Of a stretch of DNA of 64,000 bases, positions 1 to 64,000 are shown one piece after another (the stretch's first letter is position 1; the number at the start of each line of letters is the position of its first letter). The stretch lies in IMG/VR virus record IMGVR_UViG_3300035670_000139. One strand, 5' to 3'. Position numbers and translations under genes: made by a program. The notes under the pieces were generated by a model. That model searched no databases, was not told where the DNA came from, and saw only the letters and a list, made by a program, of their open reading frames with translations. The stretch comes from a virus (lineage: Duplodnaviria; Heunggongvirae; Uroviricota; Caudoviricetes).

Positions 1-2
1 TA

Positions 3-1343
3 AATAAAAAAAAGTATTTAGAGAAGTTTGATATTTTACTTACTAGAAAAGAAAACTCTCTAGCAAGAATGCAAAATTATATTGAATGCCCTGATAAAAA
101 AATATATACAAAACATTTTATTAAGCGTAATGTATTATTAAATAATGTAAAGCACAATATTATTACATTGCCAAGAAATACAAAATATTACATTATTGAA
201 CAAAGATTACATCCAAGTGATTTAACGGCTTTTGTGTTAAATAAATTAAAAAACACAAAAGATAGTGATGGTAATCATGTAAAATATGTGTTATTAACAT
301 TTCCTTACGAAGTAGTAAATAATCCTTTAACTTTTCTAATTTACAAATTAAAAAAAGCCGTTTTTTATGAAGATGATAAGCCTCAATTTTTTACTTACAT
401 TGAAGATATTAAAAATATTACAAAACAACCTGGAACTTTTGAACAACCAAATTTTATAGATGATAGATTTACCATAGGAACAAGATTAGAAGTTTTAGGC
501 CCTAAGGGTATTCATGGTAGTTTATATCAAACAGAGTATTTATGCAACCCTGTATTAGAGACAAACAAACTAATTGACTATGAGCACTTTGGAGCTTATG
601 ACCCTAAATTATTTAGTGGGAATAATTTAGATAAAGCAGATAGAAAAACGACATGTTTTTTTATTACAACAGACTTTGCTTTAAGTGATTACAAGAAATC
701 AGATTCATCTGTTTTTTGTTTATGGGCTGTAACTGATAATAAACATAATAAAGATAAATATTTTAAAGACCCTAAATTATATTTAATTAATGCTAAAGTT
801 GCTAAAATTAATGAATCAGGGGCTTTAGTTAGTGAATTAATTGATTTTTACAAATCATGTGAATTATTGATACATAATAAAAAGTATTTTTCTTTAGTAG
901 CTAACAGAGCTATTAAACATGTATTAGCAGAAAAAAATGGTATTAACGCTACAATGTATAGACAATTAGAAGCAAACGCATACTTAGGAAGTAGGATGTA
1001 TATTGCAAAGTTTAGAAATAAATCTAAAAAAGATAGGTTATCTATTGCCACTGCTGCTATAGGTGATAGGATTAAACACTCTGTGTTTTTACCAAAAGAT
1101 TATTGCACTGATGTTTTTGGTAATGATTTACAAAAGATTTTAGACACATTATATTATGAATGTCTTGATTTTAATGTGACAAATAATTCACACGATGATA
1201 TTTTAGATAATGTCATAGATGCTGTAAATTATGTATTTAGTTATGATAAAGATATACATAGTCGTAGAGAAGGTTTAACAGAAGAGGATGCGTTAAGGCA
1301 ACTTGAAAGACTTAGGTTAGAAAATGAAGAAAATTCATATTAA
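3..1343 (+). CDS. terL: Large terminase subunit (TerL), C-terminal part; gene continues upstream of the window
   Basis: The reading frame is open from the window edge (NKKKYLEKFDILL...), so the true start lies upstream; the ORF track's first Met is at 69. The C-terminal half has an RNase-H-like terminase nuclease signature (TTCFFITTDFALSDYKKSDSSVFCLWAV = hhhhD.A...D...hhhh). It sits at the head of a head-morphogenesis module. Confidence 0.55.
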   Translation, partial: NKKKYLEKFDILLTRKENSLARMQNYIECPDKKIYTKHFIKRNVLLNNVKHNIITLPRNTKYYIIEQRLHPSDLTAFVLNKLKNTKDSDGNHVKYVLLTFPYEVVNNPLTFLIYKLKKAVFYEDDKPQFFTYIEDIKNITKQPGTFEQPNFIDDRFTIGTRLEVLGPKGIHGSLYQTEYLCNPVLETNKLIDYEHFGAYDPKLFSGNNLDKADRKTTCFFITTDFALSDYKKSDSSVFCLWAVTDNKHNKDKYFKDPKLYLINAKVAKINESGALVSELIDFYKSCELLIHNKKYFSLVANRAIKHVLAEKNGINATMYRQLEANAYLGSRMYIAKFRNKSKKDRLSIATAAIGDRIKHSVFLPKDYCTDVFGNDLQKILDTLYYECLDFNVTNNSHDDILDNVIDAVNYVFSYDKDIHSRREGLTEEDALRQLERLRLENEENSY

Positions 1344-1350
1344 TTTAATT

Positions 1351-1379
1351 CTTGACATTTTGAAAATTTTTTGGTAAGA
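1351..1379 (+). promoter_or_regulatory. Sigma70-like promoter: TTGACA, 17-nt spacer, TAAGAT
   Basis: -35 TTGACA at 1351-1356, a 17-nt spacer, and -10 TAAGAT at 1374-1379, in the intergenic region downstream of terL. A second TTGACA at 1466-1471 sits upstream of the nuclease gene. Confidence 0.45.
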
Positions 1380-1563
1380 TTTGGTTTATTGTTTTCAAAA
1401 TTACAAATGCTAAAAATTCTTTCATTATTTGATGGTATAAGTGCATTGCAAAGATAATTTTTTACTTGACATATTTACTATATATGTTAAATTTGATATG
1501 TAAGTAAAAAATGCTTATCAAGTAATAAGATAATATTTGCAATAAAATTTATAGTTACCGATT

Positions 1564-2061
1564 ATGACAAAATTTTTATATATCTTTACTAGTCTATTGA
1601 TGTCTGTTTTTTTCAATAAAATTGCTTTTGCTGAAAAAGTGCAAGTTGTAAAAATTGTAGATGGGGATACTTTTGATGTATTGTTTAAAGATAAAATTAT
1701 AAGAATTAGGCCTGTTTGTGCCGATGCTCCTGAAAGTTATCAAACTTTTCAAGGAATAAAAATAGGTAAAATGGCAACAAAAGAATTATCTAATTTATTG
1801 CCTTTAAATTCAATAATTGATATTATTCCACATTATAAAGATCATTATAAAAATGGGAATTATAGAGTTGTTGCAAGTGTTTATATTGGTGGCGTTAATA
1901 TTAGTCATTATTTAATACAAAATGGCTATGCTTATGCACATAAAACATTTTGCAGTAAGCAAGAAATAAATATGCAAATTGAGGCTCAAAAAGCAAAAAA
2001 AGGCTTATGGCAATACGGAGATTTTACAAATCCTATTTTTATTAAACATCCTACAAAATGA
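1564..2061 (+). CDS. Secreted thermonuclease (staphylococcal nuclease/SNase-like)
   Basis: N-terminal hydrophobic signal-like segment (LYIFTSLLMSVFFNKIAFA). SNase motifs VDGDTFDV ... IRPVCADAPE (compare VIDGDT / R..GIDAPE). 165 aa. Confidence 0.6.
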   Translation: MTKFLYIFTSLLMSVFFNKIAFAEKVQVVKIVDGDTFDVLFKDKIIRIRPVCADAPESYQTFQGIKIGKMATKELSNLLPLNSIIDIIPHYKDHYKNGNYRVVASVYIGGVNISHYLIQNGYAYAHKTFCSKQEINMQIEAQKAKKGLWQYGDFTNPIFIKHPTK

Positions 2062-2513
2062 AAATAATATATCCTGATAACTTTACTGAAGATGATGTTT
2101 TTCATAACGAAACAACAACTAAAAAACGAGGATTAGGTGGTGAAGATAAAATACATAAAGATTTTTCTAGAACGCTACAGCAATATGAAGCTTACAATCA
2201 AACTAATATTTTATGTTGGTCATATATTGCCAGTGGCGAACATAGAAATAAAATTACTGCAAATTTACTAAAAGCAAAAGGAGTTAAAAGAGGCTGGGGA
2301 GATTATGTTATTTTAAGCGATACTGATAATACTGGGATTGTGCATGTGATATTTATAGAGTTTAAATATGGTAAAAACAAGCAAAGTGAATATCAAGTAA
2401 ATTTTCAAAGTAATTTACAACAATCCCAATGTTTAAATGTGCATTATCAAGTATGTTATTCAGTAGATGATGCAATAGAATATCTAAAAATGCTTGGGGC
2501 TATAAAATGCTAA
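2058..2513 (+). CDS. VRR-NUC domain nuclease (PD-(D/E)xK fold)
   Basis: Motif GWGDYVIL...HVIFIEFKYGKNKQSEYQ matches the VRR-NUC pattern G.PD....h..EhK......Q. Start overlaps the upstream gene by 4 nt (operon). Confidence 0.5.
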   Translation: MKIIYPDNFTEDDVFHNETTTKKRGLGGEDKIHKDFSRTLQQYEAYNQTNILCWSYIASGEHRNKITANLLKAKGVKRGWGDYVILSDTDNTGIVHVIFIEFKYGKNKQSEYQVNFQSNLQQSQCLNVHYQVCYSVDDAIEYLKMLGAIKC

Positions 2514-4279
2514 GTGTTGCCTGAAAGTAAAGTTTTATTGTTTTGAGTAGGTAAGTTGTTTAAATTTCTTCTATCAGCATAAATTTCAAAATCTTCTTTA
2601 GTTGGCTCTGGAATTAAATCTAGTATTTCAATTGCATCAGCTTTAGACCTTAGCATTAAAGCACTTGTGCCTTTACTAATTTGACCTCTTTCCCATATTT
2701 TACTAACCATTTCAATTTCATTTTTTACTGTCGGCCCATATTTTGAACTATCTAATGTAATTAATTGGTCATCATATTTTTTACCACCAACTGCCTTACA
2801 TAAGTTAGTTAATGGGTCTAATAAAATTACTTGAATTTTACCTTGTGTTCTTTCAAAGTTTTCAGTATTATACTGAGTAGCATTATTTGAATATTGTGCT
2901 TTTTGAGAAAGTGAGTTAGCAGATGTTGTTCCTGTAAATACTAAAATAGCCTCATCTAATTGCTTAATAGTTTCATTTCTATCTTGTTGTGTTAAAGTGC
3001 TAGGAATTTGCAATCCTTTAAAAGTATGCCCATCTATGTATGCCCCAGCAATAGGAGTTGTGTTTTCTGAGGTATTGTTAAAAGTATTAACAATACCTTT
3101 TACATATTCTTTTGTGACATTATCTAAAGTGTCTAAATTTACTGAACTTTCAATATTTGGTATTGGTTCAAGGCTTAAAATAGTATTTGGCATGCCATTT
3201 GTATTTGCTGTTCTACGAGATGATGAATGAAACTCATTTGCAGCTAAAATTGTATTAATAATTGCAAAGAATGGGCTAATGCAATTAGTATAAAATGCAA
3301 GATCATTTCTATAAGAAGGAGACATTGTTGGTAGTGGGACATTATTAGTATTATTAGATAATATCCATTGCATTGTTTGTTCATAACCCCATTTACTATC
3401 ATGGTTAAATGATTTAATATCTACCTCTCTTTGTTGAGCTTTACTGTTTGTTCTTTCTTGAGCTAAAATTTGACTATAGAGATCTTTATCTGGATTACTT
3501 ACATAAAACAAAATTTTAACTTTACCCATCTCTTCTCTAATGTAATTAGACATAGCATCGGTGCCTGTTATGTTTTCTCTTCGTTCTATATTTACTGGGT
3601 CAAATGGATTGTATATGTAAAACTCATCATTGATTTCATTTATTACTTTTGGTTTTTCTGTTAAATTATATTTTTTAAATAAAGCATCATCATTAACCAC
3701 CTCACTTGCTAACATTTTTCTTGATGTATTAACAAATCTTATTGGTTGATTATTAAGCTTACTTAATTTAATATCTAAATTACTTAATTGAAAAAATCGA
3801 ATATTATTATCTGTGTTATTTGTATTAATTGCACCCAATGTAATTTCGGTTGGCACATCTATATATGTTACTTCCGCATTGTCTATACTGAAAATATTAT
3901 TTGTATCAAAAGAAAAAACCATAGAGGCAAAACCATCAAAGAAATATTCTTTAATAAATTTATCTAATAATTGTTTTCTACTTATAATAAAAGGCACACA
4001 ATTAGGTTTTGCTATTCTTTTTAAAACATTATATAGTAATCCAGCATTAACTTCTGGATCTGCTTTACCTTTTATAGACGATTTAACTTTAATTTCATAA
4101 TTTTCTAGTTGGTTTGTTATATTTGTAACAGCTAAATTAGCTGGTTTATTAATTTTAATATGGTCTTTATAATATATTGGGGCAGATGCAGTTGTTTGAT
4201 TTATTGTTGCCGATGGTAATGTGGATGTTTGTTTTTCTGATGAATTATATTTCCCAGCGACATTAGAAAGTATTGCCAT
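2510..4279 (-). CDS. Hypothetical 589-aa protein on the strand opposite to the head genes; function unknown, portal not excluded
   Basis: Long uninterrupted ORF in ~28% GC DNA. Asn-rich like the rest of the proteome. No recognisable motif. Confidence 0.55.
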   Translation of the reverse strand: MAILSNVAGKYNSSEKQTSTLPSATINQTTASAPIYYKDHIKINKPANLAVTNITNQLENYEIKVKSSIKGKADPEVNAGLLYNVLKRIAKPNCVPFIISRKQLLDKFIKEYFFDGFASMVFSFDTNNIFSIDNAEVTYIDVPTEITLGAINTNNTDNNIRFFQLSNLDIKLSKLNNQPIRFVNTSRKMLASEVVNDDALFKKYNLTEKPKVINEINDEFYIYNPFDPVNIERRENITGTDAMSNYIREEMGKVKILFYVSNPDKDLYSQILAQERTNSKAQQREVDIKSFNHDSKWGYEQTMQWILSNNTNNVPLPTMSPSYRNDLAFYTNCISPFFAIINTILAANEFHSSSRRTANTNGMPNTILSLEPIPNIESSVNLDTLDNVTKEYVKGIVNTFNNTSENTTPIAGAYIDGHTFKGLQIPSTLTQQDRNETIKQLDEAILVFTGTTSANSLSQKAQYSNNATQYNTENFERTQGKIQVILLDPLTNLCKAVGGKKYDDQLITLDSSKYGPTVKNEIEMVSKIWERGQISKGTSALMLRSKADAIEILDLIPEPTKEDFEIYADRRNLNNLPTQNNKTLLSGNT

Positions 4280-4295
4280 TTTTTTAAAAAAAATA

Positions 4296-4341
4296 TTGAC
4301 TTTTATTTTTAATTGTATAATCTTTTAAAGTAAAAGTCAAG
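4296..4341. promoter_or_regulatory. Divergent overlapping promoter pair
   Basis: Plus strand: TTGACT 4296-4301 with TGTATAAT 4314-4321 (short 14-nt spacer). Minus strand: TTGACT (reverse complement of 4335-4340), 17-nt spacer, TACAAT (reverse complement of 4312-4317), upstream of the minus-strand ORF that starts at 4279. Confidence 0.35.
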
Positions 4342-4358
4342 AATTATTTAGAAAGATA

Positions 4359-5462
4359 ATGGTAAATACTATAGCAACGGATAATAAGCCTTTAGAAGGC
4401 AAGATTACAAGCTATATTTCGGTTTTTAACATTAGAGATGTAAAAGGCGATATTGTTACAGACACGGCTTTTGATAGCACTTGGTCGTATTTACAAAATA
4501 GAATCGCCACAGGTAAAATGTATGTTCATTGGAACCATTATAATAATGATAATTATATTAGCAATATTGGCGTTATTATTGCAATTATAAAAAATGCAAG
4601 AGGTTTAGTAGCAACAATTCAATTAAATGAAAAAGGTAAATCTATAATGCCTTTATTATATATGAAATATAATGCTAAACAATTGTTTAGTTCCATAGAA
4701 TTTATGCTATCACAAAATGCAAAAACACAAAACATTAATAATACTAGATATATCATAGACGGTATTTTATTAGAAGGTATTGCATTATTAACAGATCCAG
4801 CTAACAAACAGGCTACAGTATTGCAATTTAAAAATGATAAAAATAATATTGAAACTATTTGTAATCAAAATCCTATGATGGAGTATAAATCTGATAATGA
4901 AATTGAAATTAATGTAAATATTAATAGCCCTAAAGAAGAGGAGACAAATTGCGAAACTGATGTTAGTGAAGAAAATAATGTTAGTGAAGATACTATGGAT
5001 GAAATTGATGTAAATCAACAAAATTTTGATGAAACTATTAGATGTCTACAACAATCTAAAATTTTGATTAAAAATAGTAGTAATATTTCTGAGGAAGAAA
5101 AAGGTTTATATATTAATCGTGTTAATAGACTTAGAAAAAATTTAACAAGAACAATTGAACCAGATATTGAAGAAAAAGGATATGGAAAAAAGAAAATGCT
5201 TACAAAAAGCTGTGGTAATAAGAAAAAAATGCTACAAAAATCTGCATTATCAGCACTTGAAACAAAAAGTGCAAAAAATATTAAAAAAAATCTTGACAAA
5301 CAAAATAATGTATGTCAAACTTTAAATACTAGTGCATCGTTGCTATCTGCAACAGATGCCAGTAATGCCGACAGCGGGCATACCGCTGTACCTTCTAGCA
5401 GTAGAGACGCTGTATTGAAAGTTCACCCATTAACTGCACTTTCAAAATTTTATAAAAAATAA
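4359..5462 (+). CDS. Prohead maturation protease (HK97/U35 family) with an acidic coiled-coil scaffold-like C-terminal half
   Basis: N-terminus EGKITSYISVFNIRDVKGDIVTDTAFDS matches the HK97 prohead protease signature (GYASVFN..D..GD.I..GAF). The C-terminal 150 aa is acidic and coiled-coil (EEETNCETDVSEENNVSED...). The major capsid candidate lies immediately downstream. Confidence 0.6.
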   Translation: MVNTIATDNKPLEGKITSYISVFNIRDVKGDIVTDTAFDSTWSYLQNRIATGKMYVHWNHYNNDNYISNIGVIIAIIKNARGLVATIQLNEKGKSIMPLLYMKYNAKQLFSSIEFMLSQNAKTQNINNTRYIIDGILLEGIALLTDPANKQATVLQFKNDKNNIETICNQNPMMEYKSDNEIEINVNINSPKEEETNCETDVSEENNVSEDTMDEIDVNQQNFDETIRCLQQSKILIKNSSNISEEEKGLYINRVNRLRKNLTRTIEPDIEEKGYGKKKMLTKSCGNKKKMLQKSALSALETKSAKNIKKNLDKQNNVCQTLNTSASLLSATDASNADSGHTAVPSSSRDAVLKVHPLTALSKFYKK

Positions 5463-5483
5463 ATAATATTTTTAATTTAAAAA

Positions 5484-7541
5484 ATGTCTGATAAAACTGC
5501 TGACGTGACACAACCAACTCAAGATGAGATTGTTAATTCTGTAGCTGCAATTACTAAAGAATCTGCAACTGCAATTGCTGGAGCGATTAAAGAAGTTCTT
5601 GATGTGGAAAAAACAAAACAAGAACTTGAAAAAGAAAAAGAAGAAATTGAAAAAGCAAAACAAGAACTTGCAGAAAAAGAAGCTGCAATTAAAAAAGCAG
5701 AGGAAGATAGAGCAAATGACATAGCTGCTGCAAAAAATTTAGAAACAAAAGGTGCTGGTGCTACTATTGCTGGTGGCGGAGAGTCAGTTGAGATTAATCC
5801 TATTTTACTATCTGCATTACAAGAAGCAGAAGAAGCTGAAAGAGTTTTTATTGCTGATTTAAATGAGGGTTCTGGTAATCAATTTTTTACAAAAGGAGCT
5901 AAACCATCTATTAAATCATTTTTTGCTAATATAACAGCAGATGGCACAATAGTAACAAAAGATAATATTAACGAAATTAACCAATATTTTCAACCAACAA
6001 AGATTGAAGACCTCAAAGAAATGAAACAATTTGTTGAAAAAAAAGAAAACAAATTAGAATATAAATCTGCATCTGATATAGCGTTTTTAAAAGCTAATAA
6101 AAATATTGATGTTGCTGTTCCAAGTCTTGAAATTACAAATTATAATTCTAAAGATGAAAATCATTTAGGAAAATATGTTTTACAACCAAAAATAGAGGTA
6201 AAATCTGATGGACTTACACCAAATGTCATGTCAACAAACAACTCTGTAGTTGCTTTATATAGAACACAAAGAAAAGTTGTATTGCCAGCATTACCAATAG
6301 ATGAATATAGTGATAGAAGTCCGTTATGGGATTTTATACCTGAAATAGAAATTGATAGAGTGAGTGGTGAAGACTTTGAGAGACCATTAACTGTTTCTTT
6401 GCAAGAACTTAGAAGAAAAAAAATTCCCTTTAATCAACCATCTTCAGATAAAACGGAATTTAGCGGATATAAATTTACAGCAATAGATACTGTATATGCT
6501 AAGGCAAATGAGACATTTCAATTAGCTAGAATTTATAATCTATGCTCTTTTACTCCAGATATTATTAGAAGAATGAGAGCAACTGGGACAATAGATCCAA
6601 AATTCAAAGAGGATATGAAACAAGAAATGACTATTGCATTAGACCAAAGAATGCGTAATAACATTTTATCACCTGGTAGAGTAATGGATTGGATAGAAAA
6701 CCCAGCATGGCAAAAATTATCTCAAGCACAAGTTCAAGGTATGTTTGCTCCTTATATTGGTTCTAAAGATGAACCATTTGATATATCAATGCCTTCATGG
6801 CAAAAAAATAGATACTTTAGGGAAGTTCAAGGTGGTCAAGATTTTGATGAATCTGGATACAATGTTACTGCAACTGGTGCAACTGGGCAAAATGTTTTCA
6901 ATCCAGAAACAGTAGGTCAGCAAGGAACCTTAGTAAATCCTAAAGATATTCCATGTATGTTTAATGATTTAGACCAATTATTAAGAGCTATTAAAAATTC
7001 TGTGCCAGAAATTTCTGCTAGCGTTATTGGACAAGGAATGCCTGTAATATTGTTACCAGAAACTCTTTTCAATCCTTTAATACTTAATCAAAAATATAAA
7101 CTGATTGGTAATGATGGTCAAAAAACAGTGTTTGGTGATGGTTATGGTAATTACACTAACAATATGTTGACTATTTTTATTACTTCTACATTAGGTTATA
7201 AATTTATAGGCATACCAGATAGATTCTTCCCAAATTGTTTTTATACTGCTAAAAATGAGAATGGGACAACTGAAGGGGTTGATAGTGGCAAAATACTTGC
7301 AGTTAGTGGTCGTATTTTAAGAAAAAATGCTGTATATGCTTATTTTGGTAATATGTCAAATTTAGGTTATATTGTTAAAAGCAAATACCCAACTAACTTA
7401 ATTAACCCAACTGAATCAGATTTGCAATGGCTAGACCCTGAAGATACATTGAAAGAGGTTAAAATATTTAGAATTGAAAAAGAATATCAATTTATACCTG
7501 GTGCAAGACAAAGAATATTCCAAATTAAAGCACCAGCATAA
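5484..7541 (+). CDS. Major capsid protein candidate (HK97-fold) with an N-terminal coiled-coil delta/scaffold domain
   Basis: Immediately follows the prohead protease. The N-terminal ~110 aa is a charged coiled coil (KTKQELEKEKEEIEKAKQELAEKEAAIKKAEE) followed by a Gly-rich linker, typical of MCP delta domains. 685 aa. Confidence 0.5.
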   Translation: MSDKTADVTQPTQDEIVNSVAAITKESATAIAGAIKEVLDVEKTKQELEKEKEEIEKAKQELAEKEAAIKKAEEDRANDIAAAKNLETKGAGATIAGGGESVEINPILLSALQEAEEAERVFIADLNEGSGNQFFTKGAKPSIKSFFANITADGTIVTKDNINEINQYFQPTKIEDLKEMKQFVEKKENKLEYKSASDIAFLKANKNIDVAVPSLEITNYNSKDENHLGKYVLQPKIEVKSDGLTPNVMSTNNSVVALYRTQRKVVLPALPIDEYSDRSPLWDFIPEIEIDRVSGEDFERPLTVSLQELRRKKIPFNQPSSDKTEFSGYKFTAIDTVYAKANETFQLARIYNLCSFTPDIIRRMRATGTIDPKFKEDMKQEMTIALDQRMRNNILSPGRVMDWIENPAWQKLSQAQVQGMFAPYIGSKDEPFDISMPSWQKNRYFREVQGGQDFDESGYNVTATGATGQNVFNPETVGQQGTLVNPKDIPCMFNDLDQLLRAIKNSVPEISASVIGQGMPVILLPETLFNPLILNQKYKLIGNDGQKTVFGDGYGNYTNNMLTIFITSTLGYKFIGIPDRFFPNCFYTAKNENGTTEGVDSGKILAVSGRILRKNAVYAYFGNMSNLGYIVKSKYPTNLINPTESDLQWLDPEDTLKEVKIFRIEKEYQFIPGARQRIFQIKAPA

Positions 7542-7587
7542 TTTTGAAGTTTATAATATTTTTTATTTTTATTTTTTTTTATAGAAT

Positions 7588-8202
7588 ATGGAAAACCAAA
7601 TTCTTGATATTACCAGCAATGGTAGATTTGTGCCTTATTTAATTGACCCAGCAGTTTTATTGTCAAATAAAGCTGTCACTAGTGCAACTAGTGTAAGAGT
7701 TGATAATGCACTTAAAATAGATATTAAAGCTATATTTCCTATAATTCAATTCCATGTAAGCGGTCTTACTGTTAATGATATTGTAGAAATAGATAAAATT
7801 GATTTTTATTACAATCCATCAGATGCTGGGGCTTTTACAAATAAACTTGCTGATTTAACAATATCTGCAACTTCTATATATAAAGAAAACTTGCAAGCAA
7901 GAAGTTTTACAAGTGGTTATTTAGATGCGTTTGATCAAGTAAAAATTAGTAATGTTAGTGGCTCAGTTATTAAAATTTTTGATTTTAAAGTCGCATATAA
8001 CGATTTAGGAGCAAAAGTGACTAACTATACCAAAGGACAAGCATTAAGTTTTTATGCAGTTCCTTATTTTAAGTTTAGTCGTGTTGCTGGTAGTAGCGGA
8101 ACAGCAAATATTACAATTAACTCGGTAAGTGGTATGTATCCTACTATTAACGGTGGTGTTGCAAAAAAAGCTTATTCTTTGCCGATTACATCTATTGCAT
8201 AA
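7588..8202 (+). CDS. Hypothetical virion protein (beta-rich; possibly head decoration)
   Basis: ORF located directly after the MCP candidate. Confidence 0.45.
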   Translation: MENQILDITSNGRFVPYLIDPAVLLSNKAVTSATSVRVDNALKIDIKAIFPIIQFHVSGLTVNDIVEIDKIDFYYNPSDAGAFTNKLADLTISATSIYKENLQARSFTSGYLDAFDQVKISNVSGSVIKIFDFKVAYNDLGAKVTNYTKGQALSFYAVPYFKFSRVAGSSGTANITINSVSGMYPTINGGVAKKAYSLPITSIA

Positions 8203-8216
8203 TTTATTTTATAAAA

Positions 8217-8804
8217 ATGACAAACATAATATATAAATCTCCAGTTGGTAGCAAAGGTAATATATCTGAAAGACTACCATCTGATATGCAACATTTACAA
8301 TCAGTTATAACACAATCTTATTTTAAAGAATTATCTGAAAAAATAGAAAAGGTTAATAACATTGAAGATGTAATATATTTTGTGACTAATACATTTTATA
8401 ATGAATATTTTGACTTAACAACTCAAGAGGTAAATTATCCTATTGTAGAAGATGCAGTAATTGGCTTAGTTGCTAACGAACCTCAAGTTGTTGCAGATGA
8501 ACCTCAAGTTGTTGCAGATGAACCTCAAGTTGTTGCAGATGAACCTCAAGTTCAAGATGAACCTCAAGTTCAAGATGAACCTCAAGTTCAAGATGAACCT
8601 CAAGTTGTTGCAGATGATACTCAGGTTAAAAGATATGTTATTATTGGTAAAATTAACAAAAATATGTTAGTAGAAAATGCTAATGTTGAAATCAATAATG
8701 AGTATGATGAAAATGAAATTAAATCAATTTTAAAAAACATTGCAAACTTACCAAGTTTGATTGAAAATAAAAAAATACAAGAAAAGATTTTAGAGGTAAA
8801 ATAA
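8217..8804 (+). CDS. Hypothetical protein with in-frame EPQVVAD / EPQVQD tandem repeats
   Basis: 195-aa ORF. The central section is 4x EPQVVAD plus 3x EPQVQD, encoded by 21- and 18-bp DNA tandem units. Confidence 0.5.
   Translation: MTNIIYKSPVGSKGNISERLPSDMQHLQSVITQSYFKELSEKIEKVNNIEDVIYFVTNTFYNEYFDLTTQEVNYPIVEDAVIGLVANEPQVVADEPQVVADEPQVVADEPQVQDEPQVQDEPQVQDEPQVVADDTQVKRYVIIGKINKNMLVENANVEINNEYDENEIKSILKNIANLPSLIENKKIQEKILEVK
8478..8615 (+). repeat. Tandem repeat array (21-bp units x4 interleaved with 18-bp units x3)
   Basis: gaacctcaagttgttgcagat x3, then gaacctcaagttcaagat x3, then gaacctcaagttgttgcagat. In-frame coding repeat. Confidence 0.9.
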
Positions 8805-9622
8805 TGGATAGTTGCAACAATCCTAATATTTTATATACATCATTTTCCAACGATGAACAAAGTATTATTGTTTCAAGAAATACTGTTTTAAGTGATGCTA
8901 CAAAAAATCTGTTTGTTACTTATATGCAGCAAACAGAACAGGAATTTACTTCAGATGGTTCTAGTGCTGAAATATCAAGATTTAAAGATAAAATTCTTGA
9001 AGCTATAGAAGACTTTACACTAGACACTAATTACATTATCCTTGATACATTATATAGGACTTCTGTTAAGTTTAATAAAAAAGCTGTTAGCCAATTTCCT
9101 TTTGGCGTTACAGACCCTTATAATTTTCAAATTACAATTAGTAGTAATTCATTATGTCAACCACAGGACATAATCACTATAAGTAAATTACAACCAGTGG
9201 TAATAGAACAATGGAATGTAAGAGATATTGCAAGCTTTACATATACCGATTATTCTACAAAAGAAAGTAAAACAATAGATGTTGCAACAAAGATTAATTT
9301 TGATGCAGGCATTACAAAAAGAACATTTCCACATCTTGCATTAAAAGATAGTAGTATTACAATTGCTAATTCTTACAATAATAAAGCTTTAGTTGACATC
9401 CAATATAATGCTGGTTATGTCAATAATATTTTAACAACATTACCAGAAGATATTTTAAGATGTATATCATTTTCTGCTTGGCAAAGGTATAGAATGCTTA
9501 TGAATGATTGTGCTGATAGATATAGCTTAGAAATCATTGACATTAAAAATAAATATATTACAACTTTACCTAAGAAGATTAGTAATAGTTTTGTTTATAT
9601 TACCAACAATGGGGCTTCCTAG
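8804..9622 (+). CDS. Hypothetical head/neck protein
   Basis: 272-aa ORF in the structural block; start coupled to the stop of the upstream gene. Confidence 0.5.
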   Translation: MDSCNNPNILYTSFSNDEQSIIVSRNTVLSDATKNLFVTYMQQTEQEFTSDGSSAEISRFKDKILEAIEDFTLDTNYIILDTLYRTSVKFNKKAVSQFPFGVTDPYNFQITISSNSLCQPQDIITISKLQPVVIEQWNVRDIASFTYTDYSTKESKTIDVATKINFDAGITKRTFPHLALKDSSITIANSYNNKALVDIQYNAGYVNNILTTLPEDILRCISFSAWQRYRMLMNDCADRYSLEIIDIKNKYITTLPKKISNSFVYITNNGAS

Positions 9623-10058
9623 AAAAATGCTGTGCGTCAAACCAGTTATACCAAGTAATAATTTTAAAAGTGTAAATTTTTATAAAGGCATAGCTCAAAT
9701 TGGAGATAATAAAAATTACACTAACAATAGCTACACATTATTAAAAAGCAATGTAAAGGTGATTGTTAAAGATAATATAAGCTTTACAACAAAAGCAACT
9801 ATGATAGATAGAAGTCAAAATACATCAGTAGTAGCTAAAGAAATTATTTTACAAAATTTTACAATTGATAACATATACCAGTTTTTAGCTAGCAATAAAA
9901 GATGTTTGTATGTTAAGCTTTATCAAGAGTTATACGAGGTTATAGAATTTACAACATTAACTAGCATTAAAATAAATGGTCAAACATATAACGCAGTTGG
10001 CGATAAGCCATTTTATCAATTATCATTAGCATTTAAACAATATGACTTTCAAGGTTAG
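9609..10058 (+). CDS. Hypothetical protein (start adjusted to an internal ATG to limit overlap)
   Basis: The ORF track starts at 9537, overlapping the upstream gene by 86 nt. ATG at 9609 (MGLPRKML...) gives only a 14-nt overlap. Confidence 0.4.
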   Translation: MGLPRKMLCVKPVIPSNNFKSVNFYKGIAQIGDNKNYTNNSYTLLKSNVKVIVKDNISFTTKATMIDRSQNTSVVAKEIILQNFTIDNIYQFLASNKRCLYVKLYQELYEVIEFTTLTSIKINGQTYNAVGDKPFYQLSLAFKQYDFQG

Positions 10059-10461
10059 TGTAAGTAAGCCAAACTTTAATATTGTGCGACAAAGAGCTTT
10101 ATTTGGCACGGCAAGAGCATTAAAATTTTTAGCAACTAACATTAATAAAGAAATTACTGAGTCAATGGAAAGAAATGATAAAACTGGTGCGGTTAATGAT
10201 TTAAAAACTTTATTATTAGGAGTTACATATAGACGCTCTGCTCCTCAAGAGGCATTAAGTAGTGATAGTGGTGAGTCTATTAAAAAAGTGGATTACACTA
10301 TTAGTAACCCGCTTAGAATTGTTGGTGGATTTAAAAAGTTTCAAACTAACTATGTTCGTAGATGGGAAAAAAATGATGATATTAGCGTTAGAAGACCTAC
10401 TGTATTAAAAGCTTTAAATAAGGCTAAAACATTACAAAATAAAACAACACAATTTTTTTAA
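10042..10461 (+). CDS. Hypothetical protein (head-tail joining / completion candidate)
   Basis: 139 aa, basic, lying between the head and tail modules. Confidence 0.45.
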   Translation: MTFKVSVSKPNFNIVRQRALFGTARALKFLATNINKEITESMERNDKTGAVNDLKTLLLGVTYRRSAPQEALSSDSGESIKKVDYTISNPLRIVGGFKKFQTNYVRRWEKNDDISVRRPTVLKALNKAKTLQNKTTQFF

Positions 10462-10467
10462 CATAAT

Positions 10468-11667
10468 ATGCAACATCAATCTTATGAATTGCAAATTTTA
10501 AATTTACTTTTAAATAACATTCAAGTAAAACCATTACTAAGAACATTTGGCGTTCAACATCAAATATTAAATATGTCAATTGTTCCAATTGAAAATACAA
10601 GTCAATATAAAGCTATTTTCACTGTTAGTAAGAATAGCTACGAAAGTTTGCAAGCAAAAGGATCGTCAAGCAACGATTTATTGAAAAGATTAAATTTTTA
10701 TATTGGTAATATTAAGGTTAAAAATAAAGTTAAATTTTTTGACTTTCAAAGACTAAGTGATAACAGTGCTATTGCAAATATCAAATTTACCGAACAACCG
10801 AAAGTTTTTAACGATGAAAACATTAAACTTGATGGTGGGCTTAGTAATTATGCGTTAAATTACAAAGTAATAGGTATAAATGATGGGATTAAATGCTGGT
10901 GTTCTACTGAAAATAACACACCGCCATTACCAGCAACTACTCAATTAGTAAATCCTGATTTATATTTATTTAATGCTTATAATAATGGGTTTAACAAGCT
11001 ACATACATTAGAATTTTTGCCTATAGTAAATGAAATTTATAAAATTGGAATTACCTTTACGCCTAATACGCTAATGCCTATAGATATTAGTCTTATTAAT
11101 TTTAATGAAGGGTATATTTTTGAAGATAATTTTTTTGCAGTATCTAGCATTAATTTTGAAACTCAAGGCAAAAGAATATTAAACATCAATCCATTAAATA
11201 CTACCCAAACTTTTAATAAATCTGCAAATAACAATACACAAGCATTTTCTAACAACACCAATATGTATAATGCAGCAAAAAGAAGCATTTACAATATTGC
11301 ATTAGAGGCTATTTTTAATGATAATAATGGTGTAAATTCCGACATTAATGAAAATTTTAATAACCAAACAAATGTGATGGCATCTTATTATCAGGCTAAG
11401 TTAGATAGTGAAATTAGATCATCTTTAAGTGTATCGCCATTAACGCCAATTTTAGATGCAGAAACTAATGTACAAAATAATTGTTATTTAGCAAATATTA
11501 TTGCTTCGTCTTTTATAGATAGAAGTTCTGAAAACAATCCCCTAAGTATTGCTTTTACCATTGAAGTTTTAGAAGATATTACATTTTCTAACAAAAAATA
11601 TCATAGTGATGCAGAGGGTTATAAGGTTGATAGTGTTAATGTAAATGGGCTTTATGCAAATAATTAA
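10468..11667 (+). CDS. Hypothetical structural protein
   Basis: 399-aa ORF, Asn-rich. Confidence 0.5.
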   Translation: MQHQSYELQILNLLLNNIQVKPLLRTFGVQHQILNMSIVPIENTSQYKAIFTVSKNSYESLQAKGSSSNDLLKRLNFYIGNIKVKNKVKFFDFQRLSDNSAIANIKFTEQPKVFNDENIKLDGGLSNYALNYKVIGINDGIKCWCSTENNTPPLPATTQLVNPDLYLFNAYNNGFNKLHTLEFLPIVNEIYKIGITFTPNTLMPIDISLINFNEGYIFEDNFFAVSSINFETQGKRILNINPLNTTQTFNKSANNNTQAFSNNTNMYNAAKRSIYNIALEAIFNDNNGVNSDINENFNNQTNVMASYYQAKLDSEIRSSLSVSPLTPILDAETNVQNNCYLANIIASSFIDRSSENNPLSIAFTIEVLEDITFSNKKYHSDAEGYKVDSVNVNGLYANN

Positions 11668-11687
11668 AAAATTTAATTTAAAAAAGC

Positions 11688-11715
11688 TTGACAATTATTT
11701 TTTTTAATGTAAAAT
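11688..11715 (+). promoter_or_regulatory. Sigma70-like promoter: TTGACA, 16-nt spacer, TGnTAAAAT (extended -10)
   Basis: -35 TTGACA at 11688-11693. TG at 11707-11708 and TAAAAT at 11710-11715. Located 17 nt upstream of the sheath gene ATG. Confidence 0.5.
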
Positions 11716-11731
11716 TTTAATAAAATTAGTT

Positions 11732-13378
11732 TTGATGAATATGGCAAATACCTCGTTTCCAAATATACAATCTGTTAATCAAATTGCTTTTACACCACTA
11801 GACCAAGTATTAACTACTGGCAGGGTATTAATTGTTGGCCAAAGTAAAAATATTACTACAACAAAAGAATTTTATGCTAATATTCAACTATGGGATAAGG
11901 CAACTATTGAAAATACTTTTGGTAAAGGGCAAGAAATTACAATGAAACTTTTAGATGCCTTAACTATTACAAACCAATCGCCAATCAATGCTTACAAACC
12001 AATCATTGATGCAATTTGCTATAAGGACGATGAAGCAACTTGGGGCGATGCTACATTTTGGATAGATGTCACTGGCACAAGCTCTATTAGTGGTTCGGTT
12101 AAAATTGTTTTTAATAAAAATAATATTAACAGACTAAATGCTGAAATTGCAACTCGTTTTGCAATGATGAAACATGAAAATGCTGCGGTAAATGGTATTT
12201 CATTGGAAGGCAATACTTTGCTTGGTTCTCCAAAAAACATATCTAAACCATTTAACCAAAAATACAATACTTCCTATGAAAATGATAGTTTCATTATTGT
12301 AGATATAGCAAAAAATGCAACAAACTTAACGGTGGCGTCTGCAATAAATAGTGCTATTAATAATAATTCTAATATTCCTTTTACTTCAACGGTAAGTAAT
12401 GGTAGAGTTATCTTAACGCCAAAAAACAAAGGTGCAGCGGTCAATTCTTATAATATACAAGAGGTTACTAACACAACTAACAAAAGTATTACATTGGCAT
12501 TTTCATTAAATACTCCAGTTAATGTTGACAATGTTCCTGATTTAACAAATTTCTTTACAACGCCTGTTAATGGGGATGGCGTAACAATTGACAATATTAA
12601 GTATGATTTTTTCTCCTTTCCAACAGAATATCTAAAAAAATCTGCTAATTTTACAGTAATTGCAAACGCATTACAAGTTAAATATAACTCACCTTTAAAT
12701 AATAACATAAGTGATGGACATGTTATTTTCTTTGATAGTTTAAATACATCAGATGATACGGAAATTAATAGTTTAGCAACAAAATTTCCTATTGATGAAA
12801 ATTTGAATAGTAATAGAAACTCAAATTTTAGTGTTGTTGCATTAAAGAAAAATGGTTTATCAAACCAAGCTGTGATTAGTAGTTTAGATATTAGTAAATT
12901 AGCAGCTAAAAAGTTTTCATATTGCAGTCTTGCAAACGATGTATTACAACAAGCTCCAATTTATACATTGAAAATTAGTGGTGATTTTCAAGATTTATTA
13001 GTAAATAAACTAGTTAATAGATATCAAAGATTATTTACAAGCATTGCATTATTAAGAGGTGAACTTTTAGAAAAAAATTATACTGATAATAAAGATATTA
13101 TTGACCCTAATAATTATGTAAATAAAGCTACTATTATTTTATTATTCCAGCAAATTAATAAAGCATTAACAATTGGCGATATAAATGACGAGCTGTATAG
13201 TGATAAATTTGCTGGTATTATAGATACTAATGAGCAAGTAAATGATTTATTTAATCAAATACTAGATAATGGTATTAAATTTGATGTAGGTAGTAAAACT
13301 TTAAGTGTAGATACTTATAATAAATATCCTAATGCTTTGGAAGGTATTTTGATTAATAATAAATATACAAACCAATAA
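11732..13378 (+). CDS. Tail sheath protein candidate
   Basis: 548 aa, followed directly by a 133-aa ORF. Sheath-tube-chaperones-tape-measure synteny matches Mu/P2-like tails. Confidence 0.45.
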   Translation: MMNMANTSFPNIQSVNQIAFTPLDQVLTTGRVLIVGQSKNITTTKEFYANIQLWDKATIENTFGKGQEITMKLLDALTITNQSPINAYKPIIDAICYKDDEATWGDATFWIDVTGTSSISGSVKIVFNKNNINRLNAEIATRFAMMKHENAAVNGISLEGNTLLGSPKNISKPFNQKYNTSYENDSFIIVDIAKNATNLTVASAINSAINNNSNIPFTSTVSNGRVILTPKNKGAAVNSYNIQEVTNTTNKSITLAFSLNTPVNVDNVPDLTNFFTTPVNGDGVTIDNIKYDFFSFPTEYLKKSANFTVIANALQVKYNSPLNNNISDGHVIFFDSLNTSDDTEINSLATKFPIDENLNSNRNSNFSVVALKKNGLSNQAVISSLDISKLAAKKFSYCSLANDVLQQAPIYTLKISGDFQDLLVNKLVNRYQRLFTSIALLRGELLEKNYTDNKDIIDPNNYVNKATIILLFQQINKALTIGDINDELYSDKFAGIIDTNEQVNDLFNQILDNGIKFDVGSKTLSVDTYNKYPNALEGILINNKYTNQ

Positions 13379-13392
13379 TTATTTGTTTTTTT

Positions 13393-13794
13393 ATGGCTAC
13401 AACAAGTGCTCAATATTTTATAGATGGTAATGGAATTAAGAATTTACTTTTAAATCCATTAATAGACGATGCAGATATGTCATCTATTGGTAATTTACCA
13501 ACAAGTAATCTGAAAGCGTCTTTTGTTATGACAAATGGTGGTGCTCTTAATGGGCAAAGTAATTATGAAGCGAAACAATGGAGTGTTACTTATTTAAATT
13601 CTAAATTACGAGCATTGGGAAATGCTCAAAAAAAATTCTTTGAAACAGTAGATCCTACAATACAATATACTTTAACACGAGTTGGTGATGGCGAAAGAAA
13701 ACAATATACTTTATGTGTAGAGAATGCTGTAGAAATTGGTGAAAATAGGAATACAAAAATTACCCAAACTTACACTGTAGCAGTTTTAAAATAA
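13393..13794 (+). CDS. Tail tube protein candidate
   Basis: 133 aa, immediately downstream of the sheath candidate. Confidence 0.4.
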   Translation: MATTSAQYFIDGNGIKNLLLNPLIDDADMSSIGNLPTSNLKASFVMTNGGALNGQSNYEAKQWSVTYLNSKLRALGNAQKKFFETVDPTIQYTLTRVGDGERKQYTLCVENAVEIGENRNTKITQTYTVAVLK

Positions 13795-13795
13795 T

Positions 13796-14761
13796 ATGAG
13801 TAATCTTTCATTTATAGAGCAATTACAACAAGACAATATTGGTATTGCTGAATACTTATTTGAAAATGATAGTAAAGAAATTAAAAAATATCATTTACAA
13901 AATGTTCAATTTGGTTTAGCAAAAGTTAAAAATATTAAAGGTGATTTTGAAGAAAAATATGGTTTGCTTTTTACATTACACTCAAAACTATGTAATGTAA
14001 TGAATATTTTAGATAATGATGAGTTAGATGTAGCAGTTACAGAATTATTCATAGCAGAGCCTTCTGGTGCGTTTAGAAGCGATTTAGAGACCTTAGGTAA
14101 TTATATAGCTCAAATTGTAGATAGCGGTGAAAAATTAGCCGTTACATCCGTTTTAAATAACATATCTGTTTCTGCAATGACACAGATAGCGGATCAAGTT
14201 AAAGTAGCTGATAATGCTTCAAATGTAAATAATGAAGACTTAACAACTGAAATGCTTTACTCGCAAGACACACAAGAGACTAATAAAAATAAAGAGTATA
14301 ATTACAGAGTAAATGTTTTTGAAGTATTATATGCTACCTTAGGTAGACATAGAAGCGTGGTTGATTTTAACACTGGTATTTCACATTTAACGCCACTAAA
14401 AGAATATTTTAACAAATTTGTTTTAAGCAATAACCTCTTTTACATAAAAGACGAGCATGATAACATTGGGGATGGTTATTATGTAAATGTAAATAAATAT
14501 TTAACGCAAGTAGAGGAAAAATTTAAACCTCTATATGATGTATTGAAAAATGGTTTTCGTGGACTGCATTTTGAATTACAATTAGAAATTATTGCTTGGT
14601 ATAATGCTTTTTTTTTTCTTTTATTGGAAAACAGAAGTATAATAGATGTAATAAACCTGTCCAAAATGGCAATAACACTAGAGGAATTACGCAATGCAAC
14701 ATACAAAGAGCAAATCAAAAGAATAGAGGAAGTAATACTATTACAGGATGCAACGCCATAA
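13796..14761 (+). CDS. Tail assembly chaperone candidate
   Basis: Lies between the tube and tape-measure genes; acidic. Confidence 0.3.
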   Translation: MSNLSFIEQLQQDNIGIAEYLFENDSKEIKKYHLQNVQFGLAKVKNIKGDFEEKYGLLFTLHSKLCNVMNILDNDELDVAVTELFIAEPSGAFRSDLETLGNYIAQIVDSGEKLAVTSVLNNISVSAMTQIADQVKVADNASNVNNEDLTTEMLYSQDTQETNKNKEYNYRVNVFEVLYATLGRHRSVVDFNTGISHLTPLKEYFNKFVLSNNLFYIKDEHDNIGDGYYVNVNKYLTQVEEKFKPLYDVLKNGFRGLHFELQLEIIAWYNAFFFLLLENRSIIDVINLSKMAITLEELRNATYKEQIKRIEEVILLQDATP

Positions 14762-14790
14762 ATATAAATCAATATAATGATTTAAAAAGC

Positions 14791-15051
14791 TTGCAATTTT
14801 ATCAAAACAAAATAGAATATTTGGTAAATATTTTAGCCGCAGTTAATACTAACGATATGTTTAAAATTTTAGAAAACATTACTGGAGGTTTAACTCTTGA
14901 TGTTGTATTATCTAAAAGACTAGAAATTGCAAGTATTACAAACAATGTATATAACCCAGACCAAATAAAAAAATTATCGTTTTCTGATATGATGGAATTA
15001 TTGCATTTTTATCAAGCAAAAATTAATATCCTAAATAATGAACGACAATAA
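14791..15051 (+). CDS. Small protein upstream of the tape measure gene (second chaperone candidate)
   Basis: 86 aa; overlaps the tape measure gene start. Confidence 0.3.
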   Translation: MQFYQNKIEYLVNILAAVNTNDMFKILENITGGLTLDVVLSKRLEIASITNNVYNPDQIKKLSFSDMMELLHFYQAKINILNNERQ

Positions 15052-16924
15052 TTATCAAATTAAATATACATTAACTGGTAGAGATGATAATCTAACAGCG
15101 TTGTTAAATAAAATATCTAAAACCTTAGATGATATCAATAGAAAACAAAGTGTATTTTTTGATAAATCCTCTACTTTACAAAAAAGCCTTTTAGAAAAAC
15201 AGATTGCATATAGTAAAAAAACACAAGATTTAAATAATGCTAACCAAAAACAAGCTATTTTACAAAATAAAATTTTAGAAAAAGCGAACCTTGATATTGC
15301 TAACAAAAAAACCCGTAATAAAATTGCAGAAAATAAGTTAAATGAAATGCAATTTAACAAAGAAAGAAAAAATACGAAAGAACAAGCAAAACTTGAAGAA
15401 CTGGCACATATTAGAGAAAAAAGACGCATTGCTGAAAGAGGTAAAGAAAAAATATACTGGTCACAACAAGAATTAAAATATTTAGATGGCTATCAAAAAG
15501 TTAGAATGCAAAATTACATTAGACAACAAAAACAAGCTGATAGACAAATGTCTACTAGAGATATGCTACAATATGGTATTGGTGGATATATTGGTTATGA
15601 GGCAGGTAAAGGAGCTATTAAACAAGCAATTATTAATCCATTAAAAGAATATGCTGGATATCAAAACTTAAAATTAGTATCCGAAGCTGTATATGGGGAA
15701 AACGCACAAAATATGTATAATCTAATGGAGCGTAGGGCCTTAAAATATGGTGAAAGTATGATAGATAACGAAGCTTTATTTAAACAAACTGGATCTATTT
15801 TTCCTAAAGACTTTAAAAAACAACAGGCAGTTTTTGAGACAATGTTAAATTTGTCAACTGCTTTTTCTAGTAATCAACAAGAAAAACAATTATCAAATAC
15901 CCAGTTAGTGCAAGTCTTTAAGCAATTACAGGCTGGAATGTTGCCAAATAGTGCCCAAGATTTACGACCGCTATTAAACAGAGGTATTGACTTAACAAAA
16001 TATTTAGGTGAGTTTTTAAAATTAAAACGCCCAGCTACTAGAAAAGACTTTGCACAAATTGCTGGTAATCCAGATAAGATTTATGAATTTGTTAATTTTA
16101 TTAATGACTCTCAACAAGTAAAGCAATTACTAGGGAAAAAACAAATTTCTTTAGGTTCTGCAATTGATAGAAGCAAACAAACATTTAGCTTATTATCCGC
16201 TAGAGTTGGTAAGAGCGTTGATGAAGCCTACAATGTAAGTGAAAACATGCATAAAGTTTTAAACTCAATGCTAGACTCTCAGGGTAATTTAAGTAAAACT
16301 ATTACAACAATTATAGATACTCTTGGGCCTTTAGCTTTACCAGCTACTATTGCAGCATTTATTGGAATAGCTAAAATTGGAAGTATGATGCCAGGAGCAA
16401 ATATCAGCTTTATTTCAAATGGTTTATTAAATGTTTCTAAACTATTAGGCCCAGTTGCTATAATGTTATCATCTTTACTCGGAAAAGGTTTTGATTGGAG
16501 TATTATAACTAATGAAAAAGTGGATACAATGGGCAAAGTATTACCAATTGCCGCTAGAGCAATAGAATATTTAATTGATTTTTTGTTAATTGTAAAAGGT
16601 GGCCCTTTAGGTATGGTTGCTGGAGGCTTGTCTGCTTTAGTTAAATTTTACAAAGATAATATAGCTAGTAGAAATGAAAATAGTCAGTCAAAAGGCATTG
16701 ATAGACATGGTAATAAAGGCTTAATTGGAAATGCTTTTGCTAGCTTATTCACTAGTGAAAATCAAGAAAAAAAACCAACACACAATACAAATAATATACA
16801 AGTGCATTTTACCCATACTGTTGAAGCCCCTAATGGGCATAATGTGACAACTAAAATTAAACAACCAGTCACAAATGATACTTTATGGAAAGATAATTTA
16901 CAACAATTTGCAGCAAGTTATTAA
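15038..16924 (+). CDS. Tail tape measure protein
   Basis: N-terminal long coiled coil, then Gly/Ala/Ile-rich hydrophobic segments (LGPLALPATIAAFIGIAKIGSMMPGANISF..LLGPVAIMLSSLLGKG) typical of tape measure proteins. Position after the chaperone-like ORFs. Confidence 0.5.
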   Translation: MNDNNYQIKYTLTGRDDNLTALLNKISKTLDDINRKQSVFFDKSSTLQKSLLEKQIAYSKKTQDLNNANQKQAILQNKILEKANLDIANKKTRNKIAENKLNEMQFNKERKNTKEQAKLEELAHIREKRRIAERGKEKIYWSQQELKYLDGYQKVRMQNYIRQQKQADRQMSTRDMLQYGIGGYIGYEAGKGAIKQAIINPLKEYAGYQNLKLVSEAVYGENAQNMYNLMERRALKYGESMIDNEALFKQTGSIFPKDFKKQQAVFETMLNLSTAFSSNQQEKQLSNTQLVQVFKQLQAGMLPNSAQDLRPLLNRGIDLTKYLGEFLKLKRPATRKDFAQIAGNPDKIYEFVNFINDSQQVKQLLGKKQISLGSAIDRSKQTFSLLSARVGKSVDEAYNVSENMHKVLNSMLDSQGNLSKTITTIIDTLGPLALPATIAAFIGIAKIGSMMPGANISFISNGLLNVSKLLGPVAIMLSSLLGKGFDWSIITNEKVDTMGKVLPIAARAIEYLIDFLLIVKGGPLGMVAGGLSALVKFYKDNIASRNENSQSKGIDRHGNKGLIGNAFASLFTSENQEKKPTHNTNNIQVHFTHTVEAPNGHNVTTKIKQPVTNDTLWKDNLQQFAASY

Positions 16925-16941
16925 ATTAATGAAAAAATAAT

Positions 16942-18336
16942 ATGGCAATTTTAGAAAGTATATCAGAAAATGGTGTTGTTAATAGTATTGTAGTTGACAC
17001 TGTAGAAGAGTTACAAATTACATATCATATTCAAAACACAACCCATTCTTTAGTAGGTAGTGCTAGGCAAATTTATGAAAGTATGTCTAAAAATAGCGAC
17101 TTATCGCAAGTTGCTAAAACAATGCAAATTATTTTTAAAGTTCCGTATAAAAAAATTAGTAATAATTTAACTCAGTCTACTACAGCTACTTTAGATAGCA
17201 CAAATAGCCTTAGAGATACTTTAATATCAATGTTGACATCTGGCCGTGAATTAAAATTTACCCCAGACCAAACTGGTATTGCATTTTTTGTTAATGTTGA
17301 TGGTAAGCCAGTAGAAACAATACAAAATGTTTTTGGGTCTACTATTACTGTAAATTTTACTACTGCAAGACAACCTTATGCAACAGATTGGTTAAGTAAT
17401 CCAATAGTTGCCGATACAACAGTTAAAAAACCTAGTTTTTTTGATAAATTAAAAAAGGCGTTTCAAAAAACTTGTGATTTTAGAGATAAGGCTCAAGATA
17501 AAATTGCTGTTGCAACTGGGTATTGTAATAATATAGCAGCTAAGACAAATGCCTTAAGTCAACAATTAAACATTACAAGCAATATGATAAATAGTGCTTT
17601 TGATGGTTTAAGCGTTATAGCAGAAGCAAGACAAAATTTTACAAACCAATTAACATATTTGGTATCATCTATTAAAAATATTCCTAATAATTTTAATAAT
17701 CATTTACAAAAATTACTAGATAGCGTAAGGGGCATTAGTAGCGTCTATCAAACAACAAATACAGATCAAGGTAATGCTTTAGATACGGATTTATTATTAG
17801 ATATATCTGAAGGCATTAGCAATGTCCCTACCGAAGACACCTATGAGACGACAAAATATGATATGTTTGGCAATGCGTATAAAGCATATATTACAACTGC
17901 TGGTAATAGTAATAATGCAATACAAGCTCGTAAAAATATTTTATTTTTACAATTATTATTTTATATTGCTATTATTTTTGAAGTTTATGAAAAAATCCAA
18001 AATATACAAACAATCAATTTAATTGACTTAGAAAGAATACATAGCAAAATAATGGTTTTATATAACAAGATTATTAACCATCCGTATTTAGATATAGATT
18101 TAATGCAGACGGTAAATGAGGCACACGCAATTTATCAAGATAACTTTAGTGCATTGCAAAAAGTGGCTACAAAATATGTAGATATAAATGTCTTAGAGCC
18201 AACTCCTTTGATTACTTTAATTAGCAACATTAACAATGGAAATAATTTAGATTTTATTGACGAAACAATTGCAATTAATAAATTTACTGATATATTTGCT
18301 ATAACAGATAAAGTTCGTATTCTTGTCAATGAATAA
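16942..18336 (+). CDS. Tail/baseplate protein (Mu N 'DNA circulation'-like by position)
   Basis: 464 aa; by synteny with Mu-like tail modules this follows the tape measure gene. Confidence 0.3.
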   Translation: MAILESISENGVVNSIVVDTVEELQITYHIQNTTHSLVGSARQIYESMSKNSDLSQVAKTMQIIFKVPYKKISNNLTQSTTATLDSTNSLRDTLISMLTSGRELKFTPDQTGIAFFVNVDGKPVETIQNVFGSTITVNFTTARQPYATDWLSNPIVADTTVKKPSFFDKLKKAFQKTCDFRDKAQDKIAVATGYCNNIAAKTNALSQQLNITSNMINSAFDGLSVIAEARQNFTNQLTYLVSSIKNIPNNFNNHLQKLLDSVRGISSVYQTTNTDQGNALDTDLLLDISEGISNVPTEDTYETTKYDMFGNAYKAYITTAGNSNNAIQARKNILFLQLLFYIAIIFEVYEKIQNIQTINLIDLERIHSKIMVLYNKIINHPYLDIDLMQTVNEAHAIYQDNFSALQKVATKYVDINVLEPTPLITLISNINNGNNLDFIDETIAINKFTDIFAITDKVRILVNE

Positions 18337-19600
18337 AAAGTTTGATAACCATATAACGCTTGGCATTACTATTGATGGCTTTGATGTTGCTAACTTAAAT
18401 ATTCTAAGTATAGAGTTAGAGCAAACATCAGGCATTATTAGCACAAGAAAAGCAACTATTCGTTTTACAGAAGGTATTGGAGTTACAAATTTTAGAACTG
18501 CATCACAAGAATGGACAAGGTTATTATTAGGTTTAAAAATTAACAATAAACTATGGATACAAGGCTATGTTCCAACAAGGTTAGCTGATATACTTGAAAG
18601 TAAAACAAATACTGGAGGAACGATTTATAGAGTTGTAATTGATGATATATTTAGTAGCTTACTAACTTCTAGTCTTCCTAAAACAACTCGTGGAAGATTT
18701 AAAACATTTGAAAGTATGATGATTAATATTTTAAAAGAAATTAAAATTAACGAGGTGACGCAATATGGCGTTAAAGACAATTTTAAAATAGTTAAAAAAC
18801 CAATTTATGCTAAAGATAACTATGCAGACTTTGTGACATCTAAAAATAATTTTCATAAAACATTAACCATCTTAAGTAATCAAAATCAAACCCAAGAAGA
18901 TGTTGATGTAACAAGCGTTACAACTGCCTTAACTGCAAAAGATTTACTTGGCAATACATTATCAGCAAATATGTGTTGTTTAATTTCTGATGGCGTTGGA
19001 AATCTACGATTAGAAAAAATTAATGATGACATTACTGACCCAATACATAAAATTATTGTAGATGATAAACAAGGTAGTAATGTGAGTGCTAGCCCAATCA
19101 ATAATATTTTTCAAAATGCAAGCAATCATGGTAAGATTATTTTACAATATCGTTTAAAAAATAATCAAAATAACGATGCTACTGCATTACAAACAGCAAC
19201 AGTAGATAATCCTTATGGTGATCCTCATTCTATTGGTATTTATACTTTAAACGAACCTATTGCTACAAATACAGCAAAACAACTTTATACCCATTATTTA
19301 AATCAAGTTTCATCTGCAAGAAATTCAATCCAATATGAAATACCAGGGACTATGTTTGCAAGTGAAACAAAAGACTTATTTGAAGTTAATCGCCCAGTAA
19401 AAGTGCAAGATAGTTTTTGTAATATTGATGATACTCTTAATATTTTAGCAGTGACATTTAGCTATTCTAATGACTCATTTACTAAAACAACATTGTGGTT
19501 ACAACCCAATACTGCGTTTGTTGTAAGCGATGTTAATACTGCAGGTATTAAACAAAATGCTAAGCAAAAACGATTAATCCAAAATATTAATAAAAAATAA
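18323..19600 (+). CDS. Baseplate hub-like protein (by position)
   Basis: 425 aa; synteny position only. Confidence 0.3.
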   Translation: MSMNKKFDNHITLGITIDGFDVANLNILSIELEQTSGIISTRKATIRFTEGIGVTNFRTASQEWTRLLLGLKINNKLWIQGYVPTRLADILESKTNTGGTIYRVVIDDIFSSLLTSSLPKTTRGRFKTFESMMINILKEIKINEVTQYGVKDNFKIVKKPIYAKDNYADFVTSKNNFHKTLTILSNQNQTQEDVDVTSVTTALTAKDLLGNTLSANMCCLISDGVGNLRLEKINDDITDPIHKIIVDDKQGSNVSASPINNIFQNASNHGKIILQYRLKNNQNNDATALQTATVDNPYGDPHSIGIYTLNEPIATNTAKQLYTHYLNQVSSARNSIQYEIPGTMFASETKDLFEVNRPVKVQDSFCNIDDTLNILAVTFSYSNDSFTKTTLWLQPNTAFVVSDVNTAGIKQNAKQKRLIQNINKK

Positions 19601-19601
19601 A

Positions 19602-20123
19602 ATGTCTATAGATATTGTGCCTATTTTACCAAAAGATACTATAATACTAAAACAGAAAGCAAAAAGTATTGTATTAAATAAACCAGACAGTCTGCTTGGC
19701 CAAGATACTATGGTATTGATAAATCAATTGGGAGTATATGGTTTTAATAGCAATAAACAAGCATTAAGAATATGTCAACAACAAAGATTATATGCAATGC
19801 AAACTTGTAAAGCTAGCGATACCTATAATATGGTTTCAAAGTTAAAATTACAAAATGGCGATATGGCGTATAGTAATGACAAAATACATATTATTTTAAA
19901 GGCTGATAAATTGGATGTTTTAAATGATTTAACCTCGTTAAAGACAATTGTTGCAGAGTTAAAAACAGCAAATGCTAATTTGTTTAATGCTTTAAAAGCG
20001 TTAAAAGTTGTTGACCCAATAAGTGGTCAATTACCTTTAGACCCTAGTAGTATAACAGCCTTAGATAATATTAAAATTGCATACACAAATACTTTTAATA
20101 AAATTGATGAATTAATTGGATAA
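19602..20123 (+). CDS. Baseplate spike-like small protein (by position)
   Basis: 173 aa; synteny only. Confidence 0.25.
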   Translation: MSIDIVPILPKDTIILKQKAKSIVLNKPDSLLGQDTMVLINQLGVYGFNSNKQALRICQQQRLYAMQTCKASDTYNMVSKLKLQNGDMAYSNDKIHIILKADKLDVLNDLTSLKTIVAELKTANANLFNALKALKVVDPISGQLPLDPSSITALDNIKIAYTNTFNKIDELIG

Positions 20124-20125
20124 TT

Positions 20126-20539
20126 ATGGAAAATAAAATGTGTGCTTTAAAAGTTAAAGATAATAAATTTACTTTTGAATTAGATAAAAATGGTAATATC
20201 GTTAGAGAGCCAGCTCCACTTGCTCAAGCTAAATGGAATTTTTATGTGTATGGTAGACAAGATGCTTTTGAACAACCTTTAATTACTAATAGAAATGGTA
20301 ATATTAGAAGTTATATTTATGGACAGACAGTAGGCTCTTTATGCTATAAATATTATCTTGAAGCCAATAAAACACTAAGTAATTTAAGTCAAATTAAATT
20401 ACACTTGCAAAACAGCTTAGCACGAGATTATGCTCAAGGTATAATAAATGAAATTCCTACAATAAATATCTTGCAAAATAAAAAACAATACCTTACAATT
20501 AAATGTAAAGATGGCGAAACGGAATTAGAACTATATTGA
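20126..20539 (+). CDS. Baseplate wedge (gp25/W-like) candidate
   Basis: 137 aa; synteny only. Confidence 0.25.
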   Translation: MENKMCALKVKDNKFTFELDKNGNIVREPAPLAQAKWNFYVYGRQDAFEQPLITNRNGNIRSYIYGQTVGSLCYKYYLEANKTLSNLSQIKLHLQNSLARDYAQGIINEIPTINILQNKKQYLTIKCKDGETELELY

Positions 20540-20540
20540 T

Positions 20541-21911
20541 ATGCAAAAAAAATTTGATAACGCAATCCGTAGCATAAACGCTAATGTTAAAACACAACTA
20601 CCAACATTAAATGTAAATGATCCGATTATTCAATCAAATGTAATTGGTAATGCAACTGTTCTTGTTTCATTAGAAAATACAATTACAAATCAAGTAACAC
20701 AATTATTTCCACAAAATGCCGTTGATGAAATTACAATTTTACAAAATGCTTTTACTTGGACTGGTAATAATGTAAAGCAAAAAGAAGGGCAAAAAGCTAG
20801 TGGCTTTATTAATGTATTAGTAGATAATACAGACCCAGTAGAGATTCAAGTAAATAGCTTTTTTAGCGATGCAAAAGGCAATGAATATGTAACTACTCAA
20901 CCAACAACGACTAGCTTAAAAACTGTGCAGTTGCAAAGTATTATTATTAGTAATGGAATAGCAACTTGCACTGCAATACAAAATTCTGATCATTCACTAG
21001 GAAATGGGCAAAATGTCAACATTGAAATAACGGACAATCCACAAAGTATAAATGGTGAATATATTATCACTGTAATAAATGCCAGCACTTTTACTTTTGA
21101 AACTGATAAAAATAATGCAATATATAATGCAACATCATCTATATTTTTATATGCTAAATTTTATGGATGCTCTTTAAATATTGTAGCTACTAAAGTTGGT
21201 GCTATTCAAAATCTACAATACACAGATACTTTATTTTGTCAAAGTGATATCAATATTGTTGATAATTTAGGTTATATACAATATCAAGGATTAAGTGGTG
21301 GATCTGATGCAGGGGCGCCTAATACAGTTAAAGCAAGAACTTTAGATTTTATTGCTAAACCAATTGTTGCAGGAGGATCTTATGCTTATGAAAATTTTAT
21401 TGTAGAAAACAGTGTTGCAGATAAAGCATTTGTATATAATGTTCCTAATGCCACTGCAATTGGTATTCAAGCAGTATTATTTAAAATAAGCAATAATACT
21501 ATTACAACATTAACTCAAGCAGAATTAACTCAAGCTCAAAATAATTTTATTAATGGGGCAAAAGAACTTGGTTTATTTAAAACAGAACAATATTCTATTA
21601 ACTTTGTTAATCCAAATTTAATTCCTATTAGTATTACAATTACAGGTTTAAACCCTAATACCCAAGAAATGAAACAACAAATTATTTTAAGAATACAAGA
21701 AACTTTATTTAATACCCCTATTAGAAGAATACTTGTTGACAATAATAGTCTAAGTTCTATATCTGATGAAGCATTAAAAGATGTTATTAAAAATACTTTA
21801 GATAGTAATAACCGCACGCCTATTATGACAAGTATTGTAATAAACAATAATGACCTTGTTAATGATAGTGATTTGCTGGTAGCAAATGGTAGTAGTTTCT
21901 CGTTTCTATAA
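20541..21911 (+). CDS. Baseplate J/gp6-like candidate
   Basis: 456 aa; synteny position between the W-like and I-like ORFs. Confidence 0.3.
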   Translation: MQKKFDNAIRSINANVKTQLPTLNVNDPIIQSNVIGNATVLVSLENTITNQVTQLFPQNAVDEITILQNAFTWTGNNVKQKEGQKASGFINVLVDNTDPVEIQVNSFFSDAKGNEYVTTQPTTTSLKTVQLQSIIISNGIATCTAIQNSDHSLGNGQNVNIEITDNPQSINGEYIITVINASTFTFETDKNNAIYNATSSIFLYAKFYGCSLNIVATKVGAIQNLQYTDTLFCQSDINIVDNLGYIQYQGLSGGSDAGAPNTVKARTLDFIAKPIVAGGSYAYENFIVENSVADKAFVYNVPNATAIGIQAVLFKISNNTITTLTQAELTQAQNNFINGAKELGLFKTEQYSINFVNPNLIPISITITGLNPNTQEMKQQIILRIQETLFNTPIRRILVDNNSLSSISDEALKDVIKNTLDSNNRTPIMTSIVINNNDLVNDSDLLVANGSSFSFL

Positions 21912-21913
21912 TT

Positions 21914-22567
21914 ATGCAAACAATAAATATTATCAATCCATCTATTGATAGTGTTGAAAAGCTAAGAGATCTATTATTAAAAGCAGCCTTTCCTAATGCT
22001 AGCGTTAGTCCAGACCCTGAAGGTGGTTTTGGCTTATTATATAAAGCATTTGCTACTAAATTATATCAAGTAATAGATGAAATGAACGATGTGATTAATG
22101 ATTGGTATGATGTAAGTATTGACAATTTAGATAACAGGCTTTTAGATAATTTTTGCCAAGCTTATGGACTGCCAGATTTGCTATTTAATAAACTTGAAAC
22201 AAATTTAGAAAAAACACTTGCAATTATAATTAGACGCTTTATACTTAAATGTAAAAGTGCTGAAAATTTTGAAGAAATGTTTCGTATGTTAGGTATAGAA
22301 GTGAAGATAGAATGTAAATCAACAGAGGCAAAGTACTTTAACTTTCCTGCAAAATTCCCATGTAGATTTGGTGGTTTTCAACCAAAATTTAAAAATACAT
22401 TTATTGTATATGTTAAAAACAATAATACTGGATTACCTAACTTTGGGCCTAATCATCCATTTCCAATGAAGTTATCTGGTCTAAGCGATAATTTAAATAA
22501 AGTAAAATTTATTTTAGAAAATTACTTAAAAATTGTAGATAAAGTATTTCAGTATAAGAGTTTATAA
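21914..22567 (+). CDS. Baseplate gpI/gp48-like candidate
   Basis: 217 aa; immediately upstream of the tail-collar fibre gene. Confidence 0.25.
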   Translation: MQTINIINPSIDSVEKLRDLLLKAAFPNASVSPDPEGGFGLLYKAFATKLYQVIDEMNDVINDWYDVSIDNLDNRLLDNFCQAYGLPDLLFNKLETNLEKTLAIIIRRFILKCKSAENFEEMFRMLGIEVKIECKSTEAKYFNFPAKFPCRFGGFQPKFKNTFIVYVKNNNTGLPNFGPNHPFPMKLSGLSDNLNKVKFILENYLKIVDKVFQYKSL

Positions 22568-22574
22568 ATAATAT

Positions 22575-23723
22575 ATGTCTGGCAGTGGAGATATTAACCA
22601 ATTAAATGTGCAATATCAACCTGATGTTGACACAGCTTCATTACCCTCAAATGATATGATTGCTTTAATGGCACAAATCATTAAATTAACAGAAGTAGGT
22701 GCTGGGGTATGTTTTGGAGGTGATGCCACAAGTATGGGAGGTGTTGGTAGAACTGAAGCAACAAATATTATTACTGCTGAAAACTATAACCAAGTAGATT
22801 ATTTTAAAAATCAATTAGCGACTGCAATTGCTGCTATTGCAATGTCTCAAGGTAGACTAGAACACGACTCCACTTCCGCTGCAAACGCTATTGTTTTAAA
22901 GGCTGGTAAAATTATTTCAGGCGTTCAAAAAAACCCATTAACAAATGTAAATTTACCTGCCGATTATTCAACTACGCTACCTTTACCAAAAAAATCTGAT
23001 AAAATTAGCTTTAGATTTACACCAAAATTTACAAATACTCAAACTGATGTTACAATTTTAGTGCAAGACTATAATGCAAGTGCATTGCCATTAAGAATAG
23101 GTAATAGCGTTGCAAGCACAGCATTGCCTATTAACTATTTAAAAACTACACAAGAAATTGAAATTAAAACTGGAACATATACAGTTGGGCAAACTACTCA
23201 GGATTGTTTTTTTATACAAGATTATATTGTTGGTATTACAGCTGAATATAAATTAATGGCACTTACTGCTGATTATGGGAATTGGCTTATCTGTGACGGA
23301 AGGGCTATATCAAGAACACAATATTCAAATCTTTTTACAGCAATTGGTAGTGCTTTTGGTAGCGGTGATGGTTCAACAACCTTTAACATTCCAGACTTAA
23401 GAGGTAGAGTTGCAGGTGCAATAGGTCAAGGCTCTGGATTAACTAATAGAACGCTGGGTAATAACCTTGGGACTGAGACGCATACATTATCATCATCTGA
23501 AGTTGGTTACAATACTTGGATAATGGAGAAAGATGATGGAGATGTAGATAGTGGACAGCCTCGTGCGTTAGTAGAAGTTGTAAAAGTAGATGGCGTCACA
23601 GTAGTTCCGTTCAATTCTCCAAATCAAGATTTTACTTTTAATGTATCGCCAAAAAATCAAACATCGCACAACAATATGCAACCAACCCTTTTTGCAGGTA
23701 ATTATTTTATTTATGCTGGATAA
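22575..23723 (+). CDS. Tail fibre protein with phage tail-collar domain
   Basis: GNWLICDGRAISRTQYSNLFTAIGSAFGSGDGSTTFNIPDLRGR matches the tail-collar domain signature (W..CDG...S...Y..LF..IG...G.GDG.TTF.LPDLRGR). Confidence 0.75.
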   Translation: MSGSGDINQLNVQYQPDVDTASLPSNDMIALMAQIIKLTEVGAGVCFGGDATSMGGVGRTEATNIITAENYNQVDYFKNQLATAIAAIAMSQGRLEHDSTSAANAIVLKAGKIISGVQKNPLTNVNLPADYSTTLPLPKKSDKISFRFTPKFTNTQTDVTILVQDYNASALPLRIGNSVASTALPINYLKTTQEIEIKTGTYTVGQTTQDCFFIQDYIVGITAEYKLMALTADYGNWLICDGRAISRTQYSNLFTAIGSAFGSGDGSTTFNIPDLRGRVAGAIGQGSGLTNRTLGNNLGTETHTLSSSEVGYNTWIMEKDDGDVDSGQPRALVEVVKVDGVTVVPFNSPNQDFTFNVSPKNQTSHNNMQPTLFAGNYFIYAG

Positions 23724-23725
23724 AA

Positions 23726-25270
23726 ATGCTAATATATTCTAACAACAAAGTAAATATTACTAACAATAATCAAAATGTAGCAATAGAAATACAATATTTT
23801 AATGCTTACGAACCGCAAAATACATTTCAAAACTATACAATTATTTCTTGCCAAGATGATATACAGTATTGTATAGTAAATGATACACAACAAGGTTTAA
23901 CAAAAGCATTAACCGATGAATGTAATACATATCAAAATAAAATACAAACTTATATTGACAATGAAAATGCAAGACAAGAAAGGGCAATACAAATACCATT
24001 TTTGCAATCTTGCCTTATGGTTTATTTAAAAAAATACAATATTCCGTATATAGAAAATACTATAGTAGACAATGGTTTTGAATTAGAAAATAATCAAGTT
24101 TTGTGGCAAAAACTTTACCCATCCGTCCCTTATTTGACAAAAGACGAGCTTTACAATCAATATGCTGGTTATGTCGTTTATCAAGATAAAATCAAAAACT
24201 TAAATGCAAACTATGATAAAGCAAAAAAATCTATTAAGATTTGGATTGAAAATGGTATTTTTACTGGGACTCAAAATGGTTTAGTAGATTTTACTAATTC
24301 TAACAATGCAAGCCTTAGTAATGTAGAAAATTTATTGCAATTATTTACTCAATTTGCCGATGAGGCAAAGGCTAGCAATGGATACGGCAAAGAGTATAAC
24401 GAAGACTACGGCTACTGGGATAGAGTTTTTCAAGTTGCTTACAACGACTCTGGCAATGTTATAAATGTATCTATGACGCCTTTTGATATTTTACATCTTA
24501 AAAGGGCAATACAAAATCAAAAATTTATTTACTGGCAATCTGTTGCAAAATACAATACAAAAGTTGCAAACTTACAAAATGTTTATAATAACTGGATTAA
24601 TGCAACCGATGTTAGTTTAAAAGACAAGTTTTTGCAAGACTTGATTGCTTTTGATGTAAATGTAGAAGATTACAACATTGTAGCAAAATGGTTGATTAAT
24701 CTTGATGTTTTACAAGAAACTTTAAGAATTTACGAAACCGAAGATGCTTTAATACAATGCTTTAGTGGTTTAAATGGTAAAACACAAGAAGGGATATATT
24801 TGCAATGGAAGACAGACTTTATTGCAAGTAGAACCTCCGATGTAAATGCTTTAAAAAATGCAATAGAAGTAGGCACTGGCTTTAGCTTTGGCACAACTGC
24901 AACAAAATTAAAAGGCTTTGCAAGCTACGGCGAGGAAATTACTGCATTACTTACAAAACAAACGCAAAACAATCTTGGCATGGGATACAAAGAAAATGAT
25001 TTAATCTTTGTATTGAATGCAAATGATTTACTAGGTGAAAATGTATTTATTGCCCCTAGTGTTGTAAGCACAGAGCTTGAAAACAATCAAATACAAGTTG
25101 TTGCAACTCAAAATTTTAAATCTTGTGTTGTTAAATTGCAAATTGTTGATGGGTTTTTGAAACCTGTAATACAAACAAAGAATAGTAAATCAAACTTTAC
25201 AATACAATGTAAAAGTGTGTATAAAAAAGAAAATAATGTTTTAGTTAGTAGAGAATTTATTGTTAGTTAG
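23726..25270 (+). CDS. Hypothetical protein (tail-fibre-associated)
   Basis: 514-aa ORF between the two fibre genes. Confidence 0.5.
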   Translation: MLIYSNNKVNITNNNQNVAIEIQYFNAYEPQNTFQNYTIISCQDDIQYCIVNDTQQGLTKALTDECNTYQNKIQTYIDNENARQERAIQIPFLQSCLMVYLKKYNIPYIENTIVDNGFELENNQVLWQKLYPSVPYLTKDELYNQYAGYVVYQDKIKNLNANYDKAKKSIKIWIENGIFTGTQNGLVDFTNSNNASLSNVENLLQLFTQFADEAKASNGYGKEYNEDYGYWDRVFQVAYNDSGNVINVSMTPFDILHLKRAIQNQKFIYWQSVAKYNTKVANLQNVYNNWINATDVSLKDKFLQDLIAFDVNVEDYNIVAKWLINLDVLQETLRIYETEDALIQCFSGLNGKTQEGIYLQWKTDFIASRTSDVNALKNAIEVGTGFSFGTTATKLKGFASYGEEITALLTKQTQNNLGMGYKENDLIFVLNANDLLGENVFIAPSVVSTELENNQIQVVATQNFKSCVVKLQIVDGFLKPVIQTKNSKSNFTIQCKSVYKKENNVLVSREFIVS

Positions 25271-25272
25271 TT

Positions 25273-25869
25273 ATGGAATACTCGCAAATTACAAGGACAC
25301 TTGTAAATAAGACCGTTACAAATGGTAGTTTAACAATAGATTTTACAAAATCTTCTGGTATTACATTTTCTATTAATGCACCAAATCACGGACTTGTTGG
25401 TATATCAACTATAACAATTAATTCCGCAACAAATGCAAATGATGGTTACCAAGCAATTTTTGATAGAAATATCATTGGTAAAACTTTTGAATGTAGCACA
25501 TTGGATGCTAATACACTAATATTAAATCAAAGGTTAGATAATTTTTTTAACCCAATTACACAACAGCTTTTTGCAATTACAACAACAACTTTAAGTTTTA
25601 ATGTTGCTAATAATGATTTTTTGTATGCAGCGCAAAATCAAAAACTTCGTTTAGAAGTAAATTTTAATGGTATTGTTGGAACTGAGTTAAATATTACTAA
25701 TAAAGACGGTCTTCCATCTATTGTAAGCTGGACAAATCAAACTTCAGTTAATATTACACAGAGTGGTAATAGCTATGTAATTGCCGATTGTGCAGGTGCT
25801 ATTTATAAATTTAAAAGCACCGATGCTTCAAAACCTATCATTTTAAAAATTTTTGATTTATATAATTAA
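25273..25869 (+). CDS. Hypothetical beta-rich protein
   Basis: 198-aa ORF. Confidence 0.45.
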   Translation: MEYSQITRTLVNKTVTNGSLTIDFTKSSGITFSINAPNHGLVGISTITINSATNANDGYQAIFDRNIIGKTFECSTLDANTLILNQRLDNFFNPITQQLFAITTTTLSFNVANNDFLYAAQNQKLRLEVNFNGIVGTELNITNKDGLPSIVSWTNQTSVNITQSGNSYVIADCAGAIYKFKSTDASKPIILKIFDLYN

Positions 25870-25870
25870 A

Positions 25871-26038
25871 ATGTTGTTAAGCACATTACAAACCACTTTT
25901 GTATCTAATTTGCAAAGTGGTATTGGTAATAACAACAATGATATTCCAACATCAAATAATAAATATTTAATTGATGGTGAAGGTTTTTATTTAATTGATG
26001 GTGAAGGTTTTTATTTAATTGATGGTTATAATTCTTAA
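25871..26038 (+). CDS. Small protein with LIDGEGFY x2.5 tandem repeat
   Basis: ATG at 25871. The C-terminus is LIDGEGFYLIDGEGFYLIDGYNS, from a 24-bp DNA tandem repeat (25968-26030). Confidence 0.3.
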   Translation: MLLSTLQTTFVSNLQSGIGNNNNDIPTSNNKYLIDGEGFYLIDGEGFYLIDGYNS

Positions 26039-26048
26039 AATATAATAT

Positions 26049-29000
26049 ATGCCAAATCCACAAGATACTAGGAATATTACTGATCCTAGTTTAGTTAATT
26101 CAAATCCAGCTAACGATGATATTATAGTTTCTGCTAATAAAATCAGTGGAAAAACCCAAACAATGCGTGTAGATTTATTTGCTAAAACTGCAGATTTAGC
26201 AAATAAGCCAAATAAATCAGCAAGCCCTACGGCAAATAATATTAAAACAATGGACGCTCAAGGTAACGACCTTAATAGCGGTAAAACAATAGCAGACTTA
26301 GAGCCTGCTATTGTCAAAAACACTGCTTTTAATAAAAATTATAGCACAAATTTAAGTGATCTGAAACAAAATGGGAATGCTTCACTTGGAACAAACGATA
26401 CTCTTGTAAGAAGCGACCATGTTCACCCAAGTGATGCAACTAAGGCAGATTTGAGTTATGTTAATACTCAACTTAATACCAAAGCAAATACATCTGATGT
26501 AAATACTGCTTTAAATACTAAAATAGATAAAACTAGCATAGAAAATACTTTAACTAGCACAGATACTACTAAAGTTTTATCAGCGGCACAAGGAAAGATT
26601 TTAAATGATAATAAAGCAAATACCTCTGATGTAAATACTGCATTGAACTTAAAATTAGATAAGACAAGTGTAATTAATAATTTAACAAGCACATCAATAA
26701 CAGATGCTTTATCCGCTGCTCAAGGTAAAGTTTTGCAAGATGCTAAACTAGATAAAACAAGTGTTAAAGATACTTTAATAAGCACTTCTACAACTGATGC
26801 TTTGGCAACTTCTGCTGGTAAGCAATTAAAAGATTTAGTAGATACAAAAGCAAACTCCGCAGATATTGCTACTTTAGCACAAAATGCAGTTATTAATAAT
26901 GGTATTGCAAGCACAAACCAAACTTATTCATCTTCCGTTATAGAAGAAAGATTGTCTAATTTACCACAAGGAGGTGGAAGTGGTATATCTTATTATGTTA
27001 GCAATGTAAGTAGTGATATTGCTACATACAAAGTGTTAGATACCTCACCAATATCCGCAACAGGAACATTGACTGCTACTGCAAATAATAATCAAGTATT
27101 GCTACAATCTTTTGCAACTGCAATTTTAAACAGAACCCTTCTAAATAGTGGATTTTGGGAATTTAATTTTGCTTGTAGTATTGATAGTAACCCAACTGCA
27201 AGTAAAGTAAGTAATCTTGTCGTTGAATTATACACAAGAGATGGAGCTACAGAAACTTTATTAAATAGCATTACAACCGAAGCAATTACTAGCACAAATA
27301 AAATTGAAATTAATGCTATATTAGCTCAGCAACAAATTACAATTACTGCAACAACTAGAATTGTTATTAAAATTTTTGCAAAAACAACAGAAACAAAAAA
27401 TGTTCTTTTTACTTTATTTTACGGTGGAACAGATTCACATGTTCATACTCCTTTTAAATTAACAAAGGCAGATATAGGTTTATCTCAAGTGCAAGATGTT
27501 GATACAACAAAAGCAAGTAATATTGCAATTGATGGAGTATTCTTATCTAATAATGCTGCAATAACAACTGGAGATAGTTTAAAAACTGCTTCTCAAAAAG
27601 CACAGGGGCAAATAGAGGCTTTACAAAGTGGAAAACAAAATACACTTACTCTAGTTGATACAGCAAGAATTGATTTGACATTAAGCGGAAGTAATTTAAG
27701 TGCAGATATTATAGCTGGATCAATTGGAACAACGCAACTTGCTGATAATGGGGTTACAACAGCTAAAATAATAGATAATGCAATTACTAACAGTAAAGTA
27801 GCTAGTGGGATTGATACTAGTAAAATAACACAAGCAACATATTTAGATAATACTAATCAACTAAATAATGGTGACAATCTAGATGTTGCTTTAAATAAAA
27901 TACAATATCAAGCCAAAGATGCGTTGCATAAAAATACAACAAATGAAATTAATAATTTGACTGCAAAAACATCTGTTATTGATACAGATGTAATTCTTGC
28001 TGAAAATAGTGCTAATGTTTTTTCTAAAATAAAAATTACATTTGCAAATATTTGGAATTATATTAAGTCAAAAGATAGCAATGTAAAAAATTGGTATGTT
28101 CATAATACTAATGGAAACGATAGTAACAATGGTTATTCTCCAAATAATGCTTTTTTAACTTTAGATAAAGCAACCACATCACTTGGTAATACTGGGGAAG
28201 CACTTAATTGGCTTTTAGGACAATTTTCTACTAGCGTAACATTTAACCAATTAAATGTTGATATTAAAGGAGATAATGCTAATAAAGGTGCTGCAACTGG
28301 AACAAGCGGAACTGTAACATCCTCTAATGCAAGTTCCTCTCAAAGATATAGCAATTTAGCTTTTGGTGCTTTTACCAAAACTGGAGCAGGGCAAGCTTAT
28401 TTAGAAAATGTTAATATTACTGGAACATTAAACGATACTTCAGCTGGTTATTTAAAATATAAAAATGGAAGTATTGGCAGTTTATCTATTACTGGGACTG
28501 GTATTAAAGTATTTGAAGATTTTGAATTAAATGGAACTGTAGCTATTAACAACTCTTTAGTAAGTGTCTCTTTTAATGGAGTAGGAAGAGCTATAACATT
28601 GTCTACTGCTAATGCAATTTCTTTAACAGCAGGAACATTGTCTATACGCAATATGATTATTTATTGTCCTGCAAACACAGTCTTTGGAGCTTCTGGAGTT
28701 AATTTTCTATTTGATAATGTGCAATTCATTAACCCAGCTACTGGTTTTGCACAGGTTATAACAATCCCAGCTGGAGTTAATTATTCTTTACAAAATTGCG
28801 AATACGACCCAACATCTTCTATTAATGGCACCGATATATCTAGCACTAGAATTAAAAGATTTGGAAATATTTTTGCAAAAATCATTGAGATTACTAGTGC
28901 AACTATAGACACTTTAATAATAAAAGGTAAAACATTTAGTTTAAACAATATTACCAATCCAACAAATGCAAGTGCTGATGGTTCTGGTGTTATTGTAAAA

Positions 29001-30398
29001 GGAGCTACTGATAAAACTTTTACTTATAATAACACTTTGCAATCTTTTCAAAGTAGTGAAAATATTAGTATCCCTAGTGGTAAAGACTTTTATATTGGCA
29101 ATACTAAATATGCTGATACCACTAAAACATTAACACAAACAACATTTACACTTGATGGAACCAGTGGTAATGTATTAAATGGGATAAAAAATGATAATAT
29201 TGCAGCTGATGCTGCTATAGATGCTAGTAAAATGGGAGATGGCACAGTAAGTAATACAGAATTTTCATATATTGGCACACTTGTGTCTGATGCCCAAACT
29301 CAACTTAATGGTAAGCAACCTGCATCATCTACATTAACAACATTAGCTGGCACTCTAAATCCTGAAACTTTAACAAAATTTGGTGCAATACCTTTAACTT
29401 CTGCCGATAGTGGAAAAATACCTCAAGTTGATGCCAATGGCAATATAGTTTTTAACGCTCCAACAAGTGGTGGTAATGTAAGCGTAACAGGTTTAACAAA
29501 TGCTAGTGGTAAGGCTCCAGTATTTAACAATGCAAACGGAACGGGTCTTGCATTACTGGATACAACAGTAGCTTTAAATAAATTAAATTACAGTAAAAGT
29601 ACTGGTACAATACCAACTTTATCAACCACTGAAAGAGATGCTTTGGTAGCAAGTGGTGATTTAACTGAAGGAAGTAATATTATTAATTCAACGGAAAATA
29701 TTTTACAAATTTATCGTAATAATGTTTGGACTTCTGGCTATAAAAATACAGTTTCAACAAAATTAATTGGCTGGCTTACATCTGGCACAAATGCTGGTGG
29801 AACATTATTAGGTAATGCTACATGGTTTAATAACTCATCTTTTGCTGGCTTGCGATCTTATGTGGTGCAATTGACATCCAATGCCAATGGTCAAAAAGGT
29901 ATTTGGTATAAAAATATCCTTAGTCTTTCTACTACAAAAAGAGTTAAAGCTACTTTAAATTATCAAGTAGGAGGAGGGTCGGGGGCTGATGGCATGTGGA
30001 TTTCGTTTTTTGCAAACACAATACCTACTACGACTAATCTTCCAACAACAGCAAACAATTCTTATACAATATATATCAATGAATATAATGCTCAAATGCT
30101 TTTATACTACAACGGAGCTCAAATAAAAGTTGAAGGTTTTAACGGTTTAGACTTTGGTGGTGCTAGTAATTATGTAAGGCAAATGGAATTTACTTTAGCT
30201 TATGATTACAATACATCATTAATGTATATTGAAGTTGTAATTAAAACAGCCTACGGTGGTAACGGGATGGTATTTTCACATCAGGATACTGTTGTTAGAA
30301 ATTTAACGGGAACTTATTGTATCTGTGGCGGACTAACTGGTGGACTTAATAACTACCATATTATAAAATATTTTGATATTGAACCTTATTTTGATTAA
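26049..30398 (+). CDS. Long tail fibre protein (1449 aa) with internal sequence repeats
   Basis: Ser/Thr/Asn-rich. Contains ~40-aa repeats NTSDVNTALN.K.DKTS..N.LTST..TDALSAAQGK.L.D (3-4 copies) and repeated 'DxxKIxxxxIxxxxI' fibre-type segments. It is the largest gene, at the end of the tail module. Confidence 0.7.
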   Translation: MPNPQDTRNITDPSLVNSNPANDDIIVSANKISGKTQTMRVDLFAKTADLANKPNKSASPTANNIKTMDAQGNDLNSGKTIADLEPAIVKNTAFNKNYSTNLSDLKQNGNASLGTNDTLVRSDHVHPSDATKADLSYVNTQLNTKANTSDVNTALNTKIDKTSIENTLTSTDTTKVLSAAQGKILNDNKANTSDVNTALNLKLDKTSVINNLTSTSITDALSAAQGKVLQDAKLDKTSVKDTLISTSTTDALATSAGKQLKDLVDTKANSADIATLAQNAVINNGIASTNQTYSSSVIEERLSNLPQGGGSGISYYVSNVSSDIATYKVLDTSPISATGTLTATANNNQVLLQSFATAILNRTLLNSGFWEFNFACSIDSNPTASKVSNLVVELYTRDGATETLLNSITTEAITSTNKIEINAILAQQQITITATTRIVIKIFAKTTETKNVLFTLFYGGTDSHVHTPFKLTKADIGLSQVQDVDTTKASNIAIDGVFLSNNAAITTGDSLKTASQKAQGQIEALQSGKQNTLTLVDTARIDLTLSGSNLSADIIAGSIGTTQLADNGVTTAKIIDNAITNSKVASGIDTSKITQATYLDNTNQLNNGDNLDVALNKIQYQAKDALHKNTTNEINNLTAKTSVIDTDVILAENSANVFSKIKITFANIWNYIKSKDSNVKNWYVHNTNGNDSNNGYSPNNAFLTLDKATTSLGNTGEALNWLLGQFSTSVTFNQLNVDIKGDNANKGAATGTSGTVTSSNASSSQRYSNLAFGAFTKTGAGQAYLENVNITGTLNDTSAGYLKYKNGSIGSLSITGTGIKVFEDFELNGTVAINNSLVSVSFNGVGRAITLSTANAISLTAGTLSIRNMIIYCPANTVFGASGVNFLFDNVQFINPATGFAQVITIPAGVNYSLQNCEYDPTSSINGTDISSTRIKRFGNIFAKIIEITSATIDTLIIKGKTFSLNNITNPTNASADGSGVIVKGATDKTFTYNNTLQSFQSSENISIPSGKDFYIGNTKYADTTKTLTQTTFTLDGTSGNVLNGIKNDNIAADAAIDASKMGDGTVSNTEFSYIGTLVSDAQTQLNGKQPASSTLTTLAGTLNPETLTKFGAIPLTSADSGKIPQVDANGNIVFNAPTSGGNVSVTGLTNASGKAPVFNNANGTGLALLDTTVALNKLNYSKSTGTIPTLSTTERDALVASGDLTEGSNIINSTENILQIYRNNVWTSGYKNTVSTKLIGWLTSGTNAGGTLLGNATWFNNSSFAGLRSYVVQLTSNANGQKGIWYKNILSLSTTKRVKATLNYQVGGGSGADGMWISFFANTIPTTTNLPTTANNSYTIYINEYNAQMLLYYNGAQIKVEGFNGLDFGGASNYVRQMEFTLAYDYNTSLMYIEVVIKTAYGGNGMVFSHQDTVVRNLTGTYCICGGLTGGLNNYHIIKYFDIEPYFD

Positions 30399-30401
30399 AT
30401 T

Positions 30402-31136
30402 ATGTATAATTATTACGATTTGACTACTTTTGAATTTTTAATAAGTAGTAGTGAAAAGCTAGGAGAGAATAGCAACTACACAGAGATTACACCTATGGAA
30501 TATGACAATAATATTAAGAAATTATTTTTTAATACTGAAAAACAAATATGGGAGGTAAAAGATATTATGACAAATGGATATTATGTCAGAATAGATTTTG
30601 AAGATTTTGCTAAAATTGTTAAAATTGTCCAAAATCCAACAATGGAGGAGGTTGTAGTTAATAATTACCTTTTTCTATTTACTGCGATTCAAATAATTAA
30701 TGATGCAATTAAAAAATATTATAATCAATTAAGGTTTTTTAAAATTAGTAATACACAGGATTTATTTGTTAATTTTGTATGTAAGCCAGATGATGTTATA
30801 ATAAATAATAATAAAATTTGGGGCTTTTCAACAGTGAATAATAATATTTTAAGTAGCGAGCAAAATGGTAAAGAGTATTATACTTATTATATTGACAAAA
30901 CTAACTATATAAATGTTTCATTAGTTAAATTAAAAGAACTAACAAAACAAATGAATAGTTTTCATATAAGCACTGGAACTTTAATGAGATTGCACCAGTC
31001 TTTTATTGATGATGCTGTTGTTAATAACAGTATTGAAGATATATTAAATTATGATTATAGGTTAGAAATCAGGGAAAATGTTTTAAATGGAGGTGAGCCT
31101 TACATTGTAAATCCATTCCCTAATCAAAATATTTAA
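30402..31136 (+). CDS. Hypothetical protein
   Basis: 244-aa ORF directly after the fibre gene. Confidence 0.45.
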   Translation: MYNYYDLTTFEFLISSSEKLGENSNYTEITPMEYDNNIKKLFFNTEKQIWEVKDIMTNGYYVRIDFEDFAKIVKIVQNPTMEEVVVNNYLFLFTAIQIINDAIKKYYNQLRFFKISNTQDLFVNFVCKPDDVIINNNKIWGFSTVNNNILSSEQNGKEYYTYYIDKTNYINVSLVKLKELTKQMNSFHISTGTLMRLHQSFIDDAVVNNSIEDILNYDYRLEIRENVLNGGEPYIVNPFPNQNI

Positions 31137-31156
31137 CATTTGTATATTTATTTTTT

Positions 31157-31873
31157 ATGCAAATAGAAAACATTTCTGTATCTAAAATTAAACTTCAAAC
31201 TGGTGATGTTATATTAACTAATTCACGTTTTGGTTTATTTTCTTTAATAATTAATGCGGTAGATTATCTTCTGTATAAAATTAAAATATTAGCAAAGTTT
31301 ATTTTGCAAGGTGTTGGTAATAATATTGAAGTAAATCAATTTTTAAAAATTAGTCATATTGCAAGGATTGGTAAAATTTACTATACTCAAACAAATAAGC
31401 AAATAATTGATTTATACGAAACTGTTGCTATTAACAAAAAATATCCATTTTGGAGTTTTAAACGATGGAGGGGTGGCACTATTAAAACCATAATGTTGTT
31501 AGATAATATACACGATCATTATCACGGCAAAACAATTTATCTTAAGCAACTTAAAGAACCATTGTCTAAAATCCAAATTACAACTATGTGTAATGATTTA
31601 GATTCTCAAGTTGATAAAACCAAAAATGGACTTACAAAATATACTTGGAAATATGTTTTATTGTCCCCATTTGATATTTTTTTCTCTGTTAAAAAACGAC
31701 CAAATAAAGAGACTATAAAACATATCAATTATTGCCAAATGCTAATTAAAAAAAATAATATTACTATTGGTCTAGAGGAAGATTTTAATCAACATAGCGA
31801 AACTCTTGAAAGTCCGCTACAAGAAATAAATAAACCATTTTATAAAAAAGATATTATTAAACTTGTTAAGTAA
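31157..31873 (+). CDS. Hypothetical protein; weak resemblance to permuted papain-fold (YiiX/NlpC-P60-like) amidase
   Basis: LQTGDVILTNSR...ISHIARIGKIYY...INYCQMLIKK loosely fits the GD-h, sHvgIY, yCSelv order of permuted papain-like amidases. Confidence 0.3.
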   Translation: MQIENISVSKIKLQTGDVILTNSRFGLFSLIINAVDYLLYKIKILAKFILQGVGNNIEVNQFLKISHIARIGKIYYTQTNKQIIDLYETVAINKKYPFWSFKRWRGGTIKTIMLLDNIHDHYHGKTIYLKQLKEPLSKIQITTMCNDLDSQVDKTKNGLTKYTWKYVLLSPFDIFFSVKKRPNKETIKHINYCQMLIKKNNITIGLEEDFNQHSETLESPLQEINKPFYKKDIIKLVK

Positions 31874-32691
31874 TGAAAATAGATATTGCAAGTATATTCA
31901 TTAAATGGGTTTTAGAAAAATCTATTAAAGGATTATGTTTTTTATGGAAGAAAAATCCAAATTATATTATTTTTTTTATATTAAACGGCATTCTGACAAT
32001 TGCTGTTTCATGTGCTTTTATGAAGCATTACGATAATAAGAAAAAAACATTAGCATTTTATGCTTATCAAAAAGGACAAAGGGATGTTGTTGACTTAAGG
32101 GAAAAAGAGCAGGTGCTTTTAAAAGATTGTGTTGATGCCGATAATATACATATTTCAAATATTTTTGTTGACACGATTAATATTAATGCTATTAAACAAA
32201 AATATAATGGATTAATTGAGGATGAGTTAGGTTTAAAAGGAAAATATGTTTTTACCATTGCGGAGGTTAATACAAAACACGCTTTATTTTGTTTTAATAG
32301 CATTGCAGATTTACCAAATAATAAACAATATTGTGTATCTAACACTAAATATCTTAATGTTGCGTATCAAGGTAAAATATATAGCGACCCTGCCTTAGAT
32401 CATCTGTTGGATAAGATTATGATAAGTAACAATATATACTCTGAGAATGTGGATATTTTTGCAGACAAGCAACCTTTTTTTGCTAAAATAAAAAATTATA
32501 CAAACTACAAATTAGTAGGTGATATTTTTATTGGTGTTGCATCTTACAAAGATATACCATATTTAATTATAACAATTACTACGACCGAAGGATATAATTT
32601 TTCTTGCAATTTTAACAAGATGTTGTTTGAATTACAATCTTATCAACAAACACAGTTAGATAAATTAGAACAATATGCGGAGCAACTTTAA
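31873..32691 (+). CDS. Hypothetical membrane-anchored protein
   Basis: N-terminal TM segment (IIFFILNGILTIAVSCAF). 272 aa. Confidence 0.45.
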   Translation: MKIDIASIFIKWVLEKSIKGLCFLWKKNPNYIIFFILNGILTIAVSCAFMKHYDNKKKTLAFYAYQKGQRDVVDLREKEQVLLKDCVDADNIHISNIFVDTININAIKQKYNGLIEDELGLKGKYVFTIAEVNTKHALFCFNSIADLPNNKQYCVSNTKYLNVAYQGKIYSDPALDHLLDKIMISNNIYSENVDIFADKQPFFAKIKNYTNYKLVGDIFIGVASYKDIPYLIITITTTEGYNFSCNFNKMLFELQSYQQTQLDKLEQYAEQL

Positions 32692-33395
32692 CGATATTGC
32701 TTTGCAATAGTTTCATTTAAAGCATTTTGCATCTCGGGTATTGCTTTAATAAATTCACCAGTATTACGCTCCCATTTATAAGTATTATTTGGCGTTTCTA
32801 CTGGCTCCCCAATATTTAGTTTATGTTTAAGTGTAAATGCCTGACTTCGTTTATTTGTTTTTAAAATTGTAGAAATAATTTTACCATCTGCATCAATACA
32901 ATGTTTATTATCTTCTAAATTTGCAAGTAAAATTTTCATCACTTTTGCCCCATTTCCATTTTGTTTTTTGTCTTTTATGTCGCTACTTCTGTTTAATATA
33001 TCTAAATGTATTCCTCTTTCTATTTCAAAAGCTTTGTTATTTTTAAGTGTATGAACCATCCATCCACCATTACCAATAAAACAATTATGTTTATTAAGGA
33101 TTTTATAATATCCAATGTTTGTCATTGTGTTGTTATAACTAACATGTTTATAAACTTGACGAATGTAAGCATCTTTAATATGGCATTTAAAATATTTTTG
33201 TAAAGCTGGTAAGTCACAAACATCAACCTCCTCGTTCATGTTTGGTATTAGATATTGTAAAGCTGAGTATTGCATATTTTGTAAAAGCAATTGACGGAAC
33301 AATTTATAATCTTCAATTGAGTGAGTATTATATTTTTGTATCCTGAACTCATTTTTTAAAATATTAAGAAATTCTTTGGTATGTATGTATTGCAT
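32688..33395 (-). CDS. Hypothetical protein
   Basis: 235-aa ORF; first gene of a minus-strand block. Confidence 0.45.
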   Translation of the reverse strand: MQYIHTKEFLNILKNEFRIQKYNTHSIEDYKLFRQLLLQNMQYSALQYLIPNMNEEVDVCDLPALQKYFKCHIKDAYIRQVYKHVSYNNTMTNIGYYKILNKHNCFIGNGGWMVHTLKNNKAFEIERGIHLDILNRSSDIKDKKQNGNGAKVMKILLANLEDNKHCIDADGKIISTILKTNKRSQAFTLKHKLNIGEPVETPNNTYKWERNTGEFIKAIPEMQNALNETIAKQYR

Positions 33396-33597
33396 CTTCT
33401 AAAGCATTAATAACATATAACAAGTCTTCTTCTTGTTTAAAATACAATATAACTTCTTTGCAAGTTAAGTGTAAAGTAAGTGTCAAACCATCTTGCTTAC
33501 AGCTAATATAATCATATAACACAACTGGATATTCTATGTTTTCCATTAGCTCGTTATAAGCTTTAATTCTTAAAATTGGATTTGTTTTATTTTGCAT
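33364..33597 (-). CDS. Hypothetical small protein
   Basis: 77 aa; overlaps both flanking genes in operon fashion. Confidence 0.35.
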   Translation of the reverse strand: MQNKTNPILRIKAYNELMENIEYPVVLYDYISCKQDGLTLTLHLTCKEVILYFKQEEDLLYVINALEDAIHTYQRIS

Positions 33598-34447
33598 AGT
33601 TTTTTAAAAAAACATTACAAATTTGCTGAAAGTCTCTTTTGGACAAATTATAATCTTGTGCTTGTCCTTTAAAATCATTGTGAATAATATGTGGTATTGC
33701 TTCTAATTGTGTTTTAGAAAATTTTACGGCTTCTTTTTCGTGCTCTATAAAAGCTTGATACACTACTGGACACCATTGTTCAATAATGCTATCAATTACT
33801 TTTGCATATTCTTGTATTTCTTTTTGAGCGTGAGGATGGTCACGAAGTTTAATAAAATGCAATAAATTTTTAAGATTTGTTTTGTAATAAAACTCTGTAT
33901 AAGCCCCTACGGACATATTGATACGATTTATCTCTTTTGCTAAATCTATTTTTTCACTATTAAAATAATTATAATTGTCTATAAAATTTTGATTTGTATT
34001 TTTTACAATATTTATAAAAACATCTGCACCTATAGTATCTAGTGCCTCTTGGCTACTGCATTGCTTATTAGTTTTACTTTGTTTTGTTAAGCGACTTACA
34101 TCAGGGATATAAAAACTATCTTTAACCTCAGTATATCTTGCTGATATTTCATTGTAAGACGCCATTCTGTGTCGCATCCATTGTCTTGCAACAAAAATCG
34201 GAGCTTTAATATGCAATTCAATTTCACACATTTCAAAAGGACTTGAATGGTTATGTTTCATCAGATAGTTAATCAATTTAGCATTTTCTTCTTGCGTGTG
34301 TGGTTTATTATTTGCATCATAGCTTACTCTTGCTGCCTTTACAACAGACTCATCACTTCCCATATAGTCAATTAATTTAATAAATCCTTTATCAAGCACT
34401 TTGTGTTCTTTGTCAAGAAGATAGTCTATGTGGTTGTATTTAGACAT
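33587..34447 (-). CDS. thyX: Flavin-dependent thymidylate synthase ThyX
   Basis: ThyX signature RHRMASYNEISARY (RHR-x7-S-x-RY) within ARQWMRHRMASYNEISARY. 286 aa. Confidence 0.85.
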   Translation of the reverse strand: MSKYNHIDYLLDKEHKVLDKGFIKLIDYMGSDESVVKAARVSYDANNKPHTQEENAKLINYLMKHNHSSPFEMCEIELHIKAPIFVARQWMRHRMASYNEISARYTEVKDSFYIPDVSRLTKQSKTNKQCSSQEALDTIGADVFINIVKNTNQNFIDNYNYFNSEKIDLAKEINRINMSVGAYTEFYYKTNLKNLLHFIKLRDHPHAQKEIQEYAKVIDSIIEQWCPVVYQAFIEHEKEAVKFSKTQLEAIPHIIHNDFKGQAQDYNLSKRDFQQICNVFLKNYAK

Positions 34448-34466
34448 AATTTTAATGATAAATATA

Positions 34467-35576
34467 TTAATTGCAAAATAGTTTAGATTTTAAAATATTA
34501 ACTAACCAATTGTCCCAATATTTAGTATCGCACTTTTCTGGAAATGTTGAATTTTTACTTAAATCTTGAACTTTTTCTATTAACTCTTCTAATTTTACAT
34601 TTATCTTATCATCAATATAATGAAATTCCCCTTGTTTAATTTTTAGTAAAAATTCTTTTTCTTGTAATGGATAAATAAGATTTTGTGTTTCATAAATCTC
34701 TTGTAATTGATAACCAGCCCTAAATGCATGATGGATTGCTTTCCAGTCTATATTTTGATTTTGTCTTGCTAATTCAGCTCTTTCTCCAAATTCCTTACAA
34801 AAATGCGACAATGATTTATAAATAGATTCAATATAATCACTTAAATAAAACTTTTTATCAAAAATTTCATAATAAGATTTTTGCAAATCTAATGAATTAT
34901 CTTCATTATAAAATAAATAAGTTTTAGTATATTCTAAATTCGGAATATTTTGTAAATGAAATATAATTTTTGTTCCTTTTACATTAGAATTACCATTAGC
35001 AATAGCTTCTTGATAAGATTTATAAATAGTTGGAACATTTTCTGGTATTGCATTTGTATTGTGAAAGTGAATATGTTTAAGGTATGCTTGAAAAGTCATA
35101 TCTGCTGGAATTTTTTTACTTTCTTCTATTGTTTTTTCACACCATTCAACTATCTTTTTTGCGGTATCTAATCTAGATCCTTTTATAGAGTATTTAGCTG
35201 CTTGCCCTTTGCAATATCCAATATAAGATTTTAAATTCTTAGAATAAAAAAGATGTCTTTTAGCTTTAAGGTCTTCCCAAACATCAGATGTAATTTCTTC
35301 CCATCCTTGTGGGGCATGTAATGTATCTATTGCATAAGTATCTCCATTAATACACAGTTGTATAAAATAATTTAAAGAAAATAATTGGTCATCAATGTCA
35401 GTGTTAGTATTTTTTGAGTGATGATTATTAGTATTATTAGTAATTGTTTTTTGTATTTTTTGCAATAAGTAGTCTTCAAGAGATGGAAGATATATTCCTT
35501 TATAATCTGTATCTGATTTTATTGTATTTGTGCCGTATAAATGAGAACCATGCTTCATTTTCATTAAAATTTTCAT
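34467..35576 (-). CDS. Predicted nucleotidyltransferase (Pol-beta superfamily)
   Basis: N-terminal MKHGSHLYGTNTIKSDTDYKGIY matches the NTase motif hG[SG]-x9-13-[DE]h[DE]h. 369 aa. Confidence 0.45.
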   Translation of the reverse strand: MKILMKMKHGSHLYGTNTIKSDTDYKGIYLPSLEDYLLQKIQKTITNNTNNHHSKNTNTDIDDQLFSLNYFIQLCINGDTYAIDTLHAPQGWEEITSDVWEDLKAKRHLFYSKNLKSYIGYCKGQAAKYSIKGSRLDTAKKIVEWCEKTIEESKKIPADMTFQAYLKHIHFHNTNAIPENVPTIYKSYQEAIANGNSNVKGTKIIFHLQNIPNLEYTKTYLFYNEDNSLDLQKSYYEIFDKKFYLSDYIESIYKSLSHFCKEFGERAELARQNQNIDWKAIHHAFRAGYQLQEIYETQNLIYPLQEKEFLLKIKQGEFHYIDDKINVKLEELIEKVQDLSKNSTFPEKCDTKYWDNWLVNILKSKLFCN

Positions 35577-35722
35577 ATTAAAAATTACTATAAATTTGCC
35601 ATTTTTATTAAAATATTTTTATTTTTTTCAATTAAAGCATTTAGTTGTTCGTCTGTCAATTCTAAATGAATATCATTATTTAACATTACTATATTAAGAA
35701 TATTATTTACAATGCTTTAAAC

Positions 35723-35798
35723 TGGCTCCCTGAGTAGGACTCGAACCTACGACCAAGTGATTAACAGTCACTTGCTCTACCAACTGAGCTATCAGGGA
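35723..35798 (-). tRNA. tRNA-Asn (anticodon GTT)
   Basis: Minus-strand sequence TCCCTGATAGCTCAGTTGGTAGAGCAAGTGACTGTTAATCACTTGGTCGTAGGTTCGAGTCCTACTCAGGGAGCCA. Acceptor stem TCCCTGA/TCAGGGA, D-arm GCTC/GAGC, anticodon loop CTGTTAA, T-arm GTAGG-TTCGAGT-CCTAC, encoded CCA. Confidence 0.8.
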
Positions 35799-35884
35799 AT
35801 AAAACACTTCTACAAAAAAGTGATTAAAGTTTAATTTGCATTTTGTAAAATGTCAAGTGTTTTTCAAAATATTTTAAAAAGTGC

Positions 35885-35913
35885 TTGACATATTTAACTT
35901 TATTACATAAAAT
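35885..35913 (+). promoter_or_regulatory. Sigma70-like promoter: TTGACA, 17-nt spacer, TAAAAT
   Basis: gcTTGACAtatttaactttattacaTAAAAT, located 40 nt upstream of the ORF starting at 35957. Confidence 0.5.
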
Positions 35914-35956
35914 TAAATAAATACTTTTTTTTATATAATATTGTAAATGTTATAAA

Positions 35957-36778
35957 ATGGACAAAACCCCTTTATCTAGTAGCTTTCCTAAAAATTATAA
36001 AGTTGGTATTAACAGAAAGACATTACTTTTTTTACAAAATCATATTATTCAATTAAAACAAACTGATAAATATTATAGAACTTTACTTTTAGCAAATAAA
36101 CAAAACCAACAAGCAACTTTAAGTTTTAATGATAACCTAGACCATTTGTTACTTTTTTTATCACTTTGTATTAAGCTAAAAGGTGAAACTTACCATAATT
36201 TATTTAGCAACAAAAGTAAGCAATTAACACATAAATTACAATATTTTGCAACTCGTATTGGATGTCAAAGGTTGCATAAAGTAAAAAGTAAATTAAGTAA
36301 ATCTACAAATCAAGATATATTATATCAAGAAGATTTAGCAAAAACAAATTTTTCTATTTTAGACATTGTTAATATTTGCAATGCAATACCATTTGTTTTA
36401 AAATTGTATATTATCCCAAATAATAATTTACAAAAAGAAAATGAACAATTATATATTAAAGCACAAGAATATTTTACAGAACCATTAATTTTAACAGACC
36501 TTAATGTAAAAATTTTAGAATATTTTGTCAAATATATGAATATGACTGAGCAATATAGTGCTTATTATACCACATCACGAATACAAAATAAATTAAAAGT
36601 AAGCAAGTCATATTTTGATACAGCTATTAAATCCCATGATAAAAGCAAAAAACAAAGAGTAGATTTTGATTTTTTATGTAAAATGATATATTTGCTAGAT
36701 TGTAATGTAAAATTTACTTTATCTACACCAATGTATTATTACACTTCTAATATATGTAATGCTATTCGTTTTAATTAA
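35957..36778 (+). CDS. Hypothetical protein
   Basis: 273-aa ORF. Confidence 0.45.
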   Translation: MDKTPLSSSFPKNYKVGINRKTLLFLQNHIIQLKQTDKYYRTLLLANKQNQQATLSFNDNLDHLLLFLSLCIKLKGETYHNLFSNKSKQLTHKLQYFATRIGCQRLHKVKSKLSKSTNQDILYQEDLAKTNFSILDIVNICNAIPFVLKLYIIPNNNLQKENEQLYIKAQEYFTEPLILTDLNVKILEYFVKYMNMTEQYSAYYTTSRIQNKLKVSKSYFDTAIKSHDKSKKQRVDFDFLCKMIYLLDCNVKFTLSTPMYYYTSNICNAIRFN

Positions 36779-37373
36779 TATGGAATATAAATTTACTAAA
36801 AAACCTTTTTGTGAAATTAAAATAGATTTTGTAGCAAAAAATAATAAAAAATATACATTATTATTGAATAAAAATACAGTTGATATAATGAGTTTTGAAA
36901 ATAGATGTCTTGAACATTCACATGAATATTACAGTTTATTTGGTAATGGATTATATCTAAATAAAACACAACCTAGTGCTGCTACGCATATTATTAATAT
37001 TCTTCATAATGAAGAAATTATTGCTAGCTGTTCTTTTAATAGGAGGCCGTATAGTGTATCAATAGACTTTGTATATGTAGCGGAAGAACATCGTAAAATT
37101 GGATTATCAACATTATTAATAGAAATGGTTTTAAAGTTAGGATATTATTATAAAGATGTTGACAAATATTTTTTGATTCAAACTTATTGGAATAGTAAAT
37201 TAGCTTTACAATTTAAAAAACATTCTAAGATACAATATTTAGGTAAATCACCAATAATAACTTCTTTGGACGGTAAATATAATTTTAATAAACAGTGGTT
37301 AATTAAAATGGAAGATATTGATTTACATTCTAAATTTTTTGAAAAGAGTTTAATTAATTTTACTGGTTTATAG
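36759..37373 (+). CDS. Possible GNAT-family acetyltransferase
   Basis: VYVAEEHRKIGLSTLLIEMVLK resembles GNAT motif A (R/Q-x-x-G-x-G/A). Confidence 0.3.
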   Translation: MLFVLINMEYKFTKKPFCEIKIDFVAKNNKKYTLLLNKNTVDIMSFENRCLEHSHEYYSLFGNGLYLNKTQPSAATHIINILHNEEIIASCSFNRRPYSVSIDFVYVAEEHRKIGLSTLLIEMVLKLGYYYKDVDKYFLIQTYWNSKLALQFKKHSKIQYLGKSPIITSLDGKYNFNKQWLIKMEDIDLHSKFFEKSLINFTGL

Positions 37374-37379
37374 TTTAAT

Positions 37380-37712
37380 ATGCAAGATTACAACTTAACT
37401 TTAATCCATCGTAGTAATTACTGCTTTAAAGGATTTCATATCTTTACATTAGTTTTGCAAGATGCAAAAATACCATCTGTAATTGTAAAAATTGACCGCA
37501 TGTTTCATATTACTGATTTAGATAATCAGCCTGTAAAAGAATTTGTTAATTTTTATCAAAATTTTTGTAATAGGAATTATGGTAATTTGTTTAAATTAGA
37601 GTATAATCAGTTAAACAAATATTTACATGTTTATCAAAAAGATGCAGATACTTTTAATGTTTGCGACATTGGAATAACCGATGCTTTTAATGCAAAGACA
37701 AGTAATATTTAA
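37380..37712 (+). CDS. Hypothetical protein
   Basis: 110-aa ORF. Confidence 0.4.
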   Translation: MQDYNLTLIHRSNYCFKGFHIFTLVLQDAKIPSVIVKIDRMFHITDLDNQPVKEFVNFYQNFCNRNYGNLFKLEYNQLNKYLHVYQKDADTFNVCDIGITDAFNAKTSNI

Positions 37713-37723
37713 TTATTCATTTT

Positions 37724-38251
37724 TTGATTATGCTTACTTTATTACTAGCAATATATGTATTTACTTTTGTCTATATTAAGCTTTTGCAAATAAAAAATCA
37801 AAAAGTTAATAGAACTTTACAAATAAAACAGGGAATTGAGAGTGCTTCTTTTAAAATTGGCAATTTGCTTCCGAGCGATGAAAATTATCAGCAAAAACTT
37901 TTTCAAATTGTAACGAAGGAGCTAAGTCCGTCTCTTGGCAGGTTTGCAATATTTTATCAACAAGGGATGCTAAACAAGGCTTTAGCATCACATATAGCAA
38001 GGTTTTTGTATAAGTCTTTATATATAGAGATATCGCATTTTGCAGTTTATAAAAAATTTGATTGGTATACTTTTGAAGAATGGACAAATATTCTTCACGA
38101 CGAAAACACAGATAAAGAGAAGCAAAAAAAATTTACAGAAGAACAAGAGGTTTTAAAAAAGAAAAAAGACGATTTTTTAAAAACAACCTTCCCAGACTTT
38201 TACGATATAATATGTGAATTGCGTAAAAAAAACAAAAAAGATTTTTTTTAA
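37724..38251 (+). CDS. Hypothetical membrane protein
   Basis: N-terminal TM helix (MIMLTLLLAIYVFTFVYI) and a charged C-terminus. Confidence 0.4.
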   Translation: MIMLTLLLAIYVFTFVYIKLLQIKNQKVNRTLQIKQGIESASFKIGNLLPSDENYQQKLFQIVTKELSPSLGRFAIFYQQGMLNKALASHIARFLYKSLYIEISHFAVYKKFDWYTFEEWTNILHDENTDKEKQKKFTEEQEVLKKKKDDFLKTTFPDFYDIICELRKKNKKDFF

Positions 38252-38260
38252 ATACAAACT

Positions 38261-39793
38261 ATGCAAGATAAAATCAACAAAGTGTTTAATGTAAATAACA
38301 TTGAATTTCTTAAAACATTACCAGAGAATAGTATTGACTTATTATGCACCGATGTCCCTTACGGATTACACGATGGTAAGTTAAGTGCTTTAGAAATGAT
38401 TTTTGAAGGTAAAAATAACACAAAAGGCTTTTGCAATAAAGAATGGGATGTTTTACCTACAATTGAAATGTTAAGTGAATGTTATAGAGTTTTAAAAGAA
38501 GGCTCGTTTTTTGTCACAACTTTTACTGCAAGGCAAGATTTGAATGCAGTTTTTCTTACAAGGTTAATGCAAGCTGGATTTAATGCTTCTTTTGCTCCGA
38601 TGCAATGGTGTTATACAAGTGGCTTTATGAAAGGTTTAAATATAGCTAAATCAATTGATAGAAAATTTGGTGCCGAAAGGGAGGTTTTAGGACATTATAT
38701 TGCACCAAATGGTAAAGAAAAACAAAATAATAGTGATAATATTTTTACTAAAGGTGCAGAAATCTTACTAACTTCCGACACAACAGACGAGGCAAAATAT
38801 TGTAGCGGATTGTATTCTTATAGCTTTAAACCTGCAAATGAACCGATTATAATAGTCCAAAAACCATATAAAGCTAAATCTTTAACACAACACACTATAG
38901 ATTGGTATAACGAAAGACAAGAATATCTTAAACAAGGCATTAGTGAGACAGATTTATGTTTTTATACAAAAAAACATAGCGGTGGGGCAAGAGTTAATGG
39001 GAATGATATGTTTGATAGTGCTTTTTCAAGCAAAATACCTGTTGAAAATGAAACATTGAGTGCAGGAGGTAGAGGTAATCATACACTAGGTGAAAATTAC
39101 GGCTATAAACAACAAGGTGATGTAAATATTGATAATCTTGCAAGATGCCCTGCAACTATCTTAGTAAGTGATAATTGTTTAGATAGAGGCAGGGAAACTA
39201 AAGGAACTGGCAGAAATAGTCAAGTAATAAGCGGTGGTTTTGCTACAAGCCATAAATATGCACCATCAAGTGATTTAAAAGATAGCGGCGATTTATCAAG
39301 ATATTTTTCACTTGATTTATGGACTAAAAAACACTTGCCCGAGTTATACAAACTGAGTAAAAAATGCTTACAATTAGAAGGGGATATTAAAAACACTGGT
39401 GATTTTTTGTTTGTTACTAAACCTGATGTAAATATCAAAAGTGTTGGGTTGGAAAATAACAATAACTTGAATACACATTTAACTTGCAAACCGATAGATT
39501 TGTTTTGTTATTTAGTCAATATTTTTAGCCACCCTCACGATATTGTCCTTGACCCATTCTGTGGTAGCGGAACGACTTGTATTGCAAGCACTTTAATTGA
39601 TAGAAAATACATCGGATTAGAGCTTAGTAAAGAATATGCTGAGATTGCAACACAAAGAATTGCAGGATGGGAAGTGTCAAAAGACATTATTACTAAAAGA
39701 AAAAACGGGCAAAGTGCAAATGAAACGATGCAGGAGAGTAAGATTGTAAAAAACAAAGAAGATTTAAAACTTAATCAAGATTATTTGTTTTAA
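38261..39793 (+). CDS. DNA methyltransferase, beta-class (N6-adenine or N4-cytosine)
   Basis: Motif IV DVPY (LLCTDVPYGL) near the N-terminus and motif I FxGxG (DIVLDPFCGSGTTCIAS) near the C-terminus, the beta-class order. 510 aa with a long target-recognition insert. Confidence 0.8.
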   Translation: MQDKINKVFNVNNIEFLKTLPENSIDLLCTDVPYGLHDGKLSALEMIFEGKNNTKGFCNKEWDVLPTIEMLSECYRVLKEGSFFVTTFTARQDLNAVFLTRLMQAGFNASFAPMQWCYTSGFMKGLNIAKSIDRKFGAEREVLGHYIAPNGKEKQNNSDNIFTKGAEILLTSDTTDEAKYCSGLYSYSFKPANEPIIIVQKPYKAKSLTQHTIDWYNERQEYLKQGISETDLCFYTKKHSGGARVNGNDMFDSAFSSKIPVENETLSAGGRGNHTLGENYGYKQQGDVNIDNLARCPATILVSDNCLDRGRETKGTGRNSQVISGGFATSHKYAPSSDLKDSGDLSRYFSLDLWTKKHLPELYKLSKKCLQLEGDIKNTGDFLFVTKPDVNIKSVGLENNNNLNTHLTCKPIDLFCYLVNIFSHPHDIVLDPFCGSGTTCIASTLIDRKYIGLELSKEYAEIATQRIAGWEVSKDIITKRKNGQSANETMQESKIVKNKEDLKLNQDYLF

Positions 39794-39794
39794 A

Positions 39795-40601
39795 ATGTTA
39801 AACCAAATTGTAAATGATGATTGTTTAAATTGGTTTAAAACAATTGAAAGCGGAACTGTTGATTGCATTGTAACCGATCCACCTTACAAAATTAAAGCAG
39901 GTGGAGTGACTGTAAAGCATGATGTTGTAAAAACAAATTTAATGGGTGGTATAATGGCAAAACAGCGAAATATCATCAGCACAAGTAAAATTGGAGACAA
40001 ATGGGTTAGAGTTGATGGAGTTATCCCAAGTGCGGCTAAAGATGGTAAAATGTTTGAATGCAATGATATTTCATTTAAAGAATGGATGCCAGAGTTATAT
40101 AGAGTTTTAAAAACTGGAACACATTGTTATGTAATGACAAATGCTAGCAATTTACACGAAATGCAAAGTGAAGCAATGCAAACTGGTTTTGTATTGCAAA
40201 ATTTACTTGTTTGGGACAAAGGCAATGCGACACCAAACAGGTATTATATGCAAGGTGCAGAATTTATTTTAATGCTTTCTAAGCGACCAGCACGGAATAT
40301 CAACGATATGGGAAGTAGCACTATTTTAAGATATAATAATATTATCGGTAATAAAATACATCCAACAGAAAAGCCAGTTGACTTATTAACACATTTAATT
40401 TGCAACTCAACAAAAGAAAATGATATTGTATTAGACCCGTTTGCAGGAAGTGGTAGCACCGCTATTGCTTGTTTAACAAATAATAGGCAATTTTTAACTT
40501 GTGAAAAAGATGTGAAGTTTTTTAATATTGCAAACGAGAGAATAACAAACTTTACTAAATATTACAGTTACTCTAATAATAATCAAGATTGTTTGTTTTA
40601 A
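39795..40601 (+). CDS. DNA methyltransferase, beta-class (N6-adenine or N4-cytosine)
   Basis: Motif IV DPPY (VDCIVTDPPYKI) and motif I (DIVLDPFAGSGSTAIAC). 268 aa. Start is 2 nt after the upstream methyltransferase stop. Confidence 0.85.
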   Translation: MLNQIVNDDCLNWFKTIESGTVDCIVTDPPYKIKAGGVTVKHDVVKTNLMGGIMAKQRNIISTSKIGDKWVRVDGVIPSAAKDGKMFECNDISFKEWMPELYRVLKTGTHCYVMTNASNLHEMQSEAMQTGFVLQNLLVWDKGNATPNRYYMQGAEFILMLSKRPARNINDMGSSTILRYNNIIGNKIHPTEKPVDLLTHLICNSTKENDIVLDPFAGSGSTAIACLTNNRQFLTCEKDVKFFNIANERITNFTKYYSYSNNNQDCLF

Positions 40602-41224
40602 AGTGATTTTAAACGATTTGCTATTCTAGCTTTTTTTAAAGATGTTTTATTTTTTTGCAGAACATCGTCTAGAATACTTACTTCTTGAGCATTGCCTAAG
40701 TTAGTTTTTTGTTTAGGTCTATAAATATTACAAGGTTTCTTTTTTGTAGTTTCAATAATACGATGTTTAATGTCGTGATTTTGTATTGTTGGCTTTGACT
40801 CTATTGTTTTTGATGTTTTTATTGTGTCGCTGCCATCAGTTATTATTCCAGTAGAAGGTATTTCTCTTGTATAATCAATAGATAGTTCTAATTTTTTAGA
40901 AGTTAGTTTTTTTAATGTTTTTGTTTTTTGTAAATTATCTTGTATAGCCTGTTTTTCTCTTTGTGCTTTTTCTTGTATTAGCAAATCATTTTCAATAGAT
41001 TTTTTTTGTGCTTCTAAAATCTTTGCATTATCTTGTATTTGTTTTTCTTGTAATGCAATTTGTGCTTGCAATTTAGTATGTTTTTGAGTAGTTGCACCCA
41101 TTTTACCATTTAAAGCATTAATGCAAGAGATAGAATAGTTTTTACATAAAACCTCAACCTCGTTGTGAAATTTATTCATAAGTTCATTTAGCTTGTTAGC
41201 AAAGTTATCTTTGTTTATTGTCAT
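40598..41224 (-). CDS. Hypothetical coiled-coil protein
   Basis: 208 aa, Gln/Lys-rich heptad-like sequence. Confidence 0.45.
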   Translation of the reverse strand: MTINKDNFANKLNELMNKFHNEVEVLCKNYSISCINALNGKMGATTQKHTKLQAQIALQEKQIQDNAKILEAQKKSIENDLLIQEKAQREKQAIQDNLQKTKTLKKLTSKKLELSIDYTREIPSTGIITDGSDTIKTSKTIESKPTIQNHDIKHRIIETTKKKPCNIYRPKQKTNLGNAQEVSILDDVLQKNKTSLKKARIANRLKSL

Positions 41225-41393
41225 ATTTATAAGAAATAATATATTAAATGGAATAAGAGTCTAAAGGATATTTTTGTAAAAGTCAAATATTTTTTCTTGA
41301 CTTTGCGTAATAAACAACACAAACTTTAAGAACTTTTAAAAATGCGTCAAACAAGAAATTCTTTGTTAATTATTTCATATTTTTTATTGCTAT

Positions 41394-43187
41394 ATGTCAA
41401 AATATTATATAGATTATAATAGAAACAAAAATTTTACAACTTTTGGTTTAACAACTTTAAAAGATAGGTATCTAAGTTTGAAATCTAATACATCCAATGA
41501 AAAAGAAGACCCTCAAGAAATGTTTGCAAGAATAGCAAGTGCTTATGCAGATGACATAGAACATGAGGTTAGATTGTATAATTACATGTCTAATTTTTGG
41601 TTTATGCCAGCAACCCCTATTTTAACTAACGCAGGAACCACTAGGGGATTGCCAATATCTTGTTTTTTAAATGAAGTGCAAGATAATATTAATGGCATTG
41701 CAAAAACATACAATGAAAATATTTATTTAGCTTCAAGTGGTGGTGGAATTGGAACTAATTGGAGTAATGTTAGAGGTATTGGGGAGCAAATTGTCAATAA
41801 AGGTAATAGTTCTGGCATTATGCCGTTTTTAAAAGTAGCAGATTCAATGTCTTTAGCTATTAGTCAAGGTGGCATTAGAAGAGGTTCTTCTGCTCAATAT
41901 TTGCATATATCTCACCCTGAAATTGAAGAATTTATTGATGTAAGAAGACCAACTGGGGATAACAATAGAAGGTCTTTAAATATACATCATGGGATTGTAA
42001 TACCTGACGAGTTTATGCAAAAAGTAAAAAATGGTGAAATGTGGCAGTTAAAAAGCCCTAAAACTGGTAAAATTGTAAGCGAGGTGTCGGCACAAGAGTT
42101 GTGGATTAAAATACTTACTGCAAGGGTAGAAACTGGTGAGCCTTACTTATTATTTATTGATAATGTAAATAAATATACACCAGAACATCATAAAAAACTT
42201 GGGTTAAGTGTAAAAACAAGTAATCTTTGTAGTGAAATTACTTTGCCGACTGGTATAGACCATTTAGGTAAAGAAAGAACGGCAGTATGTTGTTTATCTT
42301 CAGTAAATTTAATACATTATAAAGATTGGGAAAATGATATAAACTTTATACCAGACATTATGCGTTTTTTAGATAATGTGTTAGAAGATTTTATTAATAA
42401 AGCACCAAATGAAATAGAAAGGGCAAAATATTCTGCAATGAGAGAACGAAGTGTTGGTTTAGGTGTAATGGGTTTTCATTCTTTTTTACAATCTCAAAAT
42501 GTGCCTTTTGAAGGAGTAATGGCTCAATCTTGGAATAAAAGAATATTTAAGCATTTAAAAACAGAATGTGACAAAATATCTAAAAAATTAGCAATTGAAA
42601 AAGGCTCTTGCCCTGATGCAAAAGATGCTGGTATTATAGAAAGATTTTCTTATAAAATTGCAATTGCCCCAACTGCAAATATTTCAAATATTTGTGGCGA
42701 GGCTAGTCCAGGTATAGAACCTTCAGCAGCAAATGTTTTTACACAAAAAACTCTTAGTGGATCATTTACTATTAAAAATAAATATTTACAAAATTTATTA
42801 CAATCTAAAGGATATAACACGGAAGAAATTTGGTCTAGTATTGCTACACAAGAAGGCTCTGTGCAGCATTTAGACTTTTTAACACCAATAGAAAAAGAGG
42901 TATTTAAAACTGCTTTTGAGTTAAATCAAGAATGGATAATAGAACATGCAGCAGATAGAACACCTTTTGTTTGTCAAGCTCAATCAGTAAATTTATTTTT
43001 ACTATCCGATGTATCTAAAAAAGTATTAAATGCAATACACTTTAATGCTTGGAAAAAAGGCGTTAAAAGTTTATATTATTGTCGCAGTAGGTCAAAACAA
43101 AGGGCAGATAAAGTAAGTCAAAAAATTACAACAAATAATTTGAATATCAATGAAAATAAATACGAAGAATGTTTAGCTTGCCAGTGA
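41394..43187 (+). CDS. Ribonucleotide reductase catalytic (alpha) subunit
   Basis: PATPILTNAGT, LPISCFLNEV, active-site SNLCSEI (N-x-C-x-E) and a C-terminal Cys pair (ECLACQ). 597 aa without an ATP cone. No beta subunit in the window, which is compatible with class II, but the class cannot be called from sequence alone. Confidence 0.85.
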   Translation: MSKYYIDYNRNKNFTTFGLTTLKDRYLSLKSNTSNEKEDPQEMFARIASAYADDIEHEVRLYNYMSNFWFMPATPILTNAGTTRGLPISCFLNEVQDNINGIAKTYNENIYLASSGGGIGTNWSNVRGIGEQIVNKGNSSGIMPFLKVADSMSLAISQGGIRRGSSAQYLHISHPEIEEFIDVRRPTGDNNRRSLNIHHGIVIPDEFMQKVKNGEMWQLKSPKTGKIVSEVSAQELWIKILTARVETGEPYLLFIDNVNKYTPEHHKKLGLSVKTSNLCSEITLPTGIDHLGKERTAVCCLSSVNLIHYKDWENDINFIPDIMRFLDNVLEDFINKAPNEIERAKYSAMRERSVGLGVMGFHSFLQSQNVPFEGVMAQSWNKRIFKHLKTECDKISKKLAIEKGSCPDAKDAGIIERFSYKIAIAPTANISNICGEASPGIEPSAANVFTQKTLSGSFTIKNKYLQNLLQSKGYNTEEIWSSIATQEGSVQHLDFLTPIEKEVFKTAFELNQEWIIEHAADRTPFVCQAQSVNLFLLSDVSKKVLNAIHFNAWKKGVKSLYYCRSRSKQRADKVSQKITTNNLNINENKYEECLACQ

Positions 43188-43289
43188 ATCACCCAACCGC
43201 TAAAGACGATGCGGTTTTACGGATTAGGAAATAAAGTGTGAATCACCCAACCGCTAAAGACGATTGGGCTTCAAGGTTCGTAGCTTTGT

Positions 43290-44450
43290 CTATTGACAAC
43301 AGCTCCCCTCGCTTTTAACGACCATTCCAGCCGCTATGTTTAGACCTTGTCGCAAAATATTTCTACTTGCAAGTAGGTCTCTGTTATGTGTTGTTTCACA
43401 ATTGTCACAAGTCCACTCTCTATCTTTTAAAGTTAGACTTTGATTAATTGTGCCACACACATCGCACATTCTACTTGATGGAAAAAATCTATCAATTATT
43501 ACTAATTGACGACCTTTCCATTTGCACTTATATTTAAGTTGTCGCTTAAATTCGTGCCAACTAACATCCGATATAGCTTGTGCCAATTTATGATTTTTAA
43601 TCATATTAGACACGGCTAAATCTTCCAAACAAATAATTTGGTTTTCATTACTTATTTGGTTTGTTATTTTGTGTAAATAATCTTTTCTGATATTAGAAAT
43701 TTTTAAATGGTATTTTGCAAGTTTTAATTGTCTTTTTTTTCTTATACCGCTACTTTTATTTGATTTACTTAATTGTCTTTGTAAATATTTAAGTTTTTTC
43801 ATTTTGCGTTTTAATGGTTTAATATTTTCATATACCACACCATTGGAGCAAGTTGCAAAATCTTTTATACCTAAATCAATACCTATTGCTTTTTGTAAGT
43901 TATCTAAAGTTTTAACTTCCTTTTCAACAATAATAGAAACATAATATTGATTATTACAATTTTTTGATATAGTAGCAACAACAAATTTGCCATCTAATTT
44001 TCTATGCTCTTTTACTTTTATGCCATTTTTAAACTTTGGAAAATATATTTTATTATTTTCTAGTTTAAAAAATTGCGGAATTGTAAAGCTCTGTTTGTTA
44101 TTTTTATTTTTAAATTTTGGAAATTGATGTGTTTTTCTAAAAAACATTTTGTAACTGCTATCAAGATGTTTTAAAGTTGCTTGTAAAGACTGTGCATTGC
44201 ATTCATTTAACCATTGAAATCCATCTTGTTTTTTTAGCTTGGTTAAATCTTTTGAGTTATCGTAGTAATTTAAACATCCTTTTATTCTTTTAGCTTCAAT
44301 GTTCTCTTTATTATTAATGTAATATTCTTTTCTTTGATTTAAAAAATAGTTCCAAACAAATCTACAACTGCCAAAGTGTTTTGCAAGTAATATTTTTTGC
44401 TCTGCGTTTGGATATATCCTAAACTTATAAGCCATATTTATTACTTGCAT
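43290..44450 (-). CDS. tnpB: TnpB (OMEGA RNA-guided nuclease, RuvC-like plus zinc finger)
   Basis: RuvC-I GIDLGIKDFATCSNG, zinc finger CDVCGTINQ...CDNCETT, and RuvC-III HNRDLLASRNI (D.NAA.NI-like). The catalytic residues appear intact. Confidence 0.85.
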   Translation of the reverse strand: MQVINMAYKFRIYPNAEQKILLAKHFGSCRFVWNYFLNQRKEYYINNKENIEAKRIKGCLNYYDNSKDLTKLKKQDGFQWLNECNAQSLQATLKHLDSSYKMFFRKTHQFPKFKNKNNKQSFTIPQFFKLENNKIYFPKFKNGIKVKEHRKLDGKFVVATISKNCNNQYYVSIIVEKEVKTLDNLQKAIGIDLGIKDFATCSNGVVYENIKPLKRKMKKLKYLQRQLSKSNKSSGIRKKRQLKLAKYHLKISNIRKDYLHKITNQISNENQIICLEDLAVSNMIKNHKLAQAISDVSWHEFKRQLKYKCKWKGRQLVIIDRFFPSSRMCDVCGTINQSLTLKDREWTCDNCETTHNRDLLASRNILRQGLNIAAGMVVKSEGSCCQ

Positions 44451-44500
44451 TTTGTTTTATTATCAATACTATACTATAATTGTAATTTGTATAATTTAAA

Positions 44501-44902
44501 ATGTCAAGTAATATTTCAAAAAATCGTAAAAAATATTTATTAAAAATACATTTAATTTTTGCGTGCAAATATCGTAAAAAATTATTAATTAATCCAATTG
44601 ATAAAGATATTAAGCAGATTATGCTAATAATATCTTCAATATCAGATTTTAAGATTGATATAATGGAAACTGATCAAGACCATATACATCTTTTACTTAA
44701 TATATCACCAAATTATTCAATTAGCAGTATAGTTAATCGTTTAAAATCTATTTCAACAAATATGATATGGAAAAAACATCACAATCTGTTAGTAAAACAT
44801 TTTTGGAAAGAAAAAACATTTTGGAGTGATGGATATTTTGTTAATTCTATTGGCAATGCAAACTTGGAAACAGTAAGACATTATATTGAAAATCAAGGTT
44901 AA
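44501..44902 (+). CDS. tnpA: IS200/IS605 HuH tyrosine transposase TnpA
   Basis: HuH motif HIHLLL and a catalytic Tyr in WSDGYFVNSIG. 133 aa. Confidence 0.9.
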   Translation: MSSNISKNRKKYLLKIHLIFACKYRKKLLINPIDKDIKQIMLIISSISDFKIDIMETDQDHIHLLLNISPNYSISSIVNRLKSISTNMIWKKHHNLLVKHFWKEKTFWSDGYFVNSIGNANLETVRHYIENQG

Positions 44903-45002
44903 AATCCTTACATCCGCACCGCTAAAGACGATGAGGTTTTACGGATTAGGATATAAATATAGTGTTTGAACTACCAAAGAAATTTTGGTAGTTAAATGAA
45001 TA

Positions 45003-45455
45003 TTAAACCCCAGTAGAACCAAATCCACCCTCACCTCTTGCGGTTTCTTCTAAATCTTTAACTTCTTGAATATGTGCTTTTACAACAGGGCAAAAAACAC
45101 CCTGTGCAATTCTTGCATTTGGTTCAACAATATAATCTTGCTTACCAAGATTATATAAAATTACTTTAATTTCACCTCTATAATCACTATCTATCGTGCC
45201 TGGCGAGTTTAAAACAACTATTTGATTTTTAAAAGCAAGACCAGAGCGAGAGCGGATTTGTAATTCGTATTGATTAGTAAATTCACTTGATAAGCCTGTT
45301 GGAATTAAAGCAACCTCGTTTGGTTTAATAGTAATAGACTTTTCAATACAAGCTTGTAAATCAAAACCAGCACTTCCTTCGGTTTGGTATTGTGGTAAAG
45401 TTGCCTTGTCGTTTAGCTTTTTAAAAGATAAAGTGTGAAAATGTGTGTTAAACAT
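45003..45455 (-). CDS. dut: dUTP diphosphatase (trimeric dUTPase)
   Basis: All five dUTPase motifs: SAGFDLQA, IRSRSGLA, GTIDSDYRGEI, RIAQ, RGEGGFGSTG. Confidence 0.9.
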   Translation of the reverse strand: MFNTHFHTLSFKKLNDKATLPQYQTEGSAGFDLQACIEKSITIKPNEVALIPTGLSSEFTNQYELQIRSRSGLAFKNQIVVLNSPGTIDSDYRGEIKVILYNLGKQDYIVEPNARIAQGVFCPVVKAHIQEVKDLEETARGEGGFGSTGV

Positions 45456-45474
45456 AATTAATAAATAAAAAATA

Positions 45475-45759
45475 TTAAATTTTGTATGCCTTTATTAAAA
45501 AATCTTCTACCTGTTTGTATATTAACTTGTATATAATACCACTATCACCGTATGGCATAGCAAAAATATTTTCAATTTGAATTTTTAAATCTTCTTCATT
45601 TGAATCTACATCATAATCTTTAAAATTTTCTAACATCATTTCTACATGTTCCATTGATTTACTAGTGTGATAAAGTCCTAATAGATTTATAGAATATTGT
45701 TCCGCTCGTGTTGAAAGCAACATTTCTTTTCCACGCACATTGATTTTTACATCGTTCAT
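45475..45759 (-). CDS. Hypothetical protein
   Basis: 94-aa ORF. Confidence 0.4.
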   Translation of the reverse strand: MNDVKINVRGKEMLLSTRAEQYSINLLGLYHTSKSMEHVEMMLENFKDYDVDSNEEDLKIQIENIFAMPYGDSGIIYKLIYKQVEDFLIKAYKI

Positions 45760-45937
45760 ATTTTAACAAAAAATAAAATAAACAAAAAGAGATTATAAGA
45801 TATATTATATTATTTGATAATATTAAATAGTCAAGTTATTTTTAACATTATTTTACTTGACTTTTAATACTATTAAATAGAAAATAACATTAGAAAGGTT
45901 TTCAACTGCCTTTCTACCTCCTTTAATGACTTGTTTC

Positions 45938-45957
45938 TCCCCCAAGTAATTGGGGGA
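45938..45957 (+). promoter_or_regulatory. GC-rich hairpin with GNRA (GUAA) tetraloop in the 5' leader of the SSB-like gene
   Basis: TCCCCCAA-GTAA-TTGGGGGA: a perfect 8-bp stem, which stands out in ~28% GC DNA. It lies 27 nt upstream of the ATG at 45984 and downstream of a TTGACT promoter-like element (~45857). Confidence 0.4.
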
Positions 45958-45983
45958 CATTAATAAAGTTTGTAATAAATAAT

Positions 45984-46328
45984 ATGATAAATGAATTAAA
46001 ATTTTTTGGTAAATTAGATAAAAAAGAAATTAAAAATACTAACAACAAAGAATATATTGTTTTTAGCCTTACGCAAAAAGAGATAAAAGAATATAATGGT
46101 AATGTAACAGAAAAAGATATTACAATAGATAAATTCCAAGCTTGGAATGCTACTATTATTAATAACTTAAAAAGTAGCAATGTTGGCGATGAAATAGAAA
46201 TTGTAGCTAAAATAACTTCATATAAAAATGATAAAGGTTATATTAACAATTCTTTCCAAGTTTTAAAATTAGAAGTAAAAAAAACTAACGCAACTCAATC
46301 AGTTGAGGATGAAGAAATTCCTTTTTAG
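45984..46328 (+). CDS. Possible single-stranded DNA-binding protein (OB fold)
   Basis: 114 aa. The pattern FFGKL..KE...YIVFSLTQKE......DKFQAWNATIINNLKSSNVGDEIEIVAKITSYKNDKG is reminiscent of SSB core strands. Weak. Confidence 0.3.
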   Translation: MINELKFFGKLDKKEIKNTNNKEYIVFSLTQKEIKEYNGNVTEKDITIDKFQAWNATIINNLKSSNVGDEIEIVAKITSYKNDKGYINNSFQVLKLEVKKTNATQSVEDEEIPF

Positions 46329-46375
46329 TTATTTAAAGTTCTTTTTTAATTATTTAATTATTTATTTTATTTTAT

Positions 46376-47194
46376 ATGGATTATCGTGATAGACCACAAC
46401 TTCAACTAAAGCATATTGCTATAGGCATTATAGGTATTGTTGCAGTCTCAACTCTTATAGGTAGTTTTAAAATCATTAAAACCTCTCAAGTTGGTATTAA
46501 ATCAAGATTTGGCTTAGTATCTAACAATATTTTAGAAGAGGGATTTCATTTTAAAATACCTTTTGTTGATAGTATTGAAAAAATATCACTTAAGCAACAT
46601 CAAGAAAATTTTACAATAGAAAATACACAAACAAAAGATTTGCAGCCAGTTAGCGTATCATATAAAGTTATCTATTCTATACCTGCAAGTAAAGTGATAT
46701 ACAATAAAAAAAGCTTAAATGGGGATATTTTTGAAGTATTGATAAAACCAAGAGCAAATGAAACTATTATGAATGTGTTAGCAACTTATCCAGCTGAGGA
46801 TTTAATAAGTAATCGTGATGCCGTAATATCAATGGTAAAAAAGAAATTAGCAGAAAGAGTAACGGAGCACGCTAATATTGATGATATTTCTATTACAGAT
46901 TATCAGTTCCAAGATACGAGGTTTACAGCGGCAGTGCAAAATAAAGTTGTTGCTAAACAAAACGCTCAATCAGCGGAAATTAAAAAACAACAAGCACAAG
47001 CCGAAGCAGACCAAATATTAATTAAAGCAAAAGCAGATGCGGAATCTATTAAAATTAAAGCAAATGCCCTTTCCAATAATCCAAAGTTAGTTGATTTAAC
47101 AATTGCTGAAAAATGGGATGGTAAAGCCCCTACAAGTGTTGTAATTACTGGCGGCAATCCAAGTAATTTAATTTTACCTATTAAGTCTAATTAG
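46376..47194 (+). CDS. SPFH/band-7 (stomatin/prohibitin/HflKC-like) membrane protein
   Basis: N-terminal TM segment, then QVGIKSRFGLVSNNILEEGFHFKIPFVDSIEKISLKQ (SPFH signature), then a coiled coil (AKQNAQSAEIKKQQAQAEADQILIKAKADAESIKIKA). Confidence 0.6.
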   Translation: MDYRDRPQLQLKHIAIGIIGIVAVSTLIGSFKIIKTSQVGIKSRFGLVSNNILEEGFHFKIPFVDSIEKISLKQHQENFTIENTQTKDLQPVSVSYKVIYSIPASKVIYNKKSLNGDIFEVLIKPRANETIMNVLATYPAEDLISNRDAVISMVKKKLAERVTEHANIDDISITDYQFQDTRFTAAVQNKVVAKQNAQSAEIKKQQAQAEADQILIKAKADAESIKIKANALSNNPKLVDLTIAEKWDGKAPTSVVITGGNPSNLILPIKSN

Positions 47195-47211
47195 TTATTA
47201 ATTTTAACAAT

Positions 47212-47634
47212 ATGCAAAAACCATCTTATTATGCAAAACTTGCAATAGACCCGCTTGAATATGCTTACAAAAATAAATTAAATCCATACCAATTTAATGC
47301 AATTAAATACATTACTCGCTACAAAGATAAAAATGGTATAGAAGATTTACAAAAAGCAATACATTGCTTAGAAGAGTTTAAAGAAATACTATGTCAAAAC
47401 AATACAAATCCAACAGTTAGTGAAGTTAGTGCAGAAGTTAAGTTTGCAATAGACCCTTTTGAATACGCTTATAAAAATAAACTAAATGAATATGAGGTGA
47501 ATGCTATTGGATATATAACTTACTCTGCTCTGGAAAAAGCAATAACTATTTTACAGAAATACTCCGCTCTAGAAAAAGCAATAACTATTTTACAGAAATT
47601 AATTCAAATTGAAACAGAAAATCAAAAACTATAA
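47212..47634 (+). CDS. DUF3310-like phage protein with internal duplications
   Basis: AIDPLEYAYKNKLNPYQFNAIKYITRYKDKNGIEDLQKAIHCLEEF matches the DUF3310 pattern. The motif repeats (AIDPFEYAYKNKLNEYEVNAIGYIT), and a 39-bp tandem duplicate at 47521-47598 (YSALEKAITILQK x2) follows. Confidence 0.5.
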   Translation: MQKPSYYAKLAIDPLEYAYKNKLNPYQFNAIKYITRYKDKNGIEDLQKAIHCLEEFKEILCQNNTNPTVSEVSAEVKFAIDPFEYAYKNKLNEYEVNAIGYITYSALEKAITILQKYSALEKAITILQKLIQIETENQKL

Positions 47635-47636
47635 CA

Positions 47637-47897
47637 ATGGACACCAAGACGATAAACAATCGATGGAGATATCGTAGACGGATAGCAATCACATCCGCTA
47701 TCTTTTTGTTTTTACTTGAGATTGTTGCTATTGCTAAATTAATATCTTTGCCTTTTGACAAACTTACAATGGAGCATGTGATTTTCTTTGTTATAGCAAC
47801 AATACCACTTCTTGCTATTGTATTAGTTTATTTCATTGCATCAACTTTTGATGATGTTAAGGTGTTTTTGATTGATAGATTAAAACACAAAGATTAA
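47637..47897 (+). CDS. Small membrane protein
   Basis: 86 aa with two TM helices. Confidence 0.4.
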   Translation: MDTKTINNRWRYRRRIAITSAIFLFLLEIVAIAKLISLPFDKLTMEHVIFFVIATIPLLAIVLVYFIASTFDDVKVFLIDRLKHKD

Positions 47898-49000
47898 CTA
47901 TGGGCAGCTTTGTATAACATATCGTAGTGGTCTTCAAAAAAAGCATCCTTACCCATTTTTAAAGCATCCCAAGCTTCAATCCACTCAACACTACTTGCAT
48001 CATCTCCAGCTTTTACTGCATTAATATCATAGTCTTTTGGTAATAATGTAGTATAGAGTGTTGTAATTACTCTACCACGACGACTACGATTTGGGTTGTC
48101 AAAATTGCAGAATAACCGCACATGTAGACGATCAGCTATAACTAACCCAGTCTCTTCTTTTAACTCACGCAAAGCACATTCTTTTAATGTTTCATTTTGA
48201 TTAACAAACCCACCTGGTAAAGCATAAAGTCCTTTGCCAGGTGTTTTACCCCTTTTAATTAATAATACTTTACATTCGTAATTATGGTATTGAAATACTG
48301 CAATATCAGCAGTGTGCTCTATGCGAGGATATTGCTTAACTTCTTCTTGATAGTTTGCATAATAGACATCGTCCTCAGTAATTAAACCTGCCTCAATGTA
48401 TTTTTTTTGCATTTCAAGATAGTCATTCATAGAAAGCCAAAAACAAATGTATTTTTTTTGCATTTCAAGGTAATCATCCATAGAAAACCAAAACCACGAG
48501 TATTGTTTAAAAACTGGCGTATTTGTAAAAAATTCTTTTCTTTTATCTTTTGCACTTATCACTTTACCATTTTCTAAATACGGCTCAACTTCAATCACAT
48601 TATCAAAGATTTTAGCATCTTTAATTAAGTCAATATAATTTGCTGTTTTATCATCTTTTTTGCAAGTAATTAAGTTAATTTGACTATCTTTATTGTTGTT
48701 TTTTATATCTTGTATTGTGTTTTTAATGCAATTTATCCATTCTGCGTCAGTGTCGCAATCTTGAACTGGTAATATTTCTTTTACCTTATTTGTTGGCCAT
48801 AAGCATTTACACAAAATTTTAATGTCTAACTCGTGTTTTCGCTCTTCAAAAGTAAATGGATTGCAAACATCTCTTGATTTATCAGCCGAACCAACTAAGA
48901 TATAAACTTCACTATAATTTTCACAAGCTTTTGCTATTAAAGCTAAATGCCCCTCGTGAACTAATTGAAATCTACCTAAAACGACATTAATAATTTTCAT
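47894..49000 (-). CDS. natV: Bifunctional NMN adenylyltransferase / Nudix hydrolase (NatV-like)
   Basis: N-terminal H-x-G-H nucleotidyltransferase motif (GRFQLVHEGHLAL). C-terminal Nudix box GKGLYALPGGFVNQNETLKECALRELKEETGL. A 17-aa in-frame tandem duplication lies in the linker (48397-48498). Confidence 0.8.
   Translation of the reverse strand: MKIINVVLGRFQLVHEGHLALIAKACENYSEVYILVGSADKSRDVCNPFTFEERKHELDIKILCKCLWPTNKVKEILPVQDCDTDAEWINCIKNTIQDIKNNNKDSQINLITCKKDDKTANYIDLIKDAKIFDNVIEVEPYLENGKVISAKDKRKEFFTNTPVFKQYSWFWFSMDDYLEMQKKYICFWLSMNDYLEMQKKYIEAGLITEDDVYYANYQEEVKQYPRIEHTADIAVFQYHNYECKVLLIKRGKTPGKGLYALPGGFVNQNETLKECALRELKEETGLVIADRLHVRLFCNFDNPNRSRRGRVITTLYTTLLPKDYDINAVKAGDDASSVEWIEAWDALKMGKDAFFEDHYDMLYKAAHS
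48397..48498 (-). repeat. 51-bp x2 in-frame tandem duplication inside natV
   Basis: atgtattttttttgcatttcaag[a/g]ta[g/a]tcat[t/c]catagaaa[g/a]ccaaaa.. repeated, encoding FSMDDYLEMQKKYICFW / LSMNDYLEMQKKYIEAG. Confidence 0.85.
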
Positions 49001-49028
49001 AGTTAAACAAAAAAATAAAAATAAAAAA

Positions 49029-50027
49029 CTATTCTAAAATATTTCGCATTGCAACGTTAATTGCATCACTGCGTAATATTTGTTGTAAATATTCCCGTTT
49101 ATCTGATTGTAAATATTCACACATCATTTTATATCCTGCACCTTCTAAACCATAAGTCTTTACTGGTTTAAACAATGAAAAATCATAACCCATATCGTGC
49201 ATTTTTAATATATTTAAAAGATTTTCCGAGTTTTGTTTAAAAATACTTTTCCATAATACTCTATTTGATTGACACAATCTAAATAAATTTTTTTGCAAAT
49301 ATTCGTGTTCTACCCAGTCTTGTGATATTTGCTGTAGGGCATTATTTAATTCAGTATCGTGTTCTTTATTAATTATATCATTTAATGCAAAACAAAATAA
49401 TTGTGGAAAGTGTGAAGTCCAAGCAACAATTTTATCGTGCAGTTTAAGTGTATCACAGGTTGAAGGTTGTATTGTAATTTGTGCATTTTCAACAATATCT
49501 TGCCACATTATAATCATTAAACAATATGGCATATAACAATATAAGCGGTCTATATTATTATATTTTGTAAAAATAACTGTATTCCCCCCTTTATGTAAAT
49601 CTGCTTTACTATTTATAAAACCTGTTTTTTCGCTACCTGCCATAATATGAACGGATGTAAAATTATTATTATCACACCATTTTGATATCCAATTTTTTAC
49701 TGAACTTACATCGCATACATGTAATGCTAAAGTAAATATTTGTAATTCAAACTCAAGATGTATTCTTACATTATCACTTGGAGGTGTTGCAACAATTGCA
49801 ATATCAAATAAATTTTCTTGAAAATCTGCAGGATTGTATTGTTTTGGCTCAATATCAATGCTTCTACAATAATTAATAAAACTTTCCATATTGTCTTCAG
49901 ACATATATGGGTCGTAAATTGTTACATCATAAACACGCTCACCTTCTTGATGTATTTCTGTTAATCTTTTAAAAATAGAGCCTCCAATTAAACCAATTCC
50001 AATAATTAAAACTTTTTGCATAATCAA
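49029..50027 (-). CDS. Prephenate/arogenate dehydrogenase (TyrA)-family NAD(P)-binding protein
   Basis: N-terminal Rossmann motif VLIIGIGLIGGSI. TyrA core motifs HIMAGSEKTG (HPMAGSE.sG) and LHDKIVAWTSHFPQL (HD..vA.vSHLPH). Confidence 0.55.
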   Translation of the reverse strand: MIMQKVLIIGIGLIGGSIFKRLTEIHQEGERVYDVTIYDPYMSEDNMESFINYCRSIDIEPKQYNPADFQENLFDIAIVATPPSDNVRIHLEFELQIFTLALHVCDVSSVKNWISKWCDNNNFTSVHIMAGSEKTGFINSKADLHKGGNTVIFTKYNNIDRLYCYMPYCLMIIMWQDIVENAQITIQPSTCDTLKLHDKIVAWTSHFPQLFCFALNDIINKEHDTELNNALQQISQDWVEHEYLQKNLFRLCQSNRVLWKSIFKQNSENLLNILKMHDMGYDFSLFKPVKTYGLEGAGYKMMCEYLQSDKREYLQQILRSDAINVAMRNILE

Positions 50028-50043
50028 AAATAAAAATAAAAAA

Positions 50044-51309
50044 TTAAATCAATATTCCGTCTTTTGCAGAGTAGACTAAATCCATTTTAGAAGTGTCAAT
50101 CCTTCCTTTAATAGATTTTTTACCGCTATCGGTAATCGGGTCTTTGTAGACATCTTGCCAAACTTCTTTTCCGTCTATATTCAGACAAATTGCAGATGTT
50201 TTATAAGCAAATTTTAAAGTATCCCTACTGCAATTTTGCATTAAATCACCACCAGAGCCAAAGACAAAATTAGCAGGTGAAAACATTTTATCAGTAAAGT
50301 GTTGTAAAATATTTTCTATTTGCTTTGCGGTAATACCATCTCCCCAAAGAATACGATATTTTTTAAATAATTTGTAACCTTTGTCATTTGTAGTAAATTG
50401 CACTTTATTTTTATCAAAAATTTCTAACATTTTTGTAATAACTTCAATAGGGTTGCCACTGTCAGGTCTAATAACCCAAATCGGATAAGAATTACTTTCA
50501 ATTCTATCTTTCATGGAACCTGATGTTTGAAAATCTGTTGCTTTGTAAATATCATAGCTATCAGATACACAAGCGACAATAGAATAACTTTTAAATGTTT
50601 CTAATAAATTTTCCATTGCTTTAAATTCATTTTCCCTGCCCCAGCTCGTAATAGTTGAATGCTCCGATGCAGGAACGGAAAAGCCAGTTTTTGCATGTAA
50701 GACTGCATTAAAGTTATCAGTCCCTTTAAATTGAGTTAAATGAGCCATGCCACCTATTTTAGCACTTTCAACACTACTTGAACCTCTATCTCCAAAGTTG
50801 TGATAAGCAAAATCAACCCCAGCCACATCCTCGCCAGCTTTTTGATAAAAAGATGTTATCATTTGTTTAATGTAATAACATCTTGTTGCTATTGTAGTCG
50901 GATACCAAAGTTTCAACAAGTAAGTTTCTAAAAAAGAAGGCAACCAAAAATAGTTGTTATCGGTATTTTCTACAACAAGCAAAGGTTGTGAAATGTCGTG
51001 TAATTCATTTTCTTTTACCGCATATATATTGATAGGTAAATGTATATGTCCTTTTTTATTTTGTAAATTCAAACCATCAAAACCTTCTTTGTTATATGGT
51101 AAGCCATGTTGCTCTACAAGTTTTTGCCAATCTATTAGTCCATTTTGATATGTATTTAAACCATATAAATGTTCTTTTAAACCAGTAAAAAACACTTTTT
51201 TGAAGCCTTCGTCTGAGCCTCTGGCGGAAAGATAACAATGTATTTTTTTTGTGTTTTTAGGGTATTGTAAATAATGTGAAAATTTGTAAGAGTCCGTTAA
51301 GTGTAGCAT
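50044..51309 (-). CDS. nadV: Nicotinamide phosphoribosyltransferase (NAMPT/NadV)
   Basis: N-terminal LHLTDSYKFSHYLQYPKNTKKIHCYLSARGS matches NAMPT (NTDSYK.tHy.QYP). 421 aa. Confidence 0.8.
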   Translation of the reverse strand: MLHLTDSYKFSHYLQYPKNTKKIHCYLSARGSDEGFKKVFFTGLKEHLYGLNTYQNGLIDWQKLVEQHGLPYNKEGFDGLNLQNKKGHIHLPINIYAVKENELHDISQPLLVVENTDNNYFWLPSFLETYLLKLWYPTTIATRCYYIKQMITSFYQKAGEDVAGVDFAYHNFGDRGSSSVESAKIGGMAHLTQFKGTDNFNAVLHAKTGFSVPASEHSTITSWGRENEFKAMENLLETFKSYSIVACVSDSYDIYKATDFQTSGSMKDRIESNSYPIWVIRPDSGNPIEVITKMLEIFDKNKVQFTTNDKGYKLFKKYRILWGDGITAKQIENILQHFTDKMFSPANFVFGSGGDLMQNCSRDTLKFAYKTSAICLNIDGKEVWQDVYKDPITDSGKKSIKGRIDTSKMDLVYSAKDGILI

Positions 51310-51326
51310 AATTAAAAATAAAAAAA

Positions 51327-52124
51327 TTACAAAGCATTATTAAAAATATCAAAACAATCAATAACTTGCAACTTCTCGTTATCTTGCGGTTCAAGAATAC
51401 TTGTTGAGTTTGTTGTGATAATTTTGTTGATATTGTTACATATTTTTTGCATTTTATATCCATAAATTTCATTATCATACATTCTATCTATTTTTGATGG
51501 TCGTATTGTTTTAATTAAAAATCTTTTCGGAACAAAACAATGCAACACAAACACATTCACCTCCTCAACTCCGTATTTTTCTTTCAACTCTTTGGCGATT
51601 TGATTTGCTTTTTGAAGCTCGGATTGTGTGCCGTGATGGAGGAAGATTGTAAGTTTTGTAAAATCTTCTATTCCAGTGCAATCCGAAGAAGTGCAAACTA
51701 ATTTATTACAACGATGTTCTATTTTAGGATAAACAAATACACGAGAATAATCTATAGTATTTGTTAATTTGTCCGTGTAATATGTTTCGCAATCCTCACT
51801 ACTCAAAAACAAAACCGCATTATCCTCAGGGATATATTTTGAAAGGTTGGGAGTTATGTCGTCTAAAGTATAAATATTTTCAAACGATGGTAAAAAATCA
51901 ACTGCAGCAACATTTGGAAAGTAAGGTAAATATAGATTACAAAATTCAGTATAAGGATATAATTGTAAAAATGGAGTTATATCTAAAAATGGATTTAGTT
52001 CCCCAACCTTCAAATCAATATACAAATCTTTTGCATTTGTAAAATCAAAAGCCTTAGTGCATTCCTTGTCTTTAAAAAACTCAACTTCTAAAAGCTCATT
52101 GCGTTTGTGGTATATTTTTTGCAT
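51327..52124 (-). CDS. Paralog family A, copy 1 (unknown function; conserved C-terminal ITTNSTSILEPQ..KLQVIDCFDIF module)
   Basis: 265 aa. N-terminus MQKIYHKRNELLEVEF matches copy 2. The final ~97 bp is ~96% identical to a segment in copy 2. Confidence 0.55.
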   Translation of the reverse strand: MQKIYHKRNELLEVEFFKDKECTKAFDFTNAKDLYIDLKVGELNPFLDITPFLQLYPYTEFCNLYLPYFPNVAAVDFLPSFENIYTLDDITPNLSKYIPEDNAVLFLSSEDCETYYTDKLTNTIDYSRVFVYPKIEHRCNKLVCTSSDCTGIEDFTKLTIFLHHGTQSELQKANQIAKELKEKYGVEEVNVFVLHCFVPKRFLIKTIRPSKIDRMYDNEIYGYKMQKICNNINKIITTNSTSILEPQDNEKLQVIDCFDIFNNAL

Positions 52125-52130
52125 ATAATA

Positions 52131-52547
52131 CTATAAATAAGTTTTGATAATTTCATTAATATCATTCTCTGTTATTACTCCACCAGTTTTTACTCTAATT
52201 CTTAAATTTCGCAAAACAGCAGAGTAGTTATATGGTAAAGCAATAAGGCTATTAGCTAAAACTTCACTATATTTTCCACCATATAATTTGTTATCATATT
52301 CCGATTGCCACACTTTTGCTATTTCTCGTAATCCATCCAAGCATCTCTTAATTTCAAACACTTCTGGCAAGTCTTCATCGTTTTCCGTTATAATAGAAAT
52401 CAACTCAGATATTCTATCTAAAAAAGGACACACCACATAAAGTTCATTTTTACTATTTCTAATTTTAAGCGGTGGAACATTTTTCTTTTTTGTCATATAA
52501 TAATTAAGAAATTTCTGTAAAAGTTTCATATAAAGATAACGCCCCAA
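52131..52547 (-). CDS. Paralog family B, copy 1 (unknown function)
   Basis: 138 aa. The N-terminal YMKLLQKFLNYY is shared with the ORF at 53697-54011. Confidence 0.45.
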   Translation of the reverse strand: MGRYLYMKLLQKFLNYYMTKKKNVPPLKIRNSKNELYVVCPFLDRISELISIITENDEDLPEVFEIKRCLDGLREIAKVWQSEYDNKLYGGKYSEVLANSLIALPYNYSAVLRNLRIRVKTGGVITENDINEIIKTYL

Positions 52548-52674
52548 TAAAAAACTGTGCTGCTGTTAAATTGCGAGTTTTTAAAATATTATGATATTTT
52601 TCCGCAACCTTTTTTGTCAAATGCAAAACTAACATTTCCTCACCTTCTTCTAGGTCTATTTTAGTTATATCCAT
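52504..52674 (-). CDS. Possible small ORF between A2 and B1 (internal Met start)
   Basis: Track ORF 52504-52734 starts inside A2 on duplicated DNA. The internal Met (MDITKIDLEEGEEMLVLHL...) gives a 56-aa product. Uncertain. Confidence 0.2.
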   Translation of the reverse strand: MDITKIDLEEGEEMLVLHLTKKVAEKYHNILKTRNLTAAQFFIGALSLYETFTEIS

Positions 52675-52697
52675 ATTATGCCAAACAAAAATAATAA

Positions 52698-52890
52698 AAT
52701 TACAAAGCATCATTAAAAACATCAAAACAATCAATCACCTGCAACCTCTCGGTATTTTTAGGTTTAAGAAGTCCTGTTGAGTTAGTTGTTATGAAAGCAT
52801 CATTAAAAATATCAAAACAATCAATAACTTGCAACTTCTCGTTATCTTGCGGTTCAAGAATACTTGTTGAGTTTGTTGTTATGATTTTGT
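52698..52890 (-). repeat. ~96-bp tandem duplication of the A-family 3' coding end (third copy at 51326-51428)
   Basis: 52794-52890 is ~96% identical to 51326-51428, and 52698-52795 is a more diverged copy. Together they encode IITTNSTSILEPQDNEKLQVIDCFDIFNDA / FITTNSTGLLKPKNTERLQVIDCFDVFNDAL. Confidence 0.85.
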
Positions 52891-53662
52891 CAAAAGGCAA
52901 TTTTGATATATACTCTTTTTGTCTTTTTGTAAAATCTTCTTTAAAACTTTTTTCACTACCTACAATGATACCAATATCAATACAAAATTTGTATGCCTCA
53001 TCTGCTGACTTAGAATACATTTCGTTAGCAAAAGACATATAACTTTGTTCCAAATCACTTTCTTCTAAAAAACAGTGTAATCTAAACAAATTTACTTCTT
53101 TAACTCCGTATTTTTCTTTCAACTCTTTGGCAACTTCATTTGCTTTTTGAAGTTCAGCTTGTGTGCCATGATGGAGGAAGATGGTTACTTTATTAATAGG
53201 ATTTTTTACAAACTCATTAATAGCATCAATACTTCCTTTAAGTGTTACTTCATCAAGCCCATCATTAGCATAAAGTCCAATATAATGACCTTGAAAACAT
53301 TGCATATATCTTTCACAGTTCTCACCACTCAAAAACAAAACTGCATTATCCTCAGGGATGTATTTTGATAAATTAAATTTATATCCAGTCTCGTCACATT
53401 GTATATCATTTAAAGTTATTAAAAGAATTTTTGAATTAAAGTTATCTTTATATCCTAAATACCAACATGGAGTGTATATTACTGCACTTAAATCTAAAGC
53501 AAAAAGTTTATTACTTAAAGCTATAGCTGGAGTGCAATCCCCATCCTTCAACTCAATATACAAATCTTTTACATCCGTAAAATCAAAAGGGATTTTGCAG
53601 TCTTTATCTTGGTAAAACTCAACTTCTAAAAGCTCGTTGCGTTTGTGGTATATTTTTTGCAT
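52700..53662 (-). CDS. Paralog family A, copy 2 (320 aa; C-terminal module duplicated in tandem)
   Basis: Shares the N-terminus, the PEDNAVLFLS[SG]E[DN]CE motif, TIFLHHGTQ[SA]ELQKAN[QE][IV]AKELKEKYGV and the C-terminal module with copy 1. Confidence 0.55.
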   Translation of the reverse strand: MQKIYHKRNELLEVEFYQDKDCKIPFDFTDVKDLYIELKDGDCTPAIALSNKLFALDLSAVIYTPCWYLGYKDNFNSKILLITLNDIQCDETGYKFNLSKYIPEDNAVLFLSGENCERYMQCFQGHYIGLYANDGLDEVTLKGSIDAINEFVKNPINKVTIFLHHGTQAELQKANEVAKELKEKYGVKEVNLFRLHCFLEESDLEQSYMSFANEMYSKSADEAYKFCIDIGIIVGSEKSFKEDFTKRQKEYISKLPFDKIITTNSTSILEPQDNEKLQVIDCFDIFNDAFITTNSTGLLKPKNTERLQVIDCFDVFNDAL

Positions 53663-53696
53663 ATAATAATTAAGAATTTAGTATTTTTAATATTTT

Positions 53697-54011
53697 TCAA
53701 GAAGTATAGTAGTAATCATAACAGTAACTACCATAATAGTCACTACTTTTATTTTCAATATCAAACAATGGTAATTTTTTTTGTTTCATAAATTTATTTG
53801 CTTTTTGTATTGTTTTAATATCTGTTTTTAATGGTCTAAACATGTGTAATGTATTACTATCATCATCGCATATTGTAGCCCAAGGCGATACTTGTTTTGC
53901 GTGAATATGTAATCTATATGGTGGTTTATTATATTTATGGTATGTTGGTTTCTTGTAATAATTAAGAATTTTTTGTAAAAGTTTCATATAAAAATAATAA
54001 AAACTAACCAA
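53697..54011 (-). CDS. Paralog family B, copy 2 (104 aa, diverged)
   Basis: Shares the N-terminal YMKLLQKILNYY with B1. Confidence 0.4.
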   Translation of the reverse strand: MVSFYYFYMKLLQKILNYYKKPTYHKYNKPPYRLHIHAKQVSPWATICDDDSNTLHMFRPLKTDIKTIQKANKFMKQKKLPLFDIENKSSDYYGSYCYDYYYTS

Positions 54012-54576
54012 TTAATTTACTTATATTTTCCCAAACTTGTGAAGTTTGCTCGTGAAGTGGTTTTACGATGTCAAAATACCAATATATCATTTCTTCATCT
54101 TCATCTCCATCTTCTTGTTCTAAATATTTAATTATTTCTATACAAATACAATGATTGTCCAAGCGTTTTTTTTCGGGTAATATACATGTGTTTTTAACTG
54201 CAATATCTATATCTTGTATTGTAATTTTATTATCATTTTTAAGGTTTGATAACAAAAGTAAAATATCTTCAAGAGTTATTGGTCTGCCAAGAATTTCAAA
54301 ATTATATTCATATTGCCAATCGTAAGGTTCGTTTTGGTCTTGATATGTAAAATCAGTACATCTATAATAGTCTTTTCTTGAGGGCGTATGCCTTGTAAGT
54401 GTATTGTCAGCAATATTAAGACCATATATATTTGCTTTGGCATTATAAAACAAACAACCATCTTGATGAGCCTCCATCTTTAAAGCCTCCTCCAAAGATT
54501 TTACCTCAGGATGTCTATTCATCATAACCTTTTCCCATATTTTTTTGTAATGCGGGTTTTCTAGTGCTTTTTGCAT
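54004..54576 (-). CDS. Hypothetical protein, first gene of the minus-strand operon
   Basis: 190-aa ORF with an acidic C-terminal stretch (EQEDGDEDEE). Confidence 0.45.
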   Translation of the reverse strand: MQKALENPHYKKIWEKVMMNRHPEVKSLEEALKMEAHQDGCLFYNAKANIYGLNIADNTLTRHTPSRKDYYRCTDFTYQDQNEPYDWQYEYNFEILGRPITLEDILLLLSNLKNDNKITIQDIDIAVKNTCILPEKKRLDNHCICIEIIKYLEQEDGDEDEEMIYWYFDIVKPLHEQTSQVWENISKLIG

Positions 54577-54593
54577 ATAATCAAAATTACAAA

Positions 54594-54693
54594 TGGCGTC
54601 CGTTCTTTGACTTCATTGTTTTATTACCAGTAAAACAGTTAAAGGTTGTGATTACACAAGAAGAACGGACATAGAACTTTAACTTTTACTGGT
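54594..54693 (-). promoter_or_regulatory. Structured 5' leader (10-bp stem GTCCGTTCTT/AAGAACGGAC enclosing 53 nt; alternative 10-bp pairing ACCAGTAAAA/TTTTACTGGT)
   Basis: Stem halves at 54598-54607 and 54661-54670. The alternative pairing is 54626-54635 with 54684-54693, which cannot form at the same time as the first stem. It lies between the predicted transcription start and the ATG at 54576. Confidence 0.35.
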
Positions 54694-54699
54694 GATTAA

Positions 54700-54728
54700 A
54701 TTGTAAAGGGTTGTATTTCAAAAGTCAA
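54700..54728 (-). promoter_or_regulatory. Sigma70-like promoter (minus strand): TTGACT, 17-nt spacer, TACAAT
   Basis: The reverse complement of 54723-54728 is TTGACT; the reverse complement of 54700-54705 is TACAAT. The upstream sequence AAATAATCTTTTT is shared with the minus-strand promoter at 55548-55576. Confidence 0.5.
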
Positions 54729-54828
54729 GTAAAAAGATTATTTTTTTTGTTAAAATGGTTGATTAGTCAAATCCATTGCTGTCTCAGTCCAAATTTTAAA
54801 GCTTTCCAAAGCTTGGTGAAATAACATA

Positions 54829-55503
54829 TTATTTTGCATTTAAAACACTACCAACAGGATACACTTCTTTATTTTTAATTAACACAAGGTCTGTTTGTGG
54901 ATTAATACCAAACCATCTAACAAGCACACCAGAGAATAAGTCGTATCTTAAAGCATTTAATTGTTGCAATTTAGTATAATATTCCTCTCCATATTGAGAG
55001 TTTGCTATCTCTAATAACTCGTGTGCTAAAATATTTTGTCTATCTATTAACGCTTCAAGATTTTTTAATTTTTCACCACTTCCTCTTTCAATATCCCCTA
55101 ACCCATTAAAACCATTAACATTTTGAGACAATGGTGCAGAGTAAATTGATATTCCGTTTAAATTTTCAACTTTAACTTGAACTTGATATTTATCAGCTAC
55201 TTTGTTGATTAGTGCCTCAGTTTTTAATAATTCTCTTTTAGCATTATTATATTTTGCTACATTGATTGATATAGGTTTCATATAGGTAACCTCAGTAATT
55301 AATGTGTTATATTTGTTAATTGATGGTAATATGGAATCAGTTAAGCTCACGTGTTGAAAAAGCATTTGTATTATAAAAAACACTCCACAAAGCATTCCAA
55401 AACCTATTGAGGAATCAGAACCTTGTTTTTCTTTTTTTATTGTTAATGTTAAACATACTGTAGATATAATTAGGAACACACTGGTAATCAAAAGATAAAA
55501 CAT
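54829..55503 (-). CDS. Membrane-anchored coiled-coil protein
   Basis: N-terminal TM helices plus a coiled-coil region. 224 aa. Confidence 0.45.
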   Translation of the reverse strand: MFYLLITSVFLIISTVCLTLTIKKEKQGSDSSIGFGMLCGVFFIIQMLFQHVSLTDSILPSINKYNTLITEVTYMKPISINVAKYNNAKRELLKTEALINKVADKYQVQVKVENLNGISIYSAPLSQNVNGFNGLGDIERGSGEKLKNLEALIDRQNILAHELLEIANSQYGEEYYTKLQQLNALRYDLFSGVLVRWFGINPQTDLVLIKNKEVYPVGSVLNAK

Positions 55504-55547
55504 ACTTCTTACAATAATAATACAAAATTTTACAAAATACTTGTAAA

Positions 55548-55576
55548 ATCTTAATCTATTGCTTCAACAATGTCAA
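55548..55576 (-). promoter_or_regulatory. Sigma70-like promoter (minus strand): TTGACA, 17-nt spacer, TAAGAT
   Basis: The reverse complement of 55571-55576 is TTGACA; the reverse complement of 55548-55553 is TAAGAT. About 40 nt upstream of the start at 55503. Confidence 0.45.
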
Positions 55577-55657
55577 GCAAAAAGATTATTTAAAAAATTC
55601 TTGATATTTCAAAAATACTACTTTACAATCTAAAATAATATTATTGAATGTAAAAAT

Positions 55658-56317
55658 ATGTTAGCAACTGCAATTTTAAGTAGTATAGGTGGAATGTTGG
55701 GTGGAATAGCACAAGATTGGACAAAATACCATATAGATAAAAAAGAAAAAAATAATCAAAATGAATTAGAAATTAAAAAAACAAAAGAACTTGCTGACTA
55801 TCAATTTGAACTTGATAAAAAAAGAGCAGAGGCTAATCTTGATTTAGCTAATATTGATTTGCAAAAAACACAAATAGAAGCTAATATACAACAATCTAAT
55901 TTAGCTATAGCTGAGCAAACAACAGAACAAAGTTATTTCAATAACATTACTCAAGCAACAATTGACCCTCTTGATTATCAAGTGCCATTTTTACAAATGC
56001 AACCTTATACAGACTCCACACTTGCAAATACTGTTATTGGATTTACTAATTTTATATATGGTCTTGTAAATGCTACAATTGGTTTATGCGGTATTGTTAA
56101 ATATTTAAGAGAAAGTTTAACTCTTACTAGACCTTATCTTACTGGGGCTTTATTCTTTGCATTTGTTAATAGCATTCCATTATTAGCACCAGAGGATCAA
56201 AAAGAAGCGGTTGCATGCTTAGCATACACCTTAGACTTTGTTTTAGGTTTTTGGTTTTACGGAAGACGAAGTGAAAAAATGGGTAATATATTTCAAAAAA
56301 AAAAATTAATACCATAA
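55658..56317 (+). CDS. Membrane protein upstream of endolysin (holin/lysis-accessory candidate)
   Basis: N-terminal TM (ILSSIGGMLGGIA), coiled coil, C-terminal TM helices. Immediately precedes the lysozyme gene. Confidence 0.35.
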   Translation: MLATAILSSIGGMLGGIAQDWTKYHIDKKEKNNQNELEIKKTKELADYQFELDKKRAEANLDLANIDLQKTQIEANIQQSNLAIAEQTTEQSYFNNITQATIDPLDYQVPFLQMQPYTDSTLANTVIGFTNFIYGLVNATIGLCGIVKYLRESLTLTRPYLTGALFFAFVNSIPLLAPEDQKEAVACLAYTLDFVLGFWFYGRRSEKMGNIFQKKKLIP

Positions 56318-56319
56318 AT

Positions 56320-56871
56320 ATGCAAAATAAAATAAATCAAAACAATGTTCGATTAAACACAACTCAGCCAAAGGTATTGCCTTCTAAACCAGATTTAAAA
56401 ACAAAAGCAATAGAAAAAGCATTTAATTTTCTTAAGCAACCTAATATTGAGGGCATTAAGTTAAAATCATATCAATGTCCCGCAGGCGTATGGACTATTG
56501 GAATTGGAACAACTGTTATTAATGGTAAGCCAGTCACAAGCAATTTAACTATAACATTAAAAGAAGCGGAGGAGTATTGTAAAAAAGATATTGAAAAATG
56601 TTTAAATTCAATCTGGTCTGATGTATGGTCTTATAATGCTAATCAAATTGCAGCTATAATATCTTTTGTGTATAACTTTGGATATGGTGCTTGGCAAAGT
56701 TCAACTTTAAGAAAGATTATTGTAGCAAATCCAAATAATTTTGACGCTATAGCAAATCAATTTAGAAGGTGGATTTATGTAGCGGATCCAAATACAAAAC
56801 AAAAAAAGGAATCAAATGGTTTAATAAATCGTAGAAAATTGGAGATTCAATTATATTGTAGCAATATTTAA
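56320..56871 (+). CDS. Endolysin, GH24 (T4/lambda-type) lysozyme family
   Basis: IEGIKLKSYQCPAGVWTIGIGTT matches the T4-lysozyme core ([21 protein letters not shown]), with the catalytic Glu in IEG. Confidence 0.7.
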   Translation: MQNKINQNNVRLNTTQPKVLPSKPDLKTKAIEKAFNFLKQPNIEGIKLKSYQCPAGVWTIGIGTTVINGKPVTSNLTITLKEAEEYCKKDIEKCLNSIWSDVWSYNANQIAAIISFVYNFGYGAWQSSTLRKIIVANPNNFDAIANQFRRWIYVADPNTKQKKESNGLINRRKLEIQLYCSNI

Positions 56872-56872
56872 C

Positions 56873-56901
56873 TTGACATTTAGAATAATATTATATAGCA
56901 T
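56873..56901 (+). promoter_or_regulatory. Sigma70-like promoter: TTGACA, 17-nt spacer, TAGCAT
   Basis: acTTGACAtttagaataatattataTAGCAT, upstream of the gene at 56941. Confidence 0.4.
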
Positions 56902-56940
56902 TTACCAGTAAAATATTACTAAGTTTTTTTAAAGTTAAAT

Positions 56941-57819
56941 ATGTTTTCAAAAGCTACATTAAAAAAAATTGTCTCCGCAGCTTTAAATGAGAATGATGCA
57001 ATTTTTTTTCTTGATAACAACACTTGCAAAAAATACAAAAAATATTTTACAAAGCATAAAGTATATTCTATTGAAAACACTAAAGAAATTAAAGAGATTA
57101 GCAAAGGTAATGGAACCGCAATAATCTTTATAGAGTCTTATAACGATACATCTATTTTACAAGCAAACAAAGTAGCAAAAATCTTTAAAGATAGCGAAAA
57201 ATATGCTAAAGTATGTGTTTTAGCTTTAGAATGTGGCGAGGTAAAACCAGTGCCTTTATATGTAATTTTATATTTTGATGTATTAATTACAACAAATTCC
57301 ACAGGGGTTTTACAACCTCAAAAGATAGAAGATTTAATTGTTATAGATGTAAGTCAAGAAATTCAACAAGACAATAAAAACAAGCAAAGATTGCAAAAAT
57401 ATCGTGATAAATTTTTTGATTTCTTGGGGTATCCTCTGTCAGCAATGGCACATTCCTTTATATTTTTAGTAATAATCAGTAATTTACACGATTATGGAAT
57501 AATCAAAACATATAATACTTCTAATGTTTTAACAGTAATGGCATTAAGCGGATGCTTGCTTTGGATTTTAACTCAATTATCATTTGTTATATCTAATTAT
57601 GTTATTAAAGCTTACAATTCAACGACACAAACTATTGAACCAAGTAAAATGACCGCTACTTCAAAAATCGGACAAGTTATAGAAAAAATATTATCTTTCG
57701 TAGCTTTTATCATTATTTTTCCAATTATATCTACTATAGATTTAATAATAACAAGTGTTGGTATTATTGACAAACTTTGTCTAAAAGTTAAAAGTTTGTT
57801 TAGCATTAAGAAAACATAA
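56941..57819 (+). CDS. Membrane protein whose N-terminal domain is homologous to the A-family C-terminal module
   Basis: TAIIFIESYNDTSILQANKVAKIFKD...VLITTNSTGVLQPQKIEDLIVIDV parallels TIFLHHGTQAELQKANEVAKELKE...IITTNSTSILEPQDNEKLQVIDCFD. The C-terminal half has 3-4 TM helices. Confidence 0.5.
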   Translation: MFSKATLKKIVSAALNENDAIFFLDNNTCKKYKKYFTKHKVYSIENTKEIKEISKGNGTAIIFIESYNDTSILQANKVAKIFKDSEKYAKVCVLALECGEVKPVPLYVILYFDVLITTNSTGVLQPQKIEDLIVIDVSQEIQQDNKNKQRLQKYRDKFFDFLGYPLSAMAHSFIFLVIISNLHDYGIIKTYNTSNVLTVMALSGCLLWILTQLSFVISNYVIKAYNSTTQTIEPSKMTATSKIGQVIEKILSFVAFIIIFPIISTIDLIITSVGIIDKLCLKVKSLFSIKKT

Positions 57820-57838
57820 TTTTAATAATACTTAAAAT

Positions 57839-58339
57839 ATGAATGACGCATTTGATTTATTTGCGGAAAAATACACTTCAACACTTTGCGGAATTGTTGC
57901 TTTTGTTGTGTCTATATTTACTATCAAATATAATAATCCCGTAGTGCTGGCTTGGCTTGATATTACTAGGTGGTTTTTGTTTGGATCTGGAGTTTTGAAT
58001 TTTATTTATTTCCCTATTTTTGTAAAAAACGCAGTAAAAGCATCTACATTTGATGATGATATAGATATGTTTTATCCAGCATTACAACTGTTAGAGCAAC
58101 ATCCGCAAGAAAAAAAAAGATTTTACAGACATTTTGACAAAATCACATATAGCTCTTTACTTGTAGCTATAATAACAATGTTCTACCCAAATCTTTGTAA
58201 TTTTTACCAGTATCACACGATATACATATCAATTACTATGGGGCTTACGGCGTATATGTTCTCGCAAATTGTTATTGTATATGTAATTTTGGATAAATTC
58301 AAAAAATACTCTCGGAAAGCTCGTAAGCAATCTAAGTAA
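57839..58339 (+). CDS. Multi-pass membrane protein
   Basis: 166 aa with ~4 TM helices and a basic C-terminus. Confidence 0.4.
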   Translation: MNDAFDLFAEKYTSTLCGIVAFVVSIFTIKYNNPVVLAWLDITRWFLFGSGVLNFIYFPIFVKNAVKASTFDDDIDMFYPALQLLEQHPQEKKRFYRHFDKITYSSLLVAIITMFYPNLCNFYQYHTIYISITMGLTAYMFSQIVIVYVILDKFKKYSRKARKQSK

Positions 58340-58340
58340 A

Positions 58341-59171
58341 TTAAACATTCTTACCACAAGCAAACATCACGATATATCTTAAATTTTCTTCTAAACACTT
58401 CATATTGATAGTTGTTTGTTTTACCAAAGACTCCATTGTGTTTAAGTTAAACTCTTTGTAAAGTGTCTTGTAAAGCTTTAAAAACACGGCATAATCCATT
58501 TCTTTTACCCAGCCACACTTCCATTCAATCACATCACCTTTACGCTCCGCCACCCTCTCTTTAAACTCCTCCAGTTTGTGATAAGTAGAATTTGCATAGA
58601 TTGACTTTAGCATATTGTATTTTGTTTCGTTGTTAGTTATTTTTTTCTTATCTGTTTTTGCAAATAATATTTTACTAATTTCTTTTATATCTGTAATTTC
58701 ATTGCATTCTTGTGTAATAAAATTTTCTAAACTTGCATCGGTTAAAATATGCAAATTATCAAAATCAATTAAATCGTATTTATCAAATTTTGTTTTATGT
58801 AAGCAATCAAATTTATACATCGGGTCTTTTGCTAAATTTAATATAATACTATCAAAATTTTTAACAATATCATCAATACTAGGAAAGTCTTTTTTACTTA
58901 CAATTTTATTATATACAATTATTTCTATGCGTTGTTTAGCTACATATTTAATCAAATATTTTCTTAACTCCTCTGGTGAGTATTTACAAACAAGTTTTGC
59001 CTTGTTATTACACACATCAACAAATTTGTCTATAAATGCCTCTAGGGCGTCTAAGTTTTCTAAATCTATATCATTGCTCTGCATTGATGCTTGTTGTTGA
59101 ATGTGAGCCTTCTTTTCGGCTAAGCTAACATTTTTTTTGTAGACTTGTATTTGTGTCATATTAAAAATCAA
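58341..59171 (-). CDS. Hypothetical protein (downstream of the replication-initiator-like gene)
   Basis: 276-aa ORF. Confidence 0.45.
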   Translation of the reverse strand: MIFNMTQIQVYKKNVSLAEKKAHIQQQASMQSNDIDLENLDALEAFIDKFVDVCNNKAKLVCKYSPEELRKYLIKYVAKQRIEIIVYNKIVSKKDFPSIDDIVKNFDSIILNLAKDPMYKFDCLHKTKFDKYDLIDFDNLHILTDASLENFITQECNEITDIKEISKILFAKTDKKKITNNETKYNMLKSIYANSTYHKLEEFKERVAERKGDVIEWKCGWVKEMDYAVFLKLYKTLYKEFNLNTMESLVKQTTINMKCLEENLRYIVMFACGKNV

Positions 59172-59175
59172 AAAA

Positions 59176-60048
59176 TTAAAAATCCCAACGAGGATCTACC
59201 TCTGTATCATTTTGACGAAGCTCTTGTATCCGTTTTTCACGCAAAGCATCTTGTCGCTTATCTTCCATTGCTTTATACTTAGGTTTTTGCATTTCTTGTG
59301 TTTTTAATCCATTCCAGCTATCAAATGATTGAAAGTTATTTAACCAAGTTGTGAAATCTCCACGAACATGTCTTCCTTCACCATCCCAAGTGAGTTTAGT
59401 AATTTCAATATATTCAAAATAAACTTTACAAGATTGTTGTATCTGCTCTGCATCATAGTCTTTTAGAACTTTGTTCCAAGACTGATATGCTTTTGTCATT
59501 TCTTGAGTTTCTTTATGCTCTGTTGGGAATTGCTTCAAAGCTCCGATTTGCATTTTATAAAAATAAAAGGTATCAAGAAACTCTTTGTCGGCAAGAGGAC
59601 TTTTTTTGTTTATTTTTTTAATAATCTCAGTATTGTTATTCTTAATATTATTATTATCAGTATTACTTATATATAGACTGCTATTTTCCATATATGGATT
59701 TTCCCTATGTGGTTTTTCATCGTGTGGTTTTTCCGTAGCAGGATATTCTATTTGCGGTTCATCGTATATTATGTATTCCGTTCCAATAAATTTACCATCT
59801 TCTCCCCTGATTTTTACCTTTGTTAAAAATCCACTTTCTAATAACTCTTTAATTGCACTATCAAAAGCATCTATACCTTCTTTTAACTCGTTTAAAATGA
59901 CTGCTTTTTTAAAAATCCAATTGTCTGGCTTAGATAGTAAATAAGTGCATAAACCTTTAGCTTTTAAAGATAAGTCTTTACATTCTAAAATTGCATTTGG
60001 AATTTGAGTAAAACAATTTTTAAACCTTCTTTTAATTGTTTGTTGCAT
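59176..60048 (-). CDS. Replication initiator / replisome-organiser-like protein (N-terminal winged-helix)
   Basis: N-terminal FTQIPNAILECKDLSLKAKGLCTYLLSKPDNWIF resembles phage replication-initiator N-terminal HTH domains. The central region has short direct repeats (PHDEKPHRENP; DNA TGTGGTTTTTC x2). Confidence 0.35.
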   Translation of the reverse strand: MQQTIKRRFKNCFTQIPNAILECKDLSLKAKGLCTYLLSKPDNWIFKKAVILNELKEGIDAFDSAIKELLESGFLTKVKIRGEDGKFIGTEYIIYDEPQIEYPATEKPHDEKPHRENPYMENSSLYISNTDNNNIKNNNTEIIKKINKKSPLADKEFLDTFYFYKMQIGALKQFPTEHKETQEMTKAYQSWNKVLKDYDAEQIQQSCKVYFEYIEITKLTWDGEGRHVRGDFTTWLNNFQSFDSWNGLKTQEMQKPKYKAMEDKRQDALREKRIQELRQNDTEVDPRWDF

Positions 60049-60517
60049 AGATTTTGTGATTAATCTCGGATAATTGGTGCCCCCTCTTTTTTAGGTAATA
60101 TTACGCCAATAATTTTACTATGTTGCAAGTTTGAATTGCAAGAAAAAAGAGAGGACATAAAAACATAAGCAAATTTATTGGCAATTAAAGTTTGCTAACT
60201 TCTTTTACAGATGTCAAGAGTTTTTTAAACTAAAAAATACTTCACAACCATTTTGTTGACATGCCCAAAATGGTCTAACTTACAATTTTGCCCGCATGGG
60301 AAAAATAGCGACCAGCATTCAATTTGAGTCCGTGACATTTTGTCACGACCTGATTTTAAGTATTGTAGTTTGTCTAATTTACCATTTTACTGATGTCGGT
60401 AAAATGGTCGGAAGCCCTAGTTCACTAAGCTTGAGTTGTTTCCAAAATGGAAATAACTGAAATTCACCAAAAGGGAGGTGACAATTTGTCCCCATCCTTC
60501 TGCAAAATTTAAAATTT

Positions 60518-60547
60518 TTTAAAGGTAGCGAATTCGCTACCTTTAAA
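60518..60547. repeat. 30-bp perfect palindrome TTTAAAGGTAGCGAATTCGCTACCTTTAAA
   Basis: Exact reverse-complement symmetry centred on GAATTC. It lies in the GC-enriched noncoding tract 60050-60600. Confidence 0.9.
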
Positions 60548-60594
60548 CATTTAGTAATTACAAATTTAAACAAAGATATTGTTATTATTAAAAC

Positions 60595-61155
60595 TTACTT
60601 CGCAAATATAAGATATATTTTTGAATAATAATTTTTAATGCTTTTTTTAATTTTTAATAATTTCTTAGATAACGGTTCTTTGTAATAATTTTTAACAAAA
60701 TGCCAAATCAACGGATATGTTTCTTTTACAAATTTACCACAAATTTTAATATCAATATCTTCTAAGGTTTTAATGTTATCAGTATTTGAAATTTTTAAGT
60801 GTTCTTTTGCAAAAGTTGTGATACATCCATCATATATCTTTTTTACAAACAGAGATTCTATTGTCTTTAATCTTGTATCTTGTAATGTTTTAAATAAATA
60901 TACCATAACAGTTTTGTCAATTAAATTTGCTTTTGATAAAAAGCCTATTTCGTCAATTCTTTGCCAAAATTTATATATTTCTTTGTTTAATTCATAAAGA
61001 TTATCGGCTTTAGTTTTTTCATCCAGTTCTTTAAGTTCACTAATTTTACAAAGAGGTATAATATTAGCTAAAATGTTCTCAATATCGTGTTTAATTTTAA
61101 TGGACTCCTTTACAATCAAGTCTTTTCTTGAAAATGGTGTAGATGTTTGATACAT
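60595..61155 (-). CDS. Hypothetical protein downstream of the Panacea-domain gene (candidate toxin partner)
   Basis: 186-aa ORF, 35 nt downstream of the DUF4065 gene on the same strand. Confidence 0.4.
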   Translation of the reverse strand: MYQTSTPFSRKDLIVKESIKIKHDIENILANIIPLCKISELKELDEKTKADNLYELNKEIYKFWQRIDEIGFLSKANLIDKTVMVYLFKTLQDTRLKTIESLFVKKIYDGCITTFAKEHLKISNTDNIKTLEDIDIKICGKFVKETYPLIWHFVKNYYKEPLSKKLLKIKKSIKNYYSKIYLIFAK

Positions 61156-61190
61156 ATTTAGATTGATTAATTTTGAAATTAATTAAAATC

Positions 61191-61862
61191 TTACAAATGA
61201 TTTGTTGTTTTGTCAAGATTTAATTGCAACTCAAGATATTTAGTAATGTATTTTTTACGGATTTCTTCTGCTTTTGCGTAAATCTTGTCTATATCAAGAC
61301 CAAACAAATCTTCTTTTTTCAACTTATCAAAATAGCCTTTTATTAAAAAACTTTCAATTTTACATCCAAAAGTATTGTATTTATCGCAGACAAATTTCCA
61401 AGGTGAGCCATCTTGATGCGACCAATTACTTAATTCTAAAGCTTTTTTCTTTGGAATGTTGCTGGCAATAAACTCTTGCAAGATGTACTTCATTATCTCC
61501 TCATCTCTTTGCCTGGATATACTCTTGCCTTCTTTTACTTCGTAAAATGGTTTGTAGTTCACGCTAAAAGCTTCGGTAGTTAATTGAGAATAGTTTTGGT
61601 AAATATTTTTAAAAACAGGTCCATATGGCCAAGCTTCAGGTAGTTCGTCAAACAGAGATAGAACAACTTTTCCTTCATTGTTTAACACCGATGTTTTTGG
61701 TATCATGTCAACCTTTAAAGCAACTCCCATTACTATATACATTATTTTTTGCAATTTTGTGTTGCTAAGCTCAACATTTTTACCTTTTGGTGTATTTTCA
61801 TTACCAATATTGTATATATCCATCAAAAAAATTAGGTCTTTTGCTACATCTACGGCTTTCAT
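61191..61862 (-). CDS. Panacea-domain (DUF4065, SocA/PanA-like) antitoxin-type protein
   Basis: TKLQKIMYIVMGVALK...LFDELPEAWPYGPVFKNIYQNY matches the DUF4065 signature (KLQKLLYy..g.....lf.e.feAW.yGPVvp.vY). Confidence 0.55.
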   Translation of the reverse strand: MKAVDVAKDLIFLMDIYNIGNENTPKGKNVELSNTKLQKIMYIVMGVALKVDMIPKTSVLNNEGKVVLSLFDELPEAWPYGPVFKNIYQNYSQLTTEAFSVNYKPFYEVKEGKSISRQRDEEIMKYILQEFIASNIPKKKALELSNWSHQDGSPWKFVCDKYNTFGCKIESFLIKGYFDKLKKEDLFGLDIDKIYAKAEEIRKKYITKYLELQLNLDKTTNHL

Positions 61863-61991
61863 AGTATTTTACTAAGATTTACTTGTATTTTTCTCCGTTA
61901 CATTCCCAGTCCTAAACCCAAACGGCGGATGTGCCTGACCTGCAAAGGTAAAAAACTGTCTATAAATAACCATAAAAAACTATAAAAAAAC

Positions 61992-62020
61992 TTGACATTT
62001 ATAATTTTTCCATATACAAT
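61992..62020 (+). promoter_or_regulatory. Sigma70-like promoter: TTGACA, 17-nt spacer, TACAAT
   Basis: aaacTTGACAtttataatttttccataTACAAT, 30 nt upstream of the IS607-type tnpA. Confidence 0.5.
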
Positions 62021-62050
62021 TTATTTATTAAGATTTGATTATTTAAAAAT

Positions 62051-62644
62051 ATGGAATTAGTAACAATATCAAAAGCAAAAAAACTACTTGGAGTAACACC
62101 TCAAACAATGCGTAATTGGGATAAAAATGGCAAGATAAAGCCAGTTAAAAGAGCTAAAAATGGTTTTCGCTATTATAATCTATTAGATATACAAAATTTA
62201 GTAAAGCCAAAAAATAAAATGATTATAGGCTATTGTCGTGTATCTTCTAAAAAACAAGAAGATGATTTATGCAGACAAATTGAAAATGTAAAAACATTTA
62301 TGATAGCTAAAGGATATAGTTTTGAAATAATACAGGATATAGGCTCTGGAATTAACTATACTAAAAATGGCTTAAATGAATTAATCACTAAAGTTATTAA
62401 TGGTAATGTTGAGAAAGTTGTTATATTATATAAAGACAGATTGCTGCGTTTTGGATTTGAATTATTAGAAAGCATATTTCAAAAATATAATTGTAAAATT
62501 GAAATTATTGATAATACAGAAAAAACAGAGGAACAAGAATTAGTTGAGGATTTAATACAAATTGTGACAGTTTTTTCTTGTAAATTACAAGGCAAAAGAA
62601 GCAAAAAAACAAAAGCATTAATTAACGAGTTAAAAAATGATTAA
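62051..62644 (+). CDS. tnpA: IS607-type serine recombinase transposase (MerR-like HTH plus resolvase catalytic domain)
   Basis: N-terminal MerR-type HTH (AKKLLGVTPQTMRNWDKNGKIKP..NGFRYY), then catalytic IIGYCRVSSKKQEDDL (Y-x-R-V-S-x-x-x-Q). 197 aa. Confidence 0.8.
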   Translation: MELVTISKAKKLLGVTPQTMRNWDKNGKIKPVKRAKNGFRYYNLLDIQNLVKPKNKMIIGYCRVSSKKQEDDLCRQIENVKTFMIAKGYSFEIIQDIGSGINYTKNGLNELITKVINGNVEKVVILYKDRLLRFGFELLESIFQKYNCKIEIIDNTEKTEEQELVEDLIQIVTVFSCKLQGKRSKKTKALINELKND

Positions 62645-63869
62645 ATCCTTCAAAGTTCGTCTTGAACCAAACAATAAACAAAAATCTTTGTTGTTTGCAA
62701 ATGCAAGTGTTGCAAGATTTGCATACAATTGGACTTTAGAACAACAGCAACTCAATTACAAGAATGGTGGTAAGTTTATTAGTCATTTTGATTTACGCAA
62801 AAAATTAACCCAATTAAAACAAAAAGAACTAAGCTGGCTATACAACTATGATGTTGATATTGTAAAACAAGCAGTAAAAGATGCTTGCGATAGTTATATT
62901 AAATTCTTTAATAAAGGCTTTGGATTTCCAAGATTTAAAAGTAAAAGATTTTCAAAACCTAGTTTTTTTGTTGATAATTATAAAATCAAAATCTTTGAAA
63001 ATAGCATTAAAATTCCAAAACTTAAGTCAAACATAAAATTAAGTGAAAATGGATATATCCCATTGAATGTAAAATATTCTAACCCAAGAATTACTTTTGA
63101 TGGAGTAAATTGGTTTTTATCTGTTGGAGTTGATATTGAAAATGAAATACAAGAACTCACAAATGAAACACTTGGAATTGATGTAGGTTTAAAAGATGCT
63201 TTAATTAGAAGTGATGGAATTATACATAAAAATATCAATAAAACTAAAAAAATTAAAACATTAAGAAAAAAACATAATAAACTTAAAAAATCAATTAGTA
63301 GAAAATATGAAAGAAACAAAATTGGTAAAAAATTTATCAAAACTCAAAATATTAAAAAAGCTGAGTTAAAATCAAATAAACTTTACAAAAAGTTAAACGA
63401 TATACAAACTGACTATTTCAACAAAGTAGCCATTTCAATTGCGAGAACCAAGCCAAAAAAGATTGTTATGGAAAAGTTGAATATTGATGGGATGCGAAAG
63501 AATAAATGTCTTTCAAAAGCCTTTCAAGAAGCTAGTTTGCATAAATTCAAAACTAAAATTCAAAATAAATGTTTGGAGTTTGGGATTGAATTTATTGAGG
63601 CTGGAACATTTTTTCCATCCTCAAAAAGATGTAGTCATTGTGGAGCAATTAAAAAAGACTTGAAATTAAAAGATAGAGTTTTTAAATGCGATACATGCGA
63701 CTTTCAAATAGACAGGGACGAAAACGCAAGTCAAAATCTCAAACAATACCCTGAGTTACAGGGGAATTTAAGCCTTTGGAGTGCTAAATCAAAAGAAAGT
63801 AGTCGCAAGACAAAATCTGGCACCGAGAAGAAGGAAAAAAGCAAAAAACTTAATAGAGTAGCAATATGA
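62637..63869 (+). CDS. tnpB: TnpB (OMEGA RNA-guided nuclease)
   Basis: RuvC-I GIDVGLKDALIRSDG, zinc finger CSHCGAIKK...CDTCDFQ, and RuvC-III DRDENASQNL. 410 aa. Start overlaps tnpA by 8 nt. Confidence 0.85.
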   Translation: MIKSFKVRLEPNNKQKSLLFANASVARFAYNWTLEQQQLNYKNGGKFISHFDLRKKLTQLKQKELSWLYNYDVDIVKQAVKDACDSYIKFFNKGFGFPRFKSKRFSKPSFFVDNYKIKIFENSIKIPKLKSNIKLSENGYIPLNVKYSNPRITFDGVNWFLSVGVDIENEIQELTNETLGIDVGLKDALIRSDGIIHKNINKTKKIKTLRKKHNKLKKSISRKYERNKIGKKFIKTQNIKKAELKSNKLYKKLNDIQTDYFNKVAISIARTKPKKIVMEKLNIDGMRKNKCLSKAFQEASLHKFKTKIQNKCLEFGIEFIEAGTFFPSSKRCSHCGAIKKDLKLKDRVFKCDTCDFQIDRDENASQNLKQYPELQGNLSLWSAKSKESSRKTKSGTEKKEKSKKLNRVAI

Positions 63870-64000
63870 TGTTAGGTTTTTGTAAGTCTTTTATAACGGT
63901 ATACGGATTGCTTGATGTGTAAATCACCTCATGGTTTGTAACGCTTGGCTTTGGCAATATGTATGAATCTATTGAATGTTTTTTCTCTTGTGTTGCAATT

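Follow-up and report, generated by a model that had tools for sequence, protein, structure and literature searches.

The 5' pseudoknot of the phage T4 gene 32 mRNA controls translation, and in phage lambda the replication origin, ori-lambda, lies inside the gene for the initiator O. For bacterial RNase P, recognition involves U(-1), A(-2) and a 3' RCCA (PMC4919922); the enzyme also cleaves hairpin-like phage RNAs such as M3 of phi80, CI of P4 and C4 of P1/P7 (PMC5499578; PMC5320573). The C4 and CI RNAs are regulatory RNAs in an operon leader, from which they are freed by RNase P (PMC5499578; PMC5320573). Pseudoknots with a 3' RCCA are likewise cut by RNase P, in loop 1, and U is reported to be the most favourable base at position -1 of these substrates (PMC12710915). 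In T4-type phages, PeSL cassettes, each with a promoter and a stem-loop, occur in multiple copies and border the sites at which accessory genes have been inserted or replaced (PMC2839356). Here we compare these systems with an intergenic tract (60050-60600) in a 64-kb stretch of phage DNA (64,000 nt, hereafter the window), which a sequence-only reading had proposed to be a replication origin or a structured noncoding RNA gene.

All genes flanking the tract are on the minus strand, and the tract is a spacer between two leftward transcription units. Its proximal neighbour is a DnaD/replication-initiator-like wHTH gene (rep), and toxin-antitoxin-like genes lie on the upstream side. A comparison with related metagenomic phages divides the tract into a variable distal part (60237-60594), which makes up two thirds of it, and a conserved rep-proximal part (60049-60229, minus strand), and we conclude that it is a patchwork regulatory region. 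The phage itself is AT-rich and makes no use of Shine-Dalgarno sequences. The features are as follows.

54594-54728, minus strand: second promoter-plus-leader copy, upstream of the gene at 54004-54576 (minus strand); -35 at 54728-54723 and -10 at 54705-54700; leader elements A 54693-54677, B 54670-54661, C 54659-54646, A' 54644-54626, B' 54607-54598 and GCCA 54597-54594
59600-59757, no strand assigned: five tandem 15-bp repeats (59683-59757) and a stretch of 17% GC (59600-59682), inside rep
60046-60074, minus strand: A/U-rich linker (60074-60049) and ATG start codon of rep (60048-60046), no Shine-Dalgarno sequence
60075-60182, minus strand: structured leader RNA of about 108 nt, recognised by covariation, energy tests and a covariance-model search, with verified coordinates; A 60182-60164, L1 60163-60157 (ends in UAU), B 60156-60143 (starts at G+1), hairpin C 60141-60123, A' 60122-60105, linker D 60104-60093, B' 60092-60079, ACCA 60078-60075
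60185-60229, minus strand: promoter of the rep operon; A-rich upstream element 60229-60220, -35 TTGACA 60217-60212, spacer of 17 nt, -10 CAAACT 60194-60189
60240-60281, no strand assigned: H5 insertion with a hairpin at 60247-60275; it carries a TTGACA, and a TACAAT (60281-60286) straddles its right-hand edge
60282-60380, minus strand: conserved spacer block with hairpin H4 (60328-60350, GGUCGUGACAAAAUGUCACGGAC), from the alignment of relatives
60381-60408, no strand assigned: hairpin H3, ACCATTTTAC-N8-GTAAAATGGT, a repeat copy of H5
60473-60498, minus strand: hairpin T2, GGAUGGGGACAAAUUGUCACCUCC, terminator-like, with CUUUUGG next on the minus strand
60518-60547, minus strand: T1, a 30-bp perfect palindrome (A-tract, GGTAGCG stem, AATT loop, U-tract), 3' of the 186-aa gene
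60595-61155, minus strand: 186-aa gene, upstream of the tract

The features listed in the sequence-only reading were all found in the sequence, and the hairpins, the palindrome and the local rise in GC exceed chance expectation. The GC enrichment that it described holds locally, since the GC content of 60240-60500 is 39.1% (99.4th percentile among windows of the same size), as compared to a mean of 28.5% for the window and 17.5-29.4% in its other intergenic spacers, but it is weaker over the full 60050-60600, where GC is only 31.9% (86th percentile). Folding of 60237-60594 gave z-scores of -5.95 on the minus strand and -7.08 on the plus strand against dinucleotide shuffles, none of which (0/100) equalled the observed values. 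The tract was rightly said to contain no credible ORF, in that its ORFs of 54 aa and 64 aa have no Pfam match; we also looked for a frameshifted ORF across the tract and for signs of host-derived DNA in it and found neither, and ARAGORN detected no tRNA or tmRNA in the tract. There was no match to the tract in a BLASTN search of 50,697 phage records, and none to a 628-aa protein from the window in a tblastn search against phages.

The rep-proximal part very probably consists of a minus-strand promoter of sigma70 type followed by a conserved, cis-acting structured leader. The promoter is kept in all relatives; its -10 hexamer, CAAACT, is weak in the rep copy, and the unusual context of this -10 recurs at the tRNA-Asn promoter. 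A 19-mer from the promoter also precedes N17-TATAAT promoters of unrelated phages, and searching for it in IMG/VR as a route to relatives was given up because it returned unrelated phages only, as expected of a generic consensus promoter. A generic sigma70 scan called 127 promoter-like sites where 125 were expected, and scans for sigma70 promoters and for terminators are uninformative in AT-rich DNA. A -35/-10 promoter precedes every copy of the module at a constant spacing of 4-6 nt, and transcription would begin at helix A or within a few bases of it.

We identified 12 distinct copies of the module, two of which flank one inserted gene, and these represent six sequence types. The leader contains three covarying helices, namely the 5'-terminal A-A' (17-20 bp), hairpin C, and B-B' (10-17 bp, pyrimidine/purine). 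The elements are arranged in the order A-B-C-A'-B', such that A-A' and B-B' cross, and this order implies either a pseudoknot of the H type or a switch between two alternative folds of equal energy. The energies of the two folds, -18 to -27.5 kcal/mol each, are nearly equal in 12/12 copies. A MAFFT alignment of the 12 copies misaligned helices A and C, and helix A was therefore tested with duplex energies and with a seven-sequence alignment. In each copy the duplex energy of A-A' falls between -19 and -25 kcal/mol, as compared to -6 to -9 kcal/mol for shuffles (sd 2.0-2.4), and the observed value was reached by 0/1000 shuffles per case, even though no alignment of the A sequences is possible across types. 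In B-B', 10/10 positions are paired in all 10 sequences examined; positions 2, 3, 5 and 6 vary with the pairing kept, including compensatory changes from C-G to U-A and from C-G to G-C. The presence of six G.U cells and zero A.C cells in this helix indicates that the structure forms on the minus-strand RNA. Paired cells amount to 90.3% in A4 and 95.6% in A7, versus 46-54% and 51-59%, respectively, with slid partners, and changes on both sides were seen in 18 cells, versus 3-8 (A4) and 0-2 (A7) in the slid controls. The observed percentage of paired cells, number of compensated cells and covariation score were reached by 0/500 shuffles, a comparison to be read with the limits that there are six independent sequence types and that related sequences may beat shuffles without any structural constraint.

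Furthermore, a covariance model built from seven sequences regained five copies that had not been used to build it (29-34 bits, E = 0.001-0.009), and a descriptor of a helix followed by RCCA has exactly two matches in the window, versus 0-1 in 20 shuffles. The UAU/G and RCCA flanks of B-B' are invariant in all copies, and conservation ends directly after the CCA. The pairing of A' with D as a third conserved hairpin was not significant, nor does the segment between C and B' fold significantly by itself. Both helices leave the downstream start codon unsequestered, and there is no terminator after either fold. A conserved structured RNA is thus present, as had been suggested, but it is located at 60075-60182 and is the minus-strand 5' leader of rep instead of a free-standing RNA, whereas the hairpins that had been highlighted (60331-60547) belong to the variable part. 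The annotation of the tract as an origin or noncoding RNA gene is corrected accordingly to a promoter with a cis-acting leader.

The leader RNA is previously undescribed and matches no Rfam family. At gathering thresholds, Rfam 15 identified only the tRNA-Asn (35726-35798) and a RAGATH-18 RNA (63773-63836) in the whole window; with E-values of up to 10, the best match in 59900-60750 and 54540-54860 scored 20.8 bits versus a threshold of 51, and five related loci gave no Rfam matches. Two leader patterns yielded chance matches or nothing in IMG/VR, and a single-protein search for rep loci in the same database found none. One leader match in a genome collection, in an Alistipes MAG, was judged to be due to chance. 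Likewise, the covariance model R1 and the helix-plus-RCCA descriptor found nothing credible in 80 loci with distant Rep homologues (402 kb), the best match (25.7 bits, E = 0.18) being rejected upon inspection. The motif seems to be restricted to a narrow lineage.

C4 and CI are among the closest known systems. As in these RNAs, the element belongs to the 5' leader of a phage operon and shares a transcript with the genes that it precedes, it is about 77-82 nt and closed by a long stem with the predicted RNase P site at the stem's 5' side, and an internal segment (A') is complementary to an upstream segment (A) of the same transcript. It also lacks a T-loop, as do the hairpin-type RNase P substrates (PMC5499578; PMC5320573). 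However, the leader has no sequence or profile similarity to C4 or to any Rfam family, and nothing points to it being an immunity factor. A C4-style target was searched for by comparing the interior of the element with the next 130 nt, near the start codon, with results no better than for shuffles (z = -1.35 to +1.3), and no trans targets of A' were found elsewhere in the window, for which reason A-A' looks like a cis helix and not an antisense-target pair. The order of the elements corresponds to that of the pseudoknotted RNase P substrates, such as the plant-virus tRNA-like structures and a biotin-aptamer pseudoknot with a GCCAC trailer (H-type, S1-L1-S2-...-S1'-L3-S2'-RCCA), and the predicted cleavage similarly falls at the L1/S2 junction with U at -1. 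The helices of the leader are much longer than in these substrates (17-20 and 10-17 bp), loop 2 contains an extra hairpin, the two helices may coexist or exclude each other, and the leader is found at the 5' end of an mRNA and not at the 3' end of a genome.

The sequences that flank B-B' suggest how the leader may be processed. In 12/12 copies a G+1:C pair closes the 10-17-bp helix, ACCA or GCCA follows directly, and UAU precedes G+1, while L1 is 6-10 nt, U-rich and predicted to be single-stranded. The tRNA-Asn of the phage has the same flanks (UUUUAU/UCCC...GGGA-G-CCA). As judged from sequence, UAU/G...R-CCA are the features that mark an RNA as a substrate of bacterial RNase P, and B-B' resembles the acceptor end of a tRNA, with a single-stranded, U-rich leader ending in UAU, the G+1:C pair and R-CCA. 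On the basis of this resemblance, host RNase P would be expected to cut on the 5' side of G60156, the equivalent site in the second copy being 5' of G54670. Such a cut would remove the triphosphate-bearing A strand and give the rep mRNA a defined 5' end that is buried in a helix, and such an end would set the stability or translation of the message and insulate it from read-through. We infer the start site, the expressed strand and the cleavage from these patterns, and processing by RNase P itself is a serious possibility that falls somewhat short of an even chance; in more general terms, the leader probably controls the processing of the message for the phage replication gene. The likeness to a tRNA is confined to the end, as B-B' has 10-17 bp versus 7 bp in an acceptor stem and there is no T-arm; the Rfam tRNA model and ARAGORN are blind to the elements. 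We also considered the leader to be a tRNA remnant, but rejected this idea as there was no weak tRNA match.

Taken as a whole, a regulatory spacer with a promoter and a conserved leader module, which RNase P may process, is the best explanation and, in our view, a fairly probable one. Cleavage of the leader by RNase P, if it occurs, would provide a natural example of tRNA-end mimicry by which a phage processes its own protein-coding mRNAs, and a family unrelated in sequence would join the few known phage substrates of the enzyme (C4, CI and M3). The motif, with its three helices and invariant flanks, provides a compact test case for the recognition by RNase P of substrates with pseudoknots or long helices, and it also bears on mRNA maturation in hosts that do not have Shine-Dalgarno sequences.

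The comparison with relatives shows that only 60049-60236 remains joined to rep (93% identity to the relative L004 and 79% to L006), while the DNA upstream of the module has been replaced, duplicated or invaded. A GmrSD_N gene has been inserted between two copies of the module in L004, the ORF for the N-terminal part of Rep is duplicated in L006 and L038, and the upstream DNA in L025 includes a GIY-YIG-like gene. The module heads unrelated genes, namely rep, a 190-aa ORF, GmrSD_N and the GIY-YIG-like gene, and in its repeated form it appears to be a recombination handle for the insertion of genes upstream of rep. This is reminiscent of the PeSL cassettes, in which a strong sigma70-like promoter is also followed by a conserved stem-loop structure in several copies per genome, and in which copies also bound gene insertions among close relatives, as for the GmrSD_N gene between two copies in L004. 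The module differs from the simple terminators of PeSL in its length of about 108 nt, its three covarying helices and its tRNA-end-like flanks, and the 64 kb contain just two copies of it. A more speculative hypothesis, which we put forward tentatively, is that the promoter-plus-pseudoknot cassette mimics a tRNA acceptor end, recruits host RNase P or another CCA-reading factor for the maturation or regulation of early mRNAs in a host without Shine-Dalgarno usage, and doubles as a recombination handle by which accessory genes enter upstream of rep. The spacer is flagged as an insertion hot spot for accessory genes of defence type.

The distal part we read as terminator or insulator hairpins (T1, T2 and H4) mixed with repeat debris, with weak canonical features and short U-tracts. 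T1 occurs once and is the longest palindrome in the window (the runners-up have 16 bp; 0/100 shuffles matched it). It is situated within an insertion of about 44 nt relative to L004, with AAGG on its flanks, and is missing from L004, whose Rep is 94% identical. From its shape and position, T1 looks like a bidirectional terminator. The 61 nt around T2 are 82% identical to positions 117-177 of L004, where the stem is perfect (GGGGACAAATTGTCCCC). The hairpins ACCATTTTAC-N8-GTAAAATGGT (60381-60408) and CGTGACA-TTT-TGTCACG (60331-60347) are present just where the sequence-only reading had placed them, whereas GGGAGGTGAC...GTCCCCATCC exists but is actually located at 60473-60497, one base from the reported position. 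The block at 60282-60380 is 91% identical to L004 and 85-88% identical to L038 and L036, and L038 has a partial tandem duplication of it. In L025, where it is found 3' of a SocA/Panacea gene, the H4 hairpin has a changed stem sequence and retained complementarity. H3 and H5, which are repeat-hairpin insertions, differ among close relatives: the H3 segment stands in place of a small-ORF cassette of about 200 nt found in L004 and L038, and L004, L036 and L038 lack the H5 insertion (about 35 nt) and carry some 12 nt in its place. Stems are present throughout, but the U-tracts are short or offset, with UUU followed by A's in T1, CUUUU in T2 and none on the minus strand in H4, and a consensus scan found 5 terminator-like sites in the region versus 6.1 expected, which is the chance rate. 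T1, T2 and H4 could serve the upstream toxin-antitoxin-like genes as hairpins of terminator or insulator type.

Several other explanations for these patterns can be thought of. The crossing helices, the folds of which are nearly isoenergetic in 12/12 copies, would also suit a leader that serves as an operator for a trans-acting RNA-binding protein of the phage or the host, or as a ligand- or temperature-sensitive bistable switch, and so controls translation of the downstream gene in the manner of the T4 gene 32 pseudoknot, without any involvement of RNase P. One module in front of unrelated genes fits a shared regulator, the linker to the start codons is unstructured, A/U-rich and devoid of Shine-Dalgarno sequences, and the invariant single-stranded bases could be contacts for a protein. 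However, such a regulator alone leaves the exact UAU/G...RCCA, as on the phage's own tRNA, unexplained, and since the start codon is not sequestered by either helix and the folds are not followed by a terminator, we consider it rather unlikely. Another idea is that the leader is remodelled by the translation of a regulatory peptide, through attenuation or coupling, as all copies have an ORF that starts at an invariant AUG and, in the rep-type copies, ends 3-11 nt before the AUG of rep. Yet the length of this ORF ranges from 6 aa (54k type) to 39 aa or more, its frame is not conserved, the resemblance at the N-terminus is explained by the pyrimidine-rich helix strand, and the invariant RCCA is not accounted for, all of which makes the peptide very improbable. 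Hardly more can be said for the module acting as DNA, either as a folded single-strand recombination site similar to integron attC or as a single-strand initiation signal that mobilises cassettes. Its structure is kept while its sequence varies, as in attC sites, and two copies flank the inserted GmrSD_N gene of L004, but every copy is fixed 4-6 nt downstream of a -35/-10 promoter, G.U pairs without A.C counterparts suit an RNA from one strand, and there is no integron-type integrase nearby, the sole recombinase being part of an IS607-like unit.

The remaining alternatives concern the distal part of the tract. A free-standing small RNA of about 65 nt could be envisaged on the plus strand, from TTGACA...TACAAT (60256-60286) to the hairpin at 60331-60347 and its T-run, given that promoter-like hexamers are present, that the scan marked this hairpin, with ACCTGATTTT behind it, as a terminator-like site of the plus strand, and that the block at 60282-60380 is conserved. 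The two hexamers, which had been reported as a promoter-like element, do exist (60256-60261 and 60281-60286), but they are 19 nt apart, the sigma70 scan made no call there, and the insertion that carries them is missing in L004, L036 and L038. There is no Rfam match, and the hairpin in L025, with its pairing kept and its sequence changed right after the end of a gene, follows the pattern of a gene-end hairpin; we find this RNA quite implausible. That the tract is the replication origin of the phage, with the palindrome and hairpins as initiator-binding or unwinding elements, has in its favour the adjoining DnaD/replication-initiator-like wHTH gene, the unusual density of inverted repeats and the five occurrences of CCATTTT/AAAATGG in 60247-60450 (versus 53 in the whole 64-kb window). 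But 4/5 of these occurrences are accounted for by one hairpin that is present twice and has the sequence in its arms, close relatives lack the palindrome and H5, and the region beside rep is reshuffled although the rep genes are 78-94% identical. The core is GC-enriched and not AT-rich, the tract has no tandem iterons, and a classical iteron array with a 17% GC stretch is found inside rep and recurs in L025. We have therefore abandoned the tract as an origin, which we regard as improbable.

A better candidate for the origin, judging from its layout, is the region at 59600-59757 inside rep. The TGTGGTTTTTC repeats noted earlier in this gene are real and form part of the five tandem 15-bp units at 59683-59757. 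Three features of iteron origins, namely at least three direct repeats, an adjacent AT-rich unwinding region and conservation beside the initiator gene, are all seen at 59600-59757 but not in the tract. GC skew, looked at as a sign of an origin, tracks gene orientation. The same arrangement of iterons and AT-rich DNA is present in the rep gene of L025, a homologue with 44% identity. In this respect the rep gene with its putative origin, and not the tract, is similar to lambda O and ori-lambda, where the iterons also encode a repetitive linker and lie next to an AT-rich stretch, although Rep is of the DnaD/wHTH type and not a homologue of O. As in lambda O, the part of Rep that the iterons encode separates the N-terminal DNA-binding domain from the C-terminal domain.

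The tract at 60050-60600 lies in an AT-rich, poorly characterised phage stretch that encodes a lysozyme, a ribonucleotide reductase, a NAMPT-like enzyme and a DNA methyltransferase, and in which many large ORFs have no PHROG match. The genes surrounding the tract are all on the minus strand, and we therefore read it mainly as a set of minus-strand signals that close one unit and open the next. The elements are as follows.

Genes and predicted signals around the tract, with the second copy of the promoter-leader module
61191-61862, minus strand: SocA/Panacea-domain gene, 223 aa, with a Panacea match (26.0 bits) barely above the Pfam threshold of 25.7 bits
60595-61155, minus strand: gene for a 186-aa protein, no family match
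60229-60185, minus strand: predicted promoter, with an A-rich upstream element, TTGACA, a 17-nt spacer and CAAACT
59176-60048, minus strand: rep, the replication-initiator-like gene, with an N-terminal domain that matches DnaD-like or replication-initiation families, and with matches to annotated phage replication proteins
54594-54728, minus strand: second full module copy, before gene 54004-54576

A TTGACA-N17-TAAGAT promoter at 61188-61216(-) precedes the 186-aa gene, so the two upstream genes, previously taken as a toxin-antitoxin-like pair, might not share one operon.

The features that the sequence-only reading had described in the tract were confirmed. The 30-bp perfect palindrome at 60518-60547 (here T1) is present and unique, the longest in the window (the runners-up have 16 bp) and matched in 0 of 100 shuffles; the other three inverted repeats also exist, one of them displaced by a single base. 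The higher GC content was borne out locally, with 39.1% in 60240-60500 (the 99.4th percentile among windows of that size) against 28.5% on average in the whole window and 17.5-29.4% in other spacers. The fold energy of 60237-60594 is far below that of dinucleotide shuffles on both strands (z = -5.95 for minus and -7.08 for plus), and the tract holds just two ORFs, of 54 and 64 aa, neither with a Pfam match. The motif CCATTTT/AAAATGG is enriched, with 5 copies in about 200 nt versus 53 in 64 kb; most of the excess comes from a hairpin present twice, and a protein-binding role is possible.

Exact-protein look-ups identified the same tract in three metagenomic contigs, and further contexts came from loci of Rep homologues at 94%, 87%, 78%, 71% and 44% identity. 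Among these relatives, 60049-60236 is the sole segment kept attached to rep (93% identity to locus L004 and 79% to L006), and the DNA upstream of 60236 is fluid. A 156-aa GmrSD_N-only gene, equivalent to the N-terminal part of a type IV restriction enzyme, forms an insertion upstream of rep in L004 (488-1318), between two module copies, and L025 has a GIY-YIG-like gene in the upstream region. Likewise, L006 (277-588), L038 (728-1039) and L027 (1-70) carry, directly upstream of full-length rep, a shortened second copy of its N-terminal wHTH domain (103 aa), and the promoter-leader module precedes this truncated copy. The palindrome sits within an insertion of about 44 nt that is absent from L004. 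The TTGACA hairpin with TACAAT at its edge, once read as promoter-like, repeats the 60381-60408 hairpin and forms an insertion of about 35 nt that L004, L036 and L038 do not have. Around the 25-nt G-rich hairpin, 61 nt match L004 with 82% identity. A block of about 100 nt, 60282-60380, with a GTGACA...TGTCAC hairpin, is kept in L004, L036 and L038 and is partly tandem-duplicated in L038; in L025 this hairpin directly follows a SocA/Panacea gene, its stem altered yet still complementary. By this comparison, conservation within the tract is lowest in the conspicuous hairpins. In L004 (27-326, minus) and L038 (130-303, minus) the spacer is filled by a small conserved opposite-strand ORF (MIGHIKNIYNDGELIENSVCKE...KKYNVKHYNL) that is absent from the window; a strong hairpin, GAGTTTCTCGAAAAAATCGAGAAACTC, comes after it.

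The retained segment contains the predicted promoter and a leader RNA of about 108 nt that starts 4-6 bases downstream of the -10 element. The earlier suggestion of a structured RNA in the tract is thus partly supported: one exists, but it is a cis-acting leader, on the opposite strand and in a different part. Its elements have a fixed order: strand A, a U-rich linker (L1; 6-10 nt, ending in UAU), strand B (starting with G), hairpin C, A', a second linker (D), B' and R-CCA. Beyond the window, module copies were found in L004 (three), L006/L038, L025, L026 (two, divergent), L033, L036 and L040, which brings the total, window included, to 12 distinct sequences of six types. The distribution is narrow, and the support amounts to six independent sequence types: the motif was not found near 80 distant Rep homologues (402 kb), nor in searches of IMG/VR or the genome collection. 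In L026 (268-645) modules of the 54k type (as at 54594-54728) and the rep type stand back to back, driving divergent genes in a gene order unlike that of the window.

The 19-mer TTTAAAAAACTCTTGACAT of the predicted promoter also occurs in 18 unrelated IMG/VR phage contigs, mostly with a TATAAT-like hexamer 17 nt on, which identifies it as a strong, generic -35 region. The -10 context (AAACTTTAAT) is unusual and is shared with the tRNA-Asn promoter and one other site. TTGACA-N17-(C/T)AAACT-TTAA is found with identical spacing at 60185-60217(-), ~35825-35857(-) and ~5292-5325(+), one of which drives tRNA-Asn; judged by this shared sequence, the three may represent a separate class of promoters in this phage. 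Promoters in the window look more like the sigma70 type (TTGACA) than like those of Bacteroidota, despite the absence of a Shine-Dalgarno sequence before all 50 ORFs examined (at least 150 aa), where upstream regions are A/T-rich.

Evidence for the leader structure comes from pairing that persists while the sequence changes. The A-A' sequences are wholly different between types (GCCAAUAA..., ACCAGUAAAAG..., GCGAAGUUUAUUUUUACC, UUUGUUCGCAAG... and UUGCCAAACAAUUACUUUGC), and each copy still forms a duplex of between -19 and -25 kcal/mol, against -6 to -9 (sd 2.0-2.4) in shuffles, 0 of 1000 being as good in each case. In B-B', all 10 inspected positions pair in 10 of 10 sequences in spite of changes at positions 2, 3, 5 and 6, among them compensatory replacements of C-G by U-A and by G-C. 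Six cells of the helix are G.U and none is A.C, which assigns the structure to the sense (minus-strand) RNA and not to the plus strand or duplex DNA. In a seven-sequence MAFFT alignment of three helices (A4), 90.3% of cells were paired versus 46-54% in controls with slid partners, with 18 versus 3-8 both-side changes; in a model-based alignment of 12 copies for helices B and C (A7), the values were 95.6% versus 51-59% and 18 versus 0-2. In neither alignment did any of 500 shuffles equal the observed percentage of paired cells, number of compensated cells or covariation score. Furthermore, a covariance model built on seven sequences recovered five unseen copies (29-34 bits, E = 0.001-0.009) and exactly two copies in the window, and a descriptor (helix of at least 9 bp, then RCCA) picked out the same two sites versus 0-1 in 20 shuffles.

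Because the elements are ordered A-B-C-A'-B', the two long helices cross. Folds with either helix blocked reach -18 to -27.5 kcal/mol and differ by at most about 5 kcal/mol in every copy, so that the modelled leader either forms an H-type pseudoknot or switches between two states. L1 grows with helix B across the six types (6-10 nt for 10-17 bp), a relation that fits the pseudoknot requirement and, with six points, is only suggestive. In L025 (6636-6720), a possible H-type pseudoknot, GGTGAAAG-CCGTAAT-CTTTCACC ... ATTACGG, comes after a TTGACT-N17-TATAAA promoter; its sequence is unrelated to the leader motif.

The invariant leader bases flank B-B', with UAU before G+1, the G+1:C pair and R-C-C-A straight after the helix, and conservation stops at the final A. 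The tRNA-Asn gene of the window reads UUUUAU|UCCCUG...CAGGGA-G-CCA. Bacterial RNase P makes sequence-specific contacts with U(-1), A(-2) and an RCCA paired to the L15 loop (PMC4919922), and also cleaves hairpin-like RNAs that have no T-loop, among them the phage regulatory RNAs phi80 M3, P4 CI and P1/P7 C4 (PMC5499578). C4 is excised from an operon leader by a cut on the 5' side of the stem that closes it (PMC5320573), and pseudoknots with a 3' RCCA are cleaved in loop 1, with U favoured at -1 (PMC12710915). Since the invariant flanks match these determinants and substrates, we predict RNase P cleavage 5' of G60156 and 5' of G54670. More speculatively, cleavage would yield a message with a defined 5'-monophosphate end within the helix, independent of upstream read-through.

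The element is thus a structured phage 5' leader and a candidate non-tRNA RNase P substrate. Functionally, the closest likeness of the module is to RNase P-processed phage leader RNAs (C4, CI) and to pseudoknot-plus-RCCA substrates; its genome dynamics are like those of the PeSL promoter/stem-loop cassettes in T4-type phages (PMC2839356). Searches for a complement to A', both close to the start codon downstream and across the rest of the window, gave none, so the leader does not follow the antisense logic of C4/CI. Taken alone, the A'-D segment does not fold significantly, and ARAGORN gave nothing at the leader. The Rfam scan that had been proposed matched no family to any copy, and the module is outside every curated family. 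A leader peptide from the invariant AUG was rejected, as the ORF varies from 6 to at least 39 aa and its frame is not conserved.

T1, the hairpin at 60473-60498 (T2) and that at 60328-60350 (H4) are located where terminators or insulators of the upstream genes would be expected, and H4 pairing is retained through sequence change. Canonical U-tracts are weak, and a consensus terminator scan was at chance level in window DNA; their position and shape make all three candidate terminators or insulators.

A replication origin in the tract, the other role proposed for it, found no support: the tract is GC-enriched, contains no tandem repeats and varies between relatives. The iteron-like repeats noted inside the initiator-like gene are real: they belong to five tandem 15-bp units at 59683-59757 that encode PxxE(K/N) pentapeptides and adjoin a segment of 17% GC (59600-59682). 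The L025 rep (44% identical) has the same layout at 3815-3975, with related repeat units, and the Rep linker is repetitive in several homologues. From its sequence features, the region at 59600-59757 is a better origin candidate than the tract and a likely intragenic origin.

Further upstream, an IS607-like unit occupies 62051-63869(+), in which the gene for a MerR-HTH serine recombinase (62051-62644) overlaps a TnpB gene (62637-63869). RAGATH-18 (Rfam, 63.9 bits) was identified at 63773-63836, within the 3' end of tnpB. The contig L001, otherwise identical to the window, stops at position 61970, immediately before this unit.

Follow-up and report, generated by a model that had tools for sequence, protein, structure and literature searches.

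A chimeric Panacea-domain gene and a new 186-residue partner family in a myovirus-like phage: a possible PanAT-like module with a partner-linked C-terminal tail

The stretch of DNA analysed here (64,000 nucleotides, hereafter the window) is a myovirus-like phage genome with a G+C content of 28.5%, which encodes a terminase large subunit, a tail sheath, a baseplate hub and tail fibres, as well as a phage lysozyme and a ribonucleotide reductase. It also carries NAMPT and NMNAT/Nudix genes, likely a counter-defence pair. In its early or replication region, two genes follow each other on the minus strand: pan (positions 61191-61862), coding for a 223-residue protein with a Panacea (DUF4065) domain, and a 186-residue open reading frame, hereafter the partner (60595-61155), the ATG of which lies 35 nt beyond the pan stop codon. 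Both reading frames and the gap between them were confirmed as originally predicted, and so were the flanks. On one side lies an IS607-family insertion sequence (61947-63897, plus strand), delimited with Pfam, Rfam and the insertion junctions, which contains TnpA (MerR-type HTH plus serine recombinase, 62051-62644), TnpB (62637-63869) and a RAGATH-18 RNA detected with Rfam (63773-63836). On the other side is a DnaD-like or replication-initiator-like gene (59176-60048; phrog_186, E = 6e-17; phrog_270, E = 4e-16).

The original prediction ascribed the first gene to the DUF4065 family from its sequence motifs, and both KLQKIMY and AWPYGPVFKNIY are indeed found in the translation. The protein is made of a Panacea core (approximately residues 25-185), followed by a C-terminal helical extension. 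The Pfam model PF13274 (SocA_Panacea) matches residues 70-156 with a borderline 26.0 bits (E = 1.8e-5), so that the gathering cut-off of 25.7 bits, below which the call was to be given up, is narrowly exceeded. Two other profiles agree, namely phrog_1281 (residues 25-203, E = 3.4e-16) and the NCBIfam SocA_antitoxin model (residues 28-182, E = 2e-13), the latter reaching 50.4 bits where an equivalog call requires 190 bits, and thus indicating homology only. Within the Pan family, 10 of the 13 members are matched by PF13274, with a best E value of 5.6e-15. The GPV motif, which lies in strand beta2 and matters for neutralisation by Panacea domains (PMC8832971), is present at residues 81-83 as WPYGPV; across the alignment of the Pan clade W78 and G81 never vary and P82 hardly does. 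Pan is a genuine Panacea-domain protein, and its gene is under purifying selection (dN/dS of about 0.3, with dS up to 0.66-0.8). Seventeen relatives were found in a database of 5.8 billion proteins, none in a scan of IMG/VR, and a profile search of the PDB sequences with the Pan alignment returned nothing significant.

The partner is a basic protein (pI 9.4) that, as first described, has no recognisable motif: nothing rose above noise in Pfam, PHROGs, PADLOC and NCBIfam, and neither a catalytic, toxin or DNA-binding motif nor any other functional one was found in Pfam, NCBIfam and profile searches. We regard a 'MazF-like' PHROG match covering 50 residues (E = 0.018) as fortuitous. The family is tiny, with about 20 sequences in billions: 8 homologues in a first search of the 5.8-billion-protein database and 13 in a further, profile-based one, with 10 relatives among 1.8 billion cluster representatives searched by profile. 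Phage and plasmid collections, searched with the partner by tblastn, gave no match, nor did phages searched with the region by blastn; there was no relative in an IMG/VR scan with the partner profile, and nothing significant in a profile search of the PDB sequences with the partner alignment. The nearest genomic match is a Rickettsiales MAG from fresh water, wrongly labelled 'Rickettsia typhi'. The final AF2 model, based on a 12-sequence alignment, is all-helical with seven to eight helices (pLDDT 73, pTM 0.58; an earlier 8-sequence alignment gave a pLDDT of 61). Comparison of this predicted structure with known folds yielded no match, and the toxin fold that the original prediction proposed to look for did not appear. 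Hydropathy analysis gave no transmembrane segment (19-residue maximum of 1.06, no segment above 1.6). The gene is nonetheless preserved by purifying selection, with a dN/dS of about 0.32 for dS values up to 0.66-0.8.

The more distant homologues of the partner (30-55% identity) have a different architecture, with a C-terminal hydrophobic helix and, in several of them, an N-terminal one too; older members of the family are membrane-anchored via their terminal helices. The clade of the window has neither helix, and its C-termini are variable in a frameshift-like manner. Those distant homologues that are full-length occupy differing chromosomal positions, in a patchy, island-like distribution, and three of the distant homologues (L067, L069 and L070) have no Panacea neighbour. 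One copy adjoins an AIPR abortive-infection-type gene, within a thiC-thiS interval. The open reading frames preceding the full-length ones are small and hydrophilic, and could be alternative antitoxins.

The pair is part of a larger cassette. A gene that we call up, conserved in relatives with a length of 79-125 residues, has its stop codon 9 nt ahead of the pan ATG; in the window its 3' remnant (61872-61946, minus strand; tblastn of the L004 up94 protein, blastn and junctions) is separated by the IS607 element from its 5' part (63898-64000, minus strand, continuing beyond the window end; blastn and tblastn). In the related locus L004, where up is uninterrupted, positions 8141-8246 correspond to window positions 64000-63895 at 99% identity, after which the match resumes at window position 61950. 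This uninterrupted sequence indicates that the native unit is up - pan - partner - terminator, a cassette of three genes, and that in the window the IS607 insertion has split the up gene and set pan apart from the native sequence ahead of it. The operon ends at an intrinsic-terminator-like hairpin on the minus strand (60510-60547), recognised as an inverted repeat and in both MFE and centroid folds, with a 13-bp stem and an A/T run, which starts 48 nt past the partner stop. Between this hairpin and the DnaD-like gene is a structured non-coding stretch of 545 nt; a relaxed-threshold Rfam search of positions 59900-62100 gave one sub-threshold match, judged to be chance.

The same pan-partner pair recurs in three further assemblies with identical sequence (L001-3), in L008, in L072 and on the P0006/P0017 contig. 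All these lineages are metagenomic; partner identity ranges from 73% (L008) to 100%, and dS reaches 0.66. The 35-nt spacing is also kept in L072 and in L009, and the partner reading frame is intact in every lineage seen. In L004, where the partner is 94% identical, a fourth gene, coding for 296 residues, has been inserted into the spacer (61156-61190 in the window, minus strand), between pan and the partner. The product of this insert looked like a degenerate Panacea protein by BLAST (E = 2e-4 in a tiny database), an assignment that we rejected on an hhalign probability of 0.7%.

Other members of the Pan clade are followed by something else. In L005, L006, L007 and L011, Pan homologues 66-94% identical precede an unrelated protein of 145-187 residues with a charged N-terminal half and two C-terminal transmembrane helices (the L005, L007 and L011 proteins each have two hydropathy segments above 1.6). 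This locus is chromosomal, syntenic and always upstream of a UbiH-like gene, and it is conserved in three Rickettsiales genomes. Remote homology between the two partner types was rejected (hhalign probability of 0.2%). Still more distant Rickettsiales pan genes (L012, L013) have small transmembrane peptides downstream, and one Pan 54% identical to ours, in a phage-like context, has two Xre-type HTH genes upstream and no partner downstream. On the sequence comparisons, unrelated proteins have evidently been swapped as partners within the Pan clade, which strongly suggests that the downstream gene is functionally coupled to pan.

The pan gene of the window is itself a recombinant. Window positions 61863-61249 match positions 6000-6614 of L011 with 95.9% DNA identity over 615 nt (blastn), and this match is the chromosomal panA of a Rickettsiales MAG, the partner of which is a membrane protein with two transmembrane helices. 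The similarity begins at the pan ATG and breaks off at codon ~205, delimiting a recombinant Panacea core (61250-61862, minus strand; pan codons 1 to ~204). In a neighbour-joining tree of the core, the window groups with L011 (100% bootstrap) and the other pan genes with a 186-residue-type partner form a separate clade (100% bootstrap). Downstream of the breakpoint the affinities change: from the pan tail through the spacer and the partner into the downstream region, the sequence is 90% identical to that of L004, and identity to L072 passes from 51-89% to 93-100% from position ~61300 onward. Only the last ~19 pan codons (61191-61249, minus strand; ...KYITKYLELQLNLDKTTNHL), as delimited by the alignments and the L009 translation, are specific to and inherited with the 186-residue partner, and the partner-specific portion of this tail is just ~12-14 residues. 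By these alignments and the tree, the window pan is a chimera, with a core from a chromosomal panA/membrane-protein locus and a last ~19 codons associated with the partner. The sequence also links the phage to an uncultured freshwater Rickettsiales lineage, its presumed host.

A natural deletion delineates the same tail. In L009 and L010, from two samples, Pan codons 9-195 have been deleted in frame between GCAAAAG microhomologies. What is left in L009 is a 34-residue reading frame consisting of the first 8 and the last 26 residues of Pan (MKATDIAK followed by AQEIRTKYITKYLELQLNLDKSINYL); an intact partner of 196 residues follows after 35 nt. The original prediction held that separation of the pair in related genomes would refute the proposed module, and the outcome is divided: the pair is kept in L001-3, L008, L072 and the P0006/P0017 contig, but it is broken by the L009/L010 deletion, by the L004 insert and in the unpaired homologues of both genes.

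The pan tail may also be constrained at the DNA level. A consensus scan revealed a promoter-like site, TTGACA-17-TAAGAT (61188-61216, minus strand), inside the pan 3' end; the scan does not find more sites of this kind in this AT-rich DNA than in shuffled sequence. The conservation peak of the cassette, 45 nt at 61251-61207, contains the site. In 15 codons of the pan tail, 0-1 synonymous changes were observed for 2.5-3.8 expected (P of about 0.02-0.08 per pair), which is suggestive of constraint on the DNA itself. One might hypothesise that an internal promoter for the partner lies within the pan 3' end.

How does this locus compare with known systems? SocAB is a type VI toxin-antitoxin system of Caulobacter, in which SocA acts as a ClpXP adaptor for the toxin SocB. 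Pan shares the homologous Panacea domain, as seen with the NCBIfam SocA model, but it scores 50.4 bits against a cut-off of 190, its partner is unrelated to SocB and there is no sign of a proteolytic-adaptor mechanism. Phages are also known to carry antitoxin mimics that disarm toxin-antitoxin or abortive-infection systems of the host, as T4 Dmd does against RnlA and LsoA. The resemblance here is a phage-borne gene of antitoxin type, the core of which hardly differs from an antitoxin gene on the host chromosome; the difference is that the window pan keeps a linked partner of its own, and both the abortive-infection role of the host membrane protein and its neutralisation by the phage Pan are putative.

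The closest parallel is PanAT, type II toxin-antitoxin systems that combine a Panacea (DUF4065) antitoxin, PanA, with hypervariable PanT toxins, and for which the operational criteria are a gap of at most 100 nt, conservation across lineages and at most three genes (PMC8832971). The locus resembles them in its Panacea domain with a GPV motif, its antitoxin-first bicistron with a gap of less than 100 nt, its location on a phage and the swapping of unrelated downstream partners within one Pan clade, a trait characteristic of PanAT; moreover, the charged N-terminus and C-terminal transmembrane helices of the partners at the sister loci are the architecture of validated membrane PanTs. It differs in that the 186-residue partner represents a new family, a putative toxin without a transmembrane helix (expected for membrane-disrupting PanTs of the T3/T12 kind), enzymatic motif or toxin fold; in that the Panacea core has been naturally deleted or replaced while the partner stayed intact; and in the conserved third, upstream gene, possibly with an internal promoter. 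A toxin gene of a PanAT pair would be expected to be retained only together with its antitoxin, whereas the partner in L009 and L010 stands without a Panacea domain, though the 34-residue tail frame remains in L009. PanAT systems combine a single antitoxin domain with dozens of unrelated toxins. A PanA with a new, unrecognisable partner is the expected state of this family, and a third or more of the predicted PanTs in published screens were not toxic in E. coli (PMC8832971). As for the toxin-antitoxin pair originally proposed, the recurrence of the pair, the membrane partners of the sister Pan proteins and the partner swapping speak in its favour, and the lack of a toxin fold and the Panacea deletion variants speak against it.

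The Panacea core was cognate-specific in the cases studied (PMC8832971), and both the core replacement in the window and the L009/L010 deletion are therefore hard to square with neutralisation of the partner by that core. They fit another mode, the 'linear neutralisation' described for a PanA of Corynebacterium doosanense, in which a C-terminal Phd-C element neutralises Doc; the Phd-C helices can do so without Panacea, and the authors propose that Panacea is a sensor (PMC10440598). Here too, a C-terminal extension goes together with the type of partner, the Panacea core seems to be either dispensable or replaceable, and the natural 34-residue reading frame of L009 parallels the engineered Panacea-less Phd-C construct. 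The Pan tail differs in having no similarity to Phd-C, the partner is not Doc, and binding between tail and partner is putative.

The explanation that we favour, tentatively and at somewhat less than an even chance, is a module akin to PanAT, with a C-terminal Pan tail that neutralises the partner and a Panacea core that is exchangeable. The partner would be a growth-inhibiting effector, held in check through direct binding by Pan; the short C-terminal extension would be the partner-specific neutralising element, and the globular core a sensor or scaffold that can be exchanged. Such a module might provide the phage with a means of addiction, exclusion or abortive infection. We infer the toxicity of the partner, its binding by the tail and the biological role. 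A toxin-antitoxin function is plausible provided that the C-terminal tail, and not the Panacea domain, is the neutraliser, and it is favoured by the AIPR gene beside one distant partner homologue and by the patchy, island-like positions of others. Several observations weigh the other way. For a classical toxin-antitoxin pair, loss of Panacea or a non-cognate core would be lethal unless the tail suffices; the partner, as a putative toxin, shows no transmembrane segment, catalytic motif or toxin fold; the pan tail might be conserved for its DNA, as a promoter of the partner, rather than for its protein sequence; distant homologues of the partner occur unpaired, as does one close homologue of Pan; and the IS607 insertion in the window has severed the pair from the first gene of the cassette and from the native upstream region.

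Since the window is a phage genome with structural genes and a lysozyme, and since its pan core is almost identical to a chromosomal panA beside a two-helix membrane protein, one might speculate that Pan acts alone in counter-defence, the captured host core neutralising a membrane PanT of the host that triggers abortive infection, and that the 186-residue gene is just a neighbouring early gene or moron. The promoter-like site that the partner has of its own, its persistence without the Panacea domain in L009, the phage-context Pan with no downstream partner and the NAMPT and NMNAT/Nudix genes on the same phage would all be in line with this account, which we nevertheless consider unlikely: adjacency and an identical 35-nt spacing have been kept across lineages with a dS of ~0.5, the capture explains the window copy only (the other pan genes with the same partner form a clade of their own, which is not host-like), neutral gene conversion could account for the core swap, and the host is a presumed one. 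Adjacency might instead reflect co-operation without toxicity, the partner being for example a regulator or a host-interaction factor and Pan its chaperone or sensor. A basic, all-helical partner free of toxin features, which tolerates both the loss of Panacea and an inserted gene while the two genes are under purifying selection, suits such an accessory module, as does the sensory rather than neutralising role proposed for Panacea (PMC10440598). It is, however, an unlikely reading too, given that Pfam, NCBIfam and profile searches detected neither a DNA-binding nor any other functional motif in the partner, that all characterised Panacea pairs are toxin-antitoxin systems and that PanT-like membrane proteins sit at the same position in the sister loci.

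Gene decay has also to be considered. The window clade lacks the hydrophobic helices present at the N- and C-termini of distant homologues and has frameshift-like, variable C-termini, its upstream gene is split by IS607 and a deletion variant exists in L009, as if the partner were a truncated membrane protein deprived of both anchors in an operon beheaded by the insertion sequence, a functionless remnant in the course of decay. A dN/dS of ~0.3 in both genes over dS values of up to 0.66-0.8, with reading frames intact in every lineage seen, including the identical copies in three further assemblies, makes such a remnant improbable. Lastly, tail neutralisation of the partner and counter-defence might be combined in a dual-purpose chimera, in which the host-captured core disarms the membrane PanT of the host and a tail of ~20-40 residues is a sufficient micro-antitoxin for the phage's own helical effector; the 34-residue tail frame of L009 would be evidence for a tail acting in this way, yet we hold the combination as a whole to be improbable.

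For an uncultured freshwater Rickettsiales lineage, the locus offers a rare connection between phage and host. It also brings together within one narrow clade a partner swap, a breakpoint beyond which no more than the final ~19 pan codons stay with the partner, a replacement of the core by that of the host and an in-frame Panacea deletion, in other words a small and well-resolved natural experiment. The variants single out a peptide of ~26-34 residues for direct testing. Should the partner prove not to be a toxin, this locus would be a caution against toxin-antitoxin calls made from Panacea adjacency alone. If it is one, the natural variants argue for linear neutralisation with Panacea as a sensor, a model so far based on engineered constructs. 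And if the dual-purpose chimera were true, core and neutralising element would be separable modules, shuffled between phages and their hosts.

The toxin-antitoxin-like cassette of this phage, in which the Panacea gene pan is followed by a gene for an all-helical partner, is interrupted upstream by a transposable element. The cassette's conserved up gene is split by an IS607-family element (window 61947-63897), with the junction ...GTATACC|IS|TTTGCAGG; the element encodes TnpA (a MerR-HTH and serine recombinase protein, 62051-62644), TnpB (62637-63869) and a RAGATH-18 RNA (63773-63836). The same insertion point is the break point of three other assemblies of this phage, as is expected of a multi-copy element. 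A second TnpB gene, of the IS605 OrfB type (window 43290-44450), adjoins the ribonucleotide reductase gene, and in L009, a relative whose pan has lost the Panacea domain, the cassette also has TnpB genes on its flanks. The interior of the operon has received a gene as well: in the related phage L004 a 296-aa gene (9092-9982), for which no family could be detected, is placed exactly within the 35-nt spacer between pan and partner, downstream of the promoter-like site at the pan 3' end, and behaves as if it were a cassette that had been inserted into the operon.

Between the terminator of the partner and a replication-initiator-like gene lies a 545-nt non-coding stretch (window 60049-60594) that is unusually structured (RNA fold z = -4.9), is about 90% conserved in L004 and contains two palindromic units, ACCATTTT-N12-AAAATGGT, at 60247-60275 and 60381-60409. 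The stretch may act as an origin or regulatory region, or may encode an unknown RNA. Elsewhere in the genome, the region 47894-51309 of the window encodes an NAD+ salvage pair: NAMPT at 50044-51309 and, at 47894-49000, a bifunctional NMNAT/Nudix protein. A prephenate-dehydrogenase-like gene separates them. The pair resembles known phage pathways that reconstitute NAD as a counter-defence. An RlaP-family gene (34467-35576), coding for a polymerase-beta-like nucleotidyltransferase of RNA-repair pathways, adjoins the sole tRNA gene of the phage, a tRNA-Asn (35723-35798).

A full-length homologue of the partner, of 277 aa and with terminal TM helices, is chromosomal in L070. In that region (3122-6834), between thiC and thiS, the homologue comes after a gene of the AIPR abortive-infection type and three small ORFs; the small ORF immediately before it has 60 aa (...EILTKIEEMKRNKREE...). 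A fragment 69-70% identical to this ORF is found in L009 (2977-3180), the Panacea-domain-loss variant, and the ORF could be an alternative antitoxin.

Panacea genes also occur in other pairings. A few kb away from the cassette, two relatives carry a second, different Panacea gene (182-184 aa, PF13274 E 1.9e-10) paired with an opposite-strand Cys-rich ORF (91-97 aa, CxxC...CxxC); the two genes, at 68-932 in L009 and 534-1385 in L008, look like a separate PanAT-like pair. On the chromosome of three Rickettsiales-like genomes, pan is paired with a 2-TM protein (L011, 6001-7123; L005, 10001-11250; L007, 2719-3816), an arrangement kept in all three with a UbiH-like monooxygenase gene downstream. 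The G+C content of this pair (30-34%) is well under that of the adjacent housekeeping genes (40-45%). The pair has the look of a PanAT-like module that has long been resident there, with a putative membrane toxin.

Follow-up and report, generated by a model that had tools for sequence, protein, structure and literature searches.

An IS607-family insertion sequence with intact TnpA and TnpB genes and a predicted guide RNA in an uncultured myovirus-like phage

The stretch of 64,000 nucleotides analysed here (the window) carries what is, with a probability of about 0.88, an intact and autonomous IS607-family insertion sequence in an uncultured myovirus-like phage, together with the TnpB and guide-RNA mechanism that we infer for it. 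Judged by its sequence, the element is complete and apparently recently mobile, its mobility being indicated by identical copies in at least three contexts and by an empty allele. Within its known family it is unexceptional, and it adds no new mechanism for IS607, TnpB or RAGATH-18. That the host sequence is a phage follows from the encoded terminase, head protease, tail sheath, baseplate J, tail collar, fibre repeats and lysozyme. The first-pass annotation had described a second, independent IS607-type TnpB element on a phage, in which a MerR-HTH serine-recombinase tnpA overlaps a catalytically intact tnpB behind a promoter of its own. This description held throughout, for the catalytic motifs at the level of aligned residues, and the TnpB is just 32% identical to that of the IS605 element resident in the same window.

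The boundaries of the element (Table 1) correspond to a net insertion of 1951 bp plus one GG. The proposal to look for empty sites in related phages proved fruitful, as metagenome contig L011 is a precise empty allele of the window site, reading CTGCAAAGG joined directly to TATACGGATT. The filled site reads CAAA-GG-TAAAAA ... ATAAC-GG-TATACG and the empty one CAAA-GG-TATACG, so that a target duplication is absent and the GG core dinucleotide is common to both junctions and the target. A GG core at both junctions without target duplication is a hallmark of IS607. Long terminal inverted repeats are absent as well, the left end and the reverse-complemented right end having only short A-rich motifs in common; an AACTG/AACAG motif 5-6 nt past the left GG is kept in relatives according to a left-end alignment. 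The insertion point is an intergenic GG between two minus-strand genes, 84 nt upstream of the first codon of a SocA-like gene (61191-61862) and 31 nt past the stop codon of the gene that precedes it.

GG cores and scarless excision are known for IS607-type elements (PMC10690162). The lack of terminal inverted repeats and of a target duplication, the GG cores and the scarless empty site are shared with IS607/IS1535 and CboIStron (PMC6188088, PMC10690162), as are the domain order of TnpA (HTH at the N-terminus, serine recombinase at the C-terminus), the downstream position of tnpB and a guide RNA across the right end. In contrast to CboIStron, the present element has no group I intron and is therefore not an IStron; moreover, GG is preceded by A here and by TG in Cbo (TGGG), and the host replicon is a phage. 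The LE-RE circle junction of the excised element is predicted to be TTATAACGG joined to TAAAAAACTG, with TTATAACGGTAAAAAACTG as the junction string.

Table 1. Coordinates of the IS607-family element, its parts and its second target site within the window.
Feature	Position	Strand	Remarks
Whole IS607-family element	61947-63899	+	GG core at both junctions (61947-61948, 63898-63899)
Left junction CAAAGG, candidate TAM (A-GG)	61942-61948	+	includes the shared GG core
Left end	61949-62050	+	A-rich subterminal repeats CTATAAATAA, CCATAAAAAA, CTATAAAAAAA (read from the sequence)
Putative sigma-70-type promoter inside left end	61992-62020	+	TTGACA, 17-nt spacer, TACAAT
tnpA	62051-62644	+	197-aa serine recombinase; N-terminal MerR-type HTH, C-terminal catalytic domain
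tnpB	62637-63869	+	410-aa predicted RNA-guided nuclease; Pfam, NCBIfam guided_TnpB 242.5 bits
Guide-RNA (reRNA/omegaRNA) scaffold	63736-63899	+	RAGATH-18 type; last base is the right end of the element
Scaffold 5' hairpin	63749-63763	+	
RAGATH-18 core	63773-63836	+	Rfam RF03064, 63.9 bits (gathering score 44.9)
Predicted 20-nt guide/target TATACGGATTGCTTGATGTG	63900-63919	+	flanking phage DNA outside the element; includes TACGGATT
Unoccupied site B homologue	38128-38141	+	within ORF 37724-38251 (blastn of L001-L005 against the window)

The DNA from 61946 to 63899 (1954 bp) was recovered by blastn with 0 mismatches on six metagenome contigs (L001-L006), a seventh encodes the same TnpB protein (protein-level match), and the copies lie in at least three settings whose flanks are unrelated. 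The position of the element right at the window's end and the fact that several assemblies break at it would be expected if a bacterial IS607 had been misjoined to a phage contig. Such a chimera is, however, extremely improbable, given that the independent Logan contig L006 spans both junctions at 100% identity, that the left junction is confirmed by L009 and L010, and that the same insertion sequence lies beside phage genes on seven contigs from at least six samples. The empty allele, furthermore, matches both flanks exactly, and a search of 185,579 species-representative genomes of bacteria and archaea revealed no close copy, the best match being 72% identical. Relatives of the element adjoin phage genes encoding ThyX, NinG, ERF, KilA-N and methyltransferases.

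The promoter is the top promoter-like match of the region (11 of 12 positions), and its TTGAC box is kept in seven relatives that are 72-87% identical (L012, L013, L016, L022, L030, L033, L037). In TnpA, Pfam recognizes MerR (residues 5-42) and Resolvase (58-189), and the protein reaches 214.5 bits with the NCBIfam equivalog transpos_IS607, for which the cut-off is 110. [quoted passage not shown] The overlap with tnpB comprises 8 nt (ATGATTAA).

The RuvC triad of TnpB consists of D182 (GIDVGLKD), E279 (VMEKL) and D361 (DRDENAS), which align to D194/E290/D371 of ISFba1 and D191/E278/D361 of ISDra2, and the zinc finger is formed by two CxxC pairs (CSHC at 332, CDTC at 351). The best PDB match, over the full length, is the ISFba1 TnpB (8iaz; E-value 1.2e-63). 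The element resembles the reRNA-guided, RAGATH-18-bearing IS607 system of ISFba1 (PMC11061315) in the D/E/D triad and zinc finger, in the association with a serine-recombinase TnpA, and in a guide RNA whose RAGATH-18 core lies where tnpB ends, preceded by a 5' hairpin and followed by a 3' scaffold part of 63 nt (64 in ISFba1) before the variable guide. About half of the TnpB residues nevertheless differ; among the ISFba1 residues that contact the TAM, K83 and N121 are kept, whereas K80 is replaced by D and N122 by Y. The 410-aa tnpB frame also reads through RAGATH-18, so that the scaffold encodes the last ~40 residues of the protein, while the ISFba1 RNA begins 13 nt past the gene. ISFba1 stems from a gut Firmicute, the present element from a freshwater-type metagenomic phage.

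The comparison with guide-RNA covariance models, likewise proposed by the first-pass annotation, identified RF03064 in the IS607 element and no Rfam match in the IS605 region. RAGATH-18 was found in 12 of 12 relatives scanned, and the consensus fold of the scaffold, built from 10 relatives, has compensatory changes in 18 of its 33 pairs. The published layout of the ISFba1 reRNA is 37 nt, 73 and 64, then the guide (PMC11061315); in systems of this type the conserved scaffold flanks measure about 37-50 nt on the 5' side and 60-64 nt on the 3' side. The right-end AACGG is invariant among relatives and the sequence beyond it varies. TATACGGATTGCTTGATGTG directly follows the right end, and in the empty allele it follows AAAGG; the mechanism of the family would make it the guide. 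The base before GG is A in 8 of 10 independent left junctions of the clade and C in every right end examined, which suggests that A-GG on the left versus C-GG on the right may serve as a simple rule for telling non-self from self. The natural left junctions of the identical copies are AAAGG and AGAGG, matching neither of the TAMs published for this family (AGGAG, GAGGG).

The second of these sites (site B) is occupied on L001, L002, L004 and L005 and corresponds to window positions 38084-38141. There the insertion breaks a 175-aa phage ORF at GA-GG-AG, and removal of the element restores the frame; the window has GAAGAA where the phages bearing the element have GA-GG-AG. At site B the flanks share 86% and 97-98% identity with the window, the insertion sequence itself 100%. 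Filled and empty alleles of the first site appear to coexist in SRR11566350, as judged from contig end-points. In this data set, L010 ends at 61950 and L006 extends exactly from 61921 to 63927, coordinates that lie 29 below the last base, and 29 above the first base, in common with the empty allele, which is the pattern of a k=31 de Bruijn graph in which both alleles are present.

If the element follows the mechanism of its family, TnpA would excise it without a scar and reinsert it at GG sites. Transcription through tnpB would yield an RNA whose scaffold binds TnpB and whose 3' tail copies the flank TATACGGATTGCTTGATGTG, and the resulting complex would cut genomes with the unoccupied site (AAAGG plus TATACGGATTGCTTGATGTG), sparing the occupied copy because its right end reads AACGG. 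In a phage, the genome being cut would be that of a sister or co-infecting phage, into which recombinational repair would copy the element and possibly neighbouring markers. Homing is a known function of TnpB (PMC10690162), and a 2026 review treats homing by TnpB transposons between co-infecting phages as a theoretical category (PMC13565253). The population data are consistent with such TnpB-driven homing.

We raise, as a tentative possibility that we hold to be less probable than not, that the element acts as an RNA-guided gene drive in a natural phage population, cutting empty AAAGG/TATACGGATT genomes at co-infection. A drive of this kind would explain why the insertion sequence is 100% identical in phages whose flanks are 2-14% apart, why filled and empty alleles are found, and why some copies have one flank in common only. 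We know of no TnpB for which homing between co-infecting phages has been demonstrated; if the proposal is true, transposon 'non-restorative homing' between viruses would be seen in nature for the first time. The predicted cutting of the element-free allele in a co-infecting genome, the copying-in by repair and the possible co-conversion of flanks would resemble the T-even homing endonucleases SegF and I-TevI. Unlike these, recognition would depend on an RNA guide and a TAM, not on protein, and an IS607 element can also reach new sites through TnpA, whereby its target changes automatically. Being delimited, with intact TnpA, TnpB and guide RNA, an empty allele and a second site in sister phages, the element offers a natural test case, and the public read sets in which the alleles apparently coexist make allele frequencies, excision circles and flank co-conversion measurable.

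The first-pass annotation had also asked whether the phage itself makes use of TnpB, for homing or for competition with other phages. The homing part agrees with the known function of the protein and with the filled and empty alleles, but no sign of a benefit to the phage itself was found. Domestication of one or both TnpBs, either for cutting competitor phage or host DNA or as a nuclease-dead, TldR-like regulator, might be suggested by the presence of two predicted RNA-guided nucleases in one phage, by a clade seemingly confined to phage-like contigs and by the precedent of phage-encoded TnpB derivatives with host-directed guides (TldR; PMC10705468). We regard it as very unlikely. The RuvC triad is intact, and TnpB is therefore not TldR-like; the intact TnpA, the ends bounded by GG and the occurrence of identical copies at more than one site mark it as a free transposon; the guide is the local flank and differs at each site; and the insertion at site B, by breaking a phage ORF, is a cost and not a benefit.

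Concerning the sequence beyond tnpB, the first-pass annotation had pointed to strings at 63902-63928 that resemble the right end of the resident IS605 element, and had interpreted them as related ends or as capture from a common sequence. The strings are indeed present (TACGGATT at 63902 and GTGTAAATCACC at 63917; TACGGATT at 43218 and GTGTGAATCACC at 43236), yet the motif is no end of the IS607 element. It occurs in the empty allele L011 and is absent from the flanks of the other copies. With the right end at 63899, its place is beyond the element, in phage DNA predating the insertion. It is the target DNA that the predicted guide RNA would copy. The likeness to the IS605 end is marginal, in that between 1 and 236 of 1000 shuffles attain its score, according to how the alignment is scored, and a relatedness of the two ends is not supported.

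It might still be argued that an IS200/IS605-type element akin to that at 43184-44960 left the flank (63900-63930) behind, as a decayed end or as a miniature derivative, and that IS607 landed in or beside this relic, so that the neighbourhood and not the ends would be in common. At both places TACGGATT and GTGTRAATCACC have the same order, strand and similar spacing, the window contains the 12-mer only twice, a permissive gapped alignment gives z = 3.85 against shuffles, and the right end of IS605 bears an extra 54-bp tandem end-like unit, which means that miniature derivatives exist in this phage genome. We nevertheless consider such a relic unlikely: under stricter scoring 236 of 1000 shuffles equal the flank, 41 of 2904 real 101-nt segments of the window (1.4%) equal or beat its score against the IS605 ends, and blastn-short found no further similarity. 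On neither strand, moreover, does the reconstructed site fold better than its shuffles (z +0.57 and +0.20), as opposed to z -2.75 for the true IS605 end (43180-43270), and an IS605-type subterminal hairpin, as recognized by the Y1 transposase, was not found at 63902-63928. The idea that the IS607 guide targets the IS605 end was rejected: the match extends to only about 9 of guide positions 1-10, and the adjacent bases are GCGGT and not A-GG. TGTAAATCAC turns up again in the right flank on L014, which was likewise dismissed, as a chance 10-mer.

The boundaries of the resident IS605 are approximate; its relatives in IMG/VR are 39% identical at most, no exact match to its end motif was detected, and all contigs with the neighbouring RNR or dUTPase genes carry it at the same place. 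Database searches with the region around the IS607 element gave no megablast match of 61000-64000 to the phage database, no IMG/VR relatives of TnpB or the SocA-like gene, no tblastn match of the terminase to phage records and no hit of the flank at the window end in an exact-pattern scan of IMG/VR. Exact-protein look-ups of the genes neighbouring IS607 returned only contigs broken at the element. A third TnpB gene past 64000 was considered and rejected, as the 23-aa C-terminal fragment of a minus-strand ORF at the window end is unlike TnpB, with no match among the fetched loci, and the ends of two Logan contigs at 63927 are fully accounted for by filled and empty junctions at k=31.

Cultured phages also carry TnpB genes annotated as 'transposase', among them Staphylococcus Twort, the Silviavirus phages Romulus and Remus, and Bacillus IEBH, 250 and LY4; these are ~50% identical to the present TnpB over 90% of its length and in some genomes occupy two places. 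For these phages the comparison covered the TnpB sequence; the present element comes with identical copies at several sites and an empty allele in natural populations. The occurrence of two TnpB lineages in one phage, which the first-pass annotation had called unusual, is uncommon, with precedent, and the original wording was overstated: out of 50,697 phage records, 376 contain TnpB homologues (575 places in all), and the Silviavirus genomes have two each.

The IS607-family element of the window is intact: its ends were fixed exactly, an empty allele and further identical copies were found, and a conserved guide-RNA scaffold ends at its right end. Seven public metagenome contigs encode a TnpB of identical sequence, and in the six with fetchable DNA blastn matched precisely 61946-63899 at 100% identity, with unrelated sequence outside this span. 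Empty sites in related phages, which the first-pass annotation had advised seeking, are represented by Logan contig L011, where the neighbouring SocA-like gene is followed by ...CCTGACCTGCAAAGG|TATACGGATTGCTTGATGTGTAAATCAC; this is a precise empty site and fixed the ends without contig extension. The filled site reads CAAA-GG-[TAAAAA...ATAAC-GG]-TATACG. Filled and empty sequences together thus reveal a GG at each junction, a single GG when empty and no duplication, the kind of junction by which IS607-family transposition is defined (PMC10690162; PMC6188088).

Both alleles have common sequence through 61950 (AGGTA) and again from 63898 (GGTATAC...). Logan assemblies use k=31, and a k=31 graph containing both alleles is predicted to break exactly at 61950, 61950-29 and 63898+29. 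Of the contigs from sample SRR11566350, L010 stops at 61950 and the element-bearing L006 spans 61921-63927, with an observed overlap between contigs of 30 nt; L011 (SRR10854513) also terminates at 63927. From these contig coordinates, rather than from reads, we infer that filled and empty alleles coexist.

The gene calls of the first-pass annotation, a MerR-HTH serine-recombinase tnpA overlapping a tnpB, were borne out by ORF listing and family searches. [quoted passage not shown] The catalytic motifs ascribed to this second TnpB also hold, as D182, E279, D361 and two CxxC pairs align to the catalytic residues of ISFba1 and ISDra2, the closest solved structure being ISFba1 TnpB (8iaz, E 1.2e-63). 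The proposed promoter was recovered, and its -35 box is kept in diverged relatives. With only 32% identity between the IS607 and IS605 TnpBs, the two elements were rightly called unrelated and are independent.

Coordinates of the TnpB-associated features in the window
Feature	Position	Strand	Description
promoter-like site	61992-62020		TTGACA, 17-nt spacer, TACAAT; top-scoring such site of the region
tnpA	62051-62644	+	197 aa; N-terminal MerR-type HTH and C-terminal resolvase-type catalytic domain (Pfam)
tnpB	62637-63869	+	410 aa; three Pfam TnpB domains, all present
RAGATH-18 (RF03064)	63773-63836	+	Rfam, 63.9 bits, gathering score 44.9
IS605 TnpB	43290-44450	minus	adjoins Y1 TnpA at 44501-44902

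In IS607 TnpBs, RAGATH-18 forms the guide-RNA (reRNA) core, and the ISFba1 reRNA consists, in order, of a 5' part (37 nt), the RAGATH-18 core (73 nt), a 3' part (64 nt) and the guide (PMC11061315). Here, 63 nt separate RAGATH-18 from the right end at 63899, where this layout predicts the guide to start. RAGATH-18 was present in 12 of 12 relatives scanned, inside or just 3' of the tnpB end. The consensus fold of ten relatives combines a 5' hairpin, the RAGATH-18 core and a long-range 3' stem, with compensatory changes in 18 of 33 pairs and AACGG as the terminal sequence in every relative. The C-terminal ~40 residues of TnpB (63747-63869) are encoded by the scaffold including RAGATH-18; this read-through tail extends past the portion alignable to solved TnpBs and is also kept by the close 410-aa relatives examined, e.g. 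that on contig L014.

Published TAMs of the family are AGGAG and GAGGG (PMC11061315), and the natural sites of identical copies (n=2) are AAAGG and AGAGG. Of the TAM-contact residues of ISFba1, K83 and N121 are retained and K80 and N122 substituted. Within the clade, A precedes GG in 8 of 10 independent left junctions, and C precedes GG in every right end examined; as a candidate rule we propose that A-GG may denote target and C-GG self.

Four contigs (L001, L002, L004, L005) carry the identical element elsewhere, at the equivalent of window 38084-38141 in a 175-aa ORF (37724-38251) that is free of the IS607 in the window. The insertion point is GA|GG|AG, and removal of the element restores the frame ...TQEEQEV.... 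Identity of the phage flanks to the window is 86% on the left and 97-98% on the right, against 0 mismatches in the 1954-bp element. The wider contexts vary (terminase, SAM synthetase, PAAR/gp25 or methyltransferase), so that the carriers are distinct, mosaic relatives. Conservation of the IS far above that of its carriers, at several sites, indicates that it moved recently. At window 38128-38141, GAA GAA (Glu-Glu) stands in place of the GAG|GAG of the IS-bearing phages; these two synonymous differences abolish the GG core required by IS607 and could represent chance divergence or a resistant allele. A further carrier, L003, has the left flank of these four contigs and the same IS607 with another right flank, and contigs L033/L036 differ likewise from L034/L035, which suggests recombination between IS copies or an IS position at phage module boundaries.

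In the proposed mechanism, TnpA would excise the element and reinsert it at GG sites, and TnpB with its reRNA would cut the empty site. In a phage, the targets of cutting would be sister or co-infecting genomes, and the element would spread much as a homing endonuclease does. Such 'non-restorative homing' to co-infecting phages is classed as theoretical in a 2026 review (PMC13565253); this locus, itself a further example of a known IS607 type, is a good natural test case.

It had also been suggested that the ends of both elements are related, as two strings at 63902-63928 resembled the IS605 right end (43218-43247). Both strings are present, and they lie 3' of the IS607 right end and also in the empty allele L011, and are therefore phage DNA older than the insertion. 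The predicted 20-nt guide/target overlaps them, and the right flanks of other copies and relatives are unrelated. Similarity to the IS605 end appears marginal, its score being reached by 1-236 of 1000 shuffles depending on the scheme and 1.4% of real window segments scoring as well against the IS605 ends; the site forms no hairpin (folding z +0.57 and +0.20, versus -2.75 for the true IS605 end). On these grounds the idea of related ends fails, and a 3' flank that is a decayed IS605 relic is unlikely. In the IS605 right-end region itself (43184-43264), an end-like unit of 54 bp precedes a second, partial copy, with GTGAATCACCCAACCGCTAAAGACGAT occurring twice, an arrangement that looks like insertion of a miniature element after the right end. 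The two IS605 ends (43184-43264 and 44918-44957) share a 40-nt stretch of 95% identity. At 44947 the Logan assemblies of two different samples are interrupted, and in SRR10854513 the next contig begins at 44918 (overlap 30 nt), which points to a putative polymorphism at the tnpA-proximal end of the IS605 (44918-44947); no assembly break was seen at the other end.

The window is phage, with genes for terminase, head protease, tail sheath, baseplate J, tail collar, fibre repeats and lysozyme. It is very divergent: neither the terminase nor the region 61000-64000 had a match among 50,697 phage records. Close TnpB relatives (73-89% identical, all 410 aa, in a handful of small clusters) are set among phage-type genes, and among 185,579 species-representative genomes the best match reaches 72% identity; a bacterial origin of this copy is not evident from these comparisons. 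IS607 elements in viruses have been noted (PMC10690162), and tblastn placed TnpB homologues at 575 places in 376 of the 50,697 phage records. Two TnpB elements in one phage, described as unusual by the first-pass annotation, are indeed uncommon but not unprecedented, since several Staphylococcus myoviruses have two homologues each.

Contig L016 has, near a full copy, two miniature IS607 derivatives (2916-3102 and 4989-5175) without tnpA and tnpB that retain the left end, the RAGATH-18 scaffold and the AACGG right end, and a 54-bp tandem array at 5586-6015. Three contigs (L030, L031, L032; TnpB 89% identical to that of the window) bear a tnpB-only derivative in which element positions 63-687, including tnpA, are deleted and both ends retained, in a different phage-like context (ThyX, NinG, DNA polymerase III beta). 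The gene adjoining the IS607 (within 60595-61862, minus strand) weakly matches the SocA/Panacea antitoxin domain (26.0 bits, cut-off 25.7); after it comes a 186-aa ORF that matched no family, and the two may constitute a toxin-antitoxin pair of the Panacea type. At 47894-51309 (minus strand), the phage encodes NAMPT and a protein that combines nucleotidyltransferase (CTP_transf_like) and NUDIX domains, with a prephenate-dehydrogenase-like gene in between; NAMPT and the two-domain protein resemble an NAD salvage pair. Adjacent genes at 51331-53668 are diverged tandem paralogues, 68% identical over ~600 bp with short segments at 85-97%.
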